Below, in pieces: positions 1 to 64,000 of a stretch of 64,000 bases of DNA. Under the pieces are notes generated by a model that did no database searches, was not told the DNA's origin, and was given only the letters and a program-made list of their open reading frames with translations. Made by a program: the position numbers and the translations under genes. Every line of letters begins with the position of its first letter. Position 1 is the first letter of the stretch. Source of the stretch: a virus (taxonomy: Duplodnaviria; Caudoviricetes); IMG/VR virus record IMGVR_UViG_3300036546_000248. The stretch is one strand, 5' to 3'.

Positions 1-801
1 TACTTCAAATACCCAGCCGACAAAGAGTTGGCCCAAGCGGTCTACGAGTCGTTGAGTAAGAAGTATGCCTTGAAGCAACACGGTAGCTGGCATGCGTTGT
101 TTACCGCCCGTTCACAAGACATCATAGCTCGCAACGGTATTCATCATAAGACGATCAAAGACTTTACAGACGATGATGCAATTTTGTACCTAATTACAGA
201 CGTGCAGGGTCGTATCCGTGAAGTCGTCAAAAAGATGTATGCGGTAATGATCGAGCTGAAGGACAATCAGCAACGCATTTCGTCGACCAGCAGTACGGTG
301 GCCATCGATGGGGAGAATATCCTCAAAGACCGCCAGCGCAGCATCAGCAACTACAAGCGGTATATCCACACGATCATCGTAGACCGCGACACCTTCATTC
401 GCAATGAGGTTTTGTCGGTGATCAACGATGCCATGCACACCATGCCTCCGAAGCTTCTAGTCGAGGTGTTGGAATACTGTTCGGCGAACTATGGTAAGGC
501 TCGACATGAGAACATCGGTGAACTCTGTGACGAGACCCTGCTCCATGCGTTTGAGTTCTTGTCACAAAACCGTGCCTTGATCCGCAACCAATCGAACCTC
601 TCGAGTCTGGTCAGTCGCCTTCGAAACCTGTACATGGCATCGAAGATGAATGACCCAACCCTCCTCAAGATGAAGAGATTGGCTGAAGAGATCGTCTCTA
701 AGTCAGCTACCACCAAGTCCAGTTCGGTTCAAGCGAGTCTGCGTACAGGCTTGCAACTGTATATCGTCTTGCGCACGTTCACCATGGAGTATTACTCATG
801 A
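1..801 (+). CDS. C-terminal part of a conserved phiKZ-like virion structural protein (5' truncated by the window)
   Basis: Frame is open from base 1 (YFKYPADKELAQAVYESLSKK...LYIVLRTFTMEYYS). It resembles a conserved jumbo-phage structural family recalled from memory. Confidence 0.65.
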   Translation, partial: YFKYPADKELAQAVYESLSKKYALKQHGSWHALFTARSQDIIARNGIHHKTIKDFTDDDAILYLITDVQGRIREVVKKMYAVMIELKDNQQRISSTSSTVAIDGENILKDRQRSISNYKRYIHTIIVDRDTFIRNEVLSVINDAMHTMPPKLLVEVLEYCSANYGKARHENIGELCDETLLHAFEFLSQNRALIRNQSNLSSLVSRLRNLYMASKMNDPTLLKMKRLAEEIVSKSATTKSSSVQASLRTGLQLYIVLRTFTMEYYS

Positions 802-1127
802 TCAAATTAGGTCGTAGTAGTGACACGGTGTTCGAACATTACGCTGCGTACCCGAAGTTACCTTTTGGTCGGGCTCGAGAGTTCCTTGAAGTCAAAGATT
901 CTCAAGTGGTGATCAAACGACAAACCACGACTGAGTACGTCCATTGGGGTATTTTCTCGTGGCCCAAGCGTAAGAAGGTCAGCTTCATCATCTACGTGAC
1001 ACATTACTTCCGCAACGGCCTAACCGGCGGGGTAGCAATGTACAACGTGGATAAAGGCGTCTTGGAAGAACACGTAGAGAAGTGTTACCAGCATCCACCG
1101 CGTCCTAACTGGATTGTGTTGACATAA
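798..1127 (+). CDS. hypothetical protein (109 aa)
   Basis: ATGA overlap with the upstream stop suggests translational coupling; followed by a terminator hairpin. Confidence 0.7.
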   Translation: MIKLGRSSDTVFEHYAAYPKLPFGRAREFLEVKDSQVVIKRQTTTEYVHWGIFSWPKRKKVSFIIYVTHYFRNGLTGGVAMYNVDKGVLEEHVEKCYQHPPRPNWIVLT

Positions 1128-1164
1128 AAGGCTAGAGAGGAGGCGTTGCCTCCTCTCTTATGCC
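1122..1164. terminator. bidirectional hairpin terminator with TTATG(C) flanks
   Basis: agagaggaggc-gtt-gcctcctctct stem between convergent genes, flanked by gacataa and ttatgcc. Confidence 0.8.
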
Positions 1165-1166
1165 GC

Positions 1167-1880
1167 TTACCAATTGGCGTACAGCTCATCGACCTCTGCT
1201 TGCGACAACAACTTGTTGTAAATCACCAAATCAGACACCAACCCCACGTTCTTCTCCCCCGTCTCCAACTCGTTAATCGAGCCGCACAGGTAATTACCCA
1301 GAGGCGGTCTGTAATTGGAAGCCTGAAGCAACGACAAGACACCATTGATGTAAATGCGATAGTTGCTACCGTCATAGGACAACGTCAACATGTGCCAACC
1401 TGTTGCTCCGATGGCATCAGGTGCTCGGTAACTAATGCCGTTGAAATGAATGTACGGACGCCCAGGGTAGGTCGGACTCAACTTAAAGGTAAAGTTTGCC
1501 TGATTACCTGAGTAGGTAAAGAAGTGTTGATAACCGTCAAGACTTCGTGCGTGATACCACAGGTTTATTGTCCATTGTGCCGGTAGCTGAAGATCAGTCA
1601 TCTTGATCCAGCCGGCGTTGATAAAGTCAACACAATCGCGACCATTCAACTTACGTTCAAACGCATTAAGTCCTAACGTGGTGCTGGGGTCATACAACTG
1701 GGCTACGCTCATCCCTGTGGCATAGTGTCGCAACTTATTCTCTTCTAGGTAGTAATTGACCCCAACCTTCAACCACTTCGCATTGTGCTTCTGCCATGTC
1801 GACCGCGGCTTAAGCCAGGCTCCTTGTCGTTTAAAGCGGGTAAGCCCAATTCCCCACTTACCGTTAGCTTTAACTTTCAT
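1167..1880 (-). CDS. putative adhesin/receptor-binding protein: triple-Trp N-terminal module plus LamG/concanavalin-A-like domain
   Basis: N-terminus MKVKANGKW...KRQGAW...KHNAKW; LamG-like motifs WTINLWY, GWHMLTLSYDGSNYRIYING, SDLVIYNKLLSQAEVDELY. Confidence 0.75.
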   Translation of the reverse strand: MKVKANGKWGIGLTRFKRQGAWLKPRSTWQKHNAKWLKVGVNYYLEENKLRHYATGMSVAQLYDPSTTLGLNAFERKLNGRDCVDFINAGWIKMTDLQLPAQWTINLWYHARSLDGYQHFFTYSGNQANFTFKLSPTYPGRPYIHFNGISYRAPDAIGATGWHMLTLSYDGSNYRIYINGVLSLLQASNYRPPLGNYLCGSINELETGEKNVGLVSDLVIYNKLLSQAEVDELYANW

Positions 1881-1940
1881 GTCGGCTCCACCGTTTTAAA
1901 GCGGGTTAGGTCTACCCATTCATACGATTTCTGGACCAAG

Positions 1941-1980
1941 GCGGCAAAAAAAAACAAGGGAGCCTAAGCCCCCTTGTTAA
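1941..1980 (-). terminator. intrinsic terminator
   Basis: Minus strand aacaaggggg-cttagg-ctcccttgtt followed by a T-run and GCCG. Confidence 0.75.
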
Positions 1981-1992
1981 AACGAACATCGT

Positions 1993-2322
1993 TCATTTGA
2001 AGAACTCGACGACCTCATAACGGTCATTGACTTGGGTTTGTTGGATGATGCGGCCTTGTGAGTCGACAATCAGACCGATACAGAGTTGCGGGAAGAGGTA
2101 AAAGCGTCGCGAGGAACGACTGTCGGCGAGAGTGATGCGGTGATACATACGGTCATCCCACGTACCGATGGTTCTCGACATCGCGTCGGTTTCCAGACTT
2201 TGCATAGGTTTGAGCGCAGTATCGACCTTCTCTACGATGTAACCGTTGGACACCATTTGGTGACCGTAGCGCAGTTCCATCACAGGAACTAATTGGGAGG
2301 TTTTTGCTTCTTTAACTTTCAT
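1993..2322 (-). CDS. hypothetical protein (about 109 aa)
   Basis: ATG at 2322 lies just after the upstream stop at 2327; the ORF-track start at 2436 would overlap the upstream gene by 110 nt. Confidence 0.6.
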   Translation of the reverse strand: MKVKEAKTSQLVPVMELRYGHQMVSNGYIVEKVDTALKPMQSLETDAMSRTIGTWDDRMYHRITLADSRSSRRFYLFPQLCIGLIVDSQGRIIQQTQVNDRYEVVEFFK

Positions 2323-2326
2323 GGCG

Positions 2327-3334
2327 TTATTCCATAGAGTTTGGGGTGTATTGTGGGTTGAGTACAAAGACATCGTTGTCACGAACTTCGTAGTCCGTAC
2401 AGTAGGTGCCCCTCCCGACGATGTCAAGTTGACCAATCAGGCGACGGATCAGGAAGGGGAGGTTTTGCCAATAACCTTGTTTTACCCTTAGAAAGGCGTA
2501 GGCTACGTCGTTGGTGGTGTAACACAACCGTTCTTCTTCGTCGCGGTAGAACGACAGTTTGAAGGCTAAAGGTTGTTTAATGTTGGGATGTACGGTGAAG
2601 TTCTCAATCTCCACCACAACTTCATCACAAGACAGGTACTGACCCACCACGGTCAGCTCTGCCCAGTCGGGCGTACCTGGGTTGTCGTTCTTCAGCGCTT
2701 CGAAAGCACCACCCTCCATTCGGTCACAGAAGTAGAGATACTCCTCCCCTATTTGAGCATAGTCAACGTAAGCGACCGGCGTAGTGTTCAACAACACATT
2801 CAAGTCGGTGCGCTCAACCTGCTCAAGTTCGTTGGTGTAGTAAACTCGCTCTATGGTGAAATCGGGGTAGATGGTCTCAAACTCGCTAAGGGAGTGACCG
2901 CTAGGGTTAATCACCTTCAACGGACTGTAGAACCAAGTACTTCCGGAGCCGTAAGAGAAGAGTTGGTAAGGACGTGCATAGTCAGCCAACTCCCCTGCAA
3001 TGTATTGTTTGTTGAGTAAGAGGTAGTAGTACCACCCCATCAACCGAACCGGCTCTGGTAGCGTGGTGTTGCTACGCTCGTTCTTCTTGAAGTGAACCTG
3101 CCCGTAATTCTCTGCTGGGTTTTTGTAGATCATGGCGTGGACTTGGCTTTTCGGACCGCGTCCTGCCACCATTTCCCAAAACAAACGCCGTTGTTCTTCC
3201 TGACCCAGTATATCAATCTGGGTGGCCGTAAGTCGCAGGGCTTGTTCGATGCCAGGGATCATACTGGCCATCCCTGAAGATGAGAGGATTGATTGAGCGA
3301 TGTCTTTACAAGCCCGACTGTAATCATTGTTCAT
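2327..3334 (-). CDS. hypothetical protein (335 aa)
   Basis: Long ORF with GAGGA SD upstream. Confidence 0.8.
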   Translation of the reverse strand: MNNDYSRACKDIAQSILSSSGMASMIPGIEQALRLTATQIDILGQEEQRRLFWEMVAGRGPKSQVHAMIYKNPAENYGQVHFKKNERSNTTLPEPVRLMGWYYYLLLNKQYIAGELADYARPYQLFSYGSGSTWFYSPLKVINPSGHSLSEFETIYPDFTIERVYYTNELEQVERTDLNVLLNTTPVAYVDYAQIGEEYLYFCDRMEGGAFEALKNDNPGTPDWAELTVVGQYLSCDEVVVEIENFTVHPNIKQPLAFKLSFYRDEEERLCYTTNDVAYAFLRVKQGYWQNLPFLIRRLIGQLDIVGRGTYCTDYEVRDNDVFVLNPQYTPNSME

Positions 3335-3360
3335 GGAGGATATCCTCGTTGCGTTTAAGG

Positions 3361-3981
3361 TTAGGCTGAAAGCTCTGCGACACGCAAAGCTTCTTGTGCA
3401 ATTGGGGTGTTAAGGAACTGACTAGCCCAGACTTGACCTTCAGGGGTGTACAGATTGATCCGGTGTTTAACCTCGGCCTTTTTGGCAATCTGTAGGGTGG
3501 TATTGGTACCACCGCGCACTTTCTCGGTTTTACCCACAGGAATGGCCCAATACACCAAGTACTCAACCTTGTCTTGAAGACTAGCCCCATGTATCTGCAT
3601 GACGTTGCGACTGTGAAGATTGATACCCCAGTCATCCAACCCATGAAAGCTTCCGCGCGCTTCGAGTGCCATTTGTTTGGCCTTCTCAAAGGTTGGGAAC
3701 CGTTGAGCATTGTAGAAAAAGTTCTTCGGATCAGCTTTCCTGCCCCGCACCCACTCATCACACAAGTAAATACGTGCACCGATCTTACGGTAAAAAGGAC
3801 TCAACAGAGCACCCTCCCAGAAGGCTCTATCAGCCCCTCTGGCGTCACCTGAAGATAATCCGTACCCTAGGGCATAAAAGACCACAGCAAGCTTCTGCAT
3901 GAGCTTACAGACGTCTTCCGGTGTATCCCGACTCCCAACCCCTGCGAACCAACCTTTGAACTCGGGTGTGGACATGGTCAA
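3361..3981 (-). CDS. SLOG-superfamily (DprA/Smf-like) nucleotide-binding protein
   Basis: FAGVGSRDTP and LSSGDARGADRAF motifs typical of the SLOG Rossmannoid fold; GGT near the C-terminus. Confidence 0.75.
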   Translation of the reverse strand: MTMSTPEFKGWFAGVGSRDTPEDVCKLMQKLAVVFYALGYGLSSGDARGADRAFWEGALLSPFYRKIGARIYLCDEWVRGRKADPKNFFYNAQRFPTFEKAKQMALEARGSFHGLDDWGINLHSRNVMQIHGASLQDKVEYLVYWAIPVGKTEKVRGGTNTTLQIAKKAEVKHRINLYTPEGQVWASQFLNTPIAQEALRVAELSA

Positions 3982-4421
3982 TCCTTAACAAGCTTGAGTT
4001 CTTTACGAGCATTCATTGCTACCTTGCCCAAGTAGTCCTTCTTATCGAAGGGGATACGGTAAACAATGGCTACGTGGTCTGTTGTGTCGGTGCGATTCAT
4101 GACGTAGTGTTCAATTGAATCGACATCGCCCACGCGAAGGTGCGTAAACACCTCGGTCAAACACCCCTGCATCCAATCCGCATACTGCAACATGTCGTTG
4201 TTATCAGCATCGTACATGATCACATGAAGGTCGTTACAGGTGTGCTCAACATCATTGACGATGAACAAACACCCCTCTCCCCGAGAGAGTTCTATCTCGC
4301 GGTATTTAAAACCCATTTCAAAATGCTTACCACTAAACGTTTCGATACACCCCAAATAGTTCAAAGGGTTGGTGGGTAAGATCTTCTCGTCACGAGCAAA
4401 GACAATAAAGACAACAGACAT
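3978..4421 (-). CDS. hypothetical protein (147 aa)
   Basis: ORF with AAGGA SD; 4-nt overlap with the next gene. Confidence 0.75.
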   Translation of the reverse strand: MSVVFIVFARDEKILPTNPLNYLGCIETFSGKHFEMGFKYREIELSRGEGCLFIVNDVEHTCNDLHVIMYDADNNDMLQYADWMQGCLTEVFTHLRVGDVDSIEHYVMNRTDTTDHVAIVYRIPFDKKDYLGKVAMNARKELKLVKD

Positions 4422-4442
4422 AATTTATTTTCCTTAAAAGAG

Positions 4443-4484
4443 GGCATAAGTAATCGGGACCGAAGTCCCGATTGCCAAGGTTAT
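4443..4484 (-). terminator. hairpin terminator after dcd with TTATGCC tail
   Basis: aatcgggac-cgaa-gtcccgatt stem (cUUCGg loop on the minus strand). Confidence 0.8.
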
Positions 4485-4501
4485 TTACAGACAGCTTCCC
4501 T

Positions 4502-5326
4502 TTAAACGCGCGGAGTGACGACCCCGGTCTGGAACATATATTTGCCTTCGCGGTCGGCGTAGGACGTTATGCAGTCTTGGTCGCTCTCGAAGAACAAGAA
4601 CTGTGCAATACCCTCATTAGCGTAGATCTTCATCGGTAGGTTAGTGGCATTAGAAATTTCAATGACCACATTACCTTCGAACTCAGCTTCGATCGGCGTC
4701 ACGTTGACGATAGCACCGGCACGCGCCAGGGTTGATTTACCAACAGCGATAACCGTAACGTTACGCGGAATGCGGAAGTATTCCACAGTACGGCCCAAAA
4801 GGTACGAGTTCGGAGGTAGGATCACGTACTCGTCGCCGGTTTCATCAGTGTGGACCACCGCATCTACCAAACACTGGGTGTCAAAGCGCTTAGGGTCGAT
4901 GATCGCTGAGTTGAGGTTGGTAAAGAGTTTGAACTCGGTAGACAACCGCACATCGTAGCCGTAGCTGGAAGTACCGAAAGAAATCAGCCGTTCCCCTTTG
5001 CGATAAAGACCACCGTCCTTTTCCACTACCTCGTCTTCCAACAATCCATTATAGTGATCGAACTTATCAGACTCAGACAACGGACTGTCTTCACGGTAAC
5101 GCACTTGGACACCTACGAAGGGTTCGATCATCGGCTTCCAGTCGATCTTGGCAAGATCCTCAGGACGCAAACGAGTTGCGATGTAACGCTGTTCTTTACT
5201 TTCGAGTTCTTTGGGGGTATGGGTGATACCTTCCCACGCCAGTGTAGTGTCACGACCATGAACGGTGTGAAGGGCATGGCTGGGAGGAGTAGATTGAGTA
5301 GCAATCCATTTGTCGGATTTGATCAT
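4502..5326 (-). CDS. dcd: dCTP deaminase with two N-terminal insertions
   Basis: [81 protein letters not shown] at 5326 has an AAGGA SD. Confidence 0.93.
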
Positions 5327-5408
5327 GGTAGTGTCCTTAAGGTTAAGGTCAGTTGAAGATTCCTTTATATAGTTTAGGTTTTTAATATTTTTTAATGAGG
5401 GGTGGGGT

Positions 5409-5438
5409 GGCATAAACGGGAGTGTTACCTCCCGTTTA
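5409..5438 (-). terminator. hairpin terminator with TTATGCC tail
   Basis: aaacgggag-tgttac-ctcccgttt stem next to ggcata. Confidence 0.75.
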
Positions 5439-5440
5439 AG

Positions 5441-6070
5441 TCAGTGTCTGAGTGTGAACTCGAAGTCCCGCATACCACGCAGGGATGAGGGGTAGTAACG
5501 ATTCTCTGTATACGCCGGATAGGACAGCACATCTAACCCTGTGACATATACACCTTCAGGAACCGTGTAGGTGTAGCGTTCGCCGAGTACGTTGCGCGTT
5601 ACCTTTTCTTCAAAACCTGCATCCCCTTTGTATATTAGTTGTCCTGACGGACCATGAGCCCACGCATCGATGGTTCCGATGGTTTGAGTCGTCCCGTTAC
5701 TCAAGTGAATCCTGATGTAGTTGAGGTGCAAACCTTCCACTGGGTTGTTGTAATACCCGGTGAATGTTGCACTAACCTTACGGATTTTTGATAAGGTGTC
5801 GACAGAAAACTTGCTAACCATAGGCGGGTAGTTATTTTGAACGGTCGGATAGACATCGCGGTACCATCCGCGCACACTGTCGTATACCCACCCAGAAGGG
5901 TTTGCGATAACGTCAGAGATTTGAGTGAGACTCAGTAACTCAATTCCGTCAATGACTCGCCACTCCCCGCTTTGTTTTAACAAGGTGCTCTGAGGAGTGA
6001 TCCAACCAAGGTTTGTCAATCGGGCCTTAAGGGAACCTTCCGACCACTTCCCTCCTGCTTTAACTTTCAT
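5441..6070 (-). CDS. triple-Trp N-terminal module protein, putative adhesin tip
   Basis: MKVKAGGKW...LTNLGW...KQSGEW, then an aromatic, beta-rich C-terminal domain. Confidence 0.7.
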   Translation of the reverse strand: MKVKAGGKWSEGSLKARLTNLGWITPQSTLLKQSGEWRVIDGIELLSLTQISDVIANPSGWVYDSVRGWYRDVYPTVQNNYPPMVSKFSVDTLSKIRKVSATFTGYYNNPVEGLHLNYIRIHLSNGTTQTIGTIDAWAHGPSGQLIYKGDAGFEEKVTRNVLGERYTYTVPEGVYVTGLDVLSYPAYTENRYYPSSLRGMRDFEFTLRH

Positions 6071-6079
6071 GACGACCCC

Positions 6080-6592
6080 TTAAATCAAAATGCGATGTTG
6101 TACTTGTGTGGTCGGTAGATCCCGATAGGTTCTATACCACACCCGAGTAGTCCCGTACTGTGGCTGCCAGTTATTACTAACGAAGTGAAGCGGAATGTCG
6201 TTAAACATACCAATCTGTGGCCACGGAATATGCGTTTGGTTTCCCGCCATGTGGAACGTAAACCATCGTAGCGCACCTACGCCAATCTGTGAGTCCATAC
6301 CCCACTCACAACTCGCCCAGATGATGTTGTTGTCAAACAGGTTAAAACGATCAGTGCTAATGTCCCCAGTGGGTACGTAGGACTGCGCATAACCGAAACG
6401 TTCTCCATAAGACGGAAAGACGTGTGTGGGGATAATCAACAGGTCAATGATGCTAGCCGGTTTGTGCGGTTCACTGACGTCCTTCCACTGACCCCCGACT
6501 TTGGTAAACACGTGTTCGCCTTTGCGCCACACGTTGGCTTGCTTGAAATGGGGCAGTGTCTTTCTCCACGCCCCACCGGTACGTAGTCTCAT
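6080..6592 (-). CDS. triple-Trp N-terminal module protein, putative adhesin tip
   Basis: MRLRTGGAW...KQANVW...KVGGQW, then a YGERFGYAQSYVPTGDIS beta domain. Confidence 0.7.
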   Translation of the reverse strand: MRLRTGGAWRKTLPHFKQANVWRKGEHVFTKVGGQWKDVSEPHKPASIIDLLIIPTHVFPSYGERFGYAQSYVPTGDISTDRFNLFDNNIIWASCEWGMDSQIGVGALRWFTFHMAGNQTHIPWPQIGMFNDIPLHFVSNNWQPQYGTTRVWYRTYRDLPTTQVQHRILI

Positions 6593-6611
6593 GTTGGTAT
6601 CCTAGAAGTTG

Positions 6612-7121
6612 TTAAACAGGGTCGTGGATGAGTTTGATGGTGAGTGTTTTACCGTACTGGCTCTTCAAGTACTGATGAACGTTCTTAACGCCATCTGAAA
6701 AGTATCGACGTGTGATCGTGTCAGAACTTCCCTGGTTCGTACTTTTGAACGGTAGTCGTCCCAAACCCTCGATTTCAACAGCGATGACTTTAGACGAGTC
6801 ACCTTTAGCATACAGACCAAACTGGAAGCCTGTTTGATTGTCATCGGGTGAGTTGAAGTCACGGATCTCGAGACCACGGTAATACGCAGGAGAAACAGTG
6901 CCTGGGTCAGGACTGCCTTGTTTGTAGAAGCCGTACCACACCTGTGGGGCGTTGAATGTTCCTACCCTTATTTGAAACGTTTCAATAATTTCATGTCGTC
7001 GAGCTATTGTCCAAACCCCGTCGATTTTGTAGTAAACAATATTTCCTCTCACCCAACTATTCAGGCGCTTGAGTTTGAGGTCGTTAACGTCTAACCAACC
7101 CTCGTTAATTCGAATCTTCAT
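6612..7121 (-). CDS. triple-Trp N-terminal module protein, putative adhesin tip
   Basis: MKIRINEGW...KRLNSW...KIDGVW, then WYGFYKQGSPDPGTVSPAYYRGLEI, which resembles fibre C-terminal domains. Confidence 0.7.
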   Translation of the reverse strand: MKIRINEGWLDVNDLKLKRLNSWVRGNIVYYKIDGVWTIARRHEIIETFQIRVGTFNAPQVWYGFYKQGSPDPGTVSPAYYRGLEIRDFNSPDDNQTGFQFGLYAKGDSSKVIAVEIEGLGRLPFKSTNQGSSDTITRRYFSDGVKNVHQYLKSQYGKTLTIKLIHDPV

Positions 7122-7184
7122 AACAACCTCTGTCGTGTCAGGGGATTAGAAAAAGGTACCTTCATAAAATTTCTGAGGATTGCC

Positions 7185-7226
7185 GGCATAACCGGGAGGT
7201 TACCCTCCCGGCTAGCTCTTTATGCC
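7185..7226 (-). terminator. terminator after the terminase gene
   Basis: ccgggagg-ttac-cctcccgg stem flanked by ggcataa and ttatgcc (the latter includes the terminase stop). Confidence 0.8.
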
Positions 7227-9436
7227 GCCCGACGCCCGGTAAGGCCACCACGCCCCATGATCTTACCCCACGGGTTGAGGCTCTTCTGAACATGCGCCGC
7301 GTTGTGTGCACGCGCAGCTTTGATGTTGCGCAGACTACGTTCTTCCGAGGCCTTCTGGATCAGGCTGGACAAGCTGGTAACGGTGTCCTCATCCACACTG
7401 TCCATAGCGGCCAGTTTACGCGTGAGGTGTTCAAGCTTGGCTTCCAACCGCGCCACCACAAAGGTCTCTTTGGCATTAACCAACAGTTCGTAGACTTCTT
7501 CCATCTCCTTCTTCATCTTGTTAAACTGTGCCCGCTGATACAGCTCTTCAGGCGTCAGTTGTTTGTTGTTGCTAGTCACTGCAGACAACAGCTTACTGGT
7601 ATCGATTCCATAGTGATCCAAATTACGACCCATGGTCACCAACCACTGTGCCAACAACCACGCAATGACCGTGTCATCATGACCGGAGGCCGCGTGATCG
7701 ATTCGACCCTTCTTCACCACCAACCCACGAATCTCTTCAGACAACTGCTTGTCGTGTACCAAGTGCCCGCTGTCTTTCGCCGCATTCTGAAGAACCGGTC
7801 CGTAGAGTAGCGCACGGGTTTCGGCATTCGTGTTAAAGCCAAAGTAGCCTTTAGTCTCGTCGTAGAATTGTTCCGTCCGAGTACCCATGGGTTTACAGAT
7901 GGTCTTGTAAAGGTCTGCTTTCTCATTGGAGTTCTCCACAATACGGTTGAAGATACGACGGAACGGATCTTCGCCCATGGCTGGCAACTTCAGGATCAAG
8001 GCATCAACGATCATCTGACCAGTCGACTTCTTCTCAGGAATCAAGGTGATGTTCTTAAACCGCACCAAGAACTCTGCCAAGAAGTTAGAGAACCGAATCA
8101 GGTTAGTCTCATTGACATTGAACGCACCCACCACCGACAAGTCCTTGGTGTTAATGATCGTCCCTGCAATCCCGTCTCGACCCACCGCTTCAGAGGTATC
8201 CAACCCCAAGATGAACTGGTCGGTCTGCGTCAAGCGCTGAAGGCTGACTTCATCGACATACCAACGCACCACGTACAACTCTTTGGACACGAAGTTGTAC
8301 ATCACATCCCGTACCGAGTTTTTGATCATCTCGTTGAGCTGTGGGGTCAACGGCGAGCTTTGTGTACCAGACGTCCAGACGTTGAAGAAGTCGCGGTTTG
8401 CTCCATCACCATAGGAGTTTGCCTCCGCCATGGTCTTGTACAACCACTCGTCGGTGTAACCCAATTGGCGGTGCGAGAAGGTTGCGTTGATCAGGATCTT
8501 ACGACCAGGGTTGTTCTTCGCCACCATCTCATGGAAGGCTGCTTTGTCTACACAGTCAAAGTACAGTTCAGTCCACTTAGCACCGCCGTGGATCATGTCG
8601 TACATGTACTTGCCGTCGCGGTCATCCTTCTTACCAGCGGTTGTGGTGAAGATGTTACCGTGTGGACGGTTGTGTTTACGGGCTTCTTCACGCGCTGCGT
8701 TACCGGCCGCCAGCGCAGCAGGCAAAGTGATGCCAATGAAGTTAATGAACGGACCTTCGTCGATGTGGCTGATTGGTGAGGTCTGTCCACGACCCAGGTT
8801 GTTAGCACTGGATTCGGAGTTTTGAGCAACACCTGTGGAGTAGGTGTTCTCCCACTTCTTACAGGTGACTTCGAATTGGTTATCAGAGTCTGTACGACCC
8901 TTAGCGACCAAATAAGGTGGTAATAGATCCCGGATTTTCTTCAGACGTTCAACGTTAGCCTTACGCAGAGCATCGTCCTTTGTGATCATGTTGATACGAG
9001 AGTTACTCGTACCCAAGAACAGTAACCAGATCATCAAACAGTCAGTAGATACCGATTTACCTGTCTGACGAGGTTGGATCAAGGCGATGTCCATGTTGTT
9101 GATAAAGGTCCATGTGGTCGCCATGTTCCCCCGGTTGGCTTTGTAGGGAACCGGGTTAGGGCCTGCCACAGGTGGAATGCGCACTACTTCACGTAAGTAG
9201 TACCAAATGTTGTACCGGCACTCCAAACCAATCTTCATCTTGTAGGCATCGGACAACACTTCAGAATGTGGGTCAACCCCAATCAATTCCGGTTGCATAA
9301 TCGCCAAGGGCCACAGGCAGTTTTTAATCCCCATCTCTTTTAGCAGGGAGCTGTAGCGTAGGAAAGATTCGTTCTTTGTGGAATAATCCACTCTGGCCAT
9401 CGGGTAACGATGCCAATCGTTTCCAAACAAAATCAT
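7220..9436 (-). CDS. terL: terminase large subunit (phiKZ gp25-like)
   Basis: Walker A PRQTGKS, Walker B ISHIDEGPF, coupling motif FTTTAG, nuclease LGLDTS and GHDD; synteny with the gp26-30-like genes. Confidence 0.95.
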   Translation of the reverse strand: MILFGNDWHRYPMARVDYSTKNESFLRYSSLLKEMGIKNCLWPLAIMQPELIGVDPHSEVLSDAYKMKIGLECRYNIWYYLREVVRIPPVAGPNPVPYKANRGNMATTWTFINNMDIALIQPRQTGKSVSTDCLMIWLLFLGTSNSRINMITKDDALRKANVERLKKIRDLLPPYLVAKGRTDSDNQFEVTCKKWENTYSTGVAQNSESSANNLGRGQTSPISHIDEGPFINFIGITLPAALAAGNAAREEARKHNRPHGNIFTTTAGKKDDRDGKYMYDMIHGGAKWTELYFDCVDKAAFHEMVAKNNPGRKILINATFSHRQLGYTDEWLYKTMAEANSYGDGANRDFFNVWTSGTQSSPLTPQLNEMIKNSVRDVMYNFVSKELYVVRWYVDEVSLQRLTQTDQFILGLDTSEAVGRDGIAGTIINTKDLSVVGAFNVNETNLIRFSNFLAEFLVRFKNITLIPEKKSTGQMIVDALILKLPAMGEDPFRRIFNRIVENSNEKADLYKTICKPMGTRTEQFYDETKGYFGFNTNAETRALLYGPVLQNAAKDSGHLVHDKQLSEEIRGLVVKKGRIDHAASGHDDTVIAWLLAQWLVTMGRNLDHYGIDTSKLLSAVTSNNKQLTPEELYQRAQFNKMKKEMEEVYELLVNAKETFVVARLEAKLEHLTRKLAAMDSVDEDTVTSLSSLIQKASEERSLRNIKAARAHNAAHVQKSLNPWGKIMGRGGLTGRRAA

Positions 9437-9494
9437 AGTCGTTACCTATTGACAGGGAAGCTGTATAGTCTATAGGATTGGGGAGCCCCTACAA

Positions 9495-9530
9495 AAGGCA
9501 AAAAAAAAGAGGCCAGAAGGCCTCTCTCAG
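9495..9530 (-). terminator. intrinsic terminator after the early mini-operon
   Basis: agaggcc-ttct-ggcctct followed by T9 and GCC on the minus strand. Confidence 0.75.
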
Positions 9531-9814
9531 AGTTGCTCCACCACGTATGTGGCGATGCCGTGATCCCGGAACTCCCGAAACAAGATCTCTGAGTACTCGG
9601 TGGCCGATTCCAACAAAACTTCTTCGACCTTGTAGTTGGTTGCTTCTAGTACCAGCAAAACTAACTCTTCAGACAAATCCAGGCGCTGTACATCATCAGT
9701 CGCCTTTTCAAGTTGGGTCAGTAAGTTCACGACTTGAGTGTGCTCTTTCAACTCATAAACCCGACTTTTCATTTCGGATGTCAGACTTCGCAACGTAACA
9801 TTTACCATATCCAT
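9527..9814 (-). CDS. hypothetical helical protein (probable early gene)
   Basis: 95-aa ORF downstream of the early promoter cassette. Confidence 0.7.
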   Translation of the reverse strand: MDMVNVTLRSLTSEMKSRVYELKEHTQVVNLLTQLEKATDDVQRLDLSEELVLLVLEATNYKVEEVLLESATEYSEILFREFRDHGIATYVVEQL

Positions 9815-9853
9815 GTTCTCTTCCCCACTTTACGAATAAGAACTGTATAAAGT

Positions 9854-10168
9854 TTAAGCTGGAACGCCCAGAAACGCCAGACGATCTTCAATCAGATTCA
9901 GGCGCATTTCCAGAGCGACGATATTATCGCCGCTCAGTTGGGCATGTAGACCGTGATCGAAATATTCATCGATCACCGATTGGATCATTGCGACTTCATG
10001 ACGAAGCTCAGCAGCCTGTTGTTTACGGCTTTCCAAACGCTGTGTGCGTTCAGCAGCCGCCATTGCTTTAACCTCAACCGGATCTACTTTTTCGATGGTG
10101 CGATGGATCTGCTTCATCTGGCGATCAAACAGCTTATCCAGGGCAGCTTCAAAGCTCATGGTGTTCAT
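9854..10168 (-). CDS. hypothetical coiled-coil protein (probable early gene)
   Basis: 104-aa ORF with AGGAG SD inside a GTTCT/AGAAC hairpin. Confidence 0.8.
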   Translation of the reverse strand: MNTMSFEAALDKLFDRQMKQIHRTIEKVDPVEVKAMAAAERTQRLESRKQQAAELRHEVAMIQSVIDEYFDHGLHAQLSGDNIVALEMRLNLIEDRLAFLGVPA

Positions 10169-10172
10169 GATG

Positions 10173-10252
10173 GTTCTCCTAAGAACTCAAGGGTTAGATA
10201 CAGGTTGTTGTATCCTATTCCTTTAAGTAATATAGATCTGAAATTTTTTTAT
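10173..10252 (-). promoter_or_regulatory. early promoter (TATATTAC at 10227-10234) with leader hairpin and SD hairpin, copy 1
   Basis: Minus strand aaaaaaatttcagatcTATATTACttaaaggaataggatacaacaacctgtatctaacccttgagttcttaggagaac; TATATTAC is the phiKZ early promoter consensus. Confidence 0.8.
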
Positions 10253-10262
10253 TTGACCAAAC

Positions 10263-10293
10263 GGCATAAACGGGAGGTTGCCCTCCCGTTTAG
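10263..10293 (-). terminator. terminator after the gp26-like gene
   Basis: aaacgggagg-ttgc-cctcccgttt stem next to ggcata. Confidence 0.8.
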
Positions 10294-10304
10294 TCCAATC
10301 AGGG

Positions 10305-11984
10305 TTAACTGATCTGTTTGGTGTACATGACACCCATACCCAACTGTACGTCGGTCACTGCGGTGCGTCGGAAGAAACGGATGATAACCGGCTCTCCTGA
10401 CTTAATGGCGTGTGGCGACACCAGTTCGTGGTTCCACATCTCAAGTGGGTACTCGAAGTTCTCACCGTTGATGTAGAGTGCGAAGTGGGTCGGTTCCGGC
10501 GCACGTTGCTCCACAGCAGGATTGAACAATGGTTCGGCGCGGTAGAACACCTGGTCCAACCACACCGCGTAGTTGCTCAAACCGTTACTGAGGTCCAGCT
10601 TCCAGTTGTTGACGTTCTCCATGCGGGAGGTGGCTTTAACACCCGAACCGTACATCGGGTTTTGACCCGGCGTGTAGCGGATAGCCCAACGGTCTTCGCT
10701 GACCAAGCTGTCCGGTTGACGCAGTACGATACCGATGGTTTGGCTGTGACGGTAGTTTTTGAACTGACCATCCACTTCCTGCATGTTGATACCAACCGTG
10801 AGGTTTTGCAGCACCCCATAGTCCGTTGGACGGAACTCGGCAGACCCTACAGCGAAGGACACCAAGTGACTCACTTCGAACCATTCTTCTCGGTCCAAGT
10901 TCATCAAGAACCAGCGCAGCCGGTAACCGTAGATGTTATCCACCCACACCGGTGCACAGAACAGCTTCACACTGTACGCCCCGTCCATCCGCAACGTAGT
11001 GGCCTTGTAGGCCGTCGAGATGTGCTTGCCCTGGTTAGCAGTCGCCCCGTAGCAATACTCATCATCACCCAGACGGTACGTCAACACCAAGTCCAACCGC
11101 TGACCTTGTTGGGTGGCCATGTAGTTATTCAACCCATACAGGTTAAACTTACTACCGTCCACAGCCATGCGAGTTTGACTGTTGTCACTGTACGTCACCA
11201 CGCCAATTGCATTGAGTGCCGACACCGGAAGGTTAATCGGGAACTGAAGTAACGACTGGTCCACTTCCGAAAGGAAGGGAGATTCCAGATGAATCGCGGT
11301 GATGTACTTGCGGTACGCATCGGTGGTGCGAGCAAAGGCACTGTTACACACCAGTACCCGCGCCATCGAACGTACGTTACCGACTTGGTCATACGCCACG
11401 ACCGTCAGCACTTCGTTGTCTGGGAGTTGACGCATGGTGTAAGCAGCCATCGGTACCTTTACCGCCTTGTTGTAGGCAGCCGGTTGTCCATCCGGGTTGT
11501 TCGGTACCTGCGCCAGCTCAAGCGGAATGTTTTCACCCAACATCTGACCGTTTTGGTCATACATGGCCGAGATGACATTCGCGCTGTCACCGATATCTGA
11601 TCCCAAGAACACCTTGACGTATTCAACCGTCGTACCTTTGAACGACAGACGAGAATCCAACGCCAACGTGAAAGGCACCACCGAGGTGTCAATGAACGCC
11701 CGGAACGACTCGCTTTGATAGCCAGGTCCCACACCCAACAGGATGTCCTCATCGTTCAACGAATCGCTTTCCAGCGGTTCTTCATAACGCCGAAGACGCG
11801 ACAGCCCCGTGGTGTAATCCACACTCACCACACGCCACAGGCCCGTGGCCCAATCCCAAACTTCATCGTCCAGGTTCGGGCAATATCGACCGGTCCCATC
11901 CGGTCCGGTGTACAGCTCAGATTTGCGCCAGCGACGATGTCCCCGATCGGGGTTAATCACTGGCACCATTGGGGTAGTTGACAT
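10305..11984 (-). CDS. virion structural/baseplate protein (phiKZ gp26-like)
   Basis: 559 aa; synteny next to terminase; N-terminal W..ELYTGPDGTGRYCPNLDDEVWDW typical of the family. Confidence 0.8.
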   Translation of the reverse strand: MSTTPMVPVINPDRGHRRWRKSELYTGPDGTGRYCPNLDDEVWDWATGLWRVVSVDYTTGLSRLRRYEEPLESDSLNDEDILLGVGPGYQSESFRAFIDTSVVPFTLALDSRLSFKGTTVEYVKVFLGSDIGDSANVISAMYDQNGQMLGENIPLELAQVPNNPDGQPAAYNKAVKVPMAAYTMRQLPDNEVLTVVAYDQVGNVRSMARVLVCNSAFARTTDAYRKYITAIHLESPFLSEVDQSLLQFPINLPVSALNAIGVVTYSDNSQTRMAVDGSKFNLYGLNNYMATQQGQRLDLVLTYRLGDDEYCYGATANQGKHISTAYKATTLRMDGAYSVKLFCAPVWVDNIYGYRLRWFLMNLDREEWFEVSHLVSFAVGSAEFRPTDYGVLQNLTVGINMQEVDGQFKNYRHSQTIGIVLRQPDSLVSEDRWAIRYTPGQNPMYGSGVKATSRMENVNNWKLDLSNGLSNYAVWLDQVFYRAEPLFNPAVEQRAPEPTHFALYINGENFEYPLEMWNHELVSPHAIKSGEPVIIRFFRRTAVTDVQLGMGVMYTKQIS

Positions 11985-11991
11985 AACTCAC

Positions 11992-14556
11992 CTAATCGTC
12001 AGAAATGGAAACAAAGTGGTTGACGTTGACCTTATCCTCGAGATAATACTTGATAGCCCGTTTCAAGAACGTCAGCTTGTAGATACTCAACTCAAAGACC
12101 GAGTTGTACGTGTGGGGATGAACCACCACGTAACGGTCGTCCACAGCCTTACGAGTGGGTTCGAAGTCCAACAACCATTCGTAGCTTTTGAGCAGACTGC
12201 GCATGAACGGGATGTCATATCGACCAATCATCCGATTGTCCCACAACACCCCACGGTCCAAATCGGATATCAACCGAGCCACAAACGGACTGTAAACTCG
12301 GTAACGGTCTGGGATAGGTGTGATGCCGGGTAGTTTAGGTTCACGACGTTTCCCGTTGACATACGTCTCCACAATCACATCCACCGCTTGCGATTGTTCT
12401 CGCAAAACGTAGGTGTCTGTGGGTGTGTACACACCTAACGGGTTAACGATTTCATCCACCTGATAAGGACGCCCATTTTGCAGCAGCTTGGTGGCATCAA
12501 CGTTTGGATAGTCCTCAACGAAAGCGACCTCCGAACGGTGTTTGGCACACCCACCCACCACGATCCGCACGTTCTTGTCATCGCGCAGGTTGATGGTTTG
12601 GTTCATACTGAGCAAACCGTACTCCACAAACCCAACGTCCGGCTGAGCTTCCGGCGTCATGTCGTCTTGACAGAACCCTTCGGCCATCACCACCACATCT
12701 TGAGTCCCGTCGACCAAATACTCTTTGTTAGTCAACACCACTTTGGGCCAACTTACAAAATAGTCGAGGTTCTCAATCAGACCGTACCCGTTCAACCACA
12801 CACTTACCCGCCGTGGTGGCAGCGTCAGGTCACCGTCGGTATAACCATTCCCCGAACGTTCTTCTTTGCTGCGCAGAGTCAGGTGGTAGATACCAGCATC
12901 CATCGCCAATTGTTGACGATATAGCAGGAAAGCTTCGTCAGACTTCACCAGTCCTTGCCAGTTGACCGCATTGAGGGTCCAAGCCAGTTGACCGTTTTGG
13001 AAACTGAAATCCACTCCTTCTTTCGCAGGAACCCAATTACCAGTTACCACACCCGCCACTTTAGGCGACTTATAGAACCGATAATTGTGTCGCGTGTCTA
13101 GGGTTCTCGCCGTCAAGCCATGGATAGCGCTTACTTGTCGACTACCAATCCCACGGTGGGCTTCAATCATCCGAGTCCTACGTTCGATGGGGTTGTAGTA
13201 CTCACCCCCGTTGTGAACATGAAAACCCAGCAGCTTACCCTGTGCATCAAACTCCAGCATTGTGGAGGGGTCATAGAAGCCGACAGGTAGCTTGACGAAA
13301 CGAGTCCCGGCCATCAAGTCCACCTTTTGCGGTGTCGGCACCACTAACTGCGTGATGGCGTTATAACCGTAGGCCTTCTCCACCATGGCGTTGGTGATTT
13401 GACCGTCCTGCGCCCGCATCATTGCCGTATACCACGACTGCTCCAGATGGTCAGCCCGCCAGTTAGGTACTGTCGATTCCAACCCCAACATCGCCTCTTG
13501 GATCTGTTGGTCGGTGAGCTTATACAGCTCATGAAGACGGTTGTGTTCAAACACCAACGGGCGCTTGTAACCAGACTCTCGAATAAACAGGTGCAGTTCC
13601 AAGTCGTTGATGTCGGACCACTCAGGGTGGTCATTGACATAACCCTGAACATAGGTCACAGGAATCGAGTACGTGTTGTGCGTTACCATCCGCACCGCGT
13701 CTTCTTTGTTACGGTGATAGAACACACCTGAGAAACGCCCATTGACCCCCGGTTTTACCAGATAGATGTCAATGTCGTCGCGGTAATCAATCCACGCATC
13801 AGCGTTAGCTTTGTCGCGGTAAATCAAAAACTTACGCTTCTGATCCAGTACGCTGTCAAAGGTTGGAAGATCCTTGACCTTCAACACCACTCGCCGCCGC
13901 ATTGAGGCATCATAAAAGAATTCCGCCTCATCACCCAACCCCATTCGCCCAGGCTGTACATCATCGACGTAACGACCGTTGTGAAAGGTTAGGGTTTGTC
14001 CGACTTTGGCTTTGAAGCTATTGCGCAGGTTTTGGAACGACACCAGATCTTGCGTGCTACCCCAGTGGGTATAACCCGTACAGGTCAGGGTTTCAGACTG
14101 TCCATCCGAACGCCGCGAACTGTAGTACGCATTCGAGTAGAAGCGCACAAACAAAGGTTTCACGTAACGACCGCTCAACACATCCACTTGCCGCAGTGCG
14201 ATCACCACATTGCGATCACCCATCACCATCACGTAGGCCAGCTTCCGAGGGAACTGAAAACCGTCTTTGTGATACAGGTTGATGGTCACCCCTTCGTTCT
14301 TTGCCAGCTGGTCCACCGATTGCCAAACCTTTTGTTTAGCACCAATCCCCAAATGACGGGGATGAACCTGACCAACAGAGAACACGTGATAGATGTCACC
14401 ACTGGTGGGGAGTGGAATAGTTTGCCATTCCACCGCACACACCTTAGAAACCCCGAGGTCTCGAGTGATGCGTGCGACTTGGAAGACGTGTTGATAGTCC
14501 TGATCTGGAGTGCACCAAACGTTTTTGGTTCCGTGCAGCGCCAGAAAATTAGACAT
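11992..14556 (-). CDS. virion structural/baseplate protein (phiKZ gp27-like)
   Basis: 854 aa; NVWCTPDQDYQ N-terminal motif; synteny. Confidence 0.8.
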   Translation of the reverse strand: MSNFLALHGTKNVWCTPDQDYQHVFQVARITRDLGVSKVCAVEWQTIPLPTSGDIYHVFSVGQVHPRHLGIGAKQKVWQSVDQLAKNEGVTINLYHKDGFQFPRKLAYVMVMGDRNVVIALRQVDVLSGRYVKPLFVRFYSNAYYSSRRSDGQSETLTCTGYTHWGSTQDLVSFQNLRNSFKAKVGQTLTFHNGRYVDDVQPGRMGLGDEAEFFYDASMRRRVVLKVKDLPTFDSVLDQKRKFLIYRDKANADAWIDYRDDIDIYLVKPGVNGRFSGVFYHRNKEDAVRMVTHNTYSIPVTYVQGYVNDHPEWSDINDLELHLFIRESGYKRPLVFEHNRLHELYKLTDQQIQEAMLGLESTVPNWRADHLEQSWYTAMMRAQDGQITNAMVEKAYGYNAITQLVVPTPQKVDLMAGTRFVKLPVGFYDPSTMLEFDAQGKLLGFHVHNGGEYYNPIERRTRMIEAHRGIGSRQVSAIHGLTARTLDTRHNYRFYKSPKVAGVVTGNWVPAKEGVDFSFQNGQLAWTLNAVNWQGLVKSDEAFLLYRQQLAMDAGIYHLTLRSKEERSGNGYTDGDLTLPPRRVSVWLNGYGLIENLDYFVSWPKVVLTNKEYLVDGTQDVVVMAEGFCQDDMTPEAQPDVGFVEYGLLSMNQTINLRDDKNVRIVVGGCAKHRSEVAFVEDYPNVDATKLLQNGRPYQVDEIVNPLGVYTPTDTYVLREQSQAVDVIVETYVNGKRREPKLPGITPIPDRYRVYSPFVARLISDLDRGVLWDNRMIGRYDIPFMRSLLKSYEWLLDFEPTRKAVDDRYVVVHPHTYNSVFELSIYKLTFLKRAIKYYLEDKVNVNHFVSISDD

Positions 14557-15449
14557 TAGAGCACCTCGAGCATGCGTGCCAAGTTGATGGTGAATTGCTT
14601 ACCGGCACCGTTGCGATCATTGATCTGAACAACGTTGGCGATCGGTGCCTTACGGAAGCTCCGATCAATCAGGGCCGTATAGATGATGGCGTACCACGTC
14701 GGAATGTGTTCCAGCGCCACAGCCACCACTTCCCGTGCGTTGAAACCAAACCATCCACCACCCAACATGGCGTATAGCAGCGCCACATCAAGTTGTTCCA
14801 GACGACGGTTGGGAATCACTTCTTTGACCACCGCAACGAAATCAGTCACCCCATCCATATAACGAATAGGACCGATGTTGTCGAAGATCCACTGGGCGTT
14901 GAGCTTGGTGCAGCGCGCCACACGGGGGACCATACGCTGAAGATCGCTTTCCGTCAGTTCTGTCAGCTCCCGCATACCACAGAGGTGCCAGAAGGAGGCT
15001 ACCATCGCCAGCTTCATTTGCTCTTCGGGGTTGAGATTCAGACGACGAGTGATGTTCTCGGAAACGTAACGGGCAAAGGTGGTCAGTGCCAAATCACCCA
15101 AATTGCCGATGTCTTCCATGCTGTGACGATGGGCATACAACGTCAAGGCTGCACGCGTCACATTGAATTGAAACTCGGTGTGGTTGGCCACTTTATAAGT
15201 GGAGCCATCTTCACGGATGAGTGCGCGGGCATCGATAACGACAACCGTTTGCCCGGCATGTTCGATCAATACTGGATGGGTAAACGGTTTGATCTCGCGA
15301 TTGCGTGGCGAGACCAAGTAGATACCGTTGAGCGACGTGCCTTCAAGGCTGTAGAGAGTACCCTCCACAAACGCCAAACGAAGGTGTTTGAGCGTGTCGG
15401 CCATGTTATACGACGCGCAGGGCTTGGTATCGTATGGAGAGACTTTCAT
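14556..15449 (-). CDS. virion structural protein (phiKZ gp28-like)
   Basis: 297 aa, divergent from the sheath gene as in phiKZ-like phages. Confidence 0.75.
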   Translation of the reverse strand: MKVSPYDTKPCASYNMADTLKHLRLAFVEGTLYSLEGTSLNGIYLVSPRNREIKPFTHPVLIEHAGQTVVVIDARALIREDGSTYKVANHTEFQFNVTRAALTLYAHRHSMEDIGNLGDLALTTFARYVSENITRRLNLNPEEQMKLAMVASFWHLCGMRELTELTESDLQRMVPRVARCTKLNAQWIFDNIGPIRYMDGVTDFVAVVKEVIPNRRLEQLDVALLYAMLGGGWFGFNAREVVAVALEHIPTWYAIIYTALIDRSFRKAPIANVVQINDRNGAGKQFTINLARMLEVL

Positions 15450-15661
15450 CTATTCAATCTCCTGGTTTACTGGGACGTAAAAGTTTACTAAACTTAGGTA
15501 TGTAGTTCGTCGCTGGAATAGTATGATGTACTACATCAGTGTACGGCAACTATACCATTCAAGTTATTTCTCCTCCGATAAGACCATGGCTTGGACGAAG
15601 AGTAGATTTGTTTGGTCCTTTAATCGCGATTAATGATCAACGTTTGATCACGGGAGCTGTT

Positions 15662-17719
15662 ATGATCACAATCAAAAACGCTGCCCCTCGCGCCATCCTG
15701 AACGGTATCAAGGATGAGTCTGGTCGCGCTCCGGTCTACCAACCGGAAGCACGTCCCACTCACATGCCGCATGTGTTTCTGTTTGCACAGCGCGGTCCTC
15801 TGGTTCCTCAGGTTGTCGTGGGTGACAGTCTTGTCTCCACCTACGGCGCGGAGTCTTTCGACTACCGCTCCAAGTACGCTACTCACCAGACGGTGCTGAT
15901 CAACACCGTTAACGGTCGCGGCAACATGATGGTTGCTCAGCGTGTAGTAGCCGAAGACGCAGCCATCGCTGCACTGGTTCTGTGGGCTGACTACGTGGCC
16001 GATGACGTTCCGGACTTCCAGCGTACTGAAAACGGCCGCTTCCTCCTGGACGCCGAGGGCAAGCGCATTCCGACCGGCCAAACCGTTCCGGGTATCCGCG
16101 TTCGCTACGAGATCAGCGGTCTGGAAGCAGAACAGGATCTGCACACCCTGGAGCCTCGCGTAGGTACCCTGGTGGCTGAATCCGACGGTACTCAATCGAC
16201 CATGGTTCCGCTGCACGCTTGGCGTGTCTCGTCCCACGGTTCGTTCGGTGACCTCGTCGGTATCCGTCTGTCGTCCCCGACCATCGACTCTTCGTCGCCG
16301 GTTAACGACGAACTGATCGAAACGGCTCGTGCCTACATGTACCGCCTCGCGATGGTTGAGCGCCCCTCGATCAACAGCCTGCCGGTTGTGAAGGAAACCC
16401 TGTATGGTGACCAGTTCATCGACTTCACCTACAAGCCGGGCGTGATCAACGCCAAAACCGATACCGAAGTGTCGGTTGATGACATCCTGCTCCAGAGCTG
16501 GAACCAAGAGGCCTCCAACGGTCTGCCACCGACCATCGGTCTGATCAACGATCAGCACGTCTACTTCGACAACATCGAAGCCCTGCTGACCAAGATCCAG
16601 GAAAACGAAAGCCTGCACGGCCTGGTCTCCGAGTCCGAAGACGACCTGCACATGGTCAACTTCATCGGCGGTCACGACTACAACGGTACGCCGTACTACA
16701 GTCTGGTCATCGAAGGGCCTTCGGCGGGTGGTATCCTGCTGAACGAGAACTCGACCCATTATGCCCGTGGCGGTGCTGACGGCACGATGGATTTCGAAAC
16801 CTTCGATCGTCTGGTCGGCGACATCTGCGCCAACTACGGTGAAGGTGAATACCACTTCCTCGACAGCGCGGTCTACCCGCAGTCGATCATCTGGGATTCG
16901 GGCTTCAGCCTGGAAACCAAGAAGAAGTTGCTCACCGTTCTCGGCCGTCGTAAAGACATCGCTGTGATCCTGTCCACCCAGGACGTGTCGCAGCCGCAGA
17001 ACAGCAACTCGGAAGAATCCTCGATCGCCGTTTCGCTGCGTACGGCTGCCCGCATGTTCCCGGAATCGGAAGTCTACGGTACCTCCGTTTGCCGCGCCAT
17101 GGTTGTCGGTCATTCCGGTTATCTGGTCAACTCCAAGTGGAAGCAGCTGACGCCGCTGACCATCGAGCTGGCGGATAAGTGTGCGGCTTACATGGGTGCC
17201 GGCGACGGCGTCTGGAAGTCCCGCGCCAAGTTCGACATCTCTCCGGCCAACCAAGTCACCATGTTCCGCGGTGTGAACTCGACCTATAAAAAGGCCAACG
17301 TTCGCTCCAACGATTGGGACGCAGGTCTGGTCTGGGTACAGAACTTCGACCGCCGCAGCCAGTTCTTCCCTGGTCTGCAAACCGTGTACGACGACGACAC
17401 CAGCATCCTGAACTCCATGTTCAACATGCTGATCGCCGTTGAACTCGAGAAGGTTGCTGAAATCACCTGGCGTCAGCTGACTGGTATTTCCGGTCTCACT
17501 GAAAACCAGTTCATCACCCGTTCGAACCGTCTGATCGAAGAAGCCGTCAAAGGTCGCTTCGATAACCGCGTTGTGATCGTCCCGGATACCTTCGTATCCG
17601 AAGCCGACCAGCAGCGTGGCTTCAGCTGGGGTTGCAACATCGTGATGTACGGCAACAACATGAAAACCGTGGGCTCGTTCACCATCGTAGCCCGCCGTCG
17701 TGAGGACCTCGAACAATGA
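15662..17719 (+). CDS. contractile tail sheath protein (phiKZ gp29-like)
   Basis: MITIKNAAPRAILNGIKDES...HMPHVFLFAQRGP; C-terminal YGNNMKTVGSF; SD GGGAG before ATG 15662; strong codon bias. Confidence 0.92.
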   Translation: MITIKNAAPRAILNGIKDESGRAPVYQPEARPTHMPHVFLFAQRGPLVPQVVVGDSLVSTYGAESFDYRSKYATHQTVLINTVNGRGNMMVAQRVVAEDAAIAALVLWADYVADDVPDFQRTENGRFLLDAEGKRIPTGQTVPGIRVRYEISGLEAEQDLHTLEPRVGTLVAESDGTQSTMVPLHAWRVSSHGSFGDLVGIRLSSPTIDSSSPVNDELIETARAYMYRLAMVERPSINSLPVVKETLYGDQFIDFTYKPGVINAKTDTEVSVDDILLQSWNQEASNGLPPTIGLINDQHVYFDNIEALLTKIQENESLHGLVSESEDDLHMVNFIGGHDYNGTPYYSLVIEGPSAGGILLNENSTHYARGGADGTMDFETFDRLVGDICANYGEGEYHFLDSAVYPQSIIWDSGFSLETKKKLLTVLGRRKDIAVILSTQDVSQPQNSNSEESSIAVSLRTAARMFPESEVYGTSVCRAMVVGHSGYLVNSKWKQLTPLTIELADKCAAYMGAGDGVWKSRAKFDISPANQVTMFRGVNSTYKKANVRSNDWDAGLVWVQNFDRRSQFFPGLQTVYDDDTSILNSMFNMLIAVELEKVAEITWRQLTGISGLTENQFITRSNRLIEEAVKGRFDNRVVIVPDTFVSEADQQRGFSWGCNIVMYGNNMKTVGSFTIVARRREDLEQ

Positions 17720-18585
17720 GCCGCCTAGCAGATACGCTCCTTGACAACAAGGGGTTCAACCAGTACGGTCAGGCGCCTGCCGTAGACATCCGTAAGGGTG
17801 GTCAAATGGGCCATGCTCCGGTATTCGACTCCTACGTGTCGAACGCTTCGTACATCCGCCGCAACCTGATCGCGATCCTCATCGAGGCACCGCGTGGGTT
17901 CCAGGACCTCGAAGACCCGGAGTACTGGGTAGCTACGCTGAAGAACCTGGTCGAGCTGGCTCCGCTGACCATCGAAGGGCTGAATCAAACCCTCTCGGTG
18001 GAACACAGCGAGAACCCGTTCGGTGGTGCTGGTGAGATGCAACAAGACATCACCAACGTCACTCGTCAGCGTTCGACGCCGTCGTTCACTTGGAACGAGA
18101 AGTACGGTCGCTCGGTCGCCAACTTCCTGAACGGTTGGACTCTCAACCTGATCATGGACCCGGAAACCAAGTACCCGCGTGTGGTCAAGCTCGCCAGCCG
18201 TCCGGTTGACCTGCTGCCCGACTACACCGGCATGACCGTACTGTTCATCGAACCCGATCCGACCCACTCCAAAGTGGTAACGTCGTGGCTCTCGACGAAC
18301 ATGCGTCCGAACGGCACCGTGGCTGAAATCCAAGGTCGTCGTGAACTGACCGCCGCCGGTGACAAGACCGACTACACGGTTGAGTTCACTGCGCTGACTC
18401 AGGTCGGTGAAGGTGTGGACCTGCTGGCTCAGGAATTCCTGGACCGCATGACCCTCACTGGCGCCAACCAGAACCTGCGTCAAGCCTTCATCACCGAAAT
18501 CGACGCCGACGTCGAGGCCGCTGGTGCAGACGGCAACGGTTACAGCGAGCAGATGGAAGAGATCGCAGCTGCGGCTGTCCTCTAA
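17716..18585 (+). CDS. tail tube protein (phiKZ gp30-like)
   Basis: Coupled to the sheath gene by an ATGA overlap; YIRRNLIAILIEAPRGF, GGAGEMQQDITNVTRQRSTP, LLPDYTGMTVLFIEPDP. Confidence 0.9.
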   Translation: MSRLADTLLDNKGFNQYGQAPAVDIRKGGQMGHAPVFDSYVSNASYIRRNLIAILIEAPRGFQDLEDPEYWVATLKNLVELAPLTIEGLNQTLSVEHSENPFGGAGEMQQDITNVTRQRSTPSFTWNEKYGRSVANFLNGWTLNLIMDPETKYPRVVKLASRPVDLLPDYTGMTVLFIEPDPTHSKVVTSWLSTNMRPNGTVAEIQGRRELTAAGDKTDYTVEFTALTQVGEGVDLLAQEFLDRMTLTGANQNLRQAFITEIDADVEAAGADGNGYSEQMEEIAAAAVL

Positions 18586-18597
18586 CCCCTGGGCTGA

Positions 18598-18626
18598 GTG
18601 GCGGGCTTCGGCCTGCCACTTATGCT
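18598..18626 (+). terminator. terminator after the sheath-tube operon
   Basis: gtggcgggc-ttcg-gcctgccac followed by ttatgc. Confidence 0.85.
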
Positions 18627-18825
18627 GTTATGTACCAACGCTATTTAATGAGCTTGTCTCTTAACTACAACCAATTTTAGATAGGTGTACCATGCTTGCC
18701 GATCTATTCAAGGACGCACAAAAAGTTCCGGGTATTCGGATTTTGGCCAGCCGCACCATCGCTACAGCCAAGTAATTTCCACAAAGGGGTAGAACCATCT
18801 ACCCCGTTACAGTTAGGTGATCCCC

Positions 18826-20070
18826 ATGCTACAGAAACTGGCGCGTCCCAACCCACGCCCCACCAACCTCTCCATTGATCAGTTGCACATGATCGTACAC
18901 ACCAACCAAAACTGGCTGGTAAGTATGGAAGAGTTGGCCGATACGGTTGATGAATTGGATCATTTGGAAGTCACGCTGGAGAACCTCGATCAAGCCGGTG
19001 CGTTGAACCACGGTGTGGGTATCTTGGCCATGGAGCGCATTCAATCGCTGGAGAGCATTACCGGACGCATTCTGGGTACGCTCCCCTCGCTTGAAAGCGA
19101 TACCTATAGCAGCGAAGACTTCAAAGACAGTGTCCTGCCTGCACTACAGAGTGTTGCGCAAATGACCAGCAAGGCCTACCACGACAACTTCGCCAGTGTC
19201 CTCACGGCGTTGTCCAACGTCTCACTCGGTAGTATTCATACTGCCAAGTCGGGCCTTAAGCGCACCGATGTACTTAAGCAAAAGCTTAAAGCTGCAGACA
19301 TCAAAGGCAGTCTTGAAGTTGCTCTCTCGGGGAAGAACGTGGGAAATGCGTTTACCCGTGATGGCAAGGCTGTTCGTGAGTTGCTCCCTGCGCTGAAGAA
19401 AGATTTGGCACAAGCCAAGATCCTGATGGAAGTGATACCGGCTCAAGTGCTGGCGTTTGCCAATGAGTTCCACAAGCTGGTTGAGGGAATTGACTTGGAT
19501 TCGGACGAAGGCTTCAAACGTACGGTCCTGGACAAAATCCAAAACCTAACCCACCCCATCGAGGCTTTCTCCAAGAAGATCTCTCCAACCGAGGAGTTGC
19601 TTTTCAACACGTCGTTGTACGTGGTTAAGAAGAACGCTCCGAAGGCTCGGGGTATCAGCAACGACTACGTCCATCTAGCAGACCTTGCAACGAAGCAGGT
19701 GGTGCGCGAGCGCGGCGGTAAGCCCCTACAACGGTCTGACTCAGCAAAGCTCACCAAGAGCGATTTAGAGGCCTTGCTGGAGTGCTCGGCGGCCTACTGT
19801 GAACTGGTGATCTCTGGTTGGGGAACTTATCGGAAAATGTCCAGTGCTTTGCAACGAGTCATGCGCTCGATTCAAAAGCTGGACTACAGTGCCGGTGAGT
19901 TGAAATCGTCGGATAACATCCACGCCCTCAAGCAGTTGGTCAAGATCTCCAAACACATCCCCCAGTACTACCGCAGTCCACTGGCGGATGAGACCGATCG
20001 CTGCATCAAGATGGCGCTGGCCACTCGTGTTGTGGTATCACGAGCAATCAAAAGCGACACGCCGGCATAA
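18826..20070 (+). CDS. internal head (inner-body/ejection-type) protein with an N-terminal propeptide
   Basis: Cluster of S/A-x-E motifs (SME, AME, SLE, SLE, SSE) in the first 100 aa, matching gp175-type cleavage sites. Confidence 0.7.
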   Translation: MLQKLARPNPRPTNLSIDQLHMIVHTNQNWLVSMEELADTVDELDHLEVTLENLDQAGALNHGVGILAMERIQSLESITGRILGTLPSLESDTYSSEDFKDSVLPALQSVAQMTSKAYHDNFASVLTALSNVSLGSIHTAKSGLKRTDVLKQKLKAADIKGSLEVALSGKNVGNAFTRDGKAVRELLPALKKDLAQAKILMEVIPAQVLAFANEFHKLVEGIDLDSDEGFKRTVLDKIQNLTHPIEAFSKKISPTEELLFNTSLYVVKKNAPKARGISNDYVHLADLATKQVVRERGGKPLQRSDSAKLTKSDLEALLECSAAYCELVISGWGTYRKMSSALQRVMRSIQKLDYSAGELKSSDNIHALKQLVKISKHIPQYYRSPLADETDRCIKMALATRVVVSRAIKSDTPA

Positions 20071-20115
20071 AAGCAAAAAAAAGAAAGGGGCGAGAGTCCC
20101 TTTCTTTTTATGCCA
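20064..20115. terminator. bidirectional terminator
   Basis: aaagaaaggg-gcgagagt-ccctttcttt stem flanked by ggcataa and ttatgcc, between convergent genes. Confidence 0.8.
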
Positions 20116-20332
20116 CGAAGCGAAAGACAACAGTCTTTTCCTCACGGCGATCTACTTCGTACAGCTCTACGTGAACACCCAAATCCGACACAGCGACTGT
20201 AAGGATCACAGCAACCGAGACTTTCAAGGCGATGGTGCGAGCCACCACTTTATCCAAGCCGGCTTTGATAAGCTCTTTGTAGTTTTCGATTATACGCATT
20301 TGTTTCAAAGTTAACATTTTTTCCATTTTCAT
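20108..20332 (-). CDS. hypothetical protein (74 aa)
   Basis: Last gene of the small early-gene array; AGGA SD. Confidence 0.6.
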   Translation of the reverse strand: MKMEKMLTLKQMRIIENYKELIKAGLDKVVARTIALKVSVAVILTVAVSDLGVHVELYEVDRREEKTVVFRFVA

Positions 20333-20397
20333 TTTCTTTTTCCTATTTAAGGTTAAATTGGGCGTAGACGTCTAAGACGCCTACGCCACTGTTTTCG

Positions 20398-20775
20398 TTA
20401 TGCCGCTTTAGCAGCAGAGTCTTTAACGGGGATGATCTCGAGGAATTTCCCCAGCCGACCTTCGTCGTCATTGTAGCGCTGGCAGCGCTCATCCATACTC
20501 AGACTGACGAACTCCACAGTACCCCCTACCGAATTGCGGCTAAGGGTGATCTCGTCATCGGTGATGTCGATGTGGTTGATGCAGAACAGCACCCCGTCAA
20601 GCAGGGCAACCAGAACCGGGTTCTTTGCCTGCGGTCCCTGTTGAAAAACACCCACATGGGTGATCTGAATCTTGCCATTAGGACGATGCTCATCCCCGAT
20701 CAAGCCATTGCAGGCTTTGATCTTAGCGATGGCGGCTTCATGATGACGCTTGATGTTTTCGCTGGTGTAGGACAT
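20398..20775 (-). CDS. hypothetical protein (MSYTSENIK..., probable early gene)
   Basis: ATG at 20775 preceded by the GTTCTTAGGAGAAC SD hairpin. Confidence 0.8.
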   Translation of the reverse strand: MSYTSENIKRHHEAAIAKIKACNGLIGDEHRPNGKIQITHVGVFQQGPQAKNPVLVALLDGVLFCINHIDITDDEITLSRNSVGGTVEFVSLSMDERCQRYNDDEGRLGKFLEIIPVKDSAAKAA

Positions 20776-20837
20776 TGTTTGTTCTCCTAAGAACTTGAGG
20801 TTAGTGGGTAGGTGCTTCTGCACCTACCTAAGGGGTC

Positions 20838-21194
20838 TTACTTCAGGAAGAACTCTTTCAGTTCATCCATTGGCAATACAAGGACCAGGTTCTGCAGCTC
20901 GTCGACCGAGTTAATCTCGATCTCACCGAGCGACCAGTTGCCTTTGTGGTGGGTCAGGGTGATGCCCTTGGCGGTCAGCTTGAAGACGGTGGTGCCCGAG
21001 GTTTTGAATTCACCTTGGGCCTTGGAGTAGGCAACGTCTTTGAAATCCCAAACCAACTGAATTTCTTCAACCTTGAATTCACCCTCACCTTTGACGGCGA
21101 AGGCGAAGTTTTTCAGTTTGATACTGCCATTACCACTGCCTTTGTAGTCAGCGACGATTTTGGCTACGATGTTCATTGCGATTTGCTTGTTCAT
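20838..21194 (-). CDS. hypothetical protein (118 aa, probable early gene)
   Basis: GTTCTAAGGAGAAC SD hairpin upstream; biased codon usage. Confidence 0.8.
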   Translation of the reverse strand: MNKQIAMNIVAKIVADYKGSGNGSIKLKNFAFAVKGEGEFKVEEIQLVWDFKDVAYSKAQGEFKTSGTTVFKLTAKGITLTHHKGNWSLGEIEINSVDELQNLVLVLPMDELKEFFLK

Positions 21195-21221
21195 GGTTGT
21201 TCTCCTTAGAACTGGGGTTGG

Positions 21222-21470
21222 TTAGAAGCCGAGGGTTTGTTTAGCGTTGCGTTCTGTCACTTTGTCACCTACCCAGACTTTAGCAGTGGTCTGGATGAAG
21301 TAACCATTCTCATCAATGCTGGTCTGAGTCATGTCACAAAAGCCTTCGGAGCAATTGCTCAGAGGCGACTTGTAGGTCAGGTCTTTGGTAACGTTGTAGG
21401 TGGCGACTAGAGAGATCAGAGTACCGATCACAGCGATGATGGAGATAGCGCGGATGATGTTGAAAGTCAT
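21222..21470 (-). CDS. small membrane-anchored or secreted protein (82 aa, probable early gene)
   Basis: Hydrophobic N-terminus (IIRAISIIAVIGTLISLVA), CxxxxC pair; first gene after the early promoter. Confidence 0.75.
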   Translation of the reverse strand: MTFNIIRAISIIAVIGTLISLVATYNVTKDLTYKSPLSNCSEGFCDMTQTSIDENGYFIQTTAKVWVGDKVTERNAKQTLGF

Positions 21471-21475
21471 GGTTA

Positions 21476-21552
21476 GTTCTCCTTAGAACTGATGGGTAGA
21501 TACAGTTTATTGTATCCTATTCACCTGAGTAATATAGATCTGAAAAAATTTT
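21476..21552 (-). promoter_or_regulatory. early promoter (TATATTAC at 21529-21536) with leader hairpin and SD hairpin, copy 2
   Basis: Near-identical to 10173-10252: aaaattttttcagatcTATATTACtcaggtgaataggatacaataaactgtatctacccatcagttctaaggagaac. Confidence 0.8.
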
Positions 21553-21564
21553 AATTGGCATTTT

Positions 21565-21606
21565 GGCCATAACGCACTCCTAGGGGCAAAAGCCCCTAGG
21601 AGTGCA
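21565..21606 (-). terminator. hairpin terminator
   Basis: gcactcctagggg-caaaag-cccctaggagtgc stem next to ggccataa. Confidence 0.8.
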
Positions 21607-21610
21607 GGTA

Positions 21611-22135
21611 CTACTTACAGAAGTCAGCGTAGTTGAAGACCGCCGTCTTTTTGCCCATGGTGATTACGTAGAGTTCGGCTGGCATCAGGATTTGTATCCC
21701 ACGTTCCCCTTCACCCACGTACACCGATTTCCACGCACCTTCGCTCAACCCCACGATGTTCATAGCTGTGCCTCGCACATCCACCTCAGTACTTTCAGTG
21801 ACCTTCTTACTCTCACGGTATTGGATACCGAAGAACTCTTTTTGCATGTAGGAGTATTCGCGTTTACCCGTCAGTTCGAGGTTCTGTTCTTCACTGACGT
21901 ACTTACAGGTGCGGTAGTCAGTAACTCGTACGCCCGGCTTTTTGTACTCAAGGTACACCCGGTACCCTGCCGCCGAGACCGCAGCAATGAGGAAGAGAGT
22001 AAGGACAGTCAGTACTATCCAAAGTACTTTGCGGGACTTACGCTTGGATTCCAAACGCTTTCGAGCCTCAGCCCCTGCGTCGCGATTCAGTTCGGAAGTC
22101 TCAACCAGCTTTTCAATGTCGCCCATATGAGTCAT
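21611..22135 (-). CDS. single-pass membrane protein (174 aa)
   Basis: Basic stretch RKSRK followed by a TM helix VLWIVLTVLTLFLIAAVSAAGY. Confidence 0.8.
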   Translation of the reverse strand: MTHMGDIEKLVETSELNRDAGAEARKRLESKRKSRKVLWIVLTVLTLFLIAAVSAAGYRVYLEYKKPGVRVTDYRTCKYVSEEQNLELTGKREYSYMQKEFFGIQYRESKKVTESTEVDVRGTAMNIVGLSEGAWKSVYVGEGERGIQILMPAELYVITMGKKTAVFNYADFCK

Positions 22136-22170
22136 GTCACAATGCTCCAGTTTAAGGTTAGGTATTACAC

Positions 22171-22200
22171 GGCATAAAGGGCTAGGTTAACCTAGCCCTC
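22171..22200 (-). terminator. hairpin terminator
   Basis: agggctagg-ttaa-cctagccct stem next to ggcataa. Confidence 0.75.
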
Positions 22201-22208
22201 GATGTTTG

Positions 22209-22616
22209 TTATCGACGATAGCCCAAGGCCAGATATGGATCTTCACGATCCTCGTCATTAGAAACCACCAGCACCGGTTTAGGGAGCTTAGGCGGTTCCG
22301 GCTGGGTATCCTTGATGGCACGATCCAAGTCGCTTGCCGCCAAGATCTTACCCATCCAGTCGACATTAAAGCCCGCGAAGGAGCGCTTGCCTTTGATGCT
22401 GATTACCCCACGCCGAACATGGAGATATTGAAGCAGTTGGTGAATACGAGCTTCTTCAGCCATCACTTCGTAATAGACAGCTTCCGGATACCGTAGACAC
22501 AACTCTGACAATTGGCTCAGAGGAAATGCTTCGTTAACCTGTAGGATATCGAGCACCCGCTTAACTTCATCGTCATTGTCCGCCAAGACGATATTGAGAC
22601 CTTGCTCATTACGCAT
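22209..22616 (-). CDS. hypothetical protein (135 aa)
   Basis: ORF with GGAG SD. Confidence 0.75.
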   Translation of the reverse strand: MRNEQGLNIVLADNDDEVKRVLDILQVNEAFPLSQLSELCLRYPEAVYYEVMAEEARIHQLLQYLHVRRGVISIKGKRSFAGFNVDWMGKILAASDLDRAIKDTQPEPPKLPKPVLVVSNDEDREDPYLALGYRR

Positions 22617-22652
22617 AGCACAACTCCCCCAACGATGCCCAATGGGCGATAG

Positions 22653-23549
22653 TTAATTGATCAACACAACATCCAGGTCCAGTTGGCGCTGACCTAGAAA
22701 GGCATAGAAGGCTGAACGTCGAACTTTGGTGAACACCAAGGTCGCGTCATCGACGTATACTCGGTCAAACCGTTCACGCAGTTCATCACGACCGTAAGGC
22801 TTGCGCATTTGGTCGATGGCTTCTTGGAGTTCTTCTTCGGTATAGACCCGATCACGAACCGTTCTATCATAGTGTTGATTGAACGCTGCGCTCAAAGGCT
22901 CGCGCACAATGGCAATGGCCTCAGGGTTGTCTACCAACTCTTCTAGCACCCAACGGGTTTTCCCCGATTGTCTTGGTGCAGTAAAGCCTACGGTACAAAA
23001 GTCGCTTAAGTATTGCCCCCGACTAACGCCTTCAGGAATGCTTCCAGAGCGATTCCGTCGAGCCGTCGTGAGCATGGTTTGTACGATGCTACTAAAGATG
23101 TTGTCCGGTTGTTTTGGTGAGTTCACTTCATTAATCCTTCCCCGTGCATGATTCTGCCGTTCGCCGGGACCCATGGTCAATTCTCCCATCAGTCTCAGCT
23201 CAACGCCCTCTTCCTTCGCATAGGATTGGAAGTAGCTGGCGAGCAAGTGACGGTGACAGAACTTACCGGAGGAGCAGAAGCAGGCAAAAGCAAAACGAGG
23301 CAAAGCTAATAACTCACGCCATTTATCAGCGTTGGCAACAACACTGTAATCCAACATCCGGATGTAGGTATTGGTGTATTCCTCCTCGGTGATCTCTCCG
23401 GACTTGACGCCCATGACGATATCCCACGAAGGAGCAAGAAAACCATAACCTGATTTAGGGGCTGATTTAACTGTGGTGTCCACCACCACGATGTTCTTGG
23501 ATTGGGCCAGTCGCCAGCGTGCCAGTTGGACAGTATAGAGTTCAATCAT
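22653..23549 (-). CDS. DUF488-like domain fused to a P-loop NTPase-like domain
   Basis: N-terminal LAPSWDIV...FACFC....FCHRHLL (DUF488-type); C-terminal APRQSGKT Walker A and VYVDD Walker B. Confidence 0.65.
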   Translation of the reverse strand: MIELYTVQLARWRLAQSKNIVVVDTTVKSAPKSGYGFLAPSWDIVMGVKSGEITEEEYTNTYIRMLDYSVVANADKWRELLALPRFAFACFCSSGKFCHRHLLASYFQSYAKEEGVELRLMGELTMGPGERQNHARGRINEVNSPKQPDNIFSSIVQTMLTTARRNRSGSIPEGVSRGQYLSDFCTVGFTAPRQSGKTRWVLEELVDNPEAIAIVREPLSAAFNQHYDRTVRDRVYTEEELQEAIDQMRKPYGRDELRERFDRVYVDDATLVFTKVRRSAFYAFLGQRQLDLDVVLIN

Positions 23550-23585
23550 CACACAAACCTTCAAAAAGAAAAGGGCGACCAGCTA

Positions 23586-23620
23586 GCATAAAACCCAACG
23601 GGGGCGAACCCCCGTTGGAT
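23586..23620 (-). terminator. hairpin terminator
   Basis: ccaacggggg-cgaa-cccccgttgg stem with a ttttatgc tail on the minus strand. Confidence 0.8.
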
Positions 23621-23629
23621 CACGCAGGC

Positions 23630-24109
23630 TTAGTCGGCCAGAGCAGCGGCAGCCAGGGCACCGATGTGGGTGCGCACTTTCTTCAGCTCACCCTTGTTAC
23701 CGTTGCTGGCCACTTCGTAGCTCGCTTCGATAACGCCGTACTTGGTGATCTTCGCGTTCGGGTCACGAACTTCACCTTCCTTCGGAATGCCACCGGCCGG
23801 GTATTCGCGGCTGCGGATGACCGCGGTGGAGATCTTGTCGCCCACTGCCGGGATTTCAGCAGTCACGCGCTGCAGGTCTTTGTCGGCCTTGAAAGCATCG
23901 ATGGCCAGCTCGCCAACCGCCATTGCCGAAGCGGCAACCAGTGCGGTGTTGTGCTGTTGGATTGCCTTGATCTGGTCAGCGGTGATCCCTTCGGGCAGGG
24001 ACTTCTCGTAGAGACCTTCTTCGGCCAGCACCACGCCGTTGTCGGCGAGGGTGAACATCGGCTTGATCTTGGCGGCCAGATCTTGTACAGCTTGCTTGAC
24101 GTCGGACAT
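23630..24109 (-). CDS. conserved jumbo-phage hypothetical protein, probably highly expressed (159 aa)
   Basis: Strong codon bias, AAGGA SD, own terminator. Confidence 0.8.
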   Translation of the reverse strand: MSDVKQAVQDLAAKIKPMFTLADNGVVLAEEGLYEKSLPEGITADQIKAIQQHNTALVAASAMAVGELAIDAFKADKDLQRVTAEIPAVGDKISTAVIRSREYPAGGIPKEGEVRDPNAKITKYGVIEASYEVASNGNKGELKKVRTHIGALAAAALAD

Positions 24110-24228
24110 TGCAATGTTTCCTTGTTTGCGTTTAAGGGGTTACGGGTCTTTCATACCCTTGGGTGTGACGATAATCTTTTATCGACAGACAACCCAATAC
24201 GAAGGTTCAGCGCTGAATCTTCATGTAG

Positions 24229-24236
24229 GTAATATA
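24229..24236 (-). promoter_or_regulatory. early promoter core TATATTAC
   Basis: Minus strand aaaagaaacatagaccTATATTACc, followed by a leader hairpin. Confidence 0.6.
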
Positions 24237-24239
24237 GGT

Positions 24240-24527
24240 CTATGTTTCTTTTGAATCTGATTGTGCTTGGGGTCGTATTACCTCCACGGTTCGAAGGATG
24301 CGAGGTCTTTGAAGGATAACCTTTAAGCGACCTTGGGGATCACGGTACAACAAGCTGGCATCGTGTGCCAGTAGGATGCGACCATCGGAGAGGGTATATC
24401 GTACGTTACGAATCGAACGTTTGGACACCCCGTAACGTTGAGGCTCCACTCCTGTCACGATCGCACCCAAGATCGGAAGGTAGTCGTTTACTTGTAGCTT
24501 GAAGAGGTCAACGTTTAGGTTTTGCAT
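24240..24527 (-). CDS. hypothetical protein (95 aa)
   Basis: ORF overlapping the end of the upstream gene. Confidence 0.65.
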   Translation of the reverse strand: MQNLNVDLFKLQVNDYLPILGAIVTGVEPQRYGVSKRSIRNVRYTLSDGRILLAHDASLLYRDPQGRLKVILQRPRILRTVEVIRPQAQSDSKET

Positions 24528-25282
24528 TTAGCCCCCTTCTTGGTAGGGATTTTAACCGGTACCTGTTCGGGCGGATCAATAGGCAGTTTATCATCAGGGA
24601 TTTCTGAAACCTCGCTGACAGTACCTTTGAACATAGCACGAATGTTGGGGTGTAGGCTATTTATCAACACCTCTGGATCAACGGGAGTATCGAAGTGCTT
24701 GATCTCCCGATCCAACACCCACTCTCGTTTCTCCTCGTTATAGACAGCTTCAATGTAGGACCCGTCGCTGGAGCTAGGGTCAACTGTTGAGGCCATCCGA
24801 AAGAGCAGGACAGGGTCGGTTTGAAAGATGTTCTTACTGGCATCGAAATAAAAGCTCCCACTCCCGCAGGCTTTCACTTTCCGGTTGGCAGGGCTCTTGT
24901 GAAAGATTCGTTCGTTAATGAACAGTCTCACACAGTCACCGGTTTCCAGACACAGTAGAAATGTGGAGGGTGTGGGCAAACCAACGATTTTGTAGATCAT
25001 CTCCTCGCTACCCGAGAAGGAGTCCAGAAATTGTTCTAAAGGACACTGTAGTCGCTGCATGAACTCACCAAAGGCTTTCATGCCTGACGTAGTGCCTGCT
25101 GCCCCCATGAGTTGGATTTGTCGACAACTGTCCCAGAAGAAACCTGGACCAAAGGTTTCTAACTTGGTCGTTCGATCGTTTACGAGATCGGTGTCGCCTT
25201 TGACCCCCACGAAGCCCTTTTGTCGAATCGATGCACGGGTGTCGGCAATGATGCGATCACCCAGATAAACTACTGTGGTCAT
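24515..25282 (-). CDS. Ntn-hydrolase, HslV/proteasome-beta-like threonine peptidase
   Basis: N-terminal MTTVV, then IIADTR, a TTK lysine and a CGSGS motif. Confidence 0.7.
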   Translation of the reverse strand: MTTVVYLGDRIIADTRASIRQKGFVGVKGDTDLVNDRTTKLETFGPGFFWDSCRQIQLMGAAGTTSGMKAFGEFMQRLQCPLEQFLDSFSGSEEMIYKIVGLPTPSTFLLCLETGDCVRLFINERIFHKSPANRKVKACGSGSFYFDASKNIFQTDPVLLFRMASTVDPSSSDGSYIEAVYNEEKREWVLDREIKHFDTPVDPEVLINSLHPNIRAMFKGTVSEVSEIPDDKLPIDPPEQVPVKIPTKKGAKCKT

Positions 25283-25339
25283 GGTCTGACTCGCTTAGAG
25301 TTTGATAGTGTAGGAGATGAGCTTCATCTATTCGAATAG

Positions 25340-25347
25340 GTAATATA
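25340..25347 (-). promoter_or_regulatory. early promoter core TATATTAC
   Basis: Minus strand aaaatatatttaaaccTATATTACc, upstream of the HslV-like gene. Confidence 0.7.
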
Positions 25348-25370
25348 GGTTTAAATATATTTTCGATGAC

Positions 25371-25397
25371 GGCATATACCCGCCCGTAGGCGGGTAC
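25371..25397 (-). terminator. hairpin terminator
   Basis: tacccgcc-cgta-ggcgggta stem next to ggcata. Confidence 0.7.
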
Positions 25398-25400
25398 AGG

Positions 25401-26117
25401 TTACCAATGGGCACTCGGCGGCTCTTGGTAGGAAAGCATGTCGGCGTGTAGGACCTTGATGCCTTTGTACTCCGAACTGCTGAGCTGTCGGACATTCTGG
25501 GCGTCTTCGGTATCCCACTCTTTCATCGACCGAGTAAAGGTCATGATCCAATAACCTTCCGTCAGGGTCAGTCCTTTGAAAGCACGAACTTCGCAGCCTC
25601 GATTGACTTCGAACACCACCTCCACTTCCCAGATGCTGTTGCCTTTAAGAACGTTCTGGGTACTGACAGTGCGGTAGAAGAACTTACCGATTACCTTGGC
25701 AGGGTAGCTCCACTTCTTAGCCGTGTAGGGCACCAACCAGCGCTCATCGCTGATGCGTACATCGTTAAGAAGCTTCTTCTTAGGCAGAAGGCTGATTTCA
25801 CTTTCAAACCCATAGATGTACCACCCACCCCTCCAACCATCGTCTACATCGTTATCGAGGAACTCGTTGATGTCGTTCTGGTAGCCCAAGATACAACCAA
25901 TGATCGTAGGTGCGGTCGAAATACGCGGAACCGTGCGGTCTTCTTTCTGTGCAGTGCGACGCGTCAGCGAAGGAACGAACTGCTTGATCTTAGGGTCGAG
26001 TGAGATGTGGTAAAGCCACCGCTGACCCAGTTCGCTGGGGGATACGATCGTGACGTTCTCAGCGACTCCGTTGTTAAAGTTGGAGAGGTATTTCTCCATC
26101 AATTCTTTATCATTCAT
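25401..26117 (-). CDS. hypothetical protein (238 aa), possibly ART-like fold
   Basis: LYHISL...FVP...EDRTVPRISTAPTIIGC motif. Confidence 0.7.
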   Translation of the reverse strand: MNDKELMEKYLSNFNNGVAENVTIVSPSELGQRWLYHISLDPKIKQFVPSLTRRTAQKEDRTVPRISTAPTIIGCILGYQNDINEFLDNDVDDGWRGGWYIYGFESEISLLPKKKLLNDVRISDERWLVPYTAKKWSYPAKVIGKFFYRTVSTQNVLKGNSIWEVEVVFEVNRGCEVRAFKGLTLTEGYWIMTFTRSMKEWDTEDAQNVRQLSSSEYKGIKVLHADMLSYQEPPSAHW

Positions 26118-26173
26118 TTCAGTTTACCGTAGCAGGCGGGTAAGTGGAATCATAGATATCCCTTGTTCAACGG

Positions 26174-26210
26174 GGCATAACAAAGCTGCTGGCGAACCAG
26201 CAGCTTTGCA
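26174..26210 (-). terminator. terminator after the prohead protease gene
   Basis: caaagctgctgg-cgaa-ccagcagctttg stem next to ggcataa. Confidence 0.85.
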
Positions 26211-26213
26211 TAC

Positions 26214-26975
26214 TTACCAGCGAGCGCTTGGGGGCAGTACCAGATCGGAACCGACCTTCTTCTTCCAACCGAAGTCGACGAAGATGGTTTTGCAGATCTC
26301 GTTAACCGACTCCATGCCTACACCCTTGGCTTCACCCAGACTCTCCACCATCTGACGACTGAAAACCGCATCGTCAAACGATTCCAGAGAAGGCGAGTGC
26401 CACTTCTTGGCAACCGCGATACCCGGCTCATTCACGTAGTCCCACGTGATGATGGAACGGATGTGCTTAACCAGACGACCCCCTTCAACCCGATCGTCAG
26501 TCAGACTGCGAACCGAGAAGCAGACGTTTTCATCCTTGCTCTCCAAAGAGGCACGAAGGAATTCGCCTTTAGGACCACTGGGTTTAACGCGACCCACAAC
26601 AGCAACCACGCGATTGCCGTCTTTGTCTTTGACCGCGTTCTGTTCCAGACGCACATCTTTGAAGTGACAACAGACGTTGTCTTCGTAGATGGTCGACACC
26701 CGTTGGAGGAAGCTCGACATGTTCTGGTTGGGGTCTTTCTTCGGGTGACCGTATTCACCGCGACAAGCCCCAGTTTCAATCCGACGCATCAGAGTCGAAG
26801 ACGCTTCGAACAATGAACGCGCCGTAGACAGCGGGTAGAAAGCTCCACCGCTGTTGTAGCAGTCCAACCCACCCAGCACCAGTTCGTAGTAGCCATCGCT
26901 GTCAGCCGAAAGCTTACCCGTCTTATTGGTGCCGACTAGGGCGGTACAGCCATAGACTACCCGTTCTGTAGACAT
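26214..26975 (-). CDS. prohead (head maturation) protease, phiKZ gp175-like
   Basis: GEYGHP (His), FSVRS (Ser), TWDYVNEPGI; C-terminal SLE self-cleavage site. Confidence 0.92.
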   Translation of the reverse strand: MSTERVVYGCTALVGTNKTGKLSADSDGYYELVLGGLDCYNSGGAFYPLSTARSLFEASSTLMRRIETGACRGEYGHPKKDPNQNMSSFLQRVSTIYEDNVCCHFKDVRLEQNAVKDKDGNRVVAVVGRVKPSGPKGEFLRASLESKDENVCFSVRSLTDDRVEGGRLVKHIRSIITWDYVNEPGIAVAKKWHSPSLESFDDAVFSRQMVESLGEAKGVGMESVNEICKTIFVDFGWKKKVGSDLVLPPSARW

Positions 26976-26979
26976 ACCC

Positions 26980-27705
26980 TTACCTTCTTAAGAGTCCTTC
27001 GATCGGCTCGACCGTTTCTGTCGGATTCACCAAAGCAGAGGTGAGGCCTTCTTCCCAGTACGCACCGATCAGTTTTGCTGTGGTGTTACTCGCCCCGTAG
27101 GTGACACTACGCAACGGGATAAACGTCGGAACCTGAGTCCCCAGATCCTGCCGATCATTCAGCTGGTGGCGGAAGTACTTGGTACGGTCTTTCTCCGAAC
27201 GACTGATTGCTGCCATGATCATTTCGATCACCGCAAAGTTAGCACCCACCGAAACACCCGCATGGTGAGGCGCACTCTCAAACAGACGACCCATGTCTTC
27301 GTAACCCATAAACCAAGGAACGTTCCCCTTGGCCATGATCTCCGAGTAGATCAAATAGATGAAGGTGTCGGCCTTCACCAGTTCCGTACTGGAGATAACG
27401 GTGCTACCCGGATCGAAAACGAACTCCAGGTACTCGTCTTCTCCAACCTTAACGGTGTTTGTCACCGTGGGTTCGATGCGCATCATGGCCATGGCGGAGG
27501 AGACCCCATAGTACTGGTCATCCACCACAATGGCAAAGAGACCACAGATGTTAGTCTCGTTGCCCAACACAGCCAATTGTTGCTCGGCGAAACGGGCCGG
27601 GATGTAGATTTTCACCCCTTTGATCGCAACGACCGACCCGTCCTCGAGTTCCTTCAATGCAGCATGAACCTTCGAAGCGTCGCGTGTCAGCTTTTTAGGG
27701 TCCAT
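26980..27705 (-). CDS. virion RNA polymerase beta-prime C-terminal subunit (phiKZ gp176/SPN3US gp244-like)
   Basis: Adjacent to the protease gene; IPLRSVTYGASNTTAKLIGAYWEEGLTSAL resembles the RpoC C-terminal region. Confidence 0.7.
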   Translation of the reverse strand: MDPKKLTRDASKVHAALKELEDGSVVAIKGVKIYIPARFAEQQLAVLGNETNICGLFAIVVDDQYYGVSSAMAMMRIEPTVTNTVKVGEDEYLEFVFDPGSTVISSTELVKADTFIYLIYSEIMAKGNVPWFMGYEDMGRLFESAPHHAGVSVGANFAVIEMIMAAISRSEKDRTKYFRHQLNDRQDLGTQVPTFIPLRSVTYGASNTTAKLIGAYWEEGLTSALVNPTETVEPIEGLLRR

Positions 27706-27717
27706 AACGTTCTCGTG

Positions 27718-29160
27718 TTACGCCGAAGCGTCGACTTTGATCAGTTGTGTCAGCCAGTCGGCCACCACTTCCATTGCGCCGAAGAAGGCTGCTTCACGCA
27801 CCGGAAGATCCGGATGAGCTTCACAGGCACTGTCGATGGCAACCAGGATGTCGAAGGCCATGGTGTGTGGGTAGATCACACTGCACACGGTCTTACGGAC
27901 CGAGTAGTACAGGTTTTCTTTCTGCCACCCATTCGGAAGGTTACGCATGTAGTCGTTCAGGACCGACAGGTACTTCTTGCGATCGACCAGCAGTTCGTCT
28001 TCCGGCAGCTGAAGGATCTCTTGTTCCACAGCCTTGTTCAACCCCACCAGGGTGTGGTTGTCCAGTTGCAGACGGCGCTCGCTTTGCAGCAGGCGCTGTT
28101 GGCGAGCCCACGCATTTACGTACGCTTCTTTGCGCTCAAGCAGCAGGTTGTAGTTGCTCAGGCGATCGGTACAGAATGCACCGAAGAGTACATCCGGCGA
28201 ACCGCCTTCTTGCAGCCACTTGTTGTACACGTCACCGTTGACTTCGATCACCACAGGGGTGATGCCGAGGTCGCTGACTTGATGCTGAGACCAACTGGAG
28301 ACCAGTGTCTTGTTCTTGGCAGCTGCTTCGCGGCGCTCGATCTGACGACACAGAGCACGACCAGCTTGTGCCATGATTGCGGTGATGTATTCCTTGTACT
28401 GCTCAGGGGTGGTCTTCACACCTTCCGGAATGTTGTCCACCAGTTTCTGGGCAATCAGGAATACCAGCAGCGGTTGGTTCGGGCTGACCCGCAGGTAGTT
28501 CAGATACGTCAGAATGGTCGGAACGTAGTCCTCACTCTCCGTTACGAACAGACGGCGATACAGGTCGCTCAGGGTGCCGGGTTCCAGCGTACGAACCAGA
28601 TCCATCAGCTCTTCATCGAAGCGCGTGAGACCGGTACTGATCAGCTCGAACTCGTTCTCCACGGTCGGCATCGGTACCTTGATGGACAGGCGAATGTCGT
28701 TGACAGCCGTTTCGGTGAAACGCTCCACCATCCCGGTCAGGTAGTGGCTCGACCACACCTTGTGGTAGTGAAGTGGGGTAATGCTGATCGCACCAGCATC
28801 AACCGCCTGCTTGTTGGAAACGTACTCTTGAGTCGCCTCCAGAACACGCTTGACCATCGGGTTGACCTTGTTCTGGGTCAGGTCGAGGTTGAAGTTGACA
28901 GTCTTCTCGACCACATCAACAATCTCGTCCATCACGAGGTCGTGTTCACAGATACCCTGTTGGTTCTTGTACAGCGAACCCGAGAGCAGGCGATTCTCGA
29001 AGTCCAGACCAATCAAACCCCCTTGGTCAGGCATCGGGATGCTACCGGCACTGATCAGCGTCGCCAGCGGCGAGCTTTCAACAGGCGCCAAAGCGACATT
29101 GGCATTAGCCAACTTATCAGCCAGCGCAACTACGCTGTTGAGTGTGTTTTGACGAATCAT
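27718..29160 (-). CDS. virion head protein (phiKZ gp177-like)
   Basis: 480 aa; syntenic position; strong codon bias. Confidence 0.75.
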   Translation of the reverse strand: MIRQNTLNSVVALADKLANANVALAPVESSPLATLISAGSIPMPDQGGLIGLDFENRLLSGSLYKNQQGICEHDLVMDEIVDVVEKTVNFNLDLTQNKVNPMVKRVLEATQEYVSNKQAVDAGAISITPLHYHKVWSSHYLTGMVERFTETAVNDIRLSIKVPMPTVENEFELISTGLTRFDEELMDLVRTLEPGTLSDLYRRLFVTESEDYVPTILTYLNYLRVSPNQPLLVFLIAQKLVDNIPEGVKTTPEQYKEYITAIMAQAGRALCRQIERREAAAKNKTLVSSWSQHQVSDLGITPVVIEVNGDVYNKWLQEGGSPDVLFGAFCTDRLSNYNLLLERKEAYVNAWARQQRLLQSERRLQLDNHTLVGLNKAVEQEILQLPEDELLVDRKKYLSVLNDYMRNLPNGWQKENLYYSVRKTVCSVIYPHTMAFDILVAIDSACEAHPDLPVREAAFFGAMEVVADWLTQLIKVDASA

Positions 29161-29354
29161 TAGACCACCCCGTGTTTCTTGGTCAGTTTGCGTTGAATGA
29201 CAGCGACCAAGGCACCCTTGGTAGCACCGTCGTTTTGCAGCTGACCATCGATGTGGTTGGAGACTGCATTGCCGGCAATGCGACGCATGATGGCTGCACC
29301 CAGCTCGGCGGCATTGGCGAGCACCGTGGCGTTTTGCTCGAATTTCTTACTCAT
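29160..29354 (-). CDS. small conserved protein (64 aa)
   Basis: GGAAGG SD; lies between RNAP beta and the gp177-like gene, coupled to the latter. Confidence 0.7.
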   Translation of the reverse strand: MSKKFEQNATVLANAAELGAAIMRRIAGNAVSNHIDGQLQNDGATKGALVAVIQRKLTKKHGVV

Positions 29355-29388
29355 GGGAAGACCTTCCGTTTACTAAAAGGGAGGGGCT

Positions 29389-32300
29389 TTACGCCCCTCG
29401 ATAAACCTTGACGGCTTGTTTGGCAATCACCTTCAACAGGGTGGTGGTGGTACCGATCAAATCCGGCGACAACACGATACGGTTGCTGATACTGGTGTAT
29501 CCGAAGATGGCATCCAGATCTTCACCGGACTCCGTGCGGTTCTCACCCGACATCACGCGCCCAAAGATGGTTTTCATTTGGTTGGCGAACACGCCCTTGT
29601 CACCGACCCCGGTCCCGATGTTCGAAGTGATATACACCCGTATCGCCATCGAATCCAAGTTCAGGGGATTACCCCCAATACGCAGTGAACTGTCCACTTG
29701 GCCGGTCAGAACGGTTTTGTTCATCCCCTTGGCAAACTTAGCACGTGCTTTGTCTGCAGCCACGGCAACCGTCCGAATGGATTCGGACATGTCCTCCAGA
29801 TCGCCGTTATAGAAGACCTCGACCTTTTCGACTAGCCCTTCGTACTTGGCTCTAGGGGTTTGTGACCCCAACAGACGCAAGGTATCGATAGAGTTTTCAT
29901 CAAACAGTTCGTTGTCCGCCGTCACGGCATCTTCAATCGTACATAAAATATCGTCCGCTTCAAGCTTTTGCCCAACTTTGACCAGAGAATGGAGCTTCTG
30001 ATCAAAGGTGACCACGATATCTCGTACCTTGGTGATCTTGGTACCCAGCTTGTTAGCCAAGCGCTCAGAGATCACAGAGGAGTCTTCCAGCGTGTCAGTC
30101 GATTCCAGCAATGCCGTCTTTGCCAAGATCCCCGTCTTCATCAACAGGAATTTCGGATTCAACGGGTCGATTTGGAAATAGTTGGTGTTGTAGGCAATGG
30201 GTTCACCTACCTTGAACTTATCGCCCGCTTTCAGTGGAGTGACCACATTGTGCGGGAACATGGTTCCGGCCACCGTACCAAACCGACGTCCTAACTGGAT
30301 GCTTTTGGAAGTACCGTTCTTGTACGCGATGGTGATAGCCTCATCAGTCACCTGTACCACGGTCCCATCATCTTTAGCCGTTGTGGCGTAGAGATCATCC
30401 ACTCGGTGAGCAACCATCTGCTCATAACCTGTCCGCACCATCGCAGGCTCGTAACCCTCCGAGAACATCGTCGAGTGATACTGAATCCCAACGAAGTTAA
30501 CCCGCTTCGGATCGTCTCGGTCGGAACCGGGAGAGATCAAGGCGGCTGTACTGAACAGTGTAGCGGGGCTGTCGTTTTTCGGATCGTAACGGTTGCTGGT
30601 ACCCCGTAGCGATTTGAAGTTTGGATCAGCCGACAGGAACGTGTTGATTGCTACGTCCCCGGAGTCTACTGTCGCTTCAGAAATTACCCCCATGTCGTTG
30701 CGGTGATAAATACGGCTTTTCTTAACCATCGAGCGACGGCTACGACCACCCGTACCTCCCATGGTAACGGCTTCTTGTTCACGCAAACATTCAATCGGAT
30801 TGGATTCCTCCACCATCCCTTTTGAGGGGTCTTCTTGAATGGCTTGCCAGATTGCATTAGGTGGCATCTCGATCTTGTTGTTCGAGGCGCCGCGCCGTGC
30901 TTGGTGAGTCCGTATCGAACGCACCATTTCGGTGTAGACCGCTCCAGCAATACGCTCGTAACCCTTGATGCGCATGAACTCCATGTCCGTCTCTGCAGGC
31001 GACCAGTCAGTCGTCAACAGTTCAGTGGCACGAACCACCAACCCAATCCAATCGGTGGGTTCTTGCATTTCCACCAACAGGTCATGGGTGATCGGATCAA
31101 TGAACATGTCTTTCAACAGGTCCAGTTCACGCAGGTAACGAATACCAATGCCATTAGCTTCCAAGACGTTCAGGTACACGTCCTTGCGGTCGAAGTCGTA
31201 AACGTTGTAATTGCGGATGGTCTTGTGGTAGCTGTTAAAACCTGCCATAACCAATGCGACCAAGCGATCATCACGGTGGAAGACCAGGTTCTCATCAGCA
31301 AAGCGCACCACATATTCCCCATCGGTCAATTTCAACCGATCCCCCACCTGAACACGGCGATAGGCCGAAGGCTTTAAGGCCTTGATCAGCTTCTCCAAGC
31401 CCAAGTAGTAACCGAGTACCAGACCGATTGGAATCTCTTTGTTGTACACCTTAAGCTCAGCCACTTCGATAGGAGCTTTGCTAGTGTCCAACCCAATCAA
31501 CTCCTCGATGCTCTCGATCGGTTGAGGTCCGCGGTTCTTCAACACAAACAACATGTTGCTCGGGTCAACATAGACAACATCCGACCCTTGCTTGCCGATA
31601 GGAGTCAATCCCTTGGCTTCAGGGCGGTTGACCGCCTTCTCACCAAAGTTCTCCATCAGTTTGCTGTAGTCGAAGAAGAAGTCAATCCCCTTAACCGTAA
31701 AGCTGCGGAACTTGTGGGCCAACAGACTGTAAAGCTTAGGTGTCTTGTTGAGCGGGTTAAAGACGTTGGTGGGTTTGAGGTTTGTGACGCGATTGTCCTT
31801 ACTATCCAACCCGATCGCCATGATCTGGTTACACAACCAACCTGGGTAGTTGTGTACGGCTTTCTCAGACCGCGAGATAAAGCTCTTGCCGTAGTAGCTG
31901 GTCAGTGCCACCCGATTCGGCAACACTTTACGGATGGGCATGTCGCCACGTTGTTTACGCAGGTGGTAACGCACCCCGTTAGCGAAGTATGTACCATCTT
32001 CGTGGATCTTCGGAACGCGGAAACGAATGGTGCTACCCACACCCGTCACAGGCGCCAGTTTGATGGCGTGAATTTCGTAATGGTTCATTACGTCTTCCAC
32101 AGTCTCGACATTATAGTCGGCCACCACCACCCCTGCGTTCTGTACGGACATCACCGAGTTCACGATGTCTTTGGGCAACACCTCCTGCACATAACGCGAA
32201 TCGAATTCGAACAGCGTCGACTTCAACATGCGTTCATCAAACACCTCAGCGTTCTTCGGCATCTTGGGTGGATTGGAGATCTTAAGGACCTCAGGTTCCA

Positions 32301-33708
32301 ACCGCATTACGTCTTCGAGTGTACCTTTTCCACCGTAGGGGTTAGGGAGCGTTTTGTACGTACTGGCCAAACGTTCAGCACGCTTGTATTCAGCACCGGA
32401 CAACAACCCAGCATCGGCCATCTCGTTGGCCTTATCCATAATCCCTTTTTCAACATCCCGTGGGGCTCCGGTGACTTTGACCAGTTCCACAGGCGCTTCT
32501 TCGGCGAAAGCTACTTCTTCTTTGACCTGCTCAATGACTTCCAAACCTTCGAGTTCTTTCTCAATTTGGGCATCATCCAACTCGGCCTGACGGATCAGAT
32601 CGTAGTCTTCTTTAAGGAGTTCGGCCAACTCGTCTTCGAAGTTGAGGTCGGAGGTGTTTTCGCTGACAGGATCGCCCTTGACTACCACCAGCTCAGGCTT
32701 GGTTGTTTTGCCCTTAACATCAAGGTCGTCTTGTTGCTTACGACGCCCATCACTGATACGAGTCGGACCGTCATCGTCCTCGTCATCGGGCAAGATAACC
32801 TCTTCCTCTTCCTCGCTTTCCTCAACCTCCTCTTCAAGGTCAACAATCGACCGCGATTCGATGAGGTGCATCAGGCCACGCAGGAAACGCTTTTGCAAAG
32901 CAAACGAATCCAACCCCTCGGCCGTCCCTTCCTCGACATTAGCGGTTTTGCGCCAAGCATTCAACATGCCGATGTTGATGCAGAACCAACGGTCCTTATA
33001 AAGGAAAAGAAGATTCAGGCGGTCCAGGTTTTTAAGCTGGAGCCTCGACATTGGCGATTCACTGCGGTATTCACCCAACCACGTCCAGATGTCCAAGACG
33101 TCCAGCGATTCGTTGGTTGGAAACTTCTCTAGCGTATTGCGCACAATGCTTTTTTCAGCACGGCGCAGCGCCGAGATCGAAGGCAGTACTTCCGGCAACA
33201 CCACCTTCAGAAAGAGATGACGCTCTGGGAATTGAGCCGCTACCTCATTGAGCTTGTCCCACATGGTGTGGCGAATGTTCGCCCACTTGTAATAGGAGGC
33301 AAAGAAGTTGGCGGTGTAGCGCTTCACAAACTGCAACGGAGCAAAGTTCTCCACGACCAAAATCCGTGGGTTCGACATCACCGTTTCAGGATTCAGCAGG
33401 GGACGTATCTTGCCGCGGTTGGCACGCTGGTAGTCACGTAGATGTTTATCAGCCGACCACACCACAGGTTTCGGATTACCGATCTCGCTGCGCAGTTGAG
33501 TGATGTGATCAACGTAGACGATGCGTTCAGCCGCCTTGACCAACGGATCATCTTTACCGATACCAATGCTGGTACTGTCTTCGGGGAGGTAACCCAACAC
33601 TGCCCCACGGGGCAAGGCCAGATTCACCACGCTGTGGGTTTCGGGGGCAGTCAAGGCAACCAATCGACGAATACCGCGTCGACGGTACCAAGCAGGATAA
33701 AGAAGCAT
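29389..33708 (-). CDS. virion RNA polymerase beta N-terminal subunit (phiKZ gp178-like)
   Basis: 1439 aa; VTMGGTGGRSRRSM, GVISEATVDSGDV, KRVNFVGIQ, EDSSVIS, VGDKGVFANQMKT; RpoB-like. Confidence 0.93.
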   Translation of the reverse strand: MLLYPAWYRRRGIRRLVALTAPETHSVVNLALPRGAVLGYLPEDSTSIGIGKDDPLVKAAERIVYVDHITQLRSEIGNPKPVVWSADKHLRDYQRANRGKIRPLLNPETVMSNPRILVVENFAPLQFVKRYTANFFASYYKWANIRHTMWDKLNEVAAQFPERHLFLKVVLPEVLPSISALRRAEKSIVRNTLEKFPTNESLDVLDIWTWLGEYRSESPMSRLQLKNLDRLNLLFLYKDRWFCINIGMLNAWRKTANVEEGTAEGLDSFALQKRFLRGLMHLIESRSIVDLEEEVEESEEEEEVILPDDEDDDGPTRISDGRRKQQDDLDVKGKTTKPELVVVKGDPVSENTSDLNFEDELAELLKEDYDLIRQAELDDAQIEKELEGLEVIEQVKEEVAFAEEAPVELVKVTGAPRDVEKGIMDKANEMADAGLLSGAEYKRAERLASTYKTLPNPYGGKGTLEDVMRLEPEVLKISNPPKMPKNAEVFDERMLKSTLFEFDSRYVQEVLPKDIVNSVMSVQNAGVVVADYNVETVEDVMNHYEIHAIKLAPVTGVGSTIRFRVPKIHEDGTYFANGVRYHLRKQRGDMPIRKVLPNRVALTSYYGKSFISRSEKAVHNYPGWLCNQIMAIGLDSKDNRVTNLKPTNVFNPLNKTPKLYSLLAHKFRSFTVKGIDFFFDYSKLMENFGEKAVNRPEAKGLTPIGKQGSDVVYVDPSNMLFVLKNRGPQPIESIEELIGLDTSKAPIEVAELKVYNKEIPIGLVLGYYLGLEKLIKALKPSAYRRVQVGDRLKLTDGEYVVRFADENLVFHRDDRLVALVMAGFNSYHKTIRNYNVYDFDRKDVYLNVLEANGIGIRYLRELDLLKDMFIDPITHDLLVEMQEPTDWIGLVVRATELLTTDWSPAETDMEFMRIKGYERIAGAVYTEMVRSIRTHQARRGASNNKIEMPPNAIWQAIQEDPSKGMVEESNPIECLREQEAVTMGGTGGRSRRSMVKKSRIYHRNDMGVISEATVDSGDVAINTFLSADPNFKSLRGTSNRYDPKNDSPATLFSTAALISPGSDRDDPKRVNFVGIQYHSTMFSEGYEPAMVRTGYEQMVAHRVDDLYATTAKDDGTVVQVTDEAITIAYKNGTSKSIQLGRRFGTVAGTMFPHNVVTPLKAGDKFKVGEPIAYNTNYFQIDPLNPKFLLMKTGILAKTALLESTDTLEDSSVISERLANKLGTKITKVRDIVVTFDQKLHSLVKVGQKLEADDILCTIEDAVTADNELFDENSIDTLRLLGSQTPRAKYEGLVEKVEVFYNGDLEDMSESIRTVAVAADKARAKFAKGMNKTVLTGQVDSSLRIGGNPLNLDSMAIRVYITSNIGTGVGDKGVFANQMKTIFGRVMSGENRTESGEDLDAIFGYTSISNRIVLSPDLIGTTTTLLKVIAKQAVKVYRGA

Positions 33709-33756
33709 GGGTTAAGTCCTTAATGTCAAAAACAGGAAAGGGGAAAACGGACGACC

Positions 33757-35388
33757 TTAGTCGCCCGTCATGTTCTTCAACACCAACGTGATAGTGTCAA
33801 CATCACACCCGGCTTTGAACCCCCCACGAGGATCGAGGTAAGCCGCCGTGCTATCGAGATAACGGTCCAGCTCAGCAATGGCCTCGTCGCTGTACACGAT
33901 GGTGGCAGAAGCGGTGTCACCGTCGTAGTCGGCTGCAAGACCGGCCAATCGACTGGGGTGGATCACTTGAGAATCCACAAAGGCTTCAGGTTTACGGGTA
34001 GGGAACTCCAAGGCTTTAAATTCTTCACCTTTGAGTTGCCAGTCATCACCCAACTCGTAACGCACCTCACCGACGATGGTCGTTTTACAGTACACATGCG
34101 AAGGATAGGTCGAGCCAATACCGGCTACCGGATAACGCGTGACGATCGCCTTTAGCGTGTTCCAACGACGATACCCGCAAAGGTAGAACAGATGGACGTA
34201 CGTCAATGGTTCTACGTACTGACGATCCAAGTGTTCAGGGAGTTCACGGATGTCACCGAAGATCTTAAACGTTTTGTCAGGACCGATGTAAATCAGACCC
34301 AAATAACGTCCTTCAATCTTGATGGGTTTAAAACGGATGTTGGGGTTACGAAAGCCTTCCACCAACTTTTCCAGTCCTTCGACGGTGACCCACTTGTCAC
34401 GAACGTCCAAGGGGAGGTCAACGATGTCTTGTTGCAGGGTCTTGGGGTCGATCAAACGAGCACTGGTACCAGACCCGCCTACACCAAAGACCTCACCCAA
34501 CCAACCATTACGCAGTTGGTAGATGGTGACCGGCAGTGCCCCTTTCATCACTTGGAACAAGCCAATGATGCTGTCGTTAAATCCGGGAGCATTTTCAGCA
34601 TCCAGATCGGCGACCGAGGTGTCCATTGCCGAGATTACGTTACGTGTCCCGTTGAAGACGCGCCGACTGCCAAACTTCTCCTGAAAGAAGCCTTTCTTGC
34701 CCGTAATCATTTGTGAGATCGTGTCGTAGATCTCATTGAAACTTTGTTGTATGGATTTACGACTGTTGTCAAAAATGGGGGACAACTCAGCCCCTTCGGC
34801 ACTGACCAGTACCTTAGAAGCACCCAAGATCTTGCGATAGATGTCATTGATCTCGTCTTGGGTACCCCGACCCGATGCATCGATGACAAAGTCACGCAAA
34901 CCGGCAGGCAACACCAGGATCTTATTGATCGTGGCCACCTTGCGGTATTTCTCGATCATCTTGATTCGTTCGGTTCGAATCGGTGACTTCGAATCTTTGA
35001 ATTTGATTTTGTGCCAGTGGGTTAAAAAGAATGCGTAGCCTGTTTCGCCATCCAGTTCAGTGGCGGCTTCAAAGTCAGCTTCTTGGGCATTCCAGGTGGC
35101 ATAACGCGTACCGGACATGATGTCACGGTACAAGGCTTTGAGTTGACACAGAGCACGAAAGATCGTGGGGTGGAAGACCGTCACTACAGCGTCGATGTAA
35201 CCAAAACGCTGGTCGCGCAGCTCGTCACCGACCCGCCCGAAAGTTTGGACACTGAACAACCCGTCCTCGTGGAAATTGCCACTGATGCCATCGTAGATGT
35301 CAGGGGATTTCACTGGGCGAATCTTGGCCAACTTTTCCGGCGTCAGCTCCATGATGGAGACGTTAAAAGGAATGGAACTATTTTTCAC
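33757..35388 (-). CDS. virion RNA polymerase beta-prime catalytic subunit (phiKZ gp180-like)
   Basis: FHEDGLFSVQTFG, KKGFFQEKFGSRRVFNGTRNVI, catalytic LAADYDGDT. Confidence 0.95.
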   Translation of the reverse strand: MKNSSIPFNVSIMELTPEKLAKIRPVKSPDIYDGISGNFHEDGLFSVQTFGRVGDELRDQRFGYIDAVVTVFHPTIFRALCQLKALYRDIMSGTRYATWNAQEADFEAATELDGETGYAFFLTHWHKIKFKDSKSPIRTERIKMIEKYRKVATINKILVLPAGLRDFVIDASGRGTQDEINDIYRKILGASKVLVSAEGAELSPIFDNSRKSIQQSFNEIYDTISQMITGKKGFFQEKFGSRRVFNGTRNVISAMDTSVADLDAENAPGFNDSIIGLFQVMKGALPVTIYQLRNGWLGEVFGVGGSGTSARLIDPKTLQQDIVDLPLDVRDKWVTVEGLEKLVEGFRNPNIRFKPIKIEGRYLGLIYIGPDKTFKIFGDIRELPEHLDRQYVEPLTYVHLFYLCGYRRWNTLKAIVTRYPVAGIGSTYPSHVYCKTTIVGEVRYELGDDWQLKGEEFKALEFPTRKPEAFVDSQVIHPSRLAGLAADYDGDTASATIVYSDEAIAELDRYLDSTAAYLDPRGGFKAGCDVDTITLVLKNMTGD

Positions 35389-35431
35389 GGTGACCGCTCC
35401 GAAAATGATATGATCAATTTAAACCCTGAGA

Positions 35432-38400
35432 GTGGAGTCCAGCATGGCTAAGGACAAGGACCTCGATTTCGACGATGATTTCGACGATTTCGACTTCGGG
35501 GCAGATGGCGATTTTGGTACGCCTCCGCCTACCGATGATAGAAAACCTATCACCAAGGTCGCGACCTCCTTCCTAGGGGGTGTGGCTGATGAATTCACCA
35601 ACCCAACCACCGTTAAGCGCCTCACTCTGGAGTCCCTGCCGGACGGCTATTCAAAAGCCGACAATCTGCTGGGAGAAGTAGCGGGAGCTGGACGTGATCT
35701 ATACAATACCACCATTACCGAACTGAAACCGGTAATCAATGACGCCAAGCGTGTAGCACGGCGTGCATTGCCTGGGGTGAAGAATCTTCTGCCTGAAAAG
35801 CTGGCCAAAAAGCTTGAAAAGTTAACCGAGGACGACCAAGCAGGTGGGCTTAATGCCCAACAGTCTCGTGAAGCGGCTGTTCAGTCTGAGGTGGCCAGTG
35901 TCTTCGGTGCGGTGGCCGAACAGGACCAAGAAGACCGCATTATCGATAAAGCCGAAAAGGCTCGGGAGAAGGTTGAAGATCGTAAGAAGTTCAAACTGGA
36001 AATTGATGCATTATCATCGATCCACAGTGGGATCTCTCGCTTAGTCACGTACCAAGACCAAGTCACTGCCAAGTACCAGCGCAAGTCGTTGGAGTTGGCG
36101 TACCTGCAATACTACACCTTAAAAGACACCTTCGAGTTGCATAGGGCAGCCACCCGTGAAACCAAAACACAACTCGACGTCATCGCTAAAAACACGGCGT
36201 TGCCGGAATACCAGAAGACGACGTTGGGTGAGGCAGCCGGTCAGCATTTCCGTGACCGTTTGTTGAGCGCCACACAGGCTCGGGTGAAAGATGTTGCTGG
36301 GAAGTATTTTGGTAAGTACAAAGACAACCTGGTTAAGAATGTCAAGGGCCATCTGAGCAACTTCAAGGAAGGGGCATTAGGTGCATTGTCGGGCGCTGAA
36401 ATGGCGATCGACATGCAAGAACAGATGGAAGAAATGGGTGAGCGTTCTGACCCCTACAAGGCAGGCGGTCGAATGGCCGGCTCCGTGGCAGGGAATTGGG
36501 TGGGTGGTAAGCTTGCCAAACTCCTCAAGCCTATTTTGGGCGACATGGATAAAGTCAAACGGGGTGGGGCTTACTTAGAATACGGGGTGGATAACTTCCC
36601 CGGATTGGTCGAACAGTTGGTCCGTAGCGATAAAGGCGAGAACACAAAGTTTGAGTGGGTCAACAACGCCGTTCGGTGGCTGAAAGAACAAGCTCCTAAT
36701 GAGTTGGACGATCCGCTACTTGACAGTAAAAAGGAAACTGACCTGACTAAGGCGAACGATGCGGTGGCATTCAGTCACGCAGCACGTAAGTCTTTGACAG
36801 ACATCATTCCAGGCTTCCTGTCTCGTATTCACCATGAGTTGGCTATCATCCGTACGGGTGATCCAACCATCGCTCGGATTGATTACGATCTGCGTGACGG
36901 TTCATTCCGTGACACCGGATCAATCACCAAGAACCTCGTAGGGTCTTTGTTCTCTAAAGACAACTTCGAGAAAACACACGAAAGTACCGATGCTTTGATC
37001 AACGACCTGACCGGAGGAGACGATAGCAAACTGTCTCCCGAGGCCCGCAAAGCATTGAAACGACGGATGATCTCCGAAGCTTCACGGTTAACAGGTCACT
37101 ATGATGCCAAGAAGTTTTATGACGTTGACGGGTGGGATGAAGAAGGGCTGTCTGATGAAGACCGCATCGCCTTGTCCGACCTCTTCCTTGATTCTAAGGA
37201 TGACATCCTAAAGCAGAATGCGCAATCTAAAAAGTTCCACCAGATCCGCGATTACCTCAACAACCCGGCCGATGCCGTTAAAGCGTTGTCGATGCAAGCG
37301 GGTGCGTTGGAACATATGCGTCGGGCGGGCTTAGTGACAGGGGAGAATGAAGACCGCAAGGTTAACTTCGACCGTATCACCGAGATGCTCGTCCAAGGAG
37401 GCTTTGGTGATAAATTTGATCAAGCAGATGGCGATCCTCGTATCGCTTCTAATCTGTTTGGTCCTGTTGGCCCTGGTGGAGGGAACTCTGGCAGTGGTTT
37501 CAATTCCTCTGGCAGTAATCGGAGCACTACTCCAAAGTCTGCGGCCGAAATAAAGGCGAAGGTGGAAGAGTGTGTTTGTGGTGATGAGTTTGATCGTCTG
37601 ATCCAAGCTGTTAAAGAAGGAAACGATCGCCTGGTGGCTGAAATCACCAAGTCTCACACCGAGAATGCACAACAGGCCGAACAGATTGCGCTGTTGGCCG
37701 GAATCTACGAATACATGCAGTCAGGCCAGATGATGGTCTTCTCGGTAGACGGAACAGGTATGTTCCAGTCCATGAAGGATCGCATGGGTCGTGGGTTCAA
37801 AGGGTTGAAAAACCGCTTTAAAGGACTTAAAGATAATCGGTTGGTTAAAGGGGCGGGTAACCTGTTCGGCATGGCTAAGACGGGTGTGATGAACACCATT
37901 AAGTCACCGATGTGGGCCGCTAACAAAGCCAAAGAAGGATTGAAGGCTGTTTGGAATAAAGCCACCGGTAAGTTCAACGACATCAAGGAACTTTATGTCC
38001 GAGGTGAGTTTGCAGCTAAACTGACTAAGGCAAAGTTAGATGCTAAGGAGTACTATGATGCCAAGACCGGCGAGCTGATCGAGAAGTGGGAGGATATCAA
38101 AGGTCCTGTTAAAGACAAGGCTGGAGAAATCGTTCTGTCTGCTGAAGACCTTGCCAAAGGGCTGTGGACCAACCATGGTAAACCGTGGAAGGAAAGCTTC
38201 TTTAAACGTGTTGGCAATGCTTGGCTCGGTGCTAAATCCTTGGCTAAGAAGCCGGGTGATCTGATCAAGGGTGTGTATCAAGGACTTAAGAGCTTTGGTA
38301 AGTCTGTTCGTGATGCGTTTAACAAACCGCGCGACATCTACATCCCTGGTCGTGAAGACCCAGTAATCCTTGCTTCGGTGATGCAAGCCGGTGGTTACCG

Positions 38401-41400
38401 CAATGCCGATGGCAGTCCGATCAACAAGTGGACTGACATTAAAGGAACGGTATACGACCTTGAGGGCAACGTGGTGGTGTCGTTGGAGCTATTGGCCAAA
38501 GGCATGATGGATTCGGCGGGTGAGAAACTCGAGTTGGCACGTGGCTTCTTGGGTACAGCAGTAGATGCTGCTAAGAAGTGGGGTGGTCGTGCTATCGACG
38601 GCGCTAAGCGTTTGGGTCGTGGTGCACTGAACATGGCTAAGGGTATCGGCGGCTTCCTCAAAGGAGGCTTTAAAGGTATCAGTAGTAAGTTCGGTAAGGG
38701 TGGCGGTTCGTCCGAGATGATGGAAGTGATCGGCGAATACCAAATCCTGTTGCTCGAAGAAATTCGGGATGGGGTACGTGACCTTAAGCCCAAGCGAGTC
38801 AAAGGCGATCTCAACGGCGACGGTACGCGTGACGGTTCTTGGGAAGCAATTCAAGCAAAGCGTCAAGCAACGCGAGATGCGAAGAAAAAGGACAAGCCAG
38901 AACCGAAAGAGAAGAAGGAAAAGAAAAGCGGTCTGATGGGGTTGTTGACTACTGCGGTTGGATTGTTAGCAGGCATCCCTGCAACGCTCTCCAACGGTAT
39001 CAGTAAGTTGGGCGAGATCCTCGCTCAGAAAGCAATGCTCAAAGGGGCGGCTGATGTATTGAGTAGCGGTGCTGATCTGCCTGACGGTCGTCGTCGACCA
39101 GGTCGTGGTGGTAAGCTCGGTCGTTTTGCACGCGGTGCTTGGACGGCTGCTAAGACGGTTGGTCGAGTTGGTTTGCATGCGGGTCGCTTTGCCCTGATGG
39201 GTGGCGGTGCCATGTTGGGTGGTTTGGCCAGTGGTGCAGCAGCGGTAGGTTCGGCGGTGTTGGGTGCTTTGAGTGCACCGGTTGTCTTGGGTGCTGCGGC
39301 CGTGGCTGCTGTGGGCTTTGGAGCATGGTGGTTGTATAAACGTCACAAGCGTAATCAACGAGGTGGTTTGCTGAAATTGCGTATGGCGCAATACGGTTTT
39401 GCCATCGATGACCATGACAACATCGACAAACTTCTTGCGTTCGAAGACTTGGTGAAACCTGCAGTCAAGTCGCGAGGAGGAGAGCCACTGATTGACTTCC
39501 AAATGTTGGAGGTTGAGAAGATCCGCGAAATGTTCAATATTAAGGAAGATGACCAAGACGGCTTCCAACGATTCGCTCGTTGGTGTGATACCCGGTTCAC
39601 ACCGGTGTACCTGTCTCATGATGCAGCAACGAAGAAATTCTCCCCCACCGGTAAGATGGAAGAGAACGATGAGAAGCTGTCTGTTGAGGACAAGCTGAAG
39701 TATCTCGAAGTGGTTAAGCTACCCAGCGACGACGCTTACGAGTTCTTGGATCACCCAATGGAAGATGGTCGTCTGGCCATGAGTACCGATCAGATCCAAG
39801 CGATCTTCACCGAACTCAAAAACGAGTACGAGAAAGAGGTGGGTCAAAATGCTAAACCTGAAGCAGCAGCAGCCGGCGGTGCAGCGGCAGCAGCAGCGGC
39901 TACAGGGGCAGCGAAGGAGGAACCGGGTTTCTTGGCCAAAGCTTTCAATTCGGCCAAAGACACGGCGATGACCATCCTCAAGTATCATCCCATGGTGATG
40001 TTGTCAAACGTTGCTACTAAAGCGGCTGAGAAGATTGTAGGGTTGGGTAAATCGTTGTTTGAATGGGTCAAAGGAAAGTTCTTTACGGACGAGTACAAAG
40101 TCCCGCCCATCCTCAATCGTGAAATCGATCCACTGACCAGTATTCGTTATCGCCTCTACGGTTTGTCAGTGATGGAGTACGCCAAAGCCGTTCCGCTCTC
40201 GCGGTTGGAAGAGGCGCTGATCAAGGACATCGGTTACAGCGGTAAAGGTCAGGCTAAGTGGGACGGTGATGCCAAGTCGCTGTTTAAACAAGTCGGAGGA
40301 TTGTTTGTAACCAACACCGAATCTGAAGAAGTCATGAAGATGTGGTGTGCCTGGTTCACCAAACGTTTCTTACCAGTATTCCTGTCGTTCTTGACAGCAG
40401 TACGTGGGTTTGCTAAGAATGGTAACCCGTTCGAAGCTTACGAGCGATTCTCGGCGCCACAATCGCTTGAGATTGCTCGCTTCATGGCCCGTGCCGTCAG
40501 TAACCCTGACGATAAGCCAGAAGAGCAGGTCTCGGTTTGGATGATTGCAGACATCCCTTACGATAAACACGAACCTAACATGGACCCTGCGTCGATCACG
40601 CCATTCTTGGCAATGCTTGAAGACGATGCCCGTGTAGCCATTCTCGCTGAGAAGCGTAATGCAAACAAAGGTACCACAGGTGCTCCAACCAGTGCACAAA
40701 CCACCGGCGGTAACGCTAACCTTGCTGCTGCACGTGCGGTAAACAACCCGAATGCCACCTACGCATCACCACTCCAACGGGCGATGTACAGCTCTGCACC
40801 CGTGTCAACGGAAGTGGGGCGAACGGGCGGCGGGATGCGTGTGGCTGCGATGGAAGCGCAGGGTGGTGTGTGGTCTACGTTGCCGGGTGTAGCAGGTCCA
40901 GAAGGACAATGGTCGTCGTATAAAGACTTGATTCTGGCAGCCTCTAAAATGGCGGGTGTTGACCCAGGGTTGATGGCCACCATGGCGGGGGTAGAGTCTA
41001 CTTTCCGTGGTCGTGTATCGGCGGCTGTAGGCAGTGCCAAAGGCCTGTACCAGTTCATGCCCGATACCTGGAAAGAGATGCTTAAGAAGTACGGGAAGAA
41101 GTACGGTCTCCCTGAAGATGCCGACATTCTTGATCCGCGTGCAAACGCGTTGATGGGTGCTGAGTATCTGAAGGAAAACGCCAGGGGTATTAAACAATCC
41201 TTCGGTCGCGAGGCTACCGACATCGACCTGTATCTGTCGCACTTCTTAGGACCTGGCGATGTGAAGAAATTCCTCAACGCCAACCCGAATGAAATTGCGG
41301 CTAAAGTCTTGCCGGCGCCAGCTAAGTACAATGAAGGGATTTTCTTTAGCAAGGATGGTAAAGCGCGTACGATTGCACAGGTGCATGCTGAAGTCGATTC

Positions 41401-42631
41401 TAGGATGTCTAACTGGCGGAAAACGGCCGGTCAAGATGCGAGGGAAGCAGCCGGAATGGGTCCGCTGGAAACGTTGGCTTCAACACCAATGTTGCCAGGG
41501 ATTACGTCACCGACCTCGATGGGTGGTGAACAAGCACCCACTGTCCTTCAATCCGTGACCACGGTTCCAAGTGCCTCTACCCCTGCGGCTAATCAACAGG
41601 GTCCGATCGGTATCTTGAAACCTGACCAAGGAACAGCGGTACCGGGTCCTGTAGGTGGTTATACTGCGGGTCCGAAGCCGGTGAACCCCACCGTCAATGC
41701 GACACAAGCCAAGGATGCAGGTCAGGTCATGTTGATGCGTGAGGCATCGCAAGATGACGGTACGTATGGCATCCTGACTCTTCCGGATGGTTCGACTTTC
41801 CACACACTGGAACTCCCGTGGCTTAACAATGAAACGGGTAAGTCCTGTATCCCACCGGGTACGTACAAAGCGGAAATGCGCGATTCGCCGAAGTTCGGTC
41901 CGGTCTATGAAGTCAAAGGTGTACCTAACCGGTCAGCGATCCTGATCCATGCGGGTAACACAGCAGGCAACGTAGACCGGGGTCTGAAATCGGACGTCCA
42001 AGGCTGTATCCTACTGGGTCTGAGTCGTGGTCGTATCAGCAACCAAAGTGCGGTACTTGAAAGTAAACCTGCGTTGGCATCATTCATGCAGAAGATGGGC
42101 GGTCGTCCATTCACGCTGAATATCGTAGGGGCTGCTCAAGACACCAGCCAAGCACCTGTTCCAACCGAAACTGTAACACCTGTGACAGCACCTGTGGTAG
42201 CACCCGGACTGAAGCCTGCGGGCAGCGTTCCTGGTGTCTCACTGAATGCTACGATGGAAGTTCCTAACCTGCTAGCACCACCGTCTCCGGCTAATGTTAC
42301 ACCAGAGTCGGTAGTTGAGAAACAGCGTCAAAATGCTCAGCAGGCAGCGAACACCCAGCGTCAATCGACTGAGGTGTCCAAGAAGACCCAAGCCAATACT
42401 GCAGCCGTTGAAACTTTGATGAATCAGCAGCTTCAGGTGCAAATGTCTATGGATGCAAGCCTTAAGAACATTGACGTCGGAATCCAACAGCTGGCACAAA
42501 CGATGAGCGGGTTCGGTCAAGGCCAACAGCCTGAAGCTAAACCTTCGACGTCGTCGCCAACACCCAAGCGTGCTGAAGCCACCAAGGCCACGCTCGCTCC
42601 TGTTCGGTTCCATCGTCGCAACAGTGGTTAA
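35432..42631 (+). CDS. tape-measure/tail-associated lytic transglycosylase (phiKZ gp181-like) with an extra DUF5675-type domain
   Basis: 2399 aa; acidic DFDDDF N-terminus, TM-like segments, SLT motifs (GVDPGLMATMAGVES, AKGLYQF, NALMGAEYL, LYLSHFLG), then CIPPGTY...IHAGN...GCILLG. Confidence 0.92.
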   Translation: MESSMAKDKDLDFDDDFDDFDFGADGDFGTPPPTDDRKPITKVATSFLGGVADEFTNPTTVKRLTLESLPDGYSKADNLLGEVAGAGRDLYNTTITELKPVINDAKRVARRALPGVKNLLPEKLAKKLEKLTEDDQAGGLNAQQSREAAVQSEVASVFGAVAEQDQEDRIIDKAEKAREKVEDRKKFKLEIDALSSIHSGISRLVTYQDQVTAKYQRKSLELAYLQYYTLKDTFELHRAATRETKTQLDVIAKNTALPEYQKTTLGEAAGQHFRDRLLSATQARVKDVAGKYFGKYKDNLVKNVKGHLSNFKEGALGALSGAEMAIDMQEQMEEMGERSDPYKAGGRMAGSVAGNWVGGKLAKLLKPILGDMDKVKRGGAYLEYGVDNFPGLVEQLVRSDKGENTKFEWVNNAVRWLKEQAPNELDDPLLDSKKETDLTKANDAVAFSHAARKSLTDIIPGFLSRIHHELAIIRTGDPTIARIDYDLRDGSFRDTGSITKNLVGSLFSKDNFEKTHESTDALINDLTGGDDSKLSPEARKALKRRMISEASRLTGHYDAKKFYDVDGWDEEGLSDEDRIALSDLFLDSKDDILKQNAQSKKFHQIRDYLNNPADAVKALSMQAGALEHMRRAGLVTGENEDRKVNFDRITEMLVQGGFGDKFDQADGDPRIASNLFGPVGPGGGNSGSGFNSSGSNRSTTPKSAAEIKAKVEECVCGDEFDRLIQAVKEGNDRLVAEITKSHTENAQQAEQIALLAGIYEYMQSGQMMVFSVDGTGMFQSMKDRMGRGFKGLKNRFKGLKDNRLVKGAGNLFGMAKTGVMNTIKSPMWAANKAKEGLKAVWNKATGKFNDIKELYVRGEFAAKLTKAKLDAKEYYDAKTGELIEKWEDIKGPVKDKAGEIVLSAEDLAKGLWTNHGKPWKESFFKRVGNAWLGAKSLAKKPGDLIKGVYQGLKSFGKSVRDAFNKPRDIYIPGREDPVILASVMQAGGYRNADGSPINKWTDIKGTVYDLEGNVVVSLELLAKGMMDSAGEKLELARGFLGTAVDAAKKWGGRAIDGAKRLGRGALNMAKGIGGFLKGGFKGISSKFGKGGGSSEMMEVIGEYQILLLEEIRDGVRDLKPKRVKGDLNGDGTRDGSWEAIQAKRQATRDAKKKDKPEPKEKKEKKSGLMGLLTTAVGLLAGIPATLSNGISKLGEILAQKAMLKGAADVLSSGADLPDGRRRPGRGGKLGRFARGAWTAAKTVGRVGLHAGRFALMGGGAMLGGLASGAAAVGSAVLGALSAPVVLGAAAVAAVGFGAWWLYKRHKRNQRGGLLKLRMAQYGFAIDDHDNIDKLLAFEDLVKPAVKSRGGEPLIDFQMLEVEKIREMFNIKEDDQDGFQRFARWCDTRFTPVYLSHDAATKKFSPTGKMEENDEKLSVEDKLKYLEVVKLPSDDAYEFLDHPMEDGRLAMSTDQIQAIFTELKNEYEKEVGQNAKPEAAAAGGAAAAAAATGAAKEEPGFLAKAFNSAKDTAMTILKYHPMVMLSNVATKAAEKIVGLGKSLFEWVKGKFFTDEYKVPPILNREIDPLTSIRYRLYGLSVMEYAKAVPLSRLEEALIKDIGYSGKGQAKWDGDAKSLFKQVGGLFVTNTESEEVMKMWCAWFTKRFLPVFLSFLTAVRGFAKNGNPFEAYERFSAPQSLEIARFMARAVSNPDDKPEEQVSVWMIADIPYDKHEPNMDPASITPFLAMLEDDARVAILAEKRNANKGTTGAPTSAQTTGGNANLAAARAVNNPNATYASPLQRAMYSSAPVSTEVGRTGGGMRVAAMEAQGGVWSTLPGVAGPEGQWSSYKDLILAASKMAGVDPGLMATMAGVESTFRGRVSAAVGSAKGLYQFMPDTWKEMLKKYGKKYGLPEDADILDPRANALMGAEYLKENARGIKQSFGREATDIDLYLSHFLGPGDVKKFLNANPNEIAAKVLPAPAKYNEGIFFSKDGKARTIAQVHAEVDSRMSNWRKTAGQDAREAAGMGPLETLASTPMLPGITSPTSMGGEQAPTVLQSVTTVPSASTPAANQQGPIGILKPDQGTAVPGPVGGYTAGPKPVNPTVNATQAKDAGQVMLMREASQDDGTYGILTLPDGSTFHTLELPWLNNETGKSCIPPGTYKAEMRDSPKFGPVYEVKGVPNRSAILIHAGNTAGNVDRGLKSDVQGCILLGLSRGRISNQSAVLESKPALASFMQKMGGRPFTLNIVGAAQDTSQAPVPTETVTPVTAPVVAPGLKPAGSVPGVSLNATMEVPNLLAPPSPANVTPESVVEKQRQNAQQAANTQRQSTEVSKKTQANTAAVETLMNQQLQVQMSMDASLKNIDVGIQQLAQTMSGFGQGQQPEAKPSTSSPTPKRAEATKATLAPVRFHRRNSG

Positions 42632-42640
42632 CGGAAGTCT

Positions 42641-42680
42641 GGAGGGGAGGCGACTCCCCTCCATTCTTTTTTCTTTTTTA
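42641..42680 (+). terminator. intrinsic terminator between the gp181-like and gp182-like genes
   Basis: ggaggggag-gcga-ctcccctcc stem followed by T-rich tracts. Confidence 0.75.
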
Positions 42681-42695
42681 GGTTGAGGTAAGTGT

Positions 42696-44678
42696 ATGTC
42701 GACTTCTCCTTTGCGTGACGTGGACTGGGTTCGACAGTCGTTCATGCTCCCCAAGCGCACGATCTCCAATTCGGATGCCCTGCGCCGCACATTGAGTGAT
42801 GCACGGTTCAAATTTACCGACACCACCTTGGGGGGTAGTTTTGCGATTAACCCACCCTATCAATTCACACGCTTTGCTGATATTCCCGTACCCAGTCTCT
42901 TTGCCGGTTCGGCAGGACTTGGTCGCTACTACAGCGAAGCCATTGAGGACAACGCCCAGCTCATCCACATGCGCTTTGGTGTTCCTCAGTTCAACTCGTT
43001 GTTGAACTACTTCTTCAATTTCTTCAACCCACAAGCTGCGCGTATGGCGCGTACGGGTCGAAGCTACGATCTGGCCTTCTCTTTAGGTAAGATCACAGGG
43101 ACACTGTTCCCACTCCCGATTCAACTGTTCACCGCAGCAGGCGCTGCATTGAATTTTCTGATGGGGCGTGATACCTCGAAGTATTACTACCTCAAACCCA
43201 CCATGCCGCTTTACTGGAACGCAGTGAACACCATTGCCAACGGTATCGCCGTGAACATGGGTCTGGTGCCACGCATCATGTCTAAAGCGGAGAAGTCCAC
43301 TGTTAAAGGTGAACCTGAATACACCGCTGAGATTGGTCGTCGTTATCAACGTTTGAATCCTGAAGTCTGGCATGAAAGTGGCGAGATTGATATCTACTCA
43401 CTGGCCTCTCGCGCACAACGCATTGCAAACGAACAACGTCGTGAGTTGAATAAGGCGTTGGAGACTGGGGAGAGTGCTGAAGCCGTTCAAGCCAAGATTC
43501 AATCGATGGTGGATGCTGGTCGATACACCGACACTAAACGTGCCTTCCAGTCCTACGAGGATTACCTCAAGTCGTGGCATTCGCTTAACGACCGGACTGA
43601 ACAAGAAGACGACGGTAGCGTGGACGTCATTGGTAAGAAAATGACGTTCAAAGAAAAGACCTTGAAGTTCTTCGAGGCTGAGTATGAAGACGGTACCCAG
43701 TTCGTTACCTTCCATGTGGAACACACAGGGACGGTATCGGAATCGTTCAGCAACAGTGCCACCGAACCTGAGATCTCCAGTAAGTTGAATGGGTTGTCTT
43801 CGGGTGCTCGTCAGGCACGCTTCAGCTCGGCGGACGGTCAAACAGGGATTGGCTTCATCGACGACATGTTGAAGATGGGTGGAGCGTTCATTGAAGGCAT
43901 TGCCACCGCGGTGAACCTACAAGGGTTGCTCGCCTTCTCAGGTTCTGCAATTGCTGACATCCCCAAGATGTGGGACAGTTCTTCTGCGGACCTTCCGAAG
44001 TCGGACTACCAGATCAAATTGCGCACACCCTACGGAAATGATTACAGTCGTTTTACGGACCTGTTCATCCCGTTGAGTATGTTGTTGGCAGGTAGCCTTC
44101 CTATCTCCACAGGTAAGCAATCCTACACCAGCCCGTTTCTCTGCGAGGTCTATGACAAAGGGCGTACACAAACCCGTTTGGGTATGATTCAGAATCTCCA
44201 GGTTAGTCGGGGTGAAGGTAACCTAGGTTGGACTCGTGACATGAAACCTTTGGGTATCAACGTCAGTTTCAGTGTGATGGATTTGTCTTCAATCATGCAC
44301 ATGCCGATCACCGCAGGTTTCGATCTGAGTGATGCGGTGGAACTGGCCGGTGCTGCAGGGTTGGCTGCAAGGGCTGCTAACGCGACCAGCGTGGGTGGCG
44401 TTATTGGGCGTGCAGGTGGGGCATTGGGTCTGGCGGCAGGTACTGACTTTGCTAAGGGGTTTTTCGATTCGGACACAGTCTATTCGGATTACTTGGCAAC
44501 GTTGGCGAGCCTGTCACTGACCGAGCAAGTGTACACCATGCAAAAACTGCGGATCAACATGACCCGTCAATTCAGCTCGATGAATACTTGGTTCTCGGCC
44601 TCTCACTTCACCAACTGGGTGATGGGTAGTGCACCAGCACGTTTGATCTCGGCTAAAGCGGTCGGTATGAGTATGTGA
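42696..44678 (+). CDS. tail tip/baseplate hub protein (phiKZ gp182-like)
   Basis: 660 aa directly after gp181-like; DWVRQSF, KFTDTTLGG..INPP.QFTRFAD, LRTPYGN motifs. Confidence 0.85.
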   Translation: MSTSPLRDVDWVRQSFMLPKRTISNSDALRRTLSDARFKFTDTTLGGSFAINPPYQFTRFADIPVPSLFAGSAGLGRYYSEAIEDNAQLIHMRFGVPQFNSLLNYFFNFFNPQAARMARTGRSYDLAFSLGKITGTLFPLPIQLFTAAGAALNFLMGRDTSKYYYLKPTMPLYWNAVNTIANGIAVNMGLVPRIMSKAEKSTVKGEPEYTAEIGRRYQRLNPEVWHESGEIDIYSLASRAQRIANEQRRELNKALETGESAEAVQAKIQSMVDAGRYTDTKRAFQSYEDYLKSWHSLNDRTEQEDDGSVDVIGKKMTFKEKTLKFFEAEYEDGTQFVTFHVEHTGTVSESFSNSATEPEISSKLNGLSSGARQARFSSADGQTGIGFIDDMLKMGGAFIEGIATAVNLQGLLAFSGSAIADIPKMWDSSSADLPKSDYQIKLRTPYGNDYSRFTDLFIPLSMLLAGSLPISTGKQSYTSPFLCEVYDKGRTQTRLGMIQNLQVSRGEGNLGWTRDMKPLGINVSFSVMDLSSIMHMPITAGFDLSDAVELAGAAGLAARAANATSVGGVIGRAGGALGLAAGTDFAKGFFDSDTVYSDYLATLASLSLTEQVYTMQKLRINMTRQFSSMNTWFSASHFTNWVMGSAPARLISAKAVGMSM

Positions 44679-44679
44679 C

Positions 44680-44721
44680 GGCATACAGGGCGGGTCACCC
44701 CGCCCTGTACGTTTTATGCCG
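44680..44721. terminator. bidirectional terminator
   Basis: tacagggcggg-tcac-cccgccctgta stem flanked by ggcata and ttttatgcc. Confidence 0.85.
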
Positions 44722-45726
44722 TTAAACCGCTACGCGAGGATGGTCTTTCTTATACAGATTAACCAAGTTCTCACTCCGGTACATGGGGGCAACCATCACA
44801 GCCAACTGCCAACGAGGATCACTTCCCAACAGGGTCTTTGCAGCCTTAGAGGCGTAGGCAAATGGGGCCAAGTCTACAATCGATTCACCGTGACGTACAT
44901 ACCGGTCCCAAGACGAGTTAATCCGATTGAGGGTGTTGACCAGAACCGACAGCTCTTCAGCCCTTTTCTCAGGGGCATTACGACTAGGTGATTTATAGAA
45001 GGTCAGGATTTGTCGCGTGGCATCTGGAACTTGAGCCAAGACTCCACCTACACCGATCTTATCGATGATCTGATTCAACAAGGGTAGGTTACTCTGGGCA
45101 ATGGTCACTCGCACATTCAACGAATACGAGCGCCGGATAATCTCCTCGTCTCGCGCCGAGTTGAGAATACCTGGAATCAAATCAGTCAGTCCTGACTCGA
45201 TAGCAAACTCGAGTACGGTACTGAAGGTCGCTACTTCTGTGGCCAGATCAAACAACTCGAAAAGGTCTGTTTGTCCACTGATCCGCTTGAGCAGATCCGA
45301 CGCCCCTTTCAGAGTGTCGTAGTCTCCACGACTATAAGCACGTACACCCTCTTTACCCAAGACGAGCAAATCCTTGGTGGTGTTAGTAGAAACACCCAAA
45401 GATTCCATGGTCTTAAATAGCTTGCCTTGTACACCAGCCGTTAAAGACTTTGTAAGGCTCCCTCCGCCGAGTTTCTTGCCAATGCTAGTCAGGACATCAA
45501 CTTTAGACATCCGCCCAGCAGAGAGCTTCTCAAGGTCTTTTGTGATGGATTTCACTAACTGCGGCGAACGCTTAAGCTTATCCACTGCCCCTTCGGCAGT
45601 ATTGACCAGTACGTCGGGGATATTGTTGAGGGTTTCTTGTTTCTTTACCTTGTAGGCGTCAACCGTCAAGAGGTCATCAATGGGCCCCGATTCGAACAGT
45701 GACGTCAGTCTCTTTTTAGAAGCCAT
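44722..45726 (-). CDS. probable virion structural protein (334 aa)
   Basis: FESGPIDDLLTVDAYK N-terminus resembles conserved phiKZ-like structural proteins. Confidence 0.65.
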   Translation of the reverse strand: MASKKRLTSLFESGPIDDLLTVDAYKVKKQETLNNIPDVLVNTAEGAVDKLKRSPQLVKSITKDLEKLSAGRMSKVDVLTSIGKKLGGGSLTKSLTAGVQGKLFKTMESLGVSTNTTKDLLVLGKEGVRAYSRGDYDTLKGASDLLKRISGQTDLFELFDLATEVATFSTVLEFAIESGLTDLIPGILNSARDEEIIRRSYSLNVRVTIAQSNLPLLNQIIDKIGVGGVLAQVPDATRQILTFYKSPSRNAPEKRAEELSVLVNTLNRINSSWDRYVRHGESIVDLAPFAYASKAAKTLLGSDPRWQLAVMVAPMYRSENLVNLYKKDHPRVAV

Positions 45727-45740
45727 TGTGGTCTCCGAAG

Positions 45741-45776
45741 GTCAAAAAAAAAAAAACAAGGGGCCGAAGCCCCTCA
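45741..45776 (-). terminator. intrinsic terminator
   Basis: aggggc-ttcg-gcccctt followed by a long T-run on the minus strand. Confidence 0.8.
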
Positions 45777-45778
45777 TT

Positions 45779-46081
45779 TCACAGACAGGCCGTAGCCAAG
45801 TACTTACCCAAAGCTTGTATCTTCAGAAAGCCTTTTGCCGCCATCTGTTCCAACACGTCCTTAGCCGGGAAGACCACCTGAGGGAACGAGATAAAGTCGC
45901 CTTCTTGCAGGTCCGACACTTCGATCGAAGGCAGGTCCATTTTGATGGGGGCAAGCTTGATCGGGTACTCACGATAAACGTCGCCGTCCTTACGCCAGAA
46001 TGACATATCCGAAGGACACAGCCTAGGGATGGCTTCCCCTACAGCAGCTGCGCGACAGTTCAGGTGTTCATGGATCTTCAT
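45779..46081 (-). CDS. hypothetical protein (about 100 aa)
   Basis: ATG at 46081 with AAGGA SD. Confidence 0.65.
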   Translation of the reverse strand: MKIHEHLNCRAAAVGEAIPRLCPSDMSFWRKDGDVYREYPIKLAPIKMDLPSIEVSDLQEGDFISFPQVVFPAKDVLEQMAAKGFLKIQALGKYLATACL

Positions 46082-46118
46082 TAACGTGTCCTTAAAGGTT
46101 GAACAGGTACTCATAGTA

Positions 46119-47276
46119 TCAACGGTCAGTGAGGAACTTACACACCGCCGTTAGATTGTCTGTGAAGTTGGAACGGTCCGGAATTACTTTACAGTTGTCG
46201 GGTTTACCGTAGTAGTAATAATGAACCAGTGGAAGGGTGTTAGTGATCACCAACTCATACAGCTTTGGGTTTTGGGTTATCTTGCAAATCCATCCAATGC
46301 GCATCAAACGATCAAAGTCGGGGTTTTGGATGTAGTTCTTGTGATCAGCCTTTCCTTTCTTACGCGCTTCAAACCCTGAGAGTTGGGCATACTCATAATC
46401 AAGCATTCCCGTCTTCAAGAAGAAGTGTAAACCCTCGGCTGTATTGAAGTGTCCAAAGGCTGGGTGTTCAAACCCGATAGGTGAAGGGTTGGTTAACAAA
46501 CGACCCAGCTCCGTGTGCCCTCGACTGTAGATGTTGATGTGATCAATTGAATCTGTACTTGGATGATAAACTCGAGGAGGTTCTATCACCGTTAACTCCT
46601 TTTCGACATAAAACCAATCTTGGTACTTAGGATCTTCAGAGACCAGTCTTCTCACAACTGACCTTTTCTCCATCCCAATAGCCATACTGGCACTTATTAA
46701 AGTTGGGTACTCCACCCCTTGAATAGAGACGGGTTTACCACACGCCAAGCGACTAGCTCCATTTGCAGCCAATCGATGTTCTTCGGAAAAGGGACGACCT
46801 TTCATAGCCACCGACATTTTTCGCCGCGTTTCGTCCGGTAGAGTCCTCCCTAGCTTCGCCGCCGCCAATTTAGAACGCCACTCTTCATCCATTATTCGAC
46901 CTTTGTTGGCGGCCGACATTTTTGCCCGATGTTCTTCACTAAAAGACAAACCCTTCATGGGTGATCGAACATCCATGCAGAAGTTGAGTAATGATGGATT
47001 GTCTTTATTAATGATAATTGTCGCTTGTTCAAGATCGTAAGCTTGATCTCGTCCAAAACAAGGAGTAGTTTCGAAATCCAATTGCGGGTTTTCGTTATAT
47101 AGCTCTTGTAGCCTTTTATTGTGGTGACGTCTGTTCTTCAAATCCCATAAATGATCCATCTTCCGTTTGTTAAAGTTGGAAGTACTTCCAATATAGAAGT
47201 GACCAGTACTTGTGTGGGTTAGGACATACATCACACATTGGTCATTGAGTACCTCCGGTAACGGTGTCAGTTCCAT
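46119..47276 (-). CDS. GIY-YIG homing endonuclease (NUMOD3 repeats) fused in frame to a NADAR/T4 gp30.3-like domain
   Basis: VMYVL...FYIGST...R..DH, LEQ, N; four SEEHR-type repeats; a C-terminal HTH-like segment; then DHINIYS...LTNP...F..AEG...K...LSGFEA...GK...K.TQN. Confidence 0.8.
   Translation of the reverse strand: MELTPLPEVLNDQCVMYVLTHTSTGHFYIGSTSNFNKRKMDHLWDLKNRRHHNKRLQELYNENPQLDFETTPCFGRDQAYDLEQATIIINKDNPSLLNFCMDVRSPMKGLSFSEEHRAKMSAANKGRIMDEEWRSKLAAAKLGRTLPDETRRKMSVAMKGRPFSEEHRLAANGASRLACGKPVSIQGVEYPTLISASMAIGMEKRSVVRRLVSEDPKYQDWFYVEKELTVIEPPRVYHPSTDSIDHINIYSRGHTELGRLLTNPSPIGFEHPAFGHFNTAEGLHFFLKTGMLDYEYAQLSGFEARKKGKADHKNYIQNPDFDRLMRIGWICKITQNPKLYELVITNTLPLVHYYYYGKPDNCKVIPDRSNFTDNLTAVCKFLTDR
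46590..47276 (-). mobile_element. homing endonuclease portion (probable recent insertion)
   Basis: GIY-YIG plus NUMOD architecture; visibly more AT-rich than the flanking genes. Confidence 0.6.
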
Positions 47277-47285
47277 AGGCTCTCC

Positions 47286-47636
47286 TCAGATCAGGTCGTA
47301 GTCGCGCTCGAGTGTGTTACGGGACAACATGAGAGGCCTCAACGTCTGGAGCCCAACATGTAGGTCAACCCCCATTCTTAGTACGTTGCGCAGGGTTTCC
47401 AAATCGGCCGGGCTATTGAATTCCACGTGGGTGTCGGGGAGGAGGTACTTGAGTAACAGTTCTGAGACGTCAAGGACACCGGCTTGATTCAGTTTGTGGA
47501 CGAAGACCTTCACGCCATTGGTGTAGGCCAACAGAATAAATTGCGTCACATCCTGAGGACATTCAAACCGACACGAGTACGTCGTCATCGGGTGACTGAA
47601 GTTCATGTACTGGTCAATCTGTGGGGAGCGGTTCAT
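47286..47636 (-). CDS. hypothetical protein (about 116 aa)
   Basis: ATG at 47636 with AAGGA SD avoids the overlap implied by the ORF track. Confidence 0.65.
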   Translation of the reverse strand: MNRSPQIDQYMNFSHPMTTYSCRFECPQDVTQFILLAYTNGVKVFVHKLNQAGVLDVSELLLKYLLPDTHVEFNSPADLETLRNVLRMGVDLHVGLQTLRPLMLSRNTLERDYDLI

Positions 47637-47688
47637 AGAACATTCGTCCTTTAAGGGCATATAGCGCAGGTTGCCCTGCGCTTGTTTG

Positions 47689-48195
47689 CTAGGAGGAGAG
47701 TTTATCACCAATGCCGCTGCGTTTGATCTTCTCCAACTGCTCATTGAGGCGGTCGTTCTGAGGATCGATTACAGGGGCATTGATCATCTGGTAGGGGCTG
47801 GGTTTAAGGGGCTGTTGTCCAGGACGCCGGCGATAGATTGTCATGGGGAGGACAATCTTGTCTCGTTCAAACTCGATCTCGAGGGTCAACTTGGCAGAGA
47901 TCGGATTTATGAAGGACAAACCTTTCATAAACACGTTCCATGTCATGGTGTTTCGGGACAACTCTTTCGATAGGTTCCCGCGCGCGGACGACATGTCCTT
48001 GCCATTTTGCGGGATGCGGTTACGTGGATCTTCCAGATAACGAGGCATGCTGTTATTCCAGTCGATCACGCTAAACCGCGCTTCTCGCAAGATGGTGCGA
48101 AACGCTTTGCTTAAGACATCGCGCGCCTCATCTATCTTCTTGTCAGGGTCGTGGAGAATCTCCAGCATCTGACTGCGGTTTTCTCTGCCGTACAT
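47689..48195 (-). CDS. conserved hypothetical protein
   Basis: LSKAFRTIL...SSARGNLSKELSRNTMTWNVFMKGL motif; start uncertain. Confidence 0.7.
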   Translation of the reverse strand: MYGRENRSQMLEILHDPDKKIDEARDVLSKAFRTILREARFSVIDWNNSMPRYLEDPRNRIPQNGKDMSSARGNLSKELSRNTMTWNVFMKGLSFINPISAKLTLEIEFERDKIVLPMTIYRRRPGQQPLKPSPYQMINAPVIDPQNDRLNEQLEKIKRSGIGDKLSS

Positions 48196-48778
48196 GAGGT
48201 ATCTCCAAAAAGGCCAGGGTAAGTGCCTCGACTTCACCCATCAGGTGTGACAGCTGTCGATTGTAGTAATCGACACTACCCTGGCGCGTTATGCCGGCGC
48301 TGGTGAGACCTTTTTGAATAAACTCCAACTGTAGGATGATCGCATTGTATACCTCCAACGGTACAATTGGCGCATCGTCTGGAGTGACCAAATAGTCATC
48401 CAAAGTCACACGCCTTAAGTTTAATGGGTTTTCTCGACTGCGTTGAATCTTCTCGGATACTGTCTCATTCGCCGAAATTTGCTTACTGGCTAAGTTGAGC
48501 AATCGAATCAACTCGTAAGCGTTAGGGTGTGCGGTATTCAGATGGATGCGAATTCCAACGGCTACCACGTACCCCCTCAAGACATCCAGGTCCAGAAGAC
48601 GCAGAAGCTTGAGGCAATAGACTACATTTCTATGAAGGTAGTCATTGTCTGTATGTTCCGAGCGAATGCGACTTACGGCCTCTTCCACAGTCTCTTTACG
48701 GAGACCGCCAAAGAGTTTTCGTAGGTACTGCTCGAAAACATAATATAGGTTTGTAATTTTTTTCAAGGAAACCACCAT
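48143..48778 (-). CDS. hypothetical protein (start uncertain: 48778 or GTG 48688)
   Basis: Long ORF in an otherwise empty interval. Confidence 0.55.
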   Translation of the reverse strand: MVVSLKKITNLYYVFEQYLRKLFGGLRKETVEEAVSRIRSEHTDNDYLHRNVVYCLKLLRLLDLDVLRGYVVAVGIRIHLNTAHPNAYELIRLLNLASKQISANETVSEKIQRSRENPLNLRRVTLDDYLVTPDDAPIVPLEVYNAIILQLEFIQKGLTSAGITRQGSVDYYNRQLSHLMGEVEALTLAFLEIPHVRQRKPQSDAGDSPRP

Positions 48779-49187
48779 GTCCGAATTCAATTTGACCGAT
48801 GACGACATTCTTCGTCTGACCCAGGGTCAACGCAAAAAGCTACTCGACCACTACACTGAAAAAGGTATACCCGGCTCGATTGAAGAGCAAGAGGCCTTGA
48901 TGCGCCTACTGGCTGACATGGACCGCACGGCGCTGGGTAACAAGCGTGTCAAGACGGACGAGAAGCTAGCAGGTACTAACGAGTTGGTGGCTCAGGCCAT
49001 CACCGATGTGATCAAACATTTCGGTGGACAGAACCCGTTCGAGAACAACACCACAGGCGTGATCATTGACGCCATCCCAGAACCGGACACGAAGCTACTT
49101 CCAGCAGCCAACCCAGTCCCTGGGGAAATGAACATTGGGATCGAGTCCCATGACTTCAATGACTTCGTCAAGAAGTTTGAAGACTAA
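48777..49187 (+). CDS. conserved hypothetical protein (136 aa)
   Basis: AAGGA SD; followed by a terminator. Confidence 0.8.
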   Translation: MSEFNLTDDDILRLTQGQRKKLLDHYTEKGIPGSIEEQEALMRLLADMDRTALGNKRVKTDEKLAGTNELVAQAITDVIKHFGGQNPFENNTTGVIIDAIPEPDTKLLPAANPVPGEMNIGIESHDFNDFVKKFED

Positions 49188-49221
49188 CATATCATCAGGT
49201 ATTCAGTAACGGTTTACTGAC

Positions 49222-49257
49222 GGCATACAGGGCGGGGTGACCCGCCCTGTTTATGCA
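49222..49257. terminator. bidirectional terminator
   Basis: acagggcggg-gtga-cccgccctgt stem flanked by ggcata and ttatgc. Confidence 0.85.
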
Positions 49258-49991
49258 CGCAACAAGCTGAAGAAGGCAGGAGGTAACAGTTGTAGGGAGA
49301 TGTACACCGACATCACCATCTCACTTACCGCAAAGGGATTAACCTCACCGAAGTGCTCAACTGTACGGTCTTCTTTGGTAATGACTCGGTCATGGCTGAC
49401 AGCGGGTGCTAACAGATTGACTTCGGGAATCGCATGGGTGCGGAAGTTATCCTTCTGCGCCTCCATCCAACTCCAATAGTCGTACATCACCAATAGCGAA
49501 ACCTCACGCTTGATCCACTGAGGGGTCAACTGTTCTGGTTTCATAAAGACCATCTTGACTTCAACCACATTGCCTGTGAGGATCTCACAGGCCTGTTGAA
49601 TGGCGGCCACCTCAAGCTCTTCGAGTTGATAAGGCCAGTAGTTAACCAAATACTGCGTACGTGACACGAAGGGTAGGTTAACTTGACTCACCACTAACGC
49701 TTCACTCAGTTCCTCTAAGATCCGAATGATGTTAGTGGGCCTTGCTGCTATCAAAGCTTGTTTGTCGCGCGCTTTCCACCACTGCTTAAATTGGCTATGG
49801 GTAACCAACCCTTGAGTCAACTCGGAGTAGTCGTCAGACTCACGGGTCCAATAGCCCTCCTGCATCAACATCGTGGCGGCTTCAGGCGAATGAATAGCGA
49901 CTACCCCCACCCGCGTATCCAACAAGCTGTCAAGGTCGATGTAGACCTTCTGATCGAACTCAGAGGGTGTTGAGGAAGTCTGGTTTGACAT
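49251..49991 (-). CDS. conserved jumbo-phage protein with a HAD-like N-terminal motif
   Basis: VYIDLDSLLDTR resembles HAD motif I (DxD). Confidence 0.65.
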   Translation of the reverse strand: MSNQTSSTPSEFDQKVYIDLDSLLDTRVGVVAIHSPEAATMLMQEGYWTRESDDYSELTQGLVTHSQFKQWWKARDKQALIAARPTNIIRILEELSEALVVSQVNLPFVSRTQYLVNYWPYQLEELEVAAIQQACEILTGNVVEVKMVFMKPEQLTPQWIKREVSLLVMYDYWSWMEAQKDNFRTHAIPEVNLLAPAVSHDRVITKEDRTVEHFGEVNPFAVSEMVMSVYISLQLLPPAFFSLLRA

Positions 49992-50466
49992 ACTCGTCCC
50001 TACCTAGTGCGATCAACAGCACAACTGCGAACCACGGGTTATTGGTAATGAGAGGTTCTACTTCAGTCGGACCCACTACCCGCTCGTAATAGTCGGCGTC
50101 CAACGCCCCTTGTTCTTTGGTCACCACTTGGGCTGCAAACCGCAGCGCTTTAGCCACCTCGGTGTGAAAGTCGTGTTGAACATGAGTCAGCATCAACAAC
50201 GTCACTTCAGTCACCATCTCCTGAACAACGCTTTCTTCACGAATCTCCTCCCACAAATCCTCGACGACATCGTCGGTGATAAAGAGTGGTTGGAAGTCCA
50301 GGCGCAATTTACTTACGAACTGGAACACCTTAAGACGTTCTTCAAGCATTGTCTTGGTGGCAGTGTTCTGATCGGCCCGAATCGCAACGAGTCGATTGAT
50401 GTAGCTGTTCACCATGGCGTGGGTTTGTTGGCAGAGATGCGTAAAGTTTTCGTGCTGATTCATCAT
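49960..50466 (-). CDS. conserved hypothetical protein (168 aa)
   Basis: Coupled to the gp149-like gene. Confidence 0.75.
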   Translation of the reverse strand: MMNQHENFTHLCQQTHAMVNSYINRLVAIRADQNTATKTMLEERLKVFQFVSKLRLDFQPLFITDDVVEDLWEEIREESVVQEMVTEVTLLMLTHVQHDFHTEVAKALRFAAQVVTKEQGALDADYYERVVGPTEVEPLITNNPWFAVVLLIALGRDEYVKPDFLNTL

Positions 50467-51134
50467 TTATCCAACGTGTTGTCCAAGTGCATCGCTTTGA
50501 GTAAGGTACTAAGGGTCGTGACTGACTTCACCTTGGTACCTGCTTGACCCAAATGTTCGATCGAAGCCCCACCCGTCTCGTAGATGCTTCGGTTCATGGC
50601 GTTAAAGCCTTTGGCGTCACCGCCACGGAACTTAATCAGTTCGGTGATGGTGTAATCCAAGTTCTGGGCAAAAAGCACCTGTAGCTCCGGGAAGGAGATC
50701 TTCGAACCTTTAGAGGCTCCCGTGGGTTGTCCTGACAGGTCATCGACATGCTTGTTGTTCTCAGGAATCGAAACCTTCTTTTGGAGTAACTGTACTTGTC
50801 GACGCACCGGAAGATCAACCACCATATAACGAATGGGGGTGAGGTAGGTCATACCTGTGGTGGGGTCAGTCAGAACCAAGCGTTGGAAGAACTCGTGGTT
50901 CAGCTCTTTGGCAATCTTAAGGTTTCGCTCAAGATCCAAACGGTCTTTGGTCAGGTTTGGAGAGATGATAGACAGGTTGGCTTCACCACTCTCCAACTGT
51001 TGCATGAACTGATCGAATTGGCGATCAGACATAGCGGCAAACATTTCTTCATACCGGGCGCGATTAGGGCTACCCGGCAAGAGTTTGTCGATGTACTTCA
51101 AAATGAATTCTGTGGCGGCTTTGCGATTACCCAT
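50463..51134 (-). CDS. virion RNA polymerase beta C-terminal subunit (phiKZ gp149-like)
   Basis: LPVRRQVQLLQKK...DDLSGQPTGASKGSKISFPE, equivalent to the RpoB C-terminal GQR/GEME region; ATG 51134 with GGAG SD. Confidence 0.8.
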   Translation of the reverse strand: MGNRKAATEFILKYIDKLLPGSPNRARYEEMFAAMSDRQFDQFMQQLESGEANLSIISPNLTKDRLDLERNLKIAKELNHEFFQRLVLTDPTTGMTYLTPIRYMVVDLPVRRQVQLLQKKVSIPENNKHVDDLSGQPTGASKGSKISFPELQVLFAQNLDYTITELIKFRGGDAKGFNAMNRSIYETGGASIEHLGQAGTKVKSVTTLSTLLKAMHLDNTLDK

Positions 51135-51148
51135 GACTTCTCCCCCGA

Positions 51149-51601
51149 CTACCAATCACAGACTACATCAAGCACCCCAATGCACAGGGATTTGGCCATA
51201 CCCCGTACAGTCAAGTTCACAGGTTCGTTTAGCCCGTGGAACGAGATCAGGTGGGTGAGGTGCTTAAATTCGTACTCTAACTGTTGATAGTACTCTGCAC
51301 TTAAAGGTGCGTGAAATATGTAAGCGGCTGATTTGGAAAATGCGATGTCCTGAACCAAACTGGACATACGCAACACCGTTGGTTGTGTTCCAATGAAACG
51401 AACGGCCACCCCCAAGCGCGGGTCGTCAGGGTCCCACCCTAAACTGGTCAATGCTGACAGCAGTGTATGGCGAAAGGACTGAGCATCCAAATTGGGGGTC
51501 GATGCAAAAACACCAACCACCACAGAATCGTACAGACCTGTTGTCGCCATATTGACTTTGGCTGATGGTTGGGGAGCTATGCCCAATAGGAAGTCATCCA
51601 T
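51149..51601 (-). CDS. hypothetical protein (150 aa)
   Basis: ORF within the operon. Confidence 0.65.
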   Translation of the reverse strand: MDDFLLGIAPQPSAKVNMATTGLYDSVVVGVFASTPNLDAQSFRHTLLSALTSLGWDPDDPRLGVAVRFIGTQPTVLRMSSLVQDIAFSKSAAYIFHAPLSAEYYQQLEYEFKHLTHLISFHGLNEPVNLTVRGMAKSLCIGVLDVVCDW

Positions 51602-51606
51602 TCGGA

Positions 51607-51873
51607 TTACACTCCGTGTCGGGCAAGCGTCGGAAAAACATGGCGTTCCAGATCACGCAACCAGAGCCCTACAGGACGTTGGTCGATCAGGTATTCGCGC
51701 TCTTTCTGAGTGTTGACTTCCAGTGAGCCGAGGTGGCAACGCAGAAAGCCGTTGATTTCAGCCTGTTGGGCTTGTGGAGTCTTTGCCGTACAGGTGAAGT
51801 TTTGACTGAACTTTTGAGCGACCTCCGGACAGGAACGCTCCAGTCTCTCCAGCAATTTATTCATGGTACTCAT
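51607..51873 (-). CDS. conserved hypothetical protein (88 aa)
   Basis: ORF with AGGA SD. Confidence 0.7.
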   Translation of the reverse strand: MSTMNKLLERLERSCPEVAQKFSQNFTCTAKTPQAQQAEINGFLRCHLGSLEVNTQKEREYLIDQRPVGLWLRDLERHVFPTLARHGV

Positions 51874-51985
51874 CCTAGTTATCCTCGAATGAAGTTAGTG
51901 GGCTGTAAGGAAACAACCTTCGTATCATTACGAGTAGTGTTGGCATTTGTTCTATATGGTAGGTGATGCATTTAAAAAATAACCG

Positions 51986-52015
51986 TCATACGCTCAGGCA
52001 GAAGCCTGAGCGTAG
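51986..52015 (-). terminator. hairpin terminator
   Basis: tacgctcaggc-agaa-gcctgagcgta stem next to gtcata. Confidence 0.8.
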
Positions 52016-52023
52016 AGGACAGG

Positions 52024-52173
52024 TTAGTCGTGTCGGCGAGTAAGGCCCAAAGCGAGGCGCAACAGACTCATCAAACCAAACGATCGCCGCTTAAGGCGTT
52101 CAGCAGTAAACGGATCAATCTGACGATCTTCGGTTACAATGTCCAAGGTGCGAAGCCCGAGTGGGCTCATCAT
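52024..52173 (-). CDS. small basic hypothetical protein (49 aa), absent from the ORF track
   Basis: MMSPLGLRTLDIVTEDRQIDPFTAERLKRRSFGLMSLLRLALGLTRRHD; ATGA overlap with the recA-like stop; ends just before the terminator. Confidence 0.5.
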   Translation of the reverse strand: MMSPLGLRTLDIVTEDRQIDPFTAERLKRRSFGLMSLLRLALGLTRRHD

Positions 52174-53558
52174 TTAAAACCCTCCGGACTGTACTCCCCT
52201 TTAGCCATGCGCAGGATGTCGAAGGTCGACAGGAACTTACGTGGATTCGAAGCTTCGTCCTCCTTGTAGATCCAGTAGCCCCGACTGTTCAGGATCTTCT
52301 TCCAGTCGTAACCTTGCTCTTTGATCTTGGCGTACAGCTCAGCCGGTGCCATCATGTAGTCAATGGTTTGGCTGAACCCGAGAACATCCATCTGGCAGAG
52401 TTCGGAGGTGATTTCTGCAGCCCGCTTTTGTTCGTAGGTTTCCACCAACTTACTGCGCACGGTGGTACGTTGCATCACCACTTCGGGGTTGATGTCGAAG
52501 TAGTAAGCGCGGTCGTGACCACCCAGACCAAACTTGTAGAACTTGCAGTAGTTGAATTCGGACAACGACGCCAGCAGACCATCACGCTGCGAATAGATCA
52601 CTTCGAACGGCATCCCTGTAGGGCCAGACTTGGCCCGCAGGTTCTGCAACGTCAGCAGGTTGAGGTCGGTATCCCCCTTGAGGTTGTCATCAGAGTTCTC
52701 CGGGTACTCGGGTCCCTTGGTGGTGGCGTTCTGTAGTACCGAAACGCTATGGCAGTACCAGAGGTTGTTGGTGAGGAAGGTGAACTTCTCCGGAACGTTT
52801 TTGAAGACGTTCTTACCTTTAAGGAAGGCCAACTTCTTCGGGTCCGGGGCGTACGGGTCGAGTTGATGTTTGTCACCCACGTGAGCTGTGGTGATCACGA
52901 AGTTCGAGGCACCAGCTGTCATGTTCGGCAACTGCATCAACATCTGCGTCTTGGCCGCCGCAGAGCGCAGAGCGTCGGTGTTGGCACCAGAGTCACCGAT
53001 CTGGTTCTTGTCGTAGATACCTTCGACCGAGTCGGTGATGAACATACTGAGCGAATCGATCTCGAACAGGTGAGCCATCAGCGTTTGGATGTTGTTACCC
53101 TTGTTGTCCACGAACGGCAGTGTCCGAGTCATGGACTTCGTTTCTTTACGCTTGGCGTTAGAGAAGTCGCGGAAACGATCGAACCACTTGTTACCCGAGA
53201 TCATGGTCGAGTCGGTGAGGATCAGCTTACGCAGGTCCACCAAATCCAACCCTTGAAGTTCGGGGAACGTAGAGGCGAGGTGATACAGACGCTCCAACAT
53301 CAGCGACACTTCGGTGTCGTAGAAGTTAGCAGGACTGCCGTAGCGCGCCAAGGCGCAAAGCATCATGTAGTGTGCAACAAGGGATTTACCCATGTTACCG
53401 CGACCCCCAATCCCGGTAAACGGAGCAAGACCACCGTTAAGGATCATCTCACCGTTTTTACCTTCGTAGTATCGGCCGGTGGGGATGTCCATCAGACAGC
53501 CGAGGTTGAGGAAAGGGCGCAGACGTGGCGCTTGGTCAAAATAGTCAGAAAGTTCCAT
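52170..53558 (-). CDS. uvsX: RecA/UvsX-like recombinase (phiKZ gp152-like)
   Basis: Walker A GRGNMGKS, Walker B FEIDSLS, KSGPTG motif; synteny with RNase H. Confidence 0.85.
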   Translation of the reverse strand: MELSDYFDQAPRLRPFLNLGCLMDIPTGRYYEGKNGEMILNGGLAPFTGIGGRGNMGKSLVAHYMMLCALARYGSPANFYDTEVSLMLERLYHLASTFPELQGLDLVDLRKLILTDSTMISGNKWFDRFRDFSNAKRKETKSMTRTLPFVDNKGNNIQTLMAHLFEIDSLSMFITDSVEGIYDKNQIGDSGANTDALRSAAAKTQMLMQLPNMTAGASNFVITTAHVGDKHQLDPYAPDPKKLAFLKGKNVFKNVPEKFTFLTNNLWYCHSVSVLQNATTKGPEYPENSDDNLKGDTDLNLLTLQNLRAKSGPTGMPFEVIYSQRDGLLASLSEFNYCKFYKFGLGGHDRAYYFDINPEVVMQRTTVRSKLVETYEQKRAAEITSELCQMDVLGFSQTIDYMMAPAELYAKIKEQGYDWKKILNSRGYWIYKEDEASNPRKFLSTFDILRMAKGEYSPEGFK

Positions 53559-53670
53559 TCAAAATACTCGCTTGAACCGTGTTGGGTCGTGTTAAGTGTT
53601 GTTACTCACATTGATATCCGAAAGATGTTTATTTTTATGACCCCACCTTCCCTATCACCTTGAGGTAGTT

Positions 53671-54486
53671 ATGGACTTTACCATTTCATTGGAACAACAG
53701 GCGTCTCTGTTGTCGATGGAGGCATTCAACGTCAAAGCGTCGATGCAAGCCGTCACTCGTGTTTTCCCTTCGTTTGCCCGTAACGTTCAGGACAAACTGA
53801 AAACCTTTCTGGCCACCGAACCTCCGATGATCCCGGCAGTAAAGCCCTTGAGCATGGCCAAACTCAAGAGCATCAATTTCGCCGCTCATCGCAAGACCCA
53901 AGTCTATGGACCTTTGGGACTGAAGGTCACTTACGGTGAGTACCTCCACGCCCTCGATGCATCGATTGATGTGGTGACCCAACTCCAAGAAAAGCAGGTG
54001 GGTGCGCTCACTCAATTTGCTAACGGCTTGTTGGCAGAACCAGGTCGCTTCAATAGCGCCCGTTCCGATAAGCCAGTCCTGCCGTTTGGGGAAGACACTA
54101 TCGTTGAGTGCCGCAAGAAGATCGACAAGTGCGTGGATCGTGCCAGCACCCAATCGATTCACGAATACGGCAAGCTGTTTCGCAACAACACCGAAGTACA
54201 CATCACCACGGAACAGGTCAACGGTATGATCGACCGCTACCTGCGCGTTAACCGTGAAGAGCTGATTCAATCGGTGGCTGATTGCGTGGACGTACTGGAA
54301 CGCATGGCTGATCGCCTGGAACACGACGATAGCTTCAAGCCTAACGGTGCAACGCTGTCTGCACTGACTCAAGGCATCCTCACCACCGCTAAACTGGTTG
54401 AGTTCTTTTCGGTCACAGGCTTCCTGCTTGCAGAAGTCGCCGGTTGTGTACAAGAGACCAATAAAGGCGTTGAGCGCTTGGCGTAA
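53671..54486 (+). CDS. virion head protein (phiKZ gp153-like) with a short propeptide
   Basis: N-terminal SLE and SME motifs; syntenic position. Confidence 0.7.
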   Translation: MDFTISLEQQASLLSMEAFNVKASMQAVTRVFPSFARNVQDKLKTFLATEPPMIPAVKPLSMAKLKSINFAAHRKTQVYGPLGLKVTYGEYLHALDASIDVVTQLQEKQVGALTQFANGLLAEPGRFNSARSDKPVLPFGEDTIVECRKKIDKCVDRASTQSIHEYGKLFRNNTEVHITTEQVNGMIDRYLRVNREELIQSVADCVDVLERMADRLEHDDSFKPNGATLSALTQGILTTAKLVEFFSVTGFLLAEVAGCVQETNKGVERLA

Positions 54487-54488
54487 CG

Positions 54489-54544
54489 GGCATAAACACC
54501 TGACTACCCCATCCCATCCAGGGAGGGGTAGTCAGCCTATGCCG
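54489..54544. terminator. bidirectional hairpin terminator
   Basis: ctgactacccc...ggggtagtcag stem flanked by ggcataa and tatgcc. Confidence 0.75.
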
Positions 54545-54550
54545 CTTATA

Positions 54551-54958
54551 TCAAGCCGCTTGTAGGCGCGTGTGGTTAACCACGCCGCGAATGTCGTCGA
54601 CCATGACCTCGTCGGTATCGTAACGCAACCATTGAGGGATATTGGCCACCAGCTTGTCGTAGGTACTTTCAGATGCAGTGTTGAGATCCACGCCCTCCAA
54701 CTCAATACCCTCCCAAATCCGTTTGGACACCATCGCTGGAAATTCCAGCGCCTCAGGGCATGAAGCCAGACCCAGCGTAGCATTCAGACGCTCCAACTCA
54801 TCCGGCGTTATCGCTTTGAGATGACGCATCCCCGAGAACACACCGACCAACAACATCAGCTTCTTCCCGTAGCGCGGCAACCCGAAACGAAGAATCACGC
54901 CGAGTAGCCGGCGATTGCAGCGCTCGAGCTTCTCCGTTGCAGTTCCGATCAGGTTCAT
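54551..54958 (-). CDS. conserved hypothetical protein (135 aa)
   Basis: ORF downstream of RNase H. Confidence 0.75.
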   Translation of the reverse strand: MNLIGTATEKLERCNRRLLGVILRFGLPRYGKKLMLLVGVFSGMRHLKAITPDELERLNATLGLASCPEALEFPAMVSKRIWEGIELEGVDLNTASESTYDKLVANIPQWLRYDTDEVMVDDIRGVVNHTRLQAA

Positions 54959-54970
54959 GTATAGACCTAC

Positions 54971-56659
54971 TTAACCAGGTAGTAGACAAATGTTTGAATA
55001 AACACTCGCCCAGATGCCTGCGTCATCCACTGTTTCAATCACCACGCCATACCGGAAGGCCTGATCGCTTTCACGCCAGGTGACCACCGTTACAGTCGGC
55101 GATTGTTCCGCAATCCCAGACATCAGGTTACGGATACCGACGTCCAACCCAAAGGTGATCGGGATTTTAAATTCCCCGCTCTTAACCCCCGTGTCGTACG
55201 CTGCAACAACGTCCATCTTTTTGACGGCATTGTTGATGCTCGGCAACAGTTTATTAACAGGCTTCTTGGCGGATTTATCCTCCGCGTAAAACATTGAGGT
55301 GATATCCGTCTTAACCAGCGGGATCGACTGCTCCAAATCCAAATGGTTTCGAAGCACCTCTTCGAGTGCAGAGAGGTTTTCAGCCAATCGGAACGCGGTC
55401 AACGGCGGACGCAGCTCACGGGTCAGTAACACATCGTTTGCCGTACAAACGTCATTACGACCGAAGTTTGGAGTGTGAAGGAAGTTAGTACCGTTTTCCT
55501 GAATATCGGCGTAGTTCGTCGCACTCAGAATGTTGGACAACCGCCCCACGATGACGTTGCTGAACTCACCCTTGTCCAGTTCGTCTTGGTAAGTGGTCAA
55601 ACGTTCCAAAACAGGATCGCTTTCTTTGAAGTACAGTACCGCAAAACCTGCATCACTTACCTTCTTGCCAATGAATTCATCCTCAGTACCGTGGTCGCCC
55701 ACGAAGTACACCACACGATCGTCGGGGGATTTGAGAGGGCCACCCACATGCGTGTTGAAGTACCAGTACGGGTGATTCAAAAGCTTATTGTACGAAACTT
55801 TGTTCGTCCAATACCCTTTGGCTTCGGTGATCTTGTGTTCATTGATCTCCAAACCCTTTCGGCCAGCAATGATGCAGCGTGAGGCTTGGGCATCGACGAG
55901 AGTGTTACCAAAATCGCCAGCATGACCCTGCACCCACTCCAGCTGTACATTGCACCCGTTTGCACGCAGTTGACGAGCGAGTTTCAATAGCTCGATCCAC
56001 TCTTCCACGTTAGCCACAGGTTCACCGTCACGACGGCGCCAGCCTTGCGCTTCCCAGTTATCGCAGTACGTCAAACCCTTTATGACGTAGTTACTATCCG
56101 TCAACAACAACAGATCTTTTACACCGTGCGCTATAGCATACCGCAGCGCATTCGTCGCTGCTGTCAATTCAGCGATGTTGTTGGTGCTGATTGGGATCAA
56201 ACTACCGTAACCATCCAGGTATTTCACCGGTGTCACTACTTGGATTTTGTCGATGGTCATCTGGGTACGAGGGAAGAAAGAACCCAAGCCTTCCATCGAC
56301 TTCAATTCTTCATAGGTCGTCTTGTCATCGACATACCCCATGTTGGTCAGTACTGCTTGACACCCAGAGCCTTGTTTGGGTACGTCCAAGGTATAGAGAT
56401 ATCCATGAACACCCCAACCACCGATACCCCGAGACGGCTTACATCCCCCATCGCTATAAAAGACAGCGCCCAGATCACGACGCTCCATCGCCTCGATGGT
56501 TTTCTTGGCTACGTCGAGTGGGTTGATGGGTTTTGAGAGATCCTGTCCACTCAGAGCTTCAGCCACGGTTGCTACAGCCGCCATGGCTTCAGGGGAAAGC
56601 TTGCCCTTGGTATGGGAACCAAACAATCCAGCATTTTTGATTTTAATAGTGTCAGTCAC
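54971..56659 (-). CDS. rnhA: ribonuclease HI with a C-terminal extension (phiKZ gp155-like)
   Basis: YSDGGC...GGWG, TNNIAELTA, TDSNYV, WVQGHAGDFGNTLVD. Confidence 0.92.
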   Translation of the reverse strand: MTDTIKIKNAGLFGSHTKGKLSPEAMAAVATVAEALSGQDLSKPINPLDVAKKTIEAMERRDLGAVFYSDGGCKPSRGIGGWGVHGYLYTLDVPKQGSGCQAVLTNMGYVDDKTTYEELKSMEGLGSFFPRTQMTIDKIQVVTPVKYLDGYGSLIPISTNNIAELTAATNALRYAIAHGVKDLLLLTDSNYVIKGLTYCDNWEAQGWRRRDGEPVANVEEWIELLKLARQLRANGCNVQLEWVQGHAGDFGNTLVDAQASRCIIAGRKGLEINEHKITEAKGYWTNKVSYNKLLNHPYWYFNTHVGGPLKSPDDRVVYFVGDHGTEDEFIGKKVSDAGFAVLYFKESDPVLERLTTYQDELDKGEFSNVIVGRLSNILSATNYADIQENGTNFLHTPNFGRNDVCTANDVLLTRELRPPLTAFRLAENLSALEEVLRNHLDLEQSIPLVKTDITSMFYAEDKSAKKPVNKLLPSINNAVKKMDVVAAYDTGVKSGEFKIPITFGLDVGIRNLMSGIAEQSPTVTVVTWRESDQAFRYGVVIETVDDAGIWASVYSNICLLPG

Positions 56660-56712
56660 AGTCTTGGCCTTTTAGTCCGGTCTACTACTTCATAGCGCTT
56701 TGCTATAAGCTT

Positions 56713-57144
56713 TTACTGGACCGGTTTAGGGTAACCTAACCGATCACGCAACATCTCGATAGTGAGTCTCATCTCACCCAGACGCTCTTCACGCAATTGG
56801 ATGGTTTTATTGGCCTCAGCCAAATCAATCTCATACTGGTGGTTCTGTTGCTTAAGCTCAACCACCTCGATCCGAATGGCCGACAGCTCTTCGGTCAATT
56901 TTCGGTGATCGGCTTCCACCACCTCAAAACCTCGTTTAAGTTCACGAATCTTTTCTTGGTTGGCCATAAGCGTATCCAAGTGATCCAGATTTAGCATGAA
57001 CAAAACGATACACGCCAAGAACACACCCAGTACCGCTCGGTTGTGTATGATGGCTTCACGAAAGTCTTTGTTCTTGATAAAGACTTCCTTCAAAAACGGT
57101 AACAGCTTAACCAGTAAGCCGAACAGCGCTACGATATTGGTCAC
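56713..57144 (-). CDS. membrane protein with a C-terminal coiled coil
   Basis: GTG 57144 with AAGGAG SD; hydrophobic IVALFGLLVKLLPFL and AVLGVFLACIVLFML; long heptad-rich tail. Confidence 0.75.
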   Translation of the reverse strand: MTNIVALFGLLVKLLPFLKEVFIKNKDFREAIIHNRAVLGVFLACIVLFMLNLDHLDTLMANQEKIRELKRGFEVVEADHRKLTEELSAIRIEVVELKQQNHQYEIDLAEANKTIQLREERLGEMRLTIEMLRDRLGYPKPVQ

Positions 57145-57218
57145 AGACGGCTCCTTAAAAACTCGTAATACTATAGACAGCCCAGTCACGGAACTCCCAG
57201 ATAATTGAGGTAAATTCC

Positions 57219-58673
57219 ATGTATATTCTCAAAGGCTTTATGGTGATTTCACCACTGGCCGACAACACGGTGAACGTGATCGCACCGCTGGGGGAACTTT
57301 CCACCCAAAGCTACACGTACGCCAAAGAAAAAGGTCAGTACACCAATCCCAGTTACAAAGACGTTGTGCTCACAACCTTCCGTAGTAAATCGGTGGAAGA
57401 GGAAACTGAGACCTTGGTGGTGGTACCCATCGTCCATCAAAACGCCGCGTTGCAGATCGGACAGTGGCTTTACACCAAAGCCGAACTGGGTGAGCTTAAC
57501 AGCAATTACCAACGCTGTCAAGAACTACTTCAAGCGCAATTTGGCAACCTGGTCAGCAACATCAAAGTTGGCCAAATGCAAACTGACCGCACCCGTTGGC
57601 TACCCGAATGGGTCAGCTACACCCTCACCGGTAGCAACAACGAGGTTAAGTTCTGGTTCAGTGACGCGGCTTTCCAAGACCAGTACGACGAATACGAAAT
57701 CGAATTCGTTCCTGCACTGGAACCTCTGGATAGTTTCTTCAACGATCCTCTCGTGGTTCAAGCGGCCTTGGCTGCACGCAGCATGACGGCGATCTTTAAC
57801 CGGATCGAGGAAGTCAAGAACAAGCAACCTTATACCAGCTTGCTCAACCAGGAGTTCGAGTACCGTGGTGGTCCTATTGGTGAAAACCGACTGATGACCA
57901 ATTGGACGGTGATGATTTGGGGTGTGGCGGGTAACAACCCGGACATCATCAAAGAAGAGCTGGCCGAGTATATCCTTGGTAACACCAAACACACCGAAGA
58001 AGAATGGATCAAGATCTTTCCTGACATCTTCACCAACACGGAATTCATCCTAATGCCATTCTGGGATCAGTATGCTATTCCAAACCGCACCATCGTAACT
58101 GGCATGTACTCGCCGAGTACGCACCTGCTGTCAGCCCTGTCTCTGGCTTACGCTGCTGTGAAAGGTAAGGGGTATTACCGGGAACACGTCCAGCAGAACC
58201 TGGTGCTGTCCTCGGTCTTGTACAAGTCGCTGGCCTTTGCTGCGGTAGGTGGACCCTACAACCGTGATGGCATTTATCGCCTTGACATGAAGTGGGAAGA
58301 TTATCTGATCGTACCCACTACGTCGCCCGACTTTAACCGGATGGATATCAAAACGCAGGAATGGATCACGCTCTTTTACGAGATGTTGATCGTGGCTGAG
58401 AACGCCACACCTACGTCGAGCATTCCGCGCGGCATGAGTCGTGTAATCCGCAATGGGGTAATGTACATCGCAGCAAGCTTTGAACGCGTACTGTATTTGG
58501 TGCTGACGCGGTACACGGTTCAGGAGATTGAAACCTCCCCCGAACGTTTCCCGTGGGTGCCTGAACGTGGGTTGATTCTGACTGACTCGACTGACACGTT
58601 GTACATGATCGACCAAGAGGAAAACCTCTTGTCTCGGATGGTAGTGACGAACGATCCGTTGGCATTAACATAA
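57219..58673 (+). CDS. virion structural protein (phiKZ gp157-like)
   Basis: MYILKGFMVISPLADNTVNVIAPLGELS N-terminus; synteny. Confidence 0.75.
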   Translation: MYILKGFMVISPLADNTVNVIAPLGELSTQSYTYAKEKGQYTNPSYKDVVLTTFRSKSVEEETETLVVVPIVHQNAALQIGQWLYTKAELGELNSNYQRCQELLQAQFGNLVSNIKVGQMQTDRTRWLPEWVSYTLTGSNNEVKFWFSDAAFQDQYDEYEIEFVPALEPLDSFFNDPLVVQAALAARSMTAIFNRIEEVKNKQPYTSLLNQEFEYRGGPIGENRLMTNWTVMIWGVAGNNPDIIKEELAEYILGNTKHTEEEWIKIFPDIFTNTEFILMPFWDQYAIPNRTIVTGMYSPSTHLLSALSLAYAAVKGKGYYREHVQQNLVLSSVLYKSLAFAAVGGPYNRDGIYRLDMKWEDYLIVPTTSPDFNRMDIKTQEWITLFYEMLIVAENATPTSSIPRGMSRVIRNGVMYIAASFERVLYLVLTRYTVQEIETSPERFPWVPERGLILTDSTDTLYMIDQEENLLSRMVVTNDPLALT

Positions 58674-58674
58674 A

Positions 58675-58722
58675 GCATTACATCCCTCAGGGCCTTCGGG
58701 CCCTGAGGGGTGGTTTTATGTC
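58675..58722 (+). terminator. hairpin terminator
   Basis: ccctcagggcc-ttcg-ggccctgaggg (approximate stem) followed by ttttatgt. Confidence 0.8.
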
Positions 58723-58793
58723 CAGACTTCGAGGTATAACCCTCCGTAATTCTATGAGAGAGGCCAAACTCTTATAACCACGAGGAACATGAC

Positions 58794-60161
58794 ATGTCTA
58801 CCCTTCTCGATCAACAAACCGAGGTACACGTTCAGCTCGGTAACGGCGCACCGGCATTTCTGCCTACTGCGATCGGTCAACACTACATCGACATCGCCAA
58901 CCGCCGCGTTTACCAATCGGTAGGCATCAACTCTGTCGAAGACTGGTCGGTACCGCTGGCCAATATGGCTGACCTTGATGCTCTACCTAAGACCAAAGTC
59001 GACTTCGGTCTCGGTAACGTCGAAGACTACGGCGTTGCCAGCCAGTCTGAAGCCGAACTGGGTCAGGCCAATGACCGCTACATGACGCCTCTGCGTGTCA
59101 CTCAGCTGCTCAATGCCCTGTTCATGCCGGTCCTCGACACCTTCATGGCTCGTCGCGACAACCCGCATCAGGTCACTGCTGAACAAGTCGGTGCACTGAC
59201 TTCGGAAGCCACCCAACTGCTGTTGGATGAGAAACTGGCTGAAGGCGACCTCGCCGGTTTGCTGCAAGCATTCTGGGCGGAAAAGGTCGGCAGTGCTCCG
59301 GAAACTCTGGATACCATCCAAGAGATCTCTGCTGCGCTGCAAAACAACCCGGACGTTATCACTGTCCTGCAACAGTTGGTCAATGACAACGCCGCTGCGA
59401 TTGGTGCGTTGGAAACTCGTGTTGATGGTATCGATGCTGAGATCACCCAAACGCAAGCAGACTTCGCCGCTGGCGTGCAGGCCGTTAACGACCGCGTTGA
59501 TGCTGAAGCCCTGGCTCGCAACACTGCTGACCAAGCGCTTGATGACAAGATTGTTGAAGTCGACACGCGTCTGTCTGCCGGTAAGGTTGACGTAGGCGGT
59601 GACATCTCCACCAACACTGTCACTCAAGGTGAAGGTGAAGCGGCTCAACAGGTTGCCCTGAGCGTTCTGATTGCTCAGCTTCAGGCGGGTATTTCTGAAG
59701 CAGGCGATGCCAGTGACCTCGAAGCACTACAGGCTGCATTCAATGCGTTTGTTGCGGCTAAAGCCACTGCCGCTGAAGTCATCGCCGGTCTGGATGATGA
59801 GAAATACACCACTGCCATGGCAGTTAAAGGTGCTATTGACCAAGCCGTCGCCGAATTGGTGGGTACTGCTCCTGAAGCACTGGATACCATCCAAGAGCTG
59901 GCTGAAGCGCTACAGAACAACCCTGATGTGATCGCTGGTCTGGTTGACCAGATCGCTACTAAGGAAACGCCTGAAGGCGCACAAGCTAAAGCCGATGCCG
60001 CTCTGGTTGAAGCCAAAGCCTACGCCGACACCACTGCAGCTTCCAGCGTTGAAGCCGCTCAGCTGTACAGCGACAGCACCACCCAAGCCCTGATCGACGA
60101 ACTCAACCGCCTGGCTGCTGAGATCGAAGGGTCTGGTACCGAAGAAGTACAGGCACAGTAA
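58794..60161 (+). CDS. acidic fibre-like virion protein (455 aa)
   Basis: Fibre motifs GQHYID, FGLGNVED, NPHQVTAEQVG, two APE(T/A)LDTIQE...LQNNPD; coiled-coil segments; strong codon bias. Confidence 0.75.
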   Translation: MSTLLDQQTEVHVQLGNGAPAFLPTAIGQHYIDIANRRVYQSVGINSVEDWSVPLANMADLDALPKTKVDFGLGNVEDYGVASQSEAELGQANDRYMTPLRVTQLLNALFMPVLDTFMARRDNPHQVTAEQVGALTSEATQLLLDEKLAEGDLAGLLQAFWAEKVGSAPETLDTIQEISAALQNNPDVITVLQQLVNDNAAAIGALETRVDGIDAEITQTQADFAAGVQAVNDRVDAEALARNTADQALDDKIVEVDTRLSAGKVDVGGDISTNTVTQGEGEAAQQVALSVLIAQLQAGISEAGDASDLEALQAAFNAFVAAKATAAEVIAGLDDEKYTTAMAVKGAIDQAVAELVGTAPEALDTIQELAEALQNNPDVIAGLVDQIATKETPEGAQAKADAALVEAKAYADTTAASSVEAAQLYSDSTTQALIDELNRLAAEIEGSGTEEVQAQ

Positions 60162-62270
60162 CACCTGTACTTAAGTGAGCACTCTTAAGACCGTTCTTTT
60201 TAATCGGAACGGTTTGTTTAATTCAGTCCATGGGGATGTAAAAAAATGGCAATGTCTAATGCGGAACTCGAAGTTGCCCTGAAATCGGGTCTTCAACGCT
60301 TGGTTACCGCTCTGGCCAACAAAGTTGCGCCGGACTCTCTCTTACTCGAAGGCAAGTCTCTGGCTGAAATCACCAGCCTGATCCTCGCTGGTAAAGCCGC
60401 CACTGCAGGCACAGCCGACAACGCACTGGCTGTAGGTGGTAAGGACCTCACCACGCTGGAAAGCGAGCGTAATGCTCAGCTGGTTGCTGCCATCGATGCC
60501 CTGCGTATCGAACTGGAAGGCGAAATCAGCAACGTCACAGCTGAATCCCTCGGTCTGGGTAACGTCGTTAATTACGGTATTGCCACCGAAGAAGAAGCTC
60601 TGGCTGGTGCCGTTGACAAATACGTCACTGCTGCTCTGGCAGTCAAGATCGCTCAGGTCAAGATCGACGAAATCGTTGGGGCAGCTCCAGAGACTCTGGA
60701 CACCCTGGCTGAAATCGCCACGGCTCTGAAAAACGATCCGGACGTTATCAACACGCTGATGTCCAACATTGGCACTAACGCCACTGCGATCGAAGCGCTG
60801 GAAACTGCAACTGCAGCGTTCGAAGCCAAGGTACTGAGCTACTTTGACGTTGACGGCAATGCCAACAACGCCAACCTGCTTGCTGGCAAGACTCTGGACG
60901 AAGTCCTGGCTCTGGCACGCGACGGCGTGGACATGTCCAATGTCGTTCTGAAGACCGACGACTTCAGTCAGTACATGGTCACTCTGACCGAAGGTGCTGA
61001 GGCCCAATCGATCAAGCAAGTCTTTAATGATCTGGAGGCGGCTGACAAAGCTCAGGTTGCTGCAACTGAAGCGCTGGACGCCAAGGTTGAACAGAACGCC
61101 ACTGCTACTACTGAAGCCCTGGCCCTCAAGGCCAACCAAGCTGACGTAGACGCAGCCGTTGACGGCATCAACACTGCGCTGTCGACCAAGGTTGAAGTGG
61201 GTAGCAACATCGCCACTAACACCCTCTTGGTTGGTGAAGGCGAAGGCGCTGCTGAAGTTGCTCTGTCGCAGATCATCGCTGACATCAATGCTGCAATCGC
61301 CGCTGGTGGTGCTGCATCGACTGAAGGTCTGGCTGACCTGCAAGCTGCTCTGGATGCGTTCATCGCAGCCAAGGCCACTGGCGAAGAAGCTATCGCTGGT
61401 ACCGACGATGCCAAGTACATCACTGCGCTGGCCCTTAAAGCCGCACTGGATGCGCTGAACCTCGCTGGTAAACTCGACGTTGATGCCCAAGCCGTTGACT
61501 CGGCTAAGCTCGGCGGCAAGAGCTTGGAAGAAGTCATCGCTGACGCTCAAGCTGGCGTTGACATGTCGAACCTGGTCTTCAAGACCGACGACATGGGCCA
61601 ATACTCCCTGGTTCTGGCCAGTGACGTAGAAGGCGAGCCGGTTCGTACCTTCAAGCAGATCCTCGACGCGTTCGAAGTGACGCTGGGTGAGAAAGCCACT
61701 GCTATTGATCTGGCTGCTGAAGTTGCAGCTCGTGAAGCACTGGACACTCGCCTGTCGGGTGAAATGGATGCTGTTGAGGCTCGGGCAACCGCGCTGGAAG
61801 ACCGCGCCACTGCGCTGGAATCCGACAAGCTCGACGCTACCGCGCAAGCTGTAGACTCGGCTAAGTTGGAAGGCAAGTCGATTGCTGACTTGACTGCCAG
61901 CGGTGAAGAAGCAGCTGCCGGTGTCATCACCGATAAGTTCATGACTCCCGGTACTGCCAAGGAAGCTTTCGATGCTCGTTGGGCTGAGAAAGTCGGTGCT
62001 GCGCCTGAGACCCTCGATACGATCGAAGAGATCGCGTTGGCTCTGCGCAACAACCCAGATTCCCTGGCTGCAGTGGAAACCGTTGCCAAGCAGTACACCG
62101 ATGCTGAAGTTCTGGCTGCCATTCAGCAGATCTCCGGCGAAGACATGGTTGCTGGCACCACGCTGGCTAGCCTGTACGCTCAGGTTCAAGCTCTGCAAAC
62201 CTCCAAGCTGGACGCTACTGCGACTGCAGTAAACTCCGAGAAGCTCGGTGGCAAGAGCCTCATGGAAGTC
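59280..62270 (+). repeat. protein-level module repeats shared between the two fibre genes
   Basis: APE(T/A)LDT x4; an approximately 85-aa KV(D/E)VG...GEGE...AKAT...DD.KY block at about 59583-59840 and 61188-61450. Confidence 0.8.
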
Positions 62271-63080
62271 ATCGATTCGGCTATCCAGCCTGGTCGTCTG
62301 TTCTACCCGGTTGTCCATGTCAATGGTAGCCTGGAAGAAGACAACTACGTCATGCCGACTCCGGCTGATGTCTGGGCTCAGGTGAAGACCAACGCCGTTA
62401 TGGAACAGGTCGACACCATCTACGCCGTGGGCGTCAAGCGTCTGCTGCCGGGTAACCTGCTGGCCCTGACCAATCAGGAAGGTATGACCCTGCGTGGTGC
62501 GGTGTCTGAGGCACAAGAAGGTCCTGGCTACGTTATCATGCGTGCCGGTATCGATGACACTGAGTGGACTGTGATCACTGACCCGATGCTGGGTTGCGTG
62601 GCTCGCCTGTCCAAGCACTGTGTCGTTGTCGGCGACAACACTGAGCGTTTCGTTCCGGGTCAGACGCTGTTCTACAACGGCTTCGAAGCTCTGAGCGAAA
62701 ACGTGTACTACGACTGGACGCTGATGGCGGACAAGGAGTGGGAAGTCGCTACCTTCACCGGTACTGACCTCGTGATCGACAGCGCTCGTTACCATCGCAG
62801 CGAAATCCGCATTCAGTCCACCGGTCCGGTCACCGTGACGTTCGACGTCCCGACTGACCTGCCGTACGAGATGGAAGTGCGGTTCGTGAACCAGACTGGG
62901 GTCGAAGTGACCTTCGCTGGTAGTAACGTGGTGTCGGTACCGCGTATGCAACAGTACACCCTGACTAAGGTCAACGGTGTGGTGCGTGCCGTACGTTACA
63001 CCAACACCTCCGTTTCGTTGGCGGGTGATATGGATGAAGCGTTCTTCGTCAATCCGGATTACTCGGCACCTCAGGTCTAA
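60246..63080 (+). CDS. acidic, repeat-rich fibre protein (944 aa) with a C-terminal beta domain
   Basis: LGLGNV, two APETLDT, five (N/D)A..L.GK repeats, two GVDMSN..KTDD blocks; C-terminus ending SLAGDM resembles fibre distal domains. Confidence 0.75.
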   Translation: MAMSNAELEVALKSGLQRLVTALANKVAPDSLLLEGKSLAEITSLILAGKAATAGTADNALAVGGKDLTTLESERNAQLVAAIDALRIELEGEISNVTAESLGLGNVVNYGIATEEEALAGAVDKYVTAALAVKIAQVKIDEIVGAAPETLDTLAEIATALKNDPDVINTLMSNIGTNATAIEALETATAAFEAKVLSYFDVDGNANNANLLAGKTLDEVLALARDGVDMSNVVLKTDDFSQYMVTLTEGAEAQSIKQVFNDLEAADKAQVAATEALDAKVEQNATATTEALALKANQADVDAAVDGINTALSTKVEVGSNIATNTLLVGEGEGAAEVALSQIIADINAAIAAGGAASTEGLADLQAALDAFIAAKATGEEAIAGTDDAKYITALALKAALDALNLAGKLDVDAQAVDSAKLGGKSLEEVIADAQAGVDMSNLVFKTDDMGQYSLVLASDVEGEPVRTFKQILDAFEVTLGEKATAIDLAAEVAAREALDTRLSGEMDAVEARATALEDRATALESDKLDATAQAVDSAKLEGKSIADLTASGEEAAAGVITDKFMTPGTAKEAFDARWAEKVGAAPETLDTIEEIALALRNNPDSLAAVETVAKQYTDAEVLAAIQQISGEDMVAGTTLASLYAQVQALQTSKLDATATAVNSEKLGGKSLMEVIDSAIQPGRLFYPVVHVNGSLEEDNYVMPTPADVWAQVKTNAVMEQVDTIYAVGVKRLLPGNLLALTNQEGMTLRGAVSEAQEGPGYVIMRAGIDDTEWTVITDPMLGCVARLSKHCVVVGDNTERFVPGQTLFYNGFEALSENVYYDWTLMADKEWEVATFTGTDLVIDSARYHRSEIRIQSTGPVTVTFDVPTDLPYEMEVRFVNQTGVEVTFAGSNVVSVPRMQQYTLTKVNGVVRAVRYTNTSVSLAGDMDEAFFVNPDYSAPQV

Positions 63081-63091
63081 GTAACAATCGT

Positions 63092-63120
63092 GCAGCGAGG
63101 GGCAACCCTCGCTGTATGAC
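63092..63120 (+). terminator. hairpin terminator
   Basis: cagcgaggg-gcaa-ccctcgctg followed by tatgac. Confidence 0.8.
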
Positions 63121-63161
63121 GCCTATTTAATGACAGTCGACTTCTTTTAAAAGGTTTAACC

Positions 63162-63779
63162 ATGGCCCGAATGACCCCACCGTTGCTTACAAAAGGGCGT
63201 TACACCCTGGTCAATCCGTTTGTGGCTGAGGACACCGTACTTTACACCTGTACGGCACTGCGTACTTTTGCTGAATGCGAAGTGGCGGGCGAAAACGTCT
63301 TACAGGACGTGTACCTCAAACACAACCTGACCGAACGTGAATACAACCGTGACTTGAATGCCGGTGCATTGTTGGTTACGTTGATGTCTGAGACTCAACC
63401 ACCCATCTTTGTACCTGACACCTACATCGAGTCATACCCCAATCTCTCCGATGTCGTGTATAACCATGTGGTGTTAACCGTCTCCTTGGGATCAGTTCCA
63501 GATTTCCTGAACTTCGATTTCCTCAAGGCGCAGATGGCTGCGCTGGTTTCCGATGTTATCGGTGTTACACCAGAAGTTAAGTTGGCGCGGGCAATCAGTA
63601 GCGGTATCGTCACCCCCGAACAACACGAAGCAATGGAAGTGGGGCGACAAGCAGCCATCAAGCTTCGTACCACCGATCGAGCAAAGAACGTAGAACTACA
63701 AAACAAGTGCACCCGTCTGGAAGAGCAAAACAAGATTCTGGTCGAACTGCTTCAACAACACAACATCATTCCGATGTAA
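63162..63779 (+). CDS. conserved phiKZ-like protein, probably structural (205 aa)
   Basis: MTPPL..KGRYTL..PF, YVPDTYIESYP-type motif, LTVSLG.VP; recalled family. Confidence 0.7.
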   Translation: MARMTPPLLTKGRYTLVNPFVAEDTVLYTCTALRTFAECEVAGENVLQDVYLKHNLTEREYNRDLNAGALLVTLMSETQPPIFVPDTYIESYPNLSDVVYNHVVLTVSLGSVPDFLNFDFLKAQMAALVSDVIGVTPEVKLARAISSGIVTPEQHEAMEVGRQAAIKLRTTDRAKNVELQNKCTRLEEQNKILVELLQQHNIIPM

Positions 63780-63782
63780 TGC

Positions 63783-63823
63783 GGCATACAGGGAGGCTTA
63801 CGCCTCCCTGTAGCTGTTATGCT
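63783..63823. terminator. bidirectional terminator
   Basis: tacagggaggc-ttac-gcctccctgta stem flanked by ggcata and ttatgc. Confidence 0.85.
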
Positions 63824-63999
63824 GCATAGGTAAACATGTAGATGGTTGCACGGTTGTCCAGCTGACGATCTACAATCAATAACTCTTCAAGATATTGACG
63901 GAACTCCAATGGCCAACCTTCGAAATCGCGCAAGAACCGCCGCACTTCCAAAGAGCGACTTTGGATCTTCTTGACATTGAAGGGGAACAGGCTTTTGAT
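63817..63999 (-). CDS. C-terminal end of a gene that starts beyond the window
   Basis: Open frame IKSLFPFNVKKIQSRSLEVRRFLRDFEGWPLEFRQYLEELLIVDRQLDNRATIYMFTYAA, stop at the terminator. Confidence 0.65.
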   Translation of the reverse strand: MKSLFPFNVKKIQSRSLEVRRFLRDFEGWPLEFRQYLEELLIVDRQLDNRATIYMFTYAA

Positions 64000-64000
64000 T

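Follow-up and report, generated by a model that had tools for sequence, protein, structure and literature searches.

A portable three-hairpin terminal module shared by four genes of an uncultured jumbo phage and by tail-associated proteins of other phages

Four genes with a common N-terminal module

Four genes of an uncultured giant phage, identified in the 64-kb stretch of DNA analysed here (the window; Table 1), encode proteins that begin with the same module of about 40 residues, made up of three K-x-x-G-x-W hairpin units, and that continue into differing C-terminal domains. Our analysis supports the view that this module is a real and portable terminal unit, borne by varied domains of the adhesion or carbohydrate-binding type. 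The window derives from a distant phiKZ-like jumbo phage, yet the module is not confined to this clade and is widespread, if unnamed, among phages.

Table 1. Position of the module genes and of neighbouring hairpin elements in the window.
Feature	Coordinates	Strand	Description
Gene A	6612..7121	-	ORF, 169 aa; module and a C-terminal domain without a Pfam family
Gene A module, residues 1-40	7002..7121	-	Alignments; HMM match, E 1.1e-23
Gene B	6080..6592	-	ORF, 170 aa; module and an unassigned C-terminal domain
Gene B module, residues 1-40	6473..6592	-	AlphaFold2 fold of the module alone
Gene C	5441..6070	-	209 aa; module (residues 1-41) and predicted concanavalin-like beta sandwich (42-209)
Gene D	1167..1880	-	237 aa; module (residues 1-40, nt 1761-1880) and LamG domain (residues 91-230, nt 1191-1610)
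GC-rich hairpin, TTATGCC flanks on both strands	7185..7226	.	Separates gene A from the terminase stop
Second hairpin and TTATGCC	5409..5440	-	Directly after gene C
Terminator-like hairpin	1953..1978	-	Upstream of gene D
Second terminator-like hairpin near gene D	1134-1158		Downstream of gene D

The similarity of the module among the four genes is far above chance. Five positions (M1, W9, W22, K31 and W36) are invariant in the aligned first 45 residues, and an alignment that includes relatives displays one invariant Trp and one invariant Lys in every hairpin. Six-frame translation of the window gives 1106 open frames, of which an HMM built from the four sequences matches these four alone, at E values between 1e-22 and 1e-24; the runner-up frame lies at E 0.16. 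Leave-one-out HMMs regain each omitted protein at E 9e-6 to 2.5e-3, against best background values of 0.08 to 0.84. The original prediction, which had placed four ORFs with specific N-terminal strings at these positions and had described their common start as a Trp-containing unit repeated three times over some 40 residues, is thus borne out on both counts. No fifth copy was detected in the window, even with a richer 30-row HMM that incorporates relatives.

None of the matched Pfam or NCBIfam models and no solved structure covers the module, and no description of it was found in the open-access PMC and bioRxiv literature. In a PHROG scan of the four proteins the module matches phrog_21772 only, and weakly so (E 3.4e-4, with residues 1-40 of gene B, and 0.027). 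Orthologues of gene A at 72-90% identity occur on three IMG/VR contigs and gene B has the relatives P0005, P0076, P0083, P0102 and P0104. Among cultured phages, a tblastn search with gene A returned no match, and nor did a search for near-identical DNA.

Modelled with AlphaFold2 on a 31-row alignment, the gene B module is predicted to form three beta-hairpins (pLDDT 85.8; strands at residues 2-5, 8-11, 15-18, 21-24, 29-32 and 35-38). Used alone as a query, this model retrieves no chain at Z >= 2 among the 48,161 compared by VIA-align, and its best Foldseek match has an E value of 3.2; a model of 45 residues has little power as a probe, however, and these results do not amount to evidence for a new fold.

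Divergence of the C-terminal domains

Two of the four C-terminal heads are best regarded as concanavalin-like, gene D on account of its Pfam assignment and gene C on account of its predicted fold. Residues 91-230 of gene D match Laminin_G_3 (PF13385) with an E value of 2.7e-13, passing the gathering score (50.7 bits versus a cut-off of 27.6) and spanning positions 6-150 of the 151 in the model, as anticipated by the earlier suggestion that one C-terminus was LamG/ConA-like. The accompanying suggestion that the remaining heads were beta domains finds support for gene C, whose AlphaFold2 model (pLDDT 78, pTM 0.75) presents its C-terminal domain as an all-beta sandwich. The closest structure to residues 42-209 of gene C in VIA-align is the CBM2 of the Dit protein of phage J-1 (5ly8_A; Z 8.8, rmsd 4.0 over 159 residues), followed by legume lectins and GH16 enzymes at Z about 7; the matches of this gene are middling (Z 7-9), and values below 8 may reflect merely a common arrangement. 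Foldseek lists nothing for the same model at E <= 1e-3 (best E 1e-2). For genes A and B, profile searches of the PDB with their families gave chance-level matches only, and the ESM Atlas nothing usable.

The four heads had also been described as unrelated, and this holds for gene C, the similarity of which is limited to residues 1-39 against gene D (hhalign) and to residues 1-51 against gene A (profile comparison). It does not hold for genes A and B, which align over residues 1-125 (profile comparison, probability 90%, E 1.4e-6) and have weakly similar C-terminal domains.

Distribution of the module in related and unrelated phages

In related jumbo phages, module genes number 10, 6 (on a half-length contig) and 11 per genome, and a richer model adds a twelfth copy in the complete related genome. 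The module always begins at residue 1 of an ORF of 160-250 aa in these genomes, and at least seven C-terminal types follow it. The check put forward with the original prediction, namely the use of a module HMM to survey copy number and C-terminal variation, thus yields 10-12 genes in the closest relatives. Most copies in the clade sit among non-structural genes: some downstream of the terminase, some by genes for dCTP deaminase and a DprA-like protein, some next to genes for lysis and some in the company of HNH and PhuZ genes. In one relative (G004), a family member follows a baseplate assembly protein and a PAAR gene, near two fibre-like genes. The module is not present in phiKZ, LucasX, Xoo-sp14 or RTH11, and hence the published proteomes of these phages are uninformative on it.

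Beyond this clade, a profile search of 1.84 billion representatives returned 51 proteins, in which the module is N-terminal (25) or C-terminal (22), the remainder being spurious (2) or unclear (2). A wider search yields at least 259 module proteins among 8000 scored candidates, most of them unnamed phage proteins. Carriers have the module at their extreme N-terminus or extreme C-terminus, joined to LamG, Flg_new (Listeria-Bacteroides repeats), fn3, TSP1, Gly_rich_2 (glycine-rich) and DUF859 domains, and come from phages of very diverse hosts (Vibrio, Microbacterium and others).

The gene context of these carriers supports an association with tails, on which two cultured phage groups agree. In viral contigs with the canonical motif, collected with a degenerate DNA pattern, the module lies at the C-terminal end in 32 of 32 loci. 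Twelve of these loci, with 139 ORFs between them, were annotated, and in 10 the neighbouring genes include tail or baseplate PHROG families, TMP-Dit-Tal...module...holin/lysin being a frequent gene order. Cultured carriers include the Vibrio phages Ceto and KIT04 and Microbacterium phage DoTi. The module carrier gp43 of Vibrio phage Ceto closes the tail cluster as its last gene, and gp32 of Microbacterium phage DoTi, annotated as a minor tail protein, has the module at its end. In the profile of phrog_6977 ('minor tail protein'), which is 284 positions long, the module likewise forms the C-terminal end (246-284), whereas in phrog_21772, of unknown function, it takes up positions 1-40. Although both profiles contain the module, they are clusters of whole proteins and do not define the domain, and the window proteins match phrog_21772 alone.

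A proposed constant handle for variable binding domains

Given that many other phages have the same module at the ends of tail proteins, it has the appearance of a portable handle for the assembly or attachment of host-recognition parts. The reading that we favour, and to which we assign even chances, is that the four genes belong to an accessory family of 10-12 members in which the constant module acts as an assembly handle and a variable, lectin-type domain binds host glycans. A family protein would comprise the three-hairpin module and a differing, beta-rich and mostly lectin-type domain; the former would fix the protein to a multi-copy partner in the virion or nucleate the assembly of the protein itself, and the latter would bind glycans on the host surface. 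The virion location in this phage, the role as handle and the binding of glycans are each put forward here as presumptive. The differing lectin-type heads of 10-12 paralogues suggest an unusually broad glycan-binding repertoire in this clade of jumbo phages.

This reading retains part of the original prediction, which envisaged swappable, virion-bound binders plugged into one site through a common docking peptide, with the fibre genes at 58794-63080 among the candidate partners. Tail association elsewhere and lectin-like heads speak in its favour, but in its commonest form the module stands at the very C-terminal end of tail proteins, which fits poorly with a simple docking peptide or proximal anchor, and the repeat resembles a trimerisation and folding element instead of a known baseplate anchor.

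That receptor-binding proteins may join a constant anchor to variable heads is well established, as in the N-terminal domains of P22-type tailspikes, the T4 gp10-like adaptors of multi-tailspike phages and the BppU/BppL proteins of lactococcal phages. As in the module family, these systems combine one constant terminal module with many binding domains and several paralogues per genome, but they have no link to it in sequence or fold, and the module is much smaller and may occupy either terminus. T-even gp38, proposed earlier as a precedent, is also a small, separately encoded protein, proposed to give a fibre further binding specificity. It attaches through an N-terminal domain of its own and has a glycine-rich head. 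When the four proteins are scanned against Pfam and PHROG, neither gp38 nor any adhesin family is listed; the precedent therefore stands as an analogy and not as a link in sequence. Closer parallels for the heads are the CBM2 of the 'evolved' Dit of Lactobacillus phage J-1, the best structural match of gene C, and the LamG or concanavalin-like lectin domains of jumbo-phage virion proteins, to which gene D is similar through Laminin_G_3. A review (PMC7824862) connects the LamG3 domains found in jumbo phages with tail fibres and parts of the virion. The Dit-type CBMs are inserted into large structural proteins, whereas here each head stands alone behind a 40-residue module.

Alternative readings and the T4 foldon

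An unlikely alternative is that the module is a folding and trimerisation nucleus of the foldon type, its hairpins packing between chains, so that the proteins would be short homotrimeric fibres in no need of a separate docking partner. The original prediction had pointed to similar K..G.W hairpins in phage fibre proteins, and at the level of pattern the foldon of T4 fibritin (wac) is a fitting example: a short beta-hairpin of the form aromatic/aliphatic-V-K/R-x-x-G-x-W-V, located at the end of a fibre protein and serving in its assembly. Under a position matrix derived from 93 repeats of the module, the foldon hairpin YVRKDGEWVFL scores 11.3 bits. It ranks first among 477 fibritin windows (next, 3.7 bits), and no other of the 79,938 six-frame windows taken from 40 kb of T4 attains this score; in the phage window, 4 of 127,936 background windows do. 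The C-terminal position of the module in tail proteins elsewhere agrees with that of the foldon, described as a 27-residue trimerising hairpin unit (PMC12644675); two tandem foldon motifs are reported in JS98-type fibritins (PMC3797505). Nonetheless, the likeness is not evidence of homology, as it concerns an 11-residue pattern searched for post hoc, and its score lies well under the median of true repeats (24.2 bits). The T4 foldon contributes one hairpin per chain, with three chains building the unit, and follows a coiled coil through a polyproline lead-in; the window modules have three hairpins in one chain and lie at the N-terminus, with no evident counterpart of the polyproline segment, before beta domains and not a coiled coil. 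Moreover, heads of the concanavalin-like and CBM kinds commonly occur as monomers.

A more speculative variant, to which we attach a low probability, is that the module is a single-chain foldon, with its three hairpins set round a pseudo-threefold axis as a small propeller like that of fibritin, which would provide a monomeric lectin head with a three-fold plug that could cap or dock onto trimeric fibres or other three-fold sites. The hints behind it are the foldon-like repeat and exploratory evidence of covariation. In mean-field DCA of 188 module sequences, the hairpin registers emerge together with some couplings between hairpins 1 and 3; among those that link hairpin 1 to the start of hairpin 3, the pair 9-28 recurs in all three runs. 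The analysis is confounded by internal repeats and by the split into N- and C-terminal types. If such an arrangement were true, jumbo myoviruses, T5-like siphoviruses and actinophages would be reusing one universal adaptor for the swapping of heads.

It is likewise improbable, in our estimate, that the family is non-structural in this jumbo phage and acts within or outside the infected cell, for instance by binding the host envelope at lysis or by blocking superinfection, with the module engaging some other partner. The scattering of its genes among those of nucleotide metabolism, recombination, lysis and homing endonucleases is in line with such a role, as are the placement of gene D between its own hairpins, like an inserted cassette, and the occurrence of the hairpin-TTATGCC element upstream of non-structural genes as well. 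Against it, the family proteins start directly with the module and have no signal peptide or membrane segment, carriers elsewhere are consistently linked to tails, and one clade member lies between PAAR and fibre genes.

Less probable still is that the module itself binds a ligand, as an aromatic hairpin repeat for cell-wall or capsular polymers in the manner of choline-binding repeats, making the proteins two-headed lectins. The invariant Trp and Lys of each hairpin and the distal placement in tail proteins of other phages would suit such a function, and choline-binding proteins do surface in the searches without significance (pneumococcal 4cnl as the sole PDB sequence match, E 0.42; 3hia in the Foldseek noise, E 5). 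However, none of the four proteins matches Pfam CW_binding_1 at E <= 1, the repeat period is 13-14 residues as opposed to about 20 in choline-binding repeats, in a domain of only 40 residues the three Trp are probably required for the core, and the retention of the module across very different hosts argues against one shared ligand. Finally, we rejected a capsid-targeting propeptide cut by the head protease, for the S/A/G-x-E cleavage motif known from phiKZ work appears by eye just past the module in gene C only (G-I-E), and the C-terminal modules of tail proteins elsewhere also oppose the idea.

With a defined profile of the module, genes for peripheral tail parts and for host recognition would stand out in the large unannotated portion of phage genomes, especially those of jumbo phages. 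Were the module a self-contained docking or oligomerising mini-domain, it would also make a convenient tag in phage engineering and protein display.

Gene surroundings in the window

Gene A is the first gene past the terminase large subunit, and the GC-rich hairpin that separates the two is possibly a terminator combined with a TATG-type promoter. TATG is present in phiKZ late promoters (PMC4666361). Gene D, flanked on both sides by terminator-like hairpins, forms a unit of its own. Elsewhere in the window, a fibre-like gene contains one match to the repeat matrix near its C-terminus (62961-62993), which lacks the Trp and is hence taken as a chance occurrence.

The module and its distribution

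The original prediction had assigned triple-tryptophan N-termini to four open reading frames, and all four are present on the minus strand of the window at the positions listed below. In an alignment of their first 45 residues M1, W9, W22, K31 and W36 are invariant, and the roughly 40-residue module consists of three K-x-x-G-x-W hairpin units. An HMM built from the four N-termini returned genes A to D only (E 1e-22 to 1e-24; next E 0.16) when run against the six-frame translation of the window, which contains 1106 open frames of 30 aa or longer. With leave-one-out HMMs the omitted protein was always the top non-training match (E 1.1e-5, 8.9e-6, 1.7e-5 and 2.5e-3), against a background beginning at E 0.08 to 0.84. 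A fifth copy was not found in the window with a 30-row HMM that takes in relatives, one row being, in error, a fragment from the second domain of a LamG relative.

Positions of the genes, motifs and loci discussed, in the window and in the complete relative G004
Feature	Position	Strand	Remark
Gene A	6612-7121	-	ORF, 169 aa
Gene B	6080-6592	-	ORF, 170 aa
Gene C	5441-6070	-	ORF, 209 aa
Gene D	1167-1880	-	ORF, 237 aa
Terminase large subunit	7220-9436	-	
dCTP deaminase	4502-5413	-	longest ORF
Homing-endonuclease-like gene	46119-47276	-	phrog_314
TTATGCC	1158, 4443, 5409, 7185, 7220, 10263, 20064, 20108, 22171, 26174, 44714, 54489 and others		17 copies
Module-family gene with baseplate assembly and PAAR genes	L083 (G004:116000-130000), ORFs 7103-7864, 6840-7103, 6125-6775	-	
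Three tandem module-family genes	L082 (G004:96000-111000)		162-166 aa

Searched against 1.84 billion representative proteins, the module profile gave 51 matches at E <= 1e-3, with the module N-terminal in 25 and at the extreme C-terminus in 22; its position is unclear in two (P0026, P0051), and two more are spurious repeat proteins (P0012, P0047). Across 31 diverse modules W9, W22, K31 and W36 never vary and K4, K17 and G34 hardly do, and this alignment has at least 259 matches among longer proteins (8000 candidates scored), the sole name given to them being 'hypothetical protein'. A Pfam scan of 33 of the 51 profile matches placed no family over the module itself and none anywhere in 15 of the proteins, the partner domains in the others being Laminin_G_3, Listeria-Bacteroides repeats (Flg_new), Gly_rich_2, DUF859, fn3 and thrombospondin type 1 repeats. 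Three of the latter, an animal-type adhesion repeat within a phage-like protein, follow an N-terminal module in the metagenomic protein P0043 (291 aa; TSP1_ADAMTS, E 2.4e-35). Some C-terminal carriers (L060, L077, L078) present overlapping double matches (residues 335-371 and 361-398 of 399 aa), a sequence pattern which suggests that more than three hairpins can follow in a row and that repeat number is not fixed at three.

A predicted three-hairpin fold with variable heads

AlphaFold2, run on the 31-row alignment, models the module alone with a pLDDT of 85.8 overall and 88-89 for residues 1-40, as six predicted strands in three hairpins (2-5/8-11, 15-18/21-24 and 29-32/35-38). The lone module is a small, weak probe for structural comparison, and it had no neighbour at Z >= 2 among 48,161 chains with VIA-align and a best E of 3.2 with Foldseek. 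The same three hairpins (pLDDT 61-67) recur in the model of full-length gene C, computed with 12 relatives (pLDDT 78, pTM 0.75), where they are followed by a beta sandwich. For residues 42-209 the top VIA-align match is the CBM2 carried by the Dit of Lactobacillus phage J-1 (Z 8.8, rmsd 4.0 Å over 159 residues), followed by a mycobacteriophage baseplate chain (Z 8.0) and by many concanavalin-like lectins and GH16 enzymes (Z about 7); Foldseek found nothing for this head at E <= 1e-3. Since gene D is Laminin_G_3 by Pfam and gene C has these fold matches, two of the four C-terminal heads appear to be concanavalin-like, that of gene C by predicted fold. The claim that the C-termini are unrelated is right only in part. 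By profile comparison genes C and D have no detectable sequence similarity beyond the module; genes A and B align over residues 1-125 (probability 90%) and therefore may be diverged paralogues rather than carriers of unrelated domains.

Carriers of the module and tail genes

Viral contigs, searched with a degenerate DNA pattern that spells two canonical repeats, yielded 32 loci, and in every one of them the ORF ends in the module. Twelve of these, chosen for the longest flanks and with two near-duplicates dropped, were annotated with PHROG (139 ORFs within 5.5 kb), and in ten of the twelve the genes adjoining the module gene belong to tail or baseplate families. The order in three loci (L065, L054, L049) is tape measure, Dit, Tal, module gene and holin or endolysin, and baseplate wedge proteins lie ahead of the module gene in two more (L056, L062). 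In one of the other two loci it adjoins an endolysin and a Hoc-like protein (L064), and in the second it stands just upstream of the small terminase (L053). The module also ends phrog_6977, a 'minor tail protein', as it does the 'minor tail protein' of six records of cultured Microbacterium phages, among them DoTi gp32. Cultured phages have the N-terminal form too, in 53 records of T5-like Vibrio phages; in Vibrio phage Ceto the carrier, gp43, comes last and is preceded by gp37-39 (tail proteins), gp40 (tail fibre), gp41 and gp42. Vibrio phage KIT04 is a further cultured carrier (KIT04_137).

The reading that we favour, to which we give about an even chance, is that the module would be a constant, self-folding three-hairpin handle of peripheral tail proteins, serving assembly or attachment, that the variable lectin-type domains would be putative binders of host surface glycans, and that the clade of this jumbo phage would have enlarged the set to 10-12 heads. 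Phage receptor-binding proteins are known to combine a constant anchor with exchangeable heads. The novelty lies in the handle: this domain of 40 residues has no Pfam or NCBIfam model and no solved relative, and hundreds of phage proteins bear it at one end or the other; a search of open-access papers and preprints turned up no account of it. LamG-type domains have been noted on virion parts of jumbo phages (PMC7824862).

Copies in related jumbo phages

Gene A has orthologues (71-90% identity) in three IMG/VR contigs, one of which is a complete genome (222.7 kb, terminal repeats present), and these carry 10, 6 and 11 copies of the module with the four-sequence profile (E <= 0.01), a twelfth being seen in the complete genome with a richer model. 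Every clade copy starts directly with the module, the ORFs being 160-250 aa long, and at least seven C-terminal types are represented; the window has one gene from each of four types, and in the relatives the C type and the D type each comprise two paralogues. A profile search did not find the module in phiKZ, LucasX, Xoo-sp14 or RTH11, and Burkholderia phage FLC9 gave one partial match.

In G004, the complete relative, the genes for a baseplate assembly protein and a PAAR protein are immediately followed by a family member, which lies at a distance of 1.4 kb from two large fibre-like genes. The right end of the window (58794-63779), with its fibre-like proteins at 58794-60161 and 60246-63080, matches this locus, and hence a counterpart module gene should lie just past base 64000. 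On one side of the tandem trio of G004, three radical-SAM genes and two 2OG-Fe(II) oxygenase genes form a cassette; on the other lies a peptidase/baseplate-hub-like gene, with a spanin and lysis-type genes nearby. Other members are interspersed with genes for DprA, HNH endonucleases and PhuZ, and in the window genes A to C are succeeded by a dCTP deaminase and a DprA-like gene. That the family is non-structural in this phage seems distinctly unlikely.

Resemblance to the fibritin foldon

The best placed of the alternatives, if rather improbable, is that the module is a trimerisation element of the foldon type. On a position matrix of the 93 repeats in the 31-module alignment, the T4 fibritin foldon hairpin YVRKDGEWVFL scores 11.3 bits, the top fibritin window (next 3.7) and the only one to reach that score among 79,938 six-frame windows from 40 kb of T4. 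The same score is reached by 15 of the 127,936 windows of this stretch (11 true repeats and four background), and the foldon falls in the lower part of the range of true repeats (2.7 to 32.2 bits, median 24.2). The likeness, which concerns a single repeat, is a post hoc resemblance of pattern, not proof of homology. The foldon itself trimerises and has 27 residues, a polyproline helix followed by a hairpin (PMC12644675), and JS98-type fibritins have two tandem foldon motifs (PMC3797505). An exploratory covariation analysis of 188 distinct module sequences recovered the hairpin registers and coupled hairpin 1 with the start of hairpin 3, which could reflect either a closed arrangement or contacts between chains. 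Less probable still is a ligand-binding aromatic repeat. A PDB sequence profile search with the module gave nothing significant (top match the choline-binding protein 4cnl, E 0.42).

Genomic setting

The window is part of a phiKZ-like, nucleus-forming jumbo phage. It codes for split virion and non-virion RNA polymerase subunits, a tail sheath (15539-17719), a head protease, a UvsX-like recombinase and a 2399-aa fibre/transglycosylase protein. Cultured phages are distant, the terminase being 52% identical to its Xanthomonas phage LucasX counterpart, and no near DNA match to the window was found. Genes A, B and C stand behind the terminase large subunit gene on its own strand, separated from one another by 19 and 9 bases, and gene D is isolated, with one terminator-like hairpin on each side.

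A homing-endonuclease-like gene lies amid core genes of the window, and further HNH and homing endonucleases adjoin module-family genes in relatives (L084); such endonucleases may explain the differences between genomes in module-family gene order.

The heptamer TTATGCC is overrepresented in the window (17 copies against 4.8 expected; 17 was reached in none of 100 shuffles). About 12 copies stand directly after an intergenic GC-rich hairpin, and at two places (7185/7220 and 20064/20108) it occurs on both strands of one hairpin. It contains TATG, the core of the phiKZ late promoter (PMC4666361), and hairpin and heptamer together may form a terminator-promoter cassette of this clade. The longest dCTP deaminase ORF has its start ATG inside a TTATGCC copy and matches its PHROG from residue 30 on; the true start is probably the methionine at residue 30, with the upstream ATG being part of the regulatory motif.
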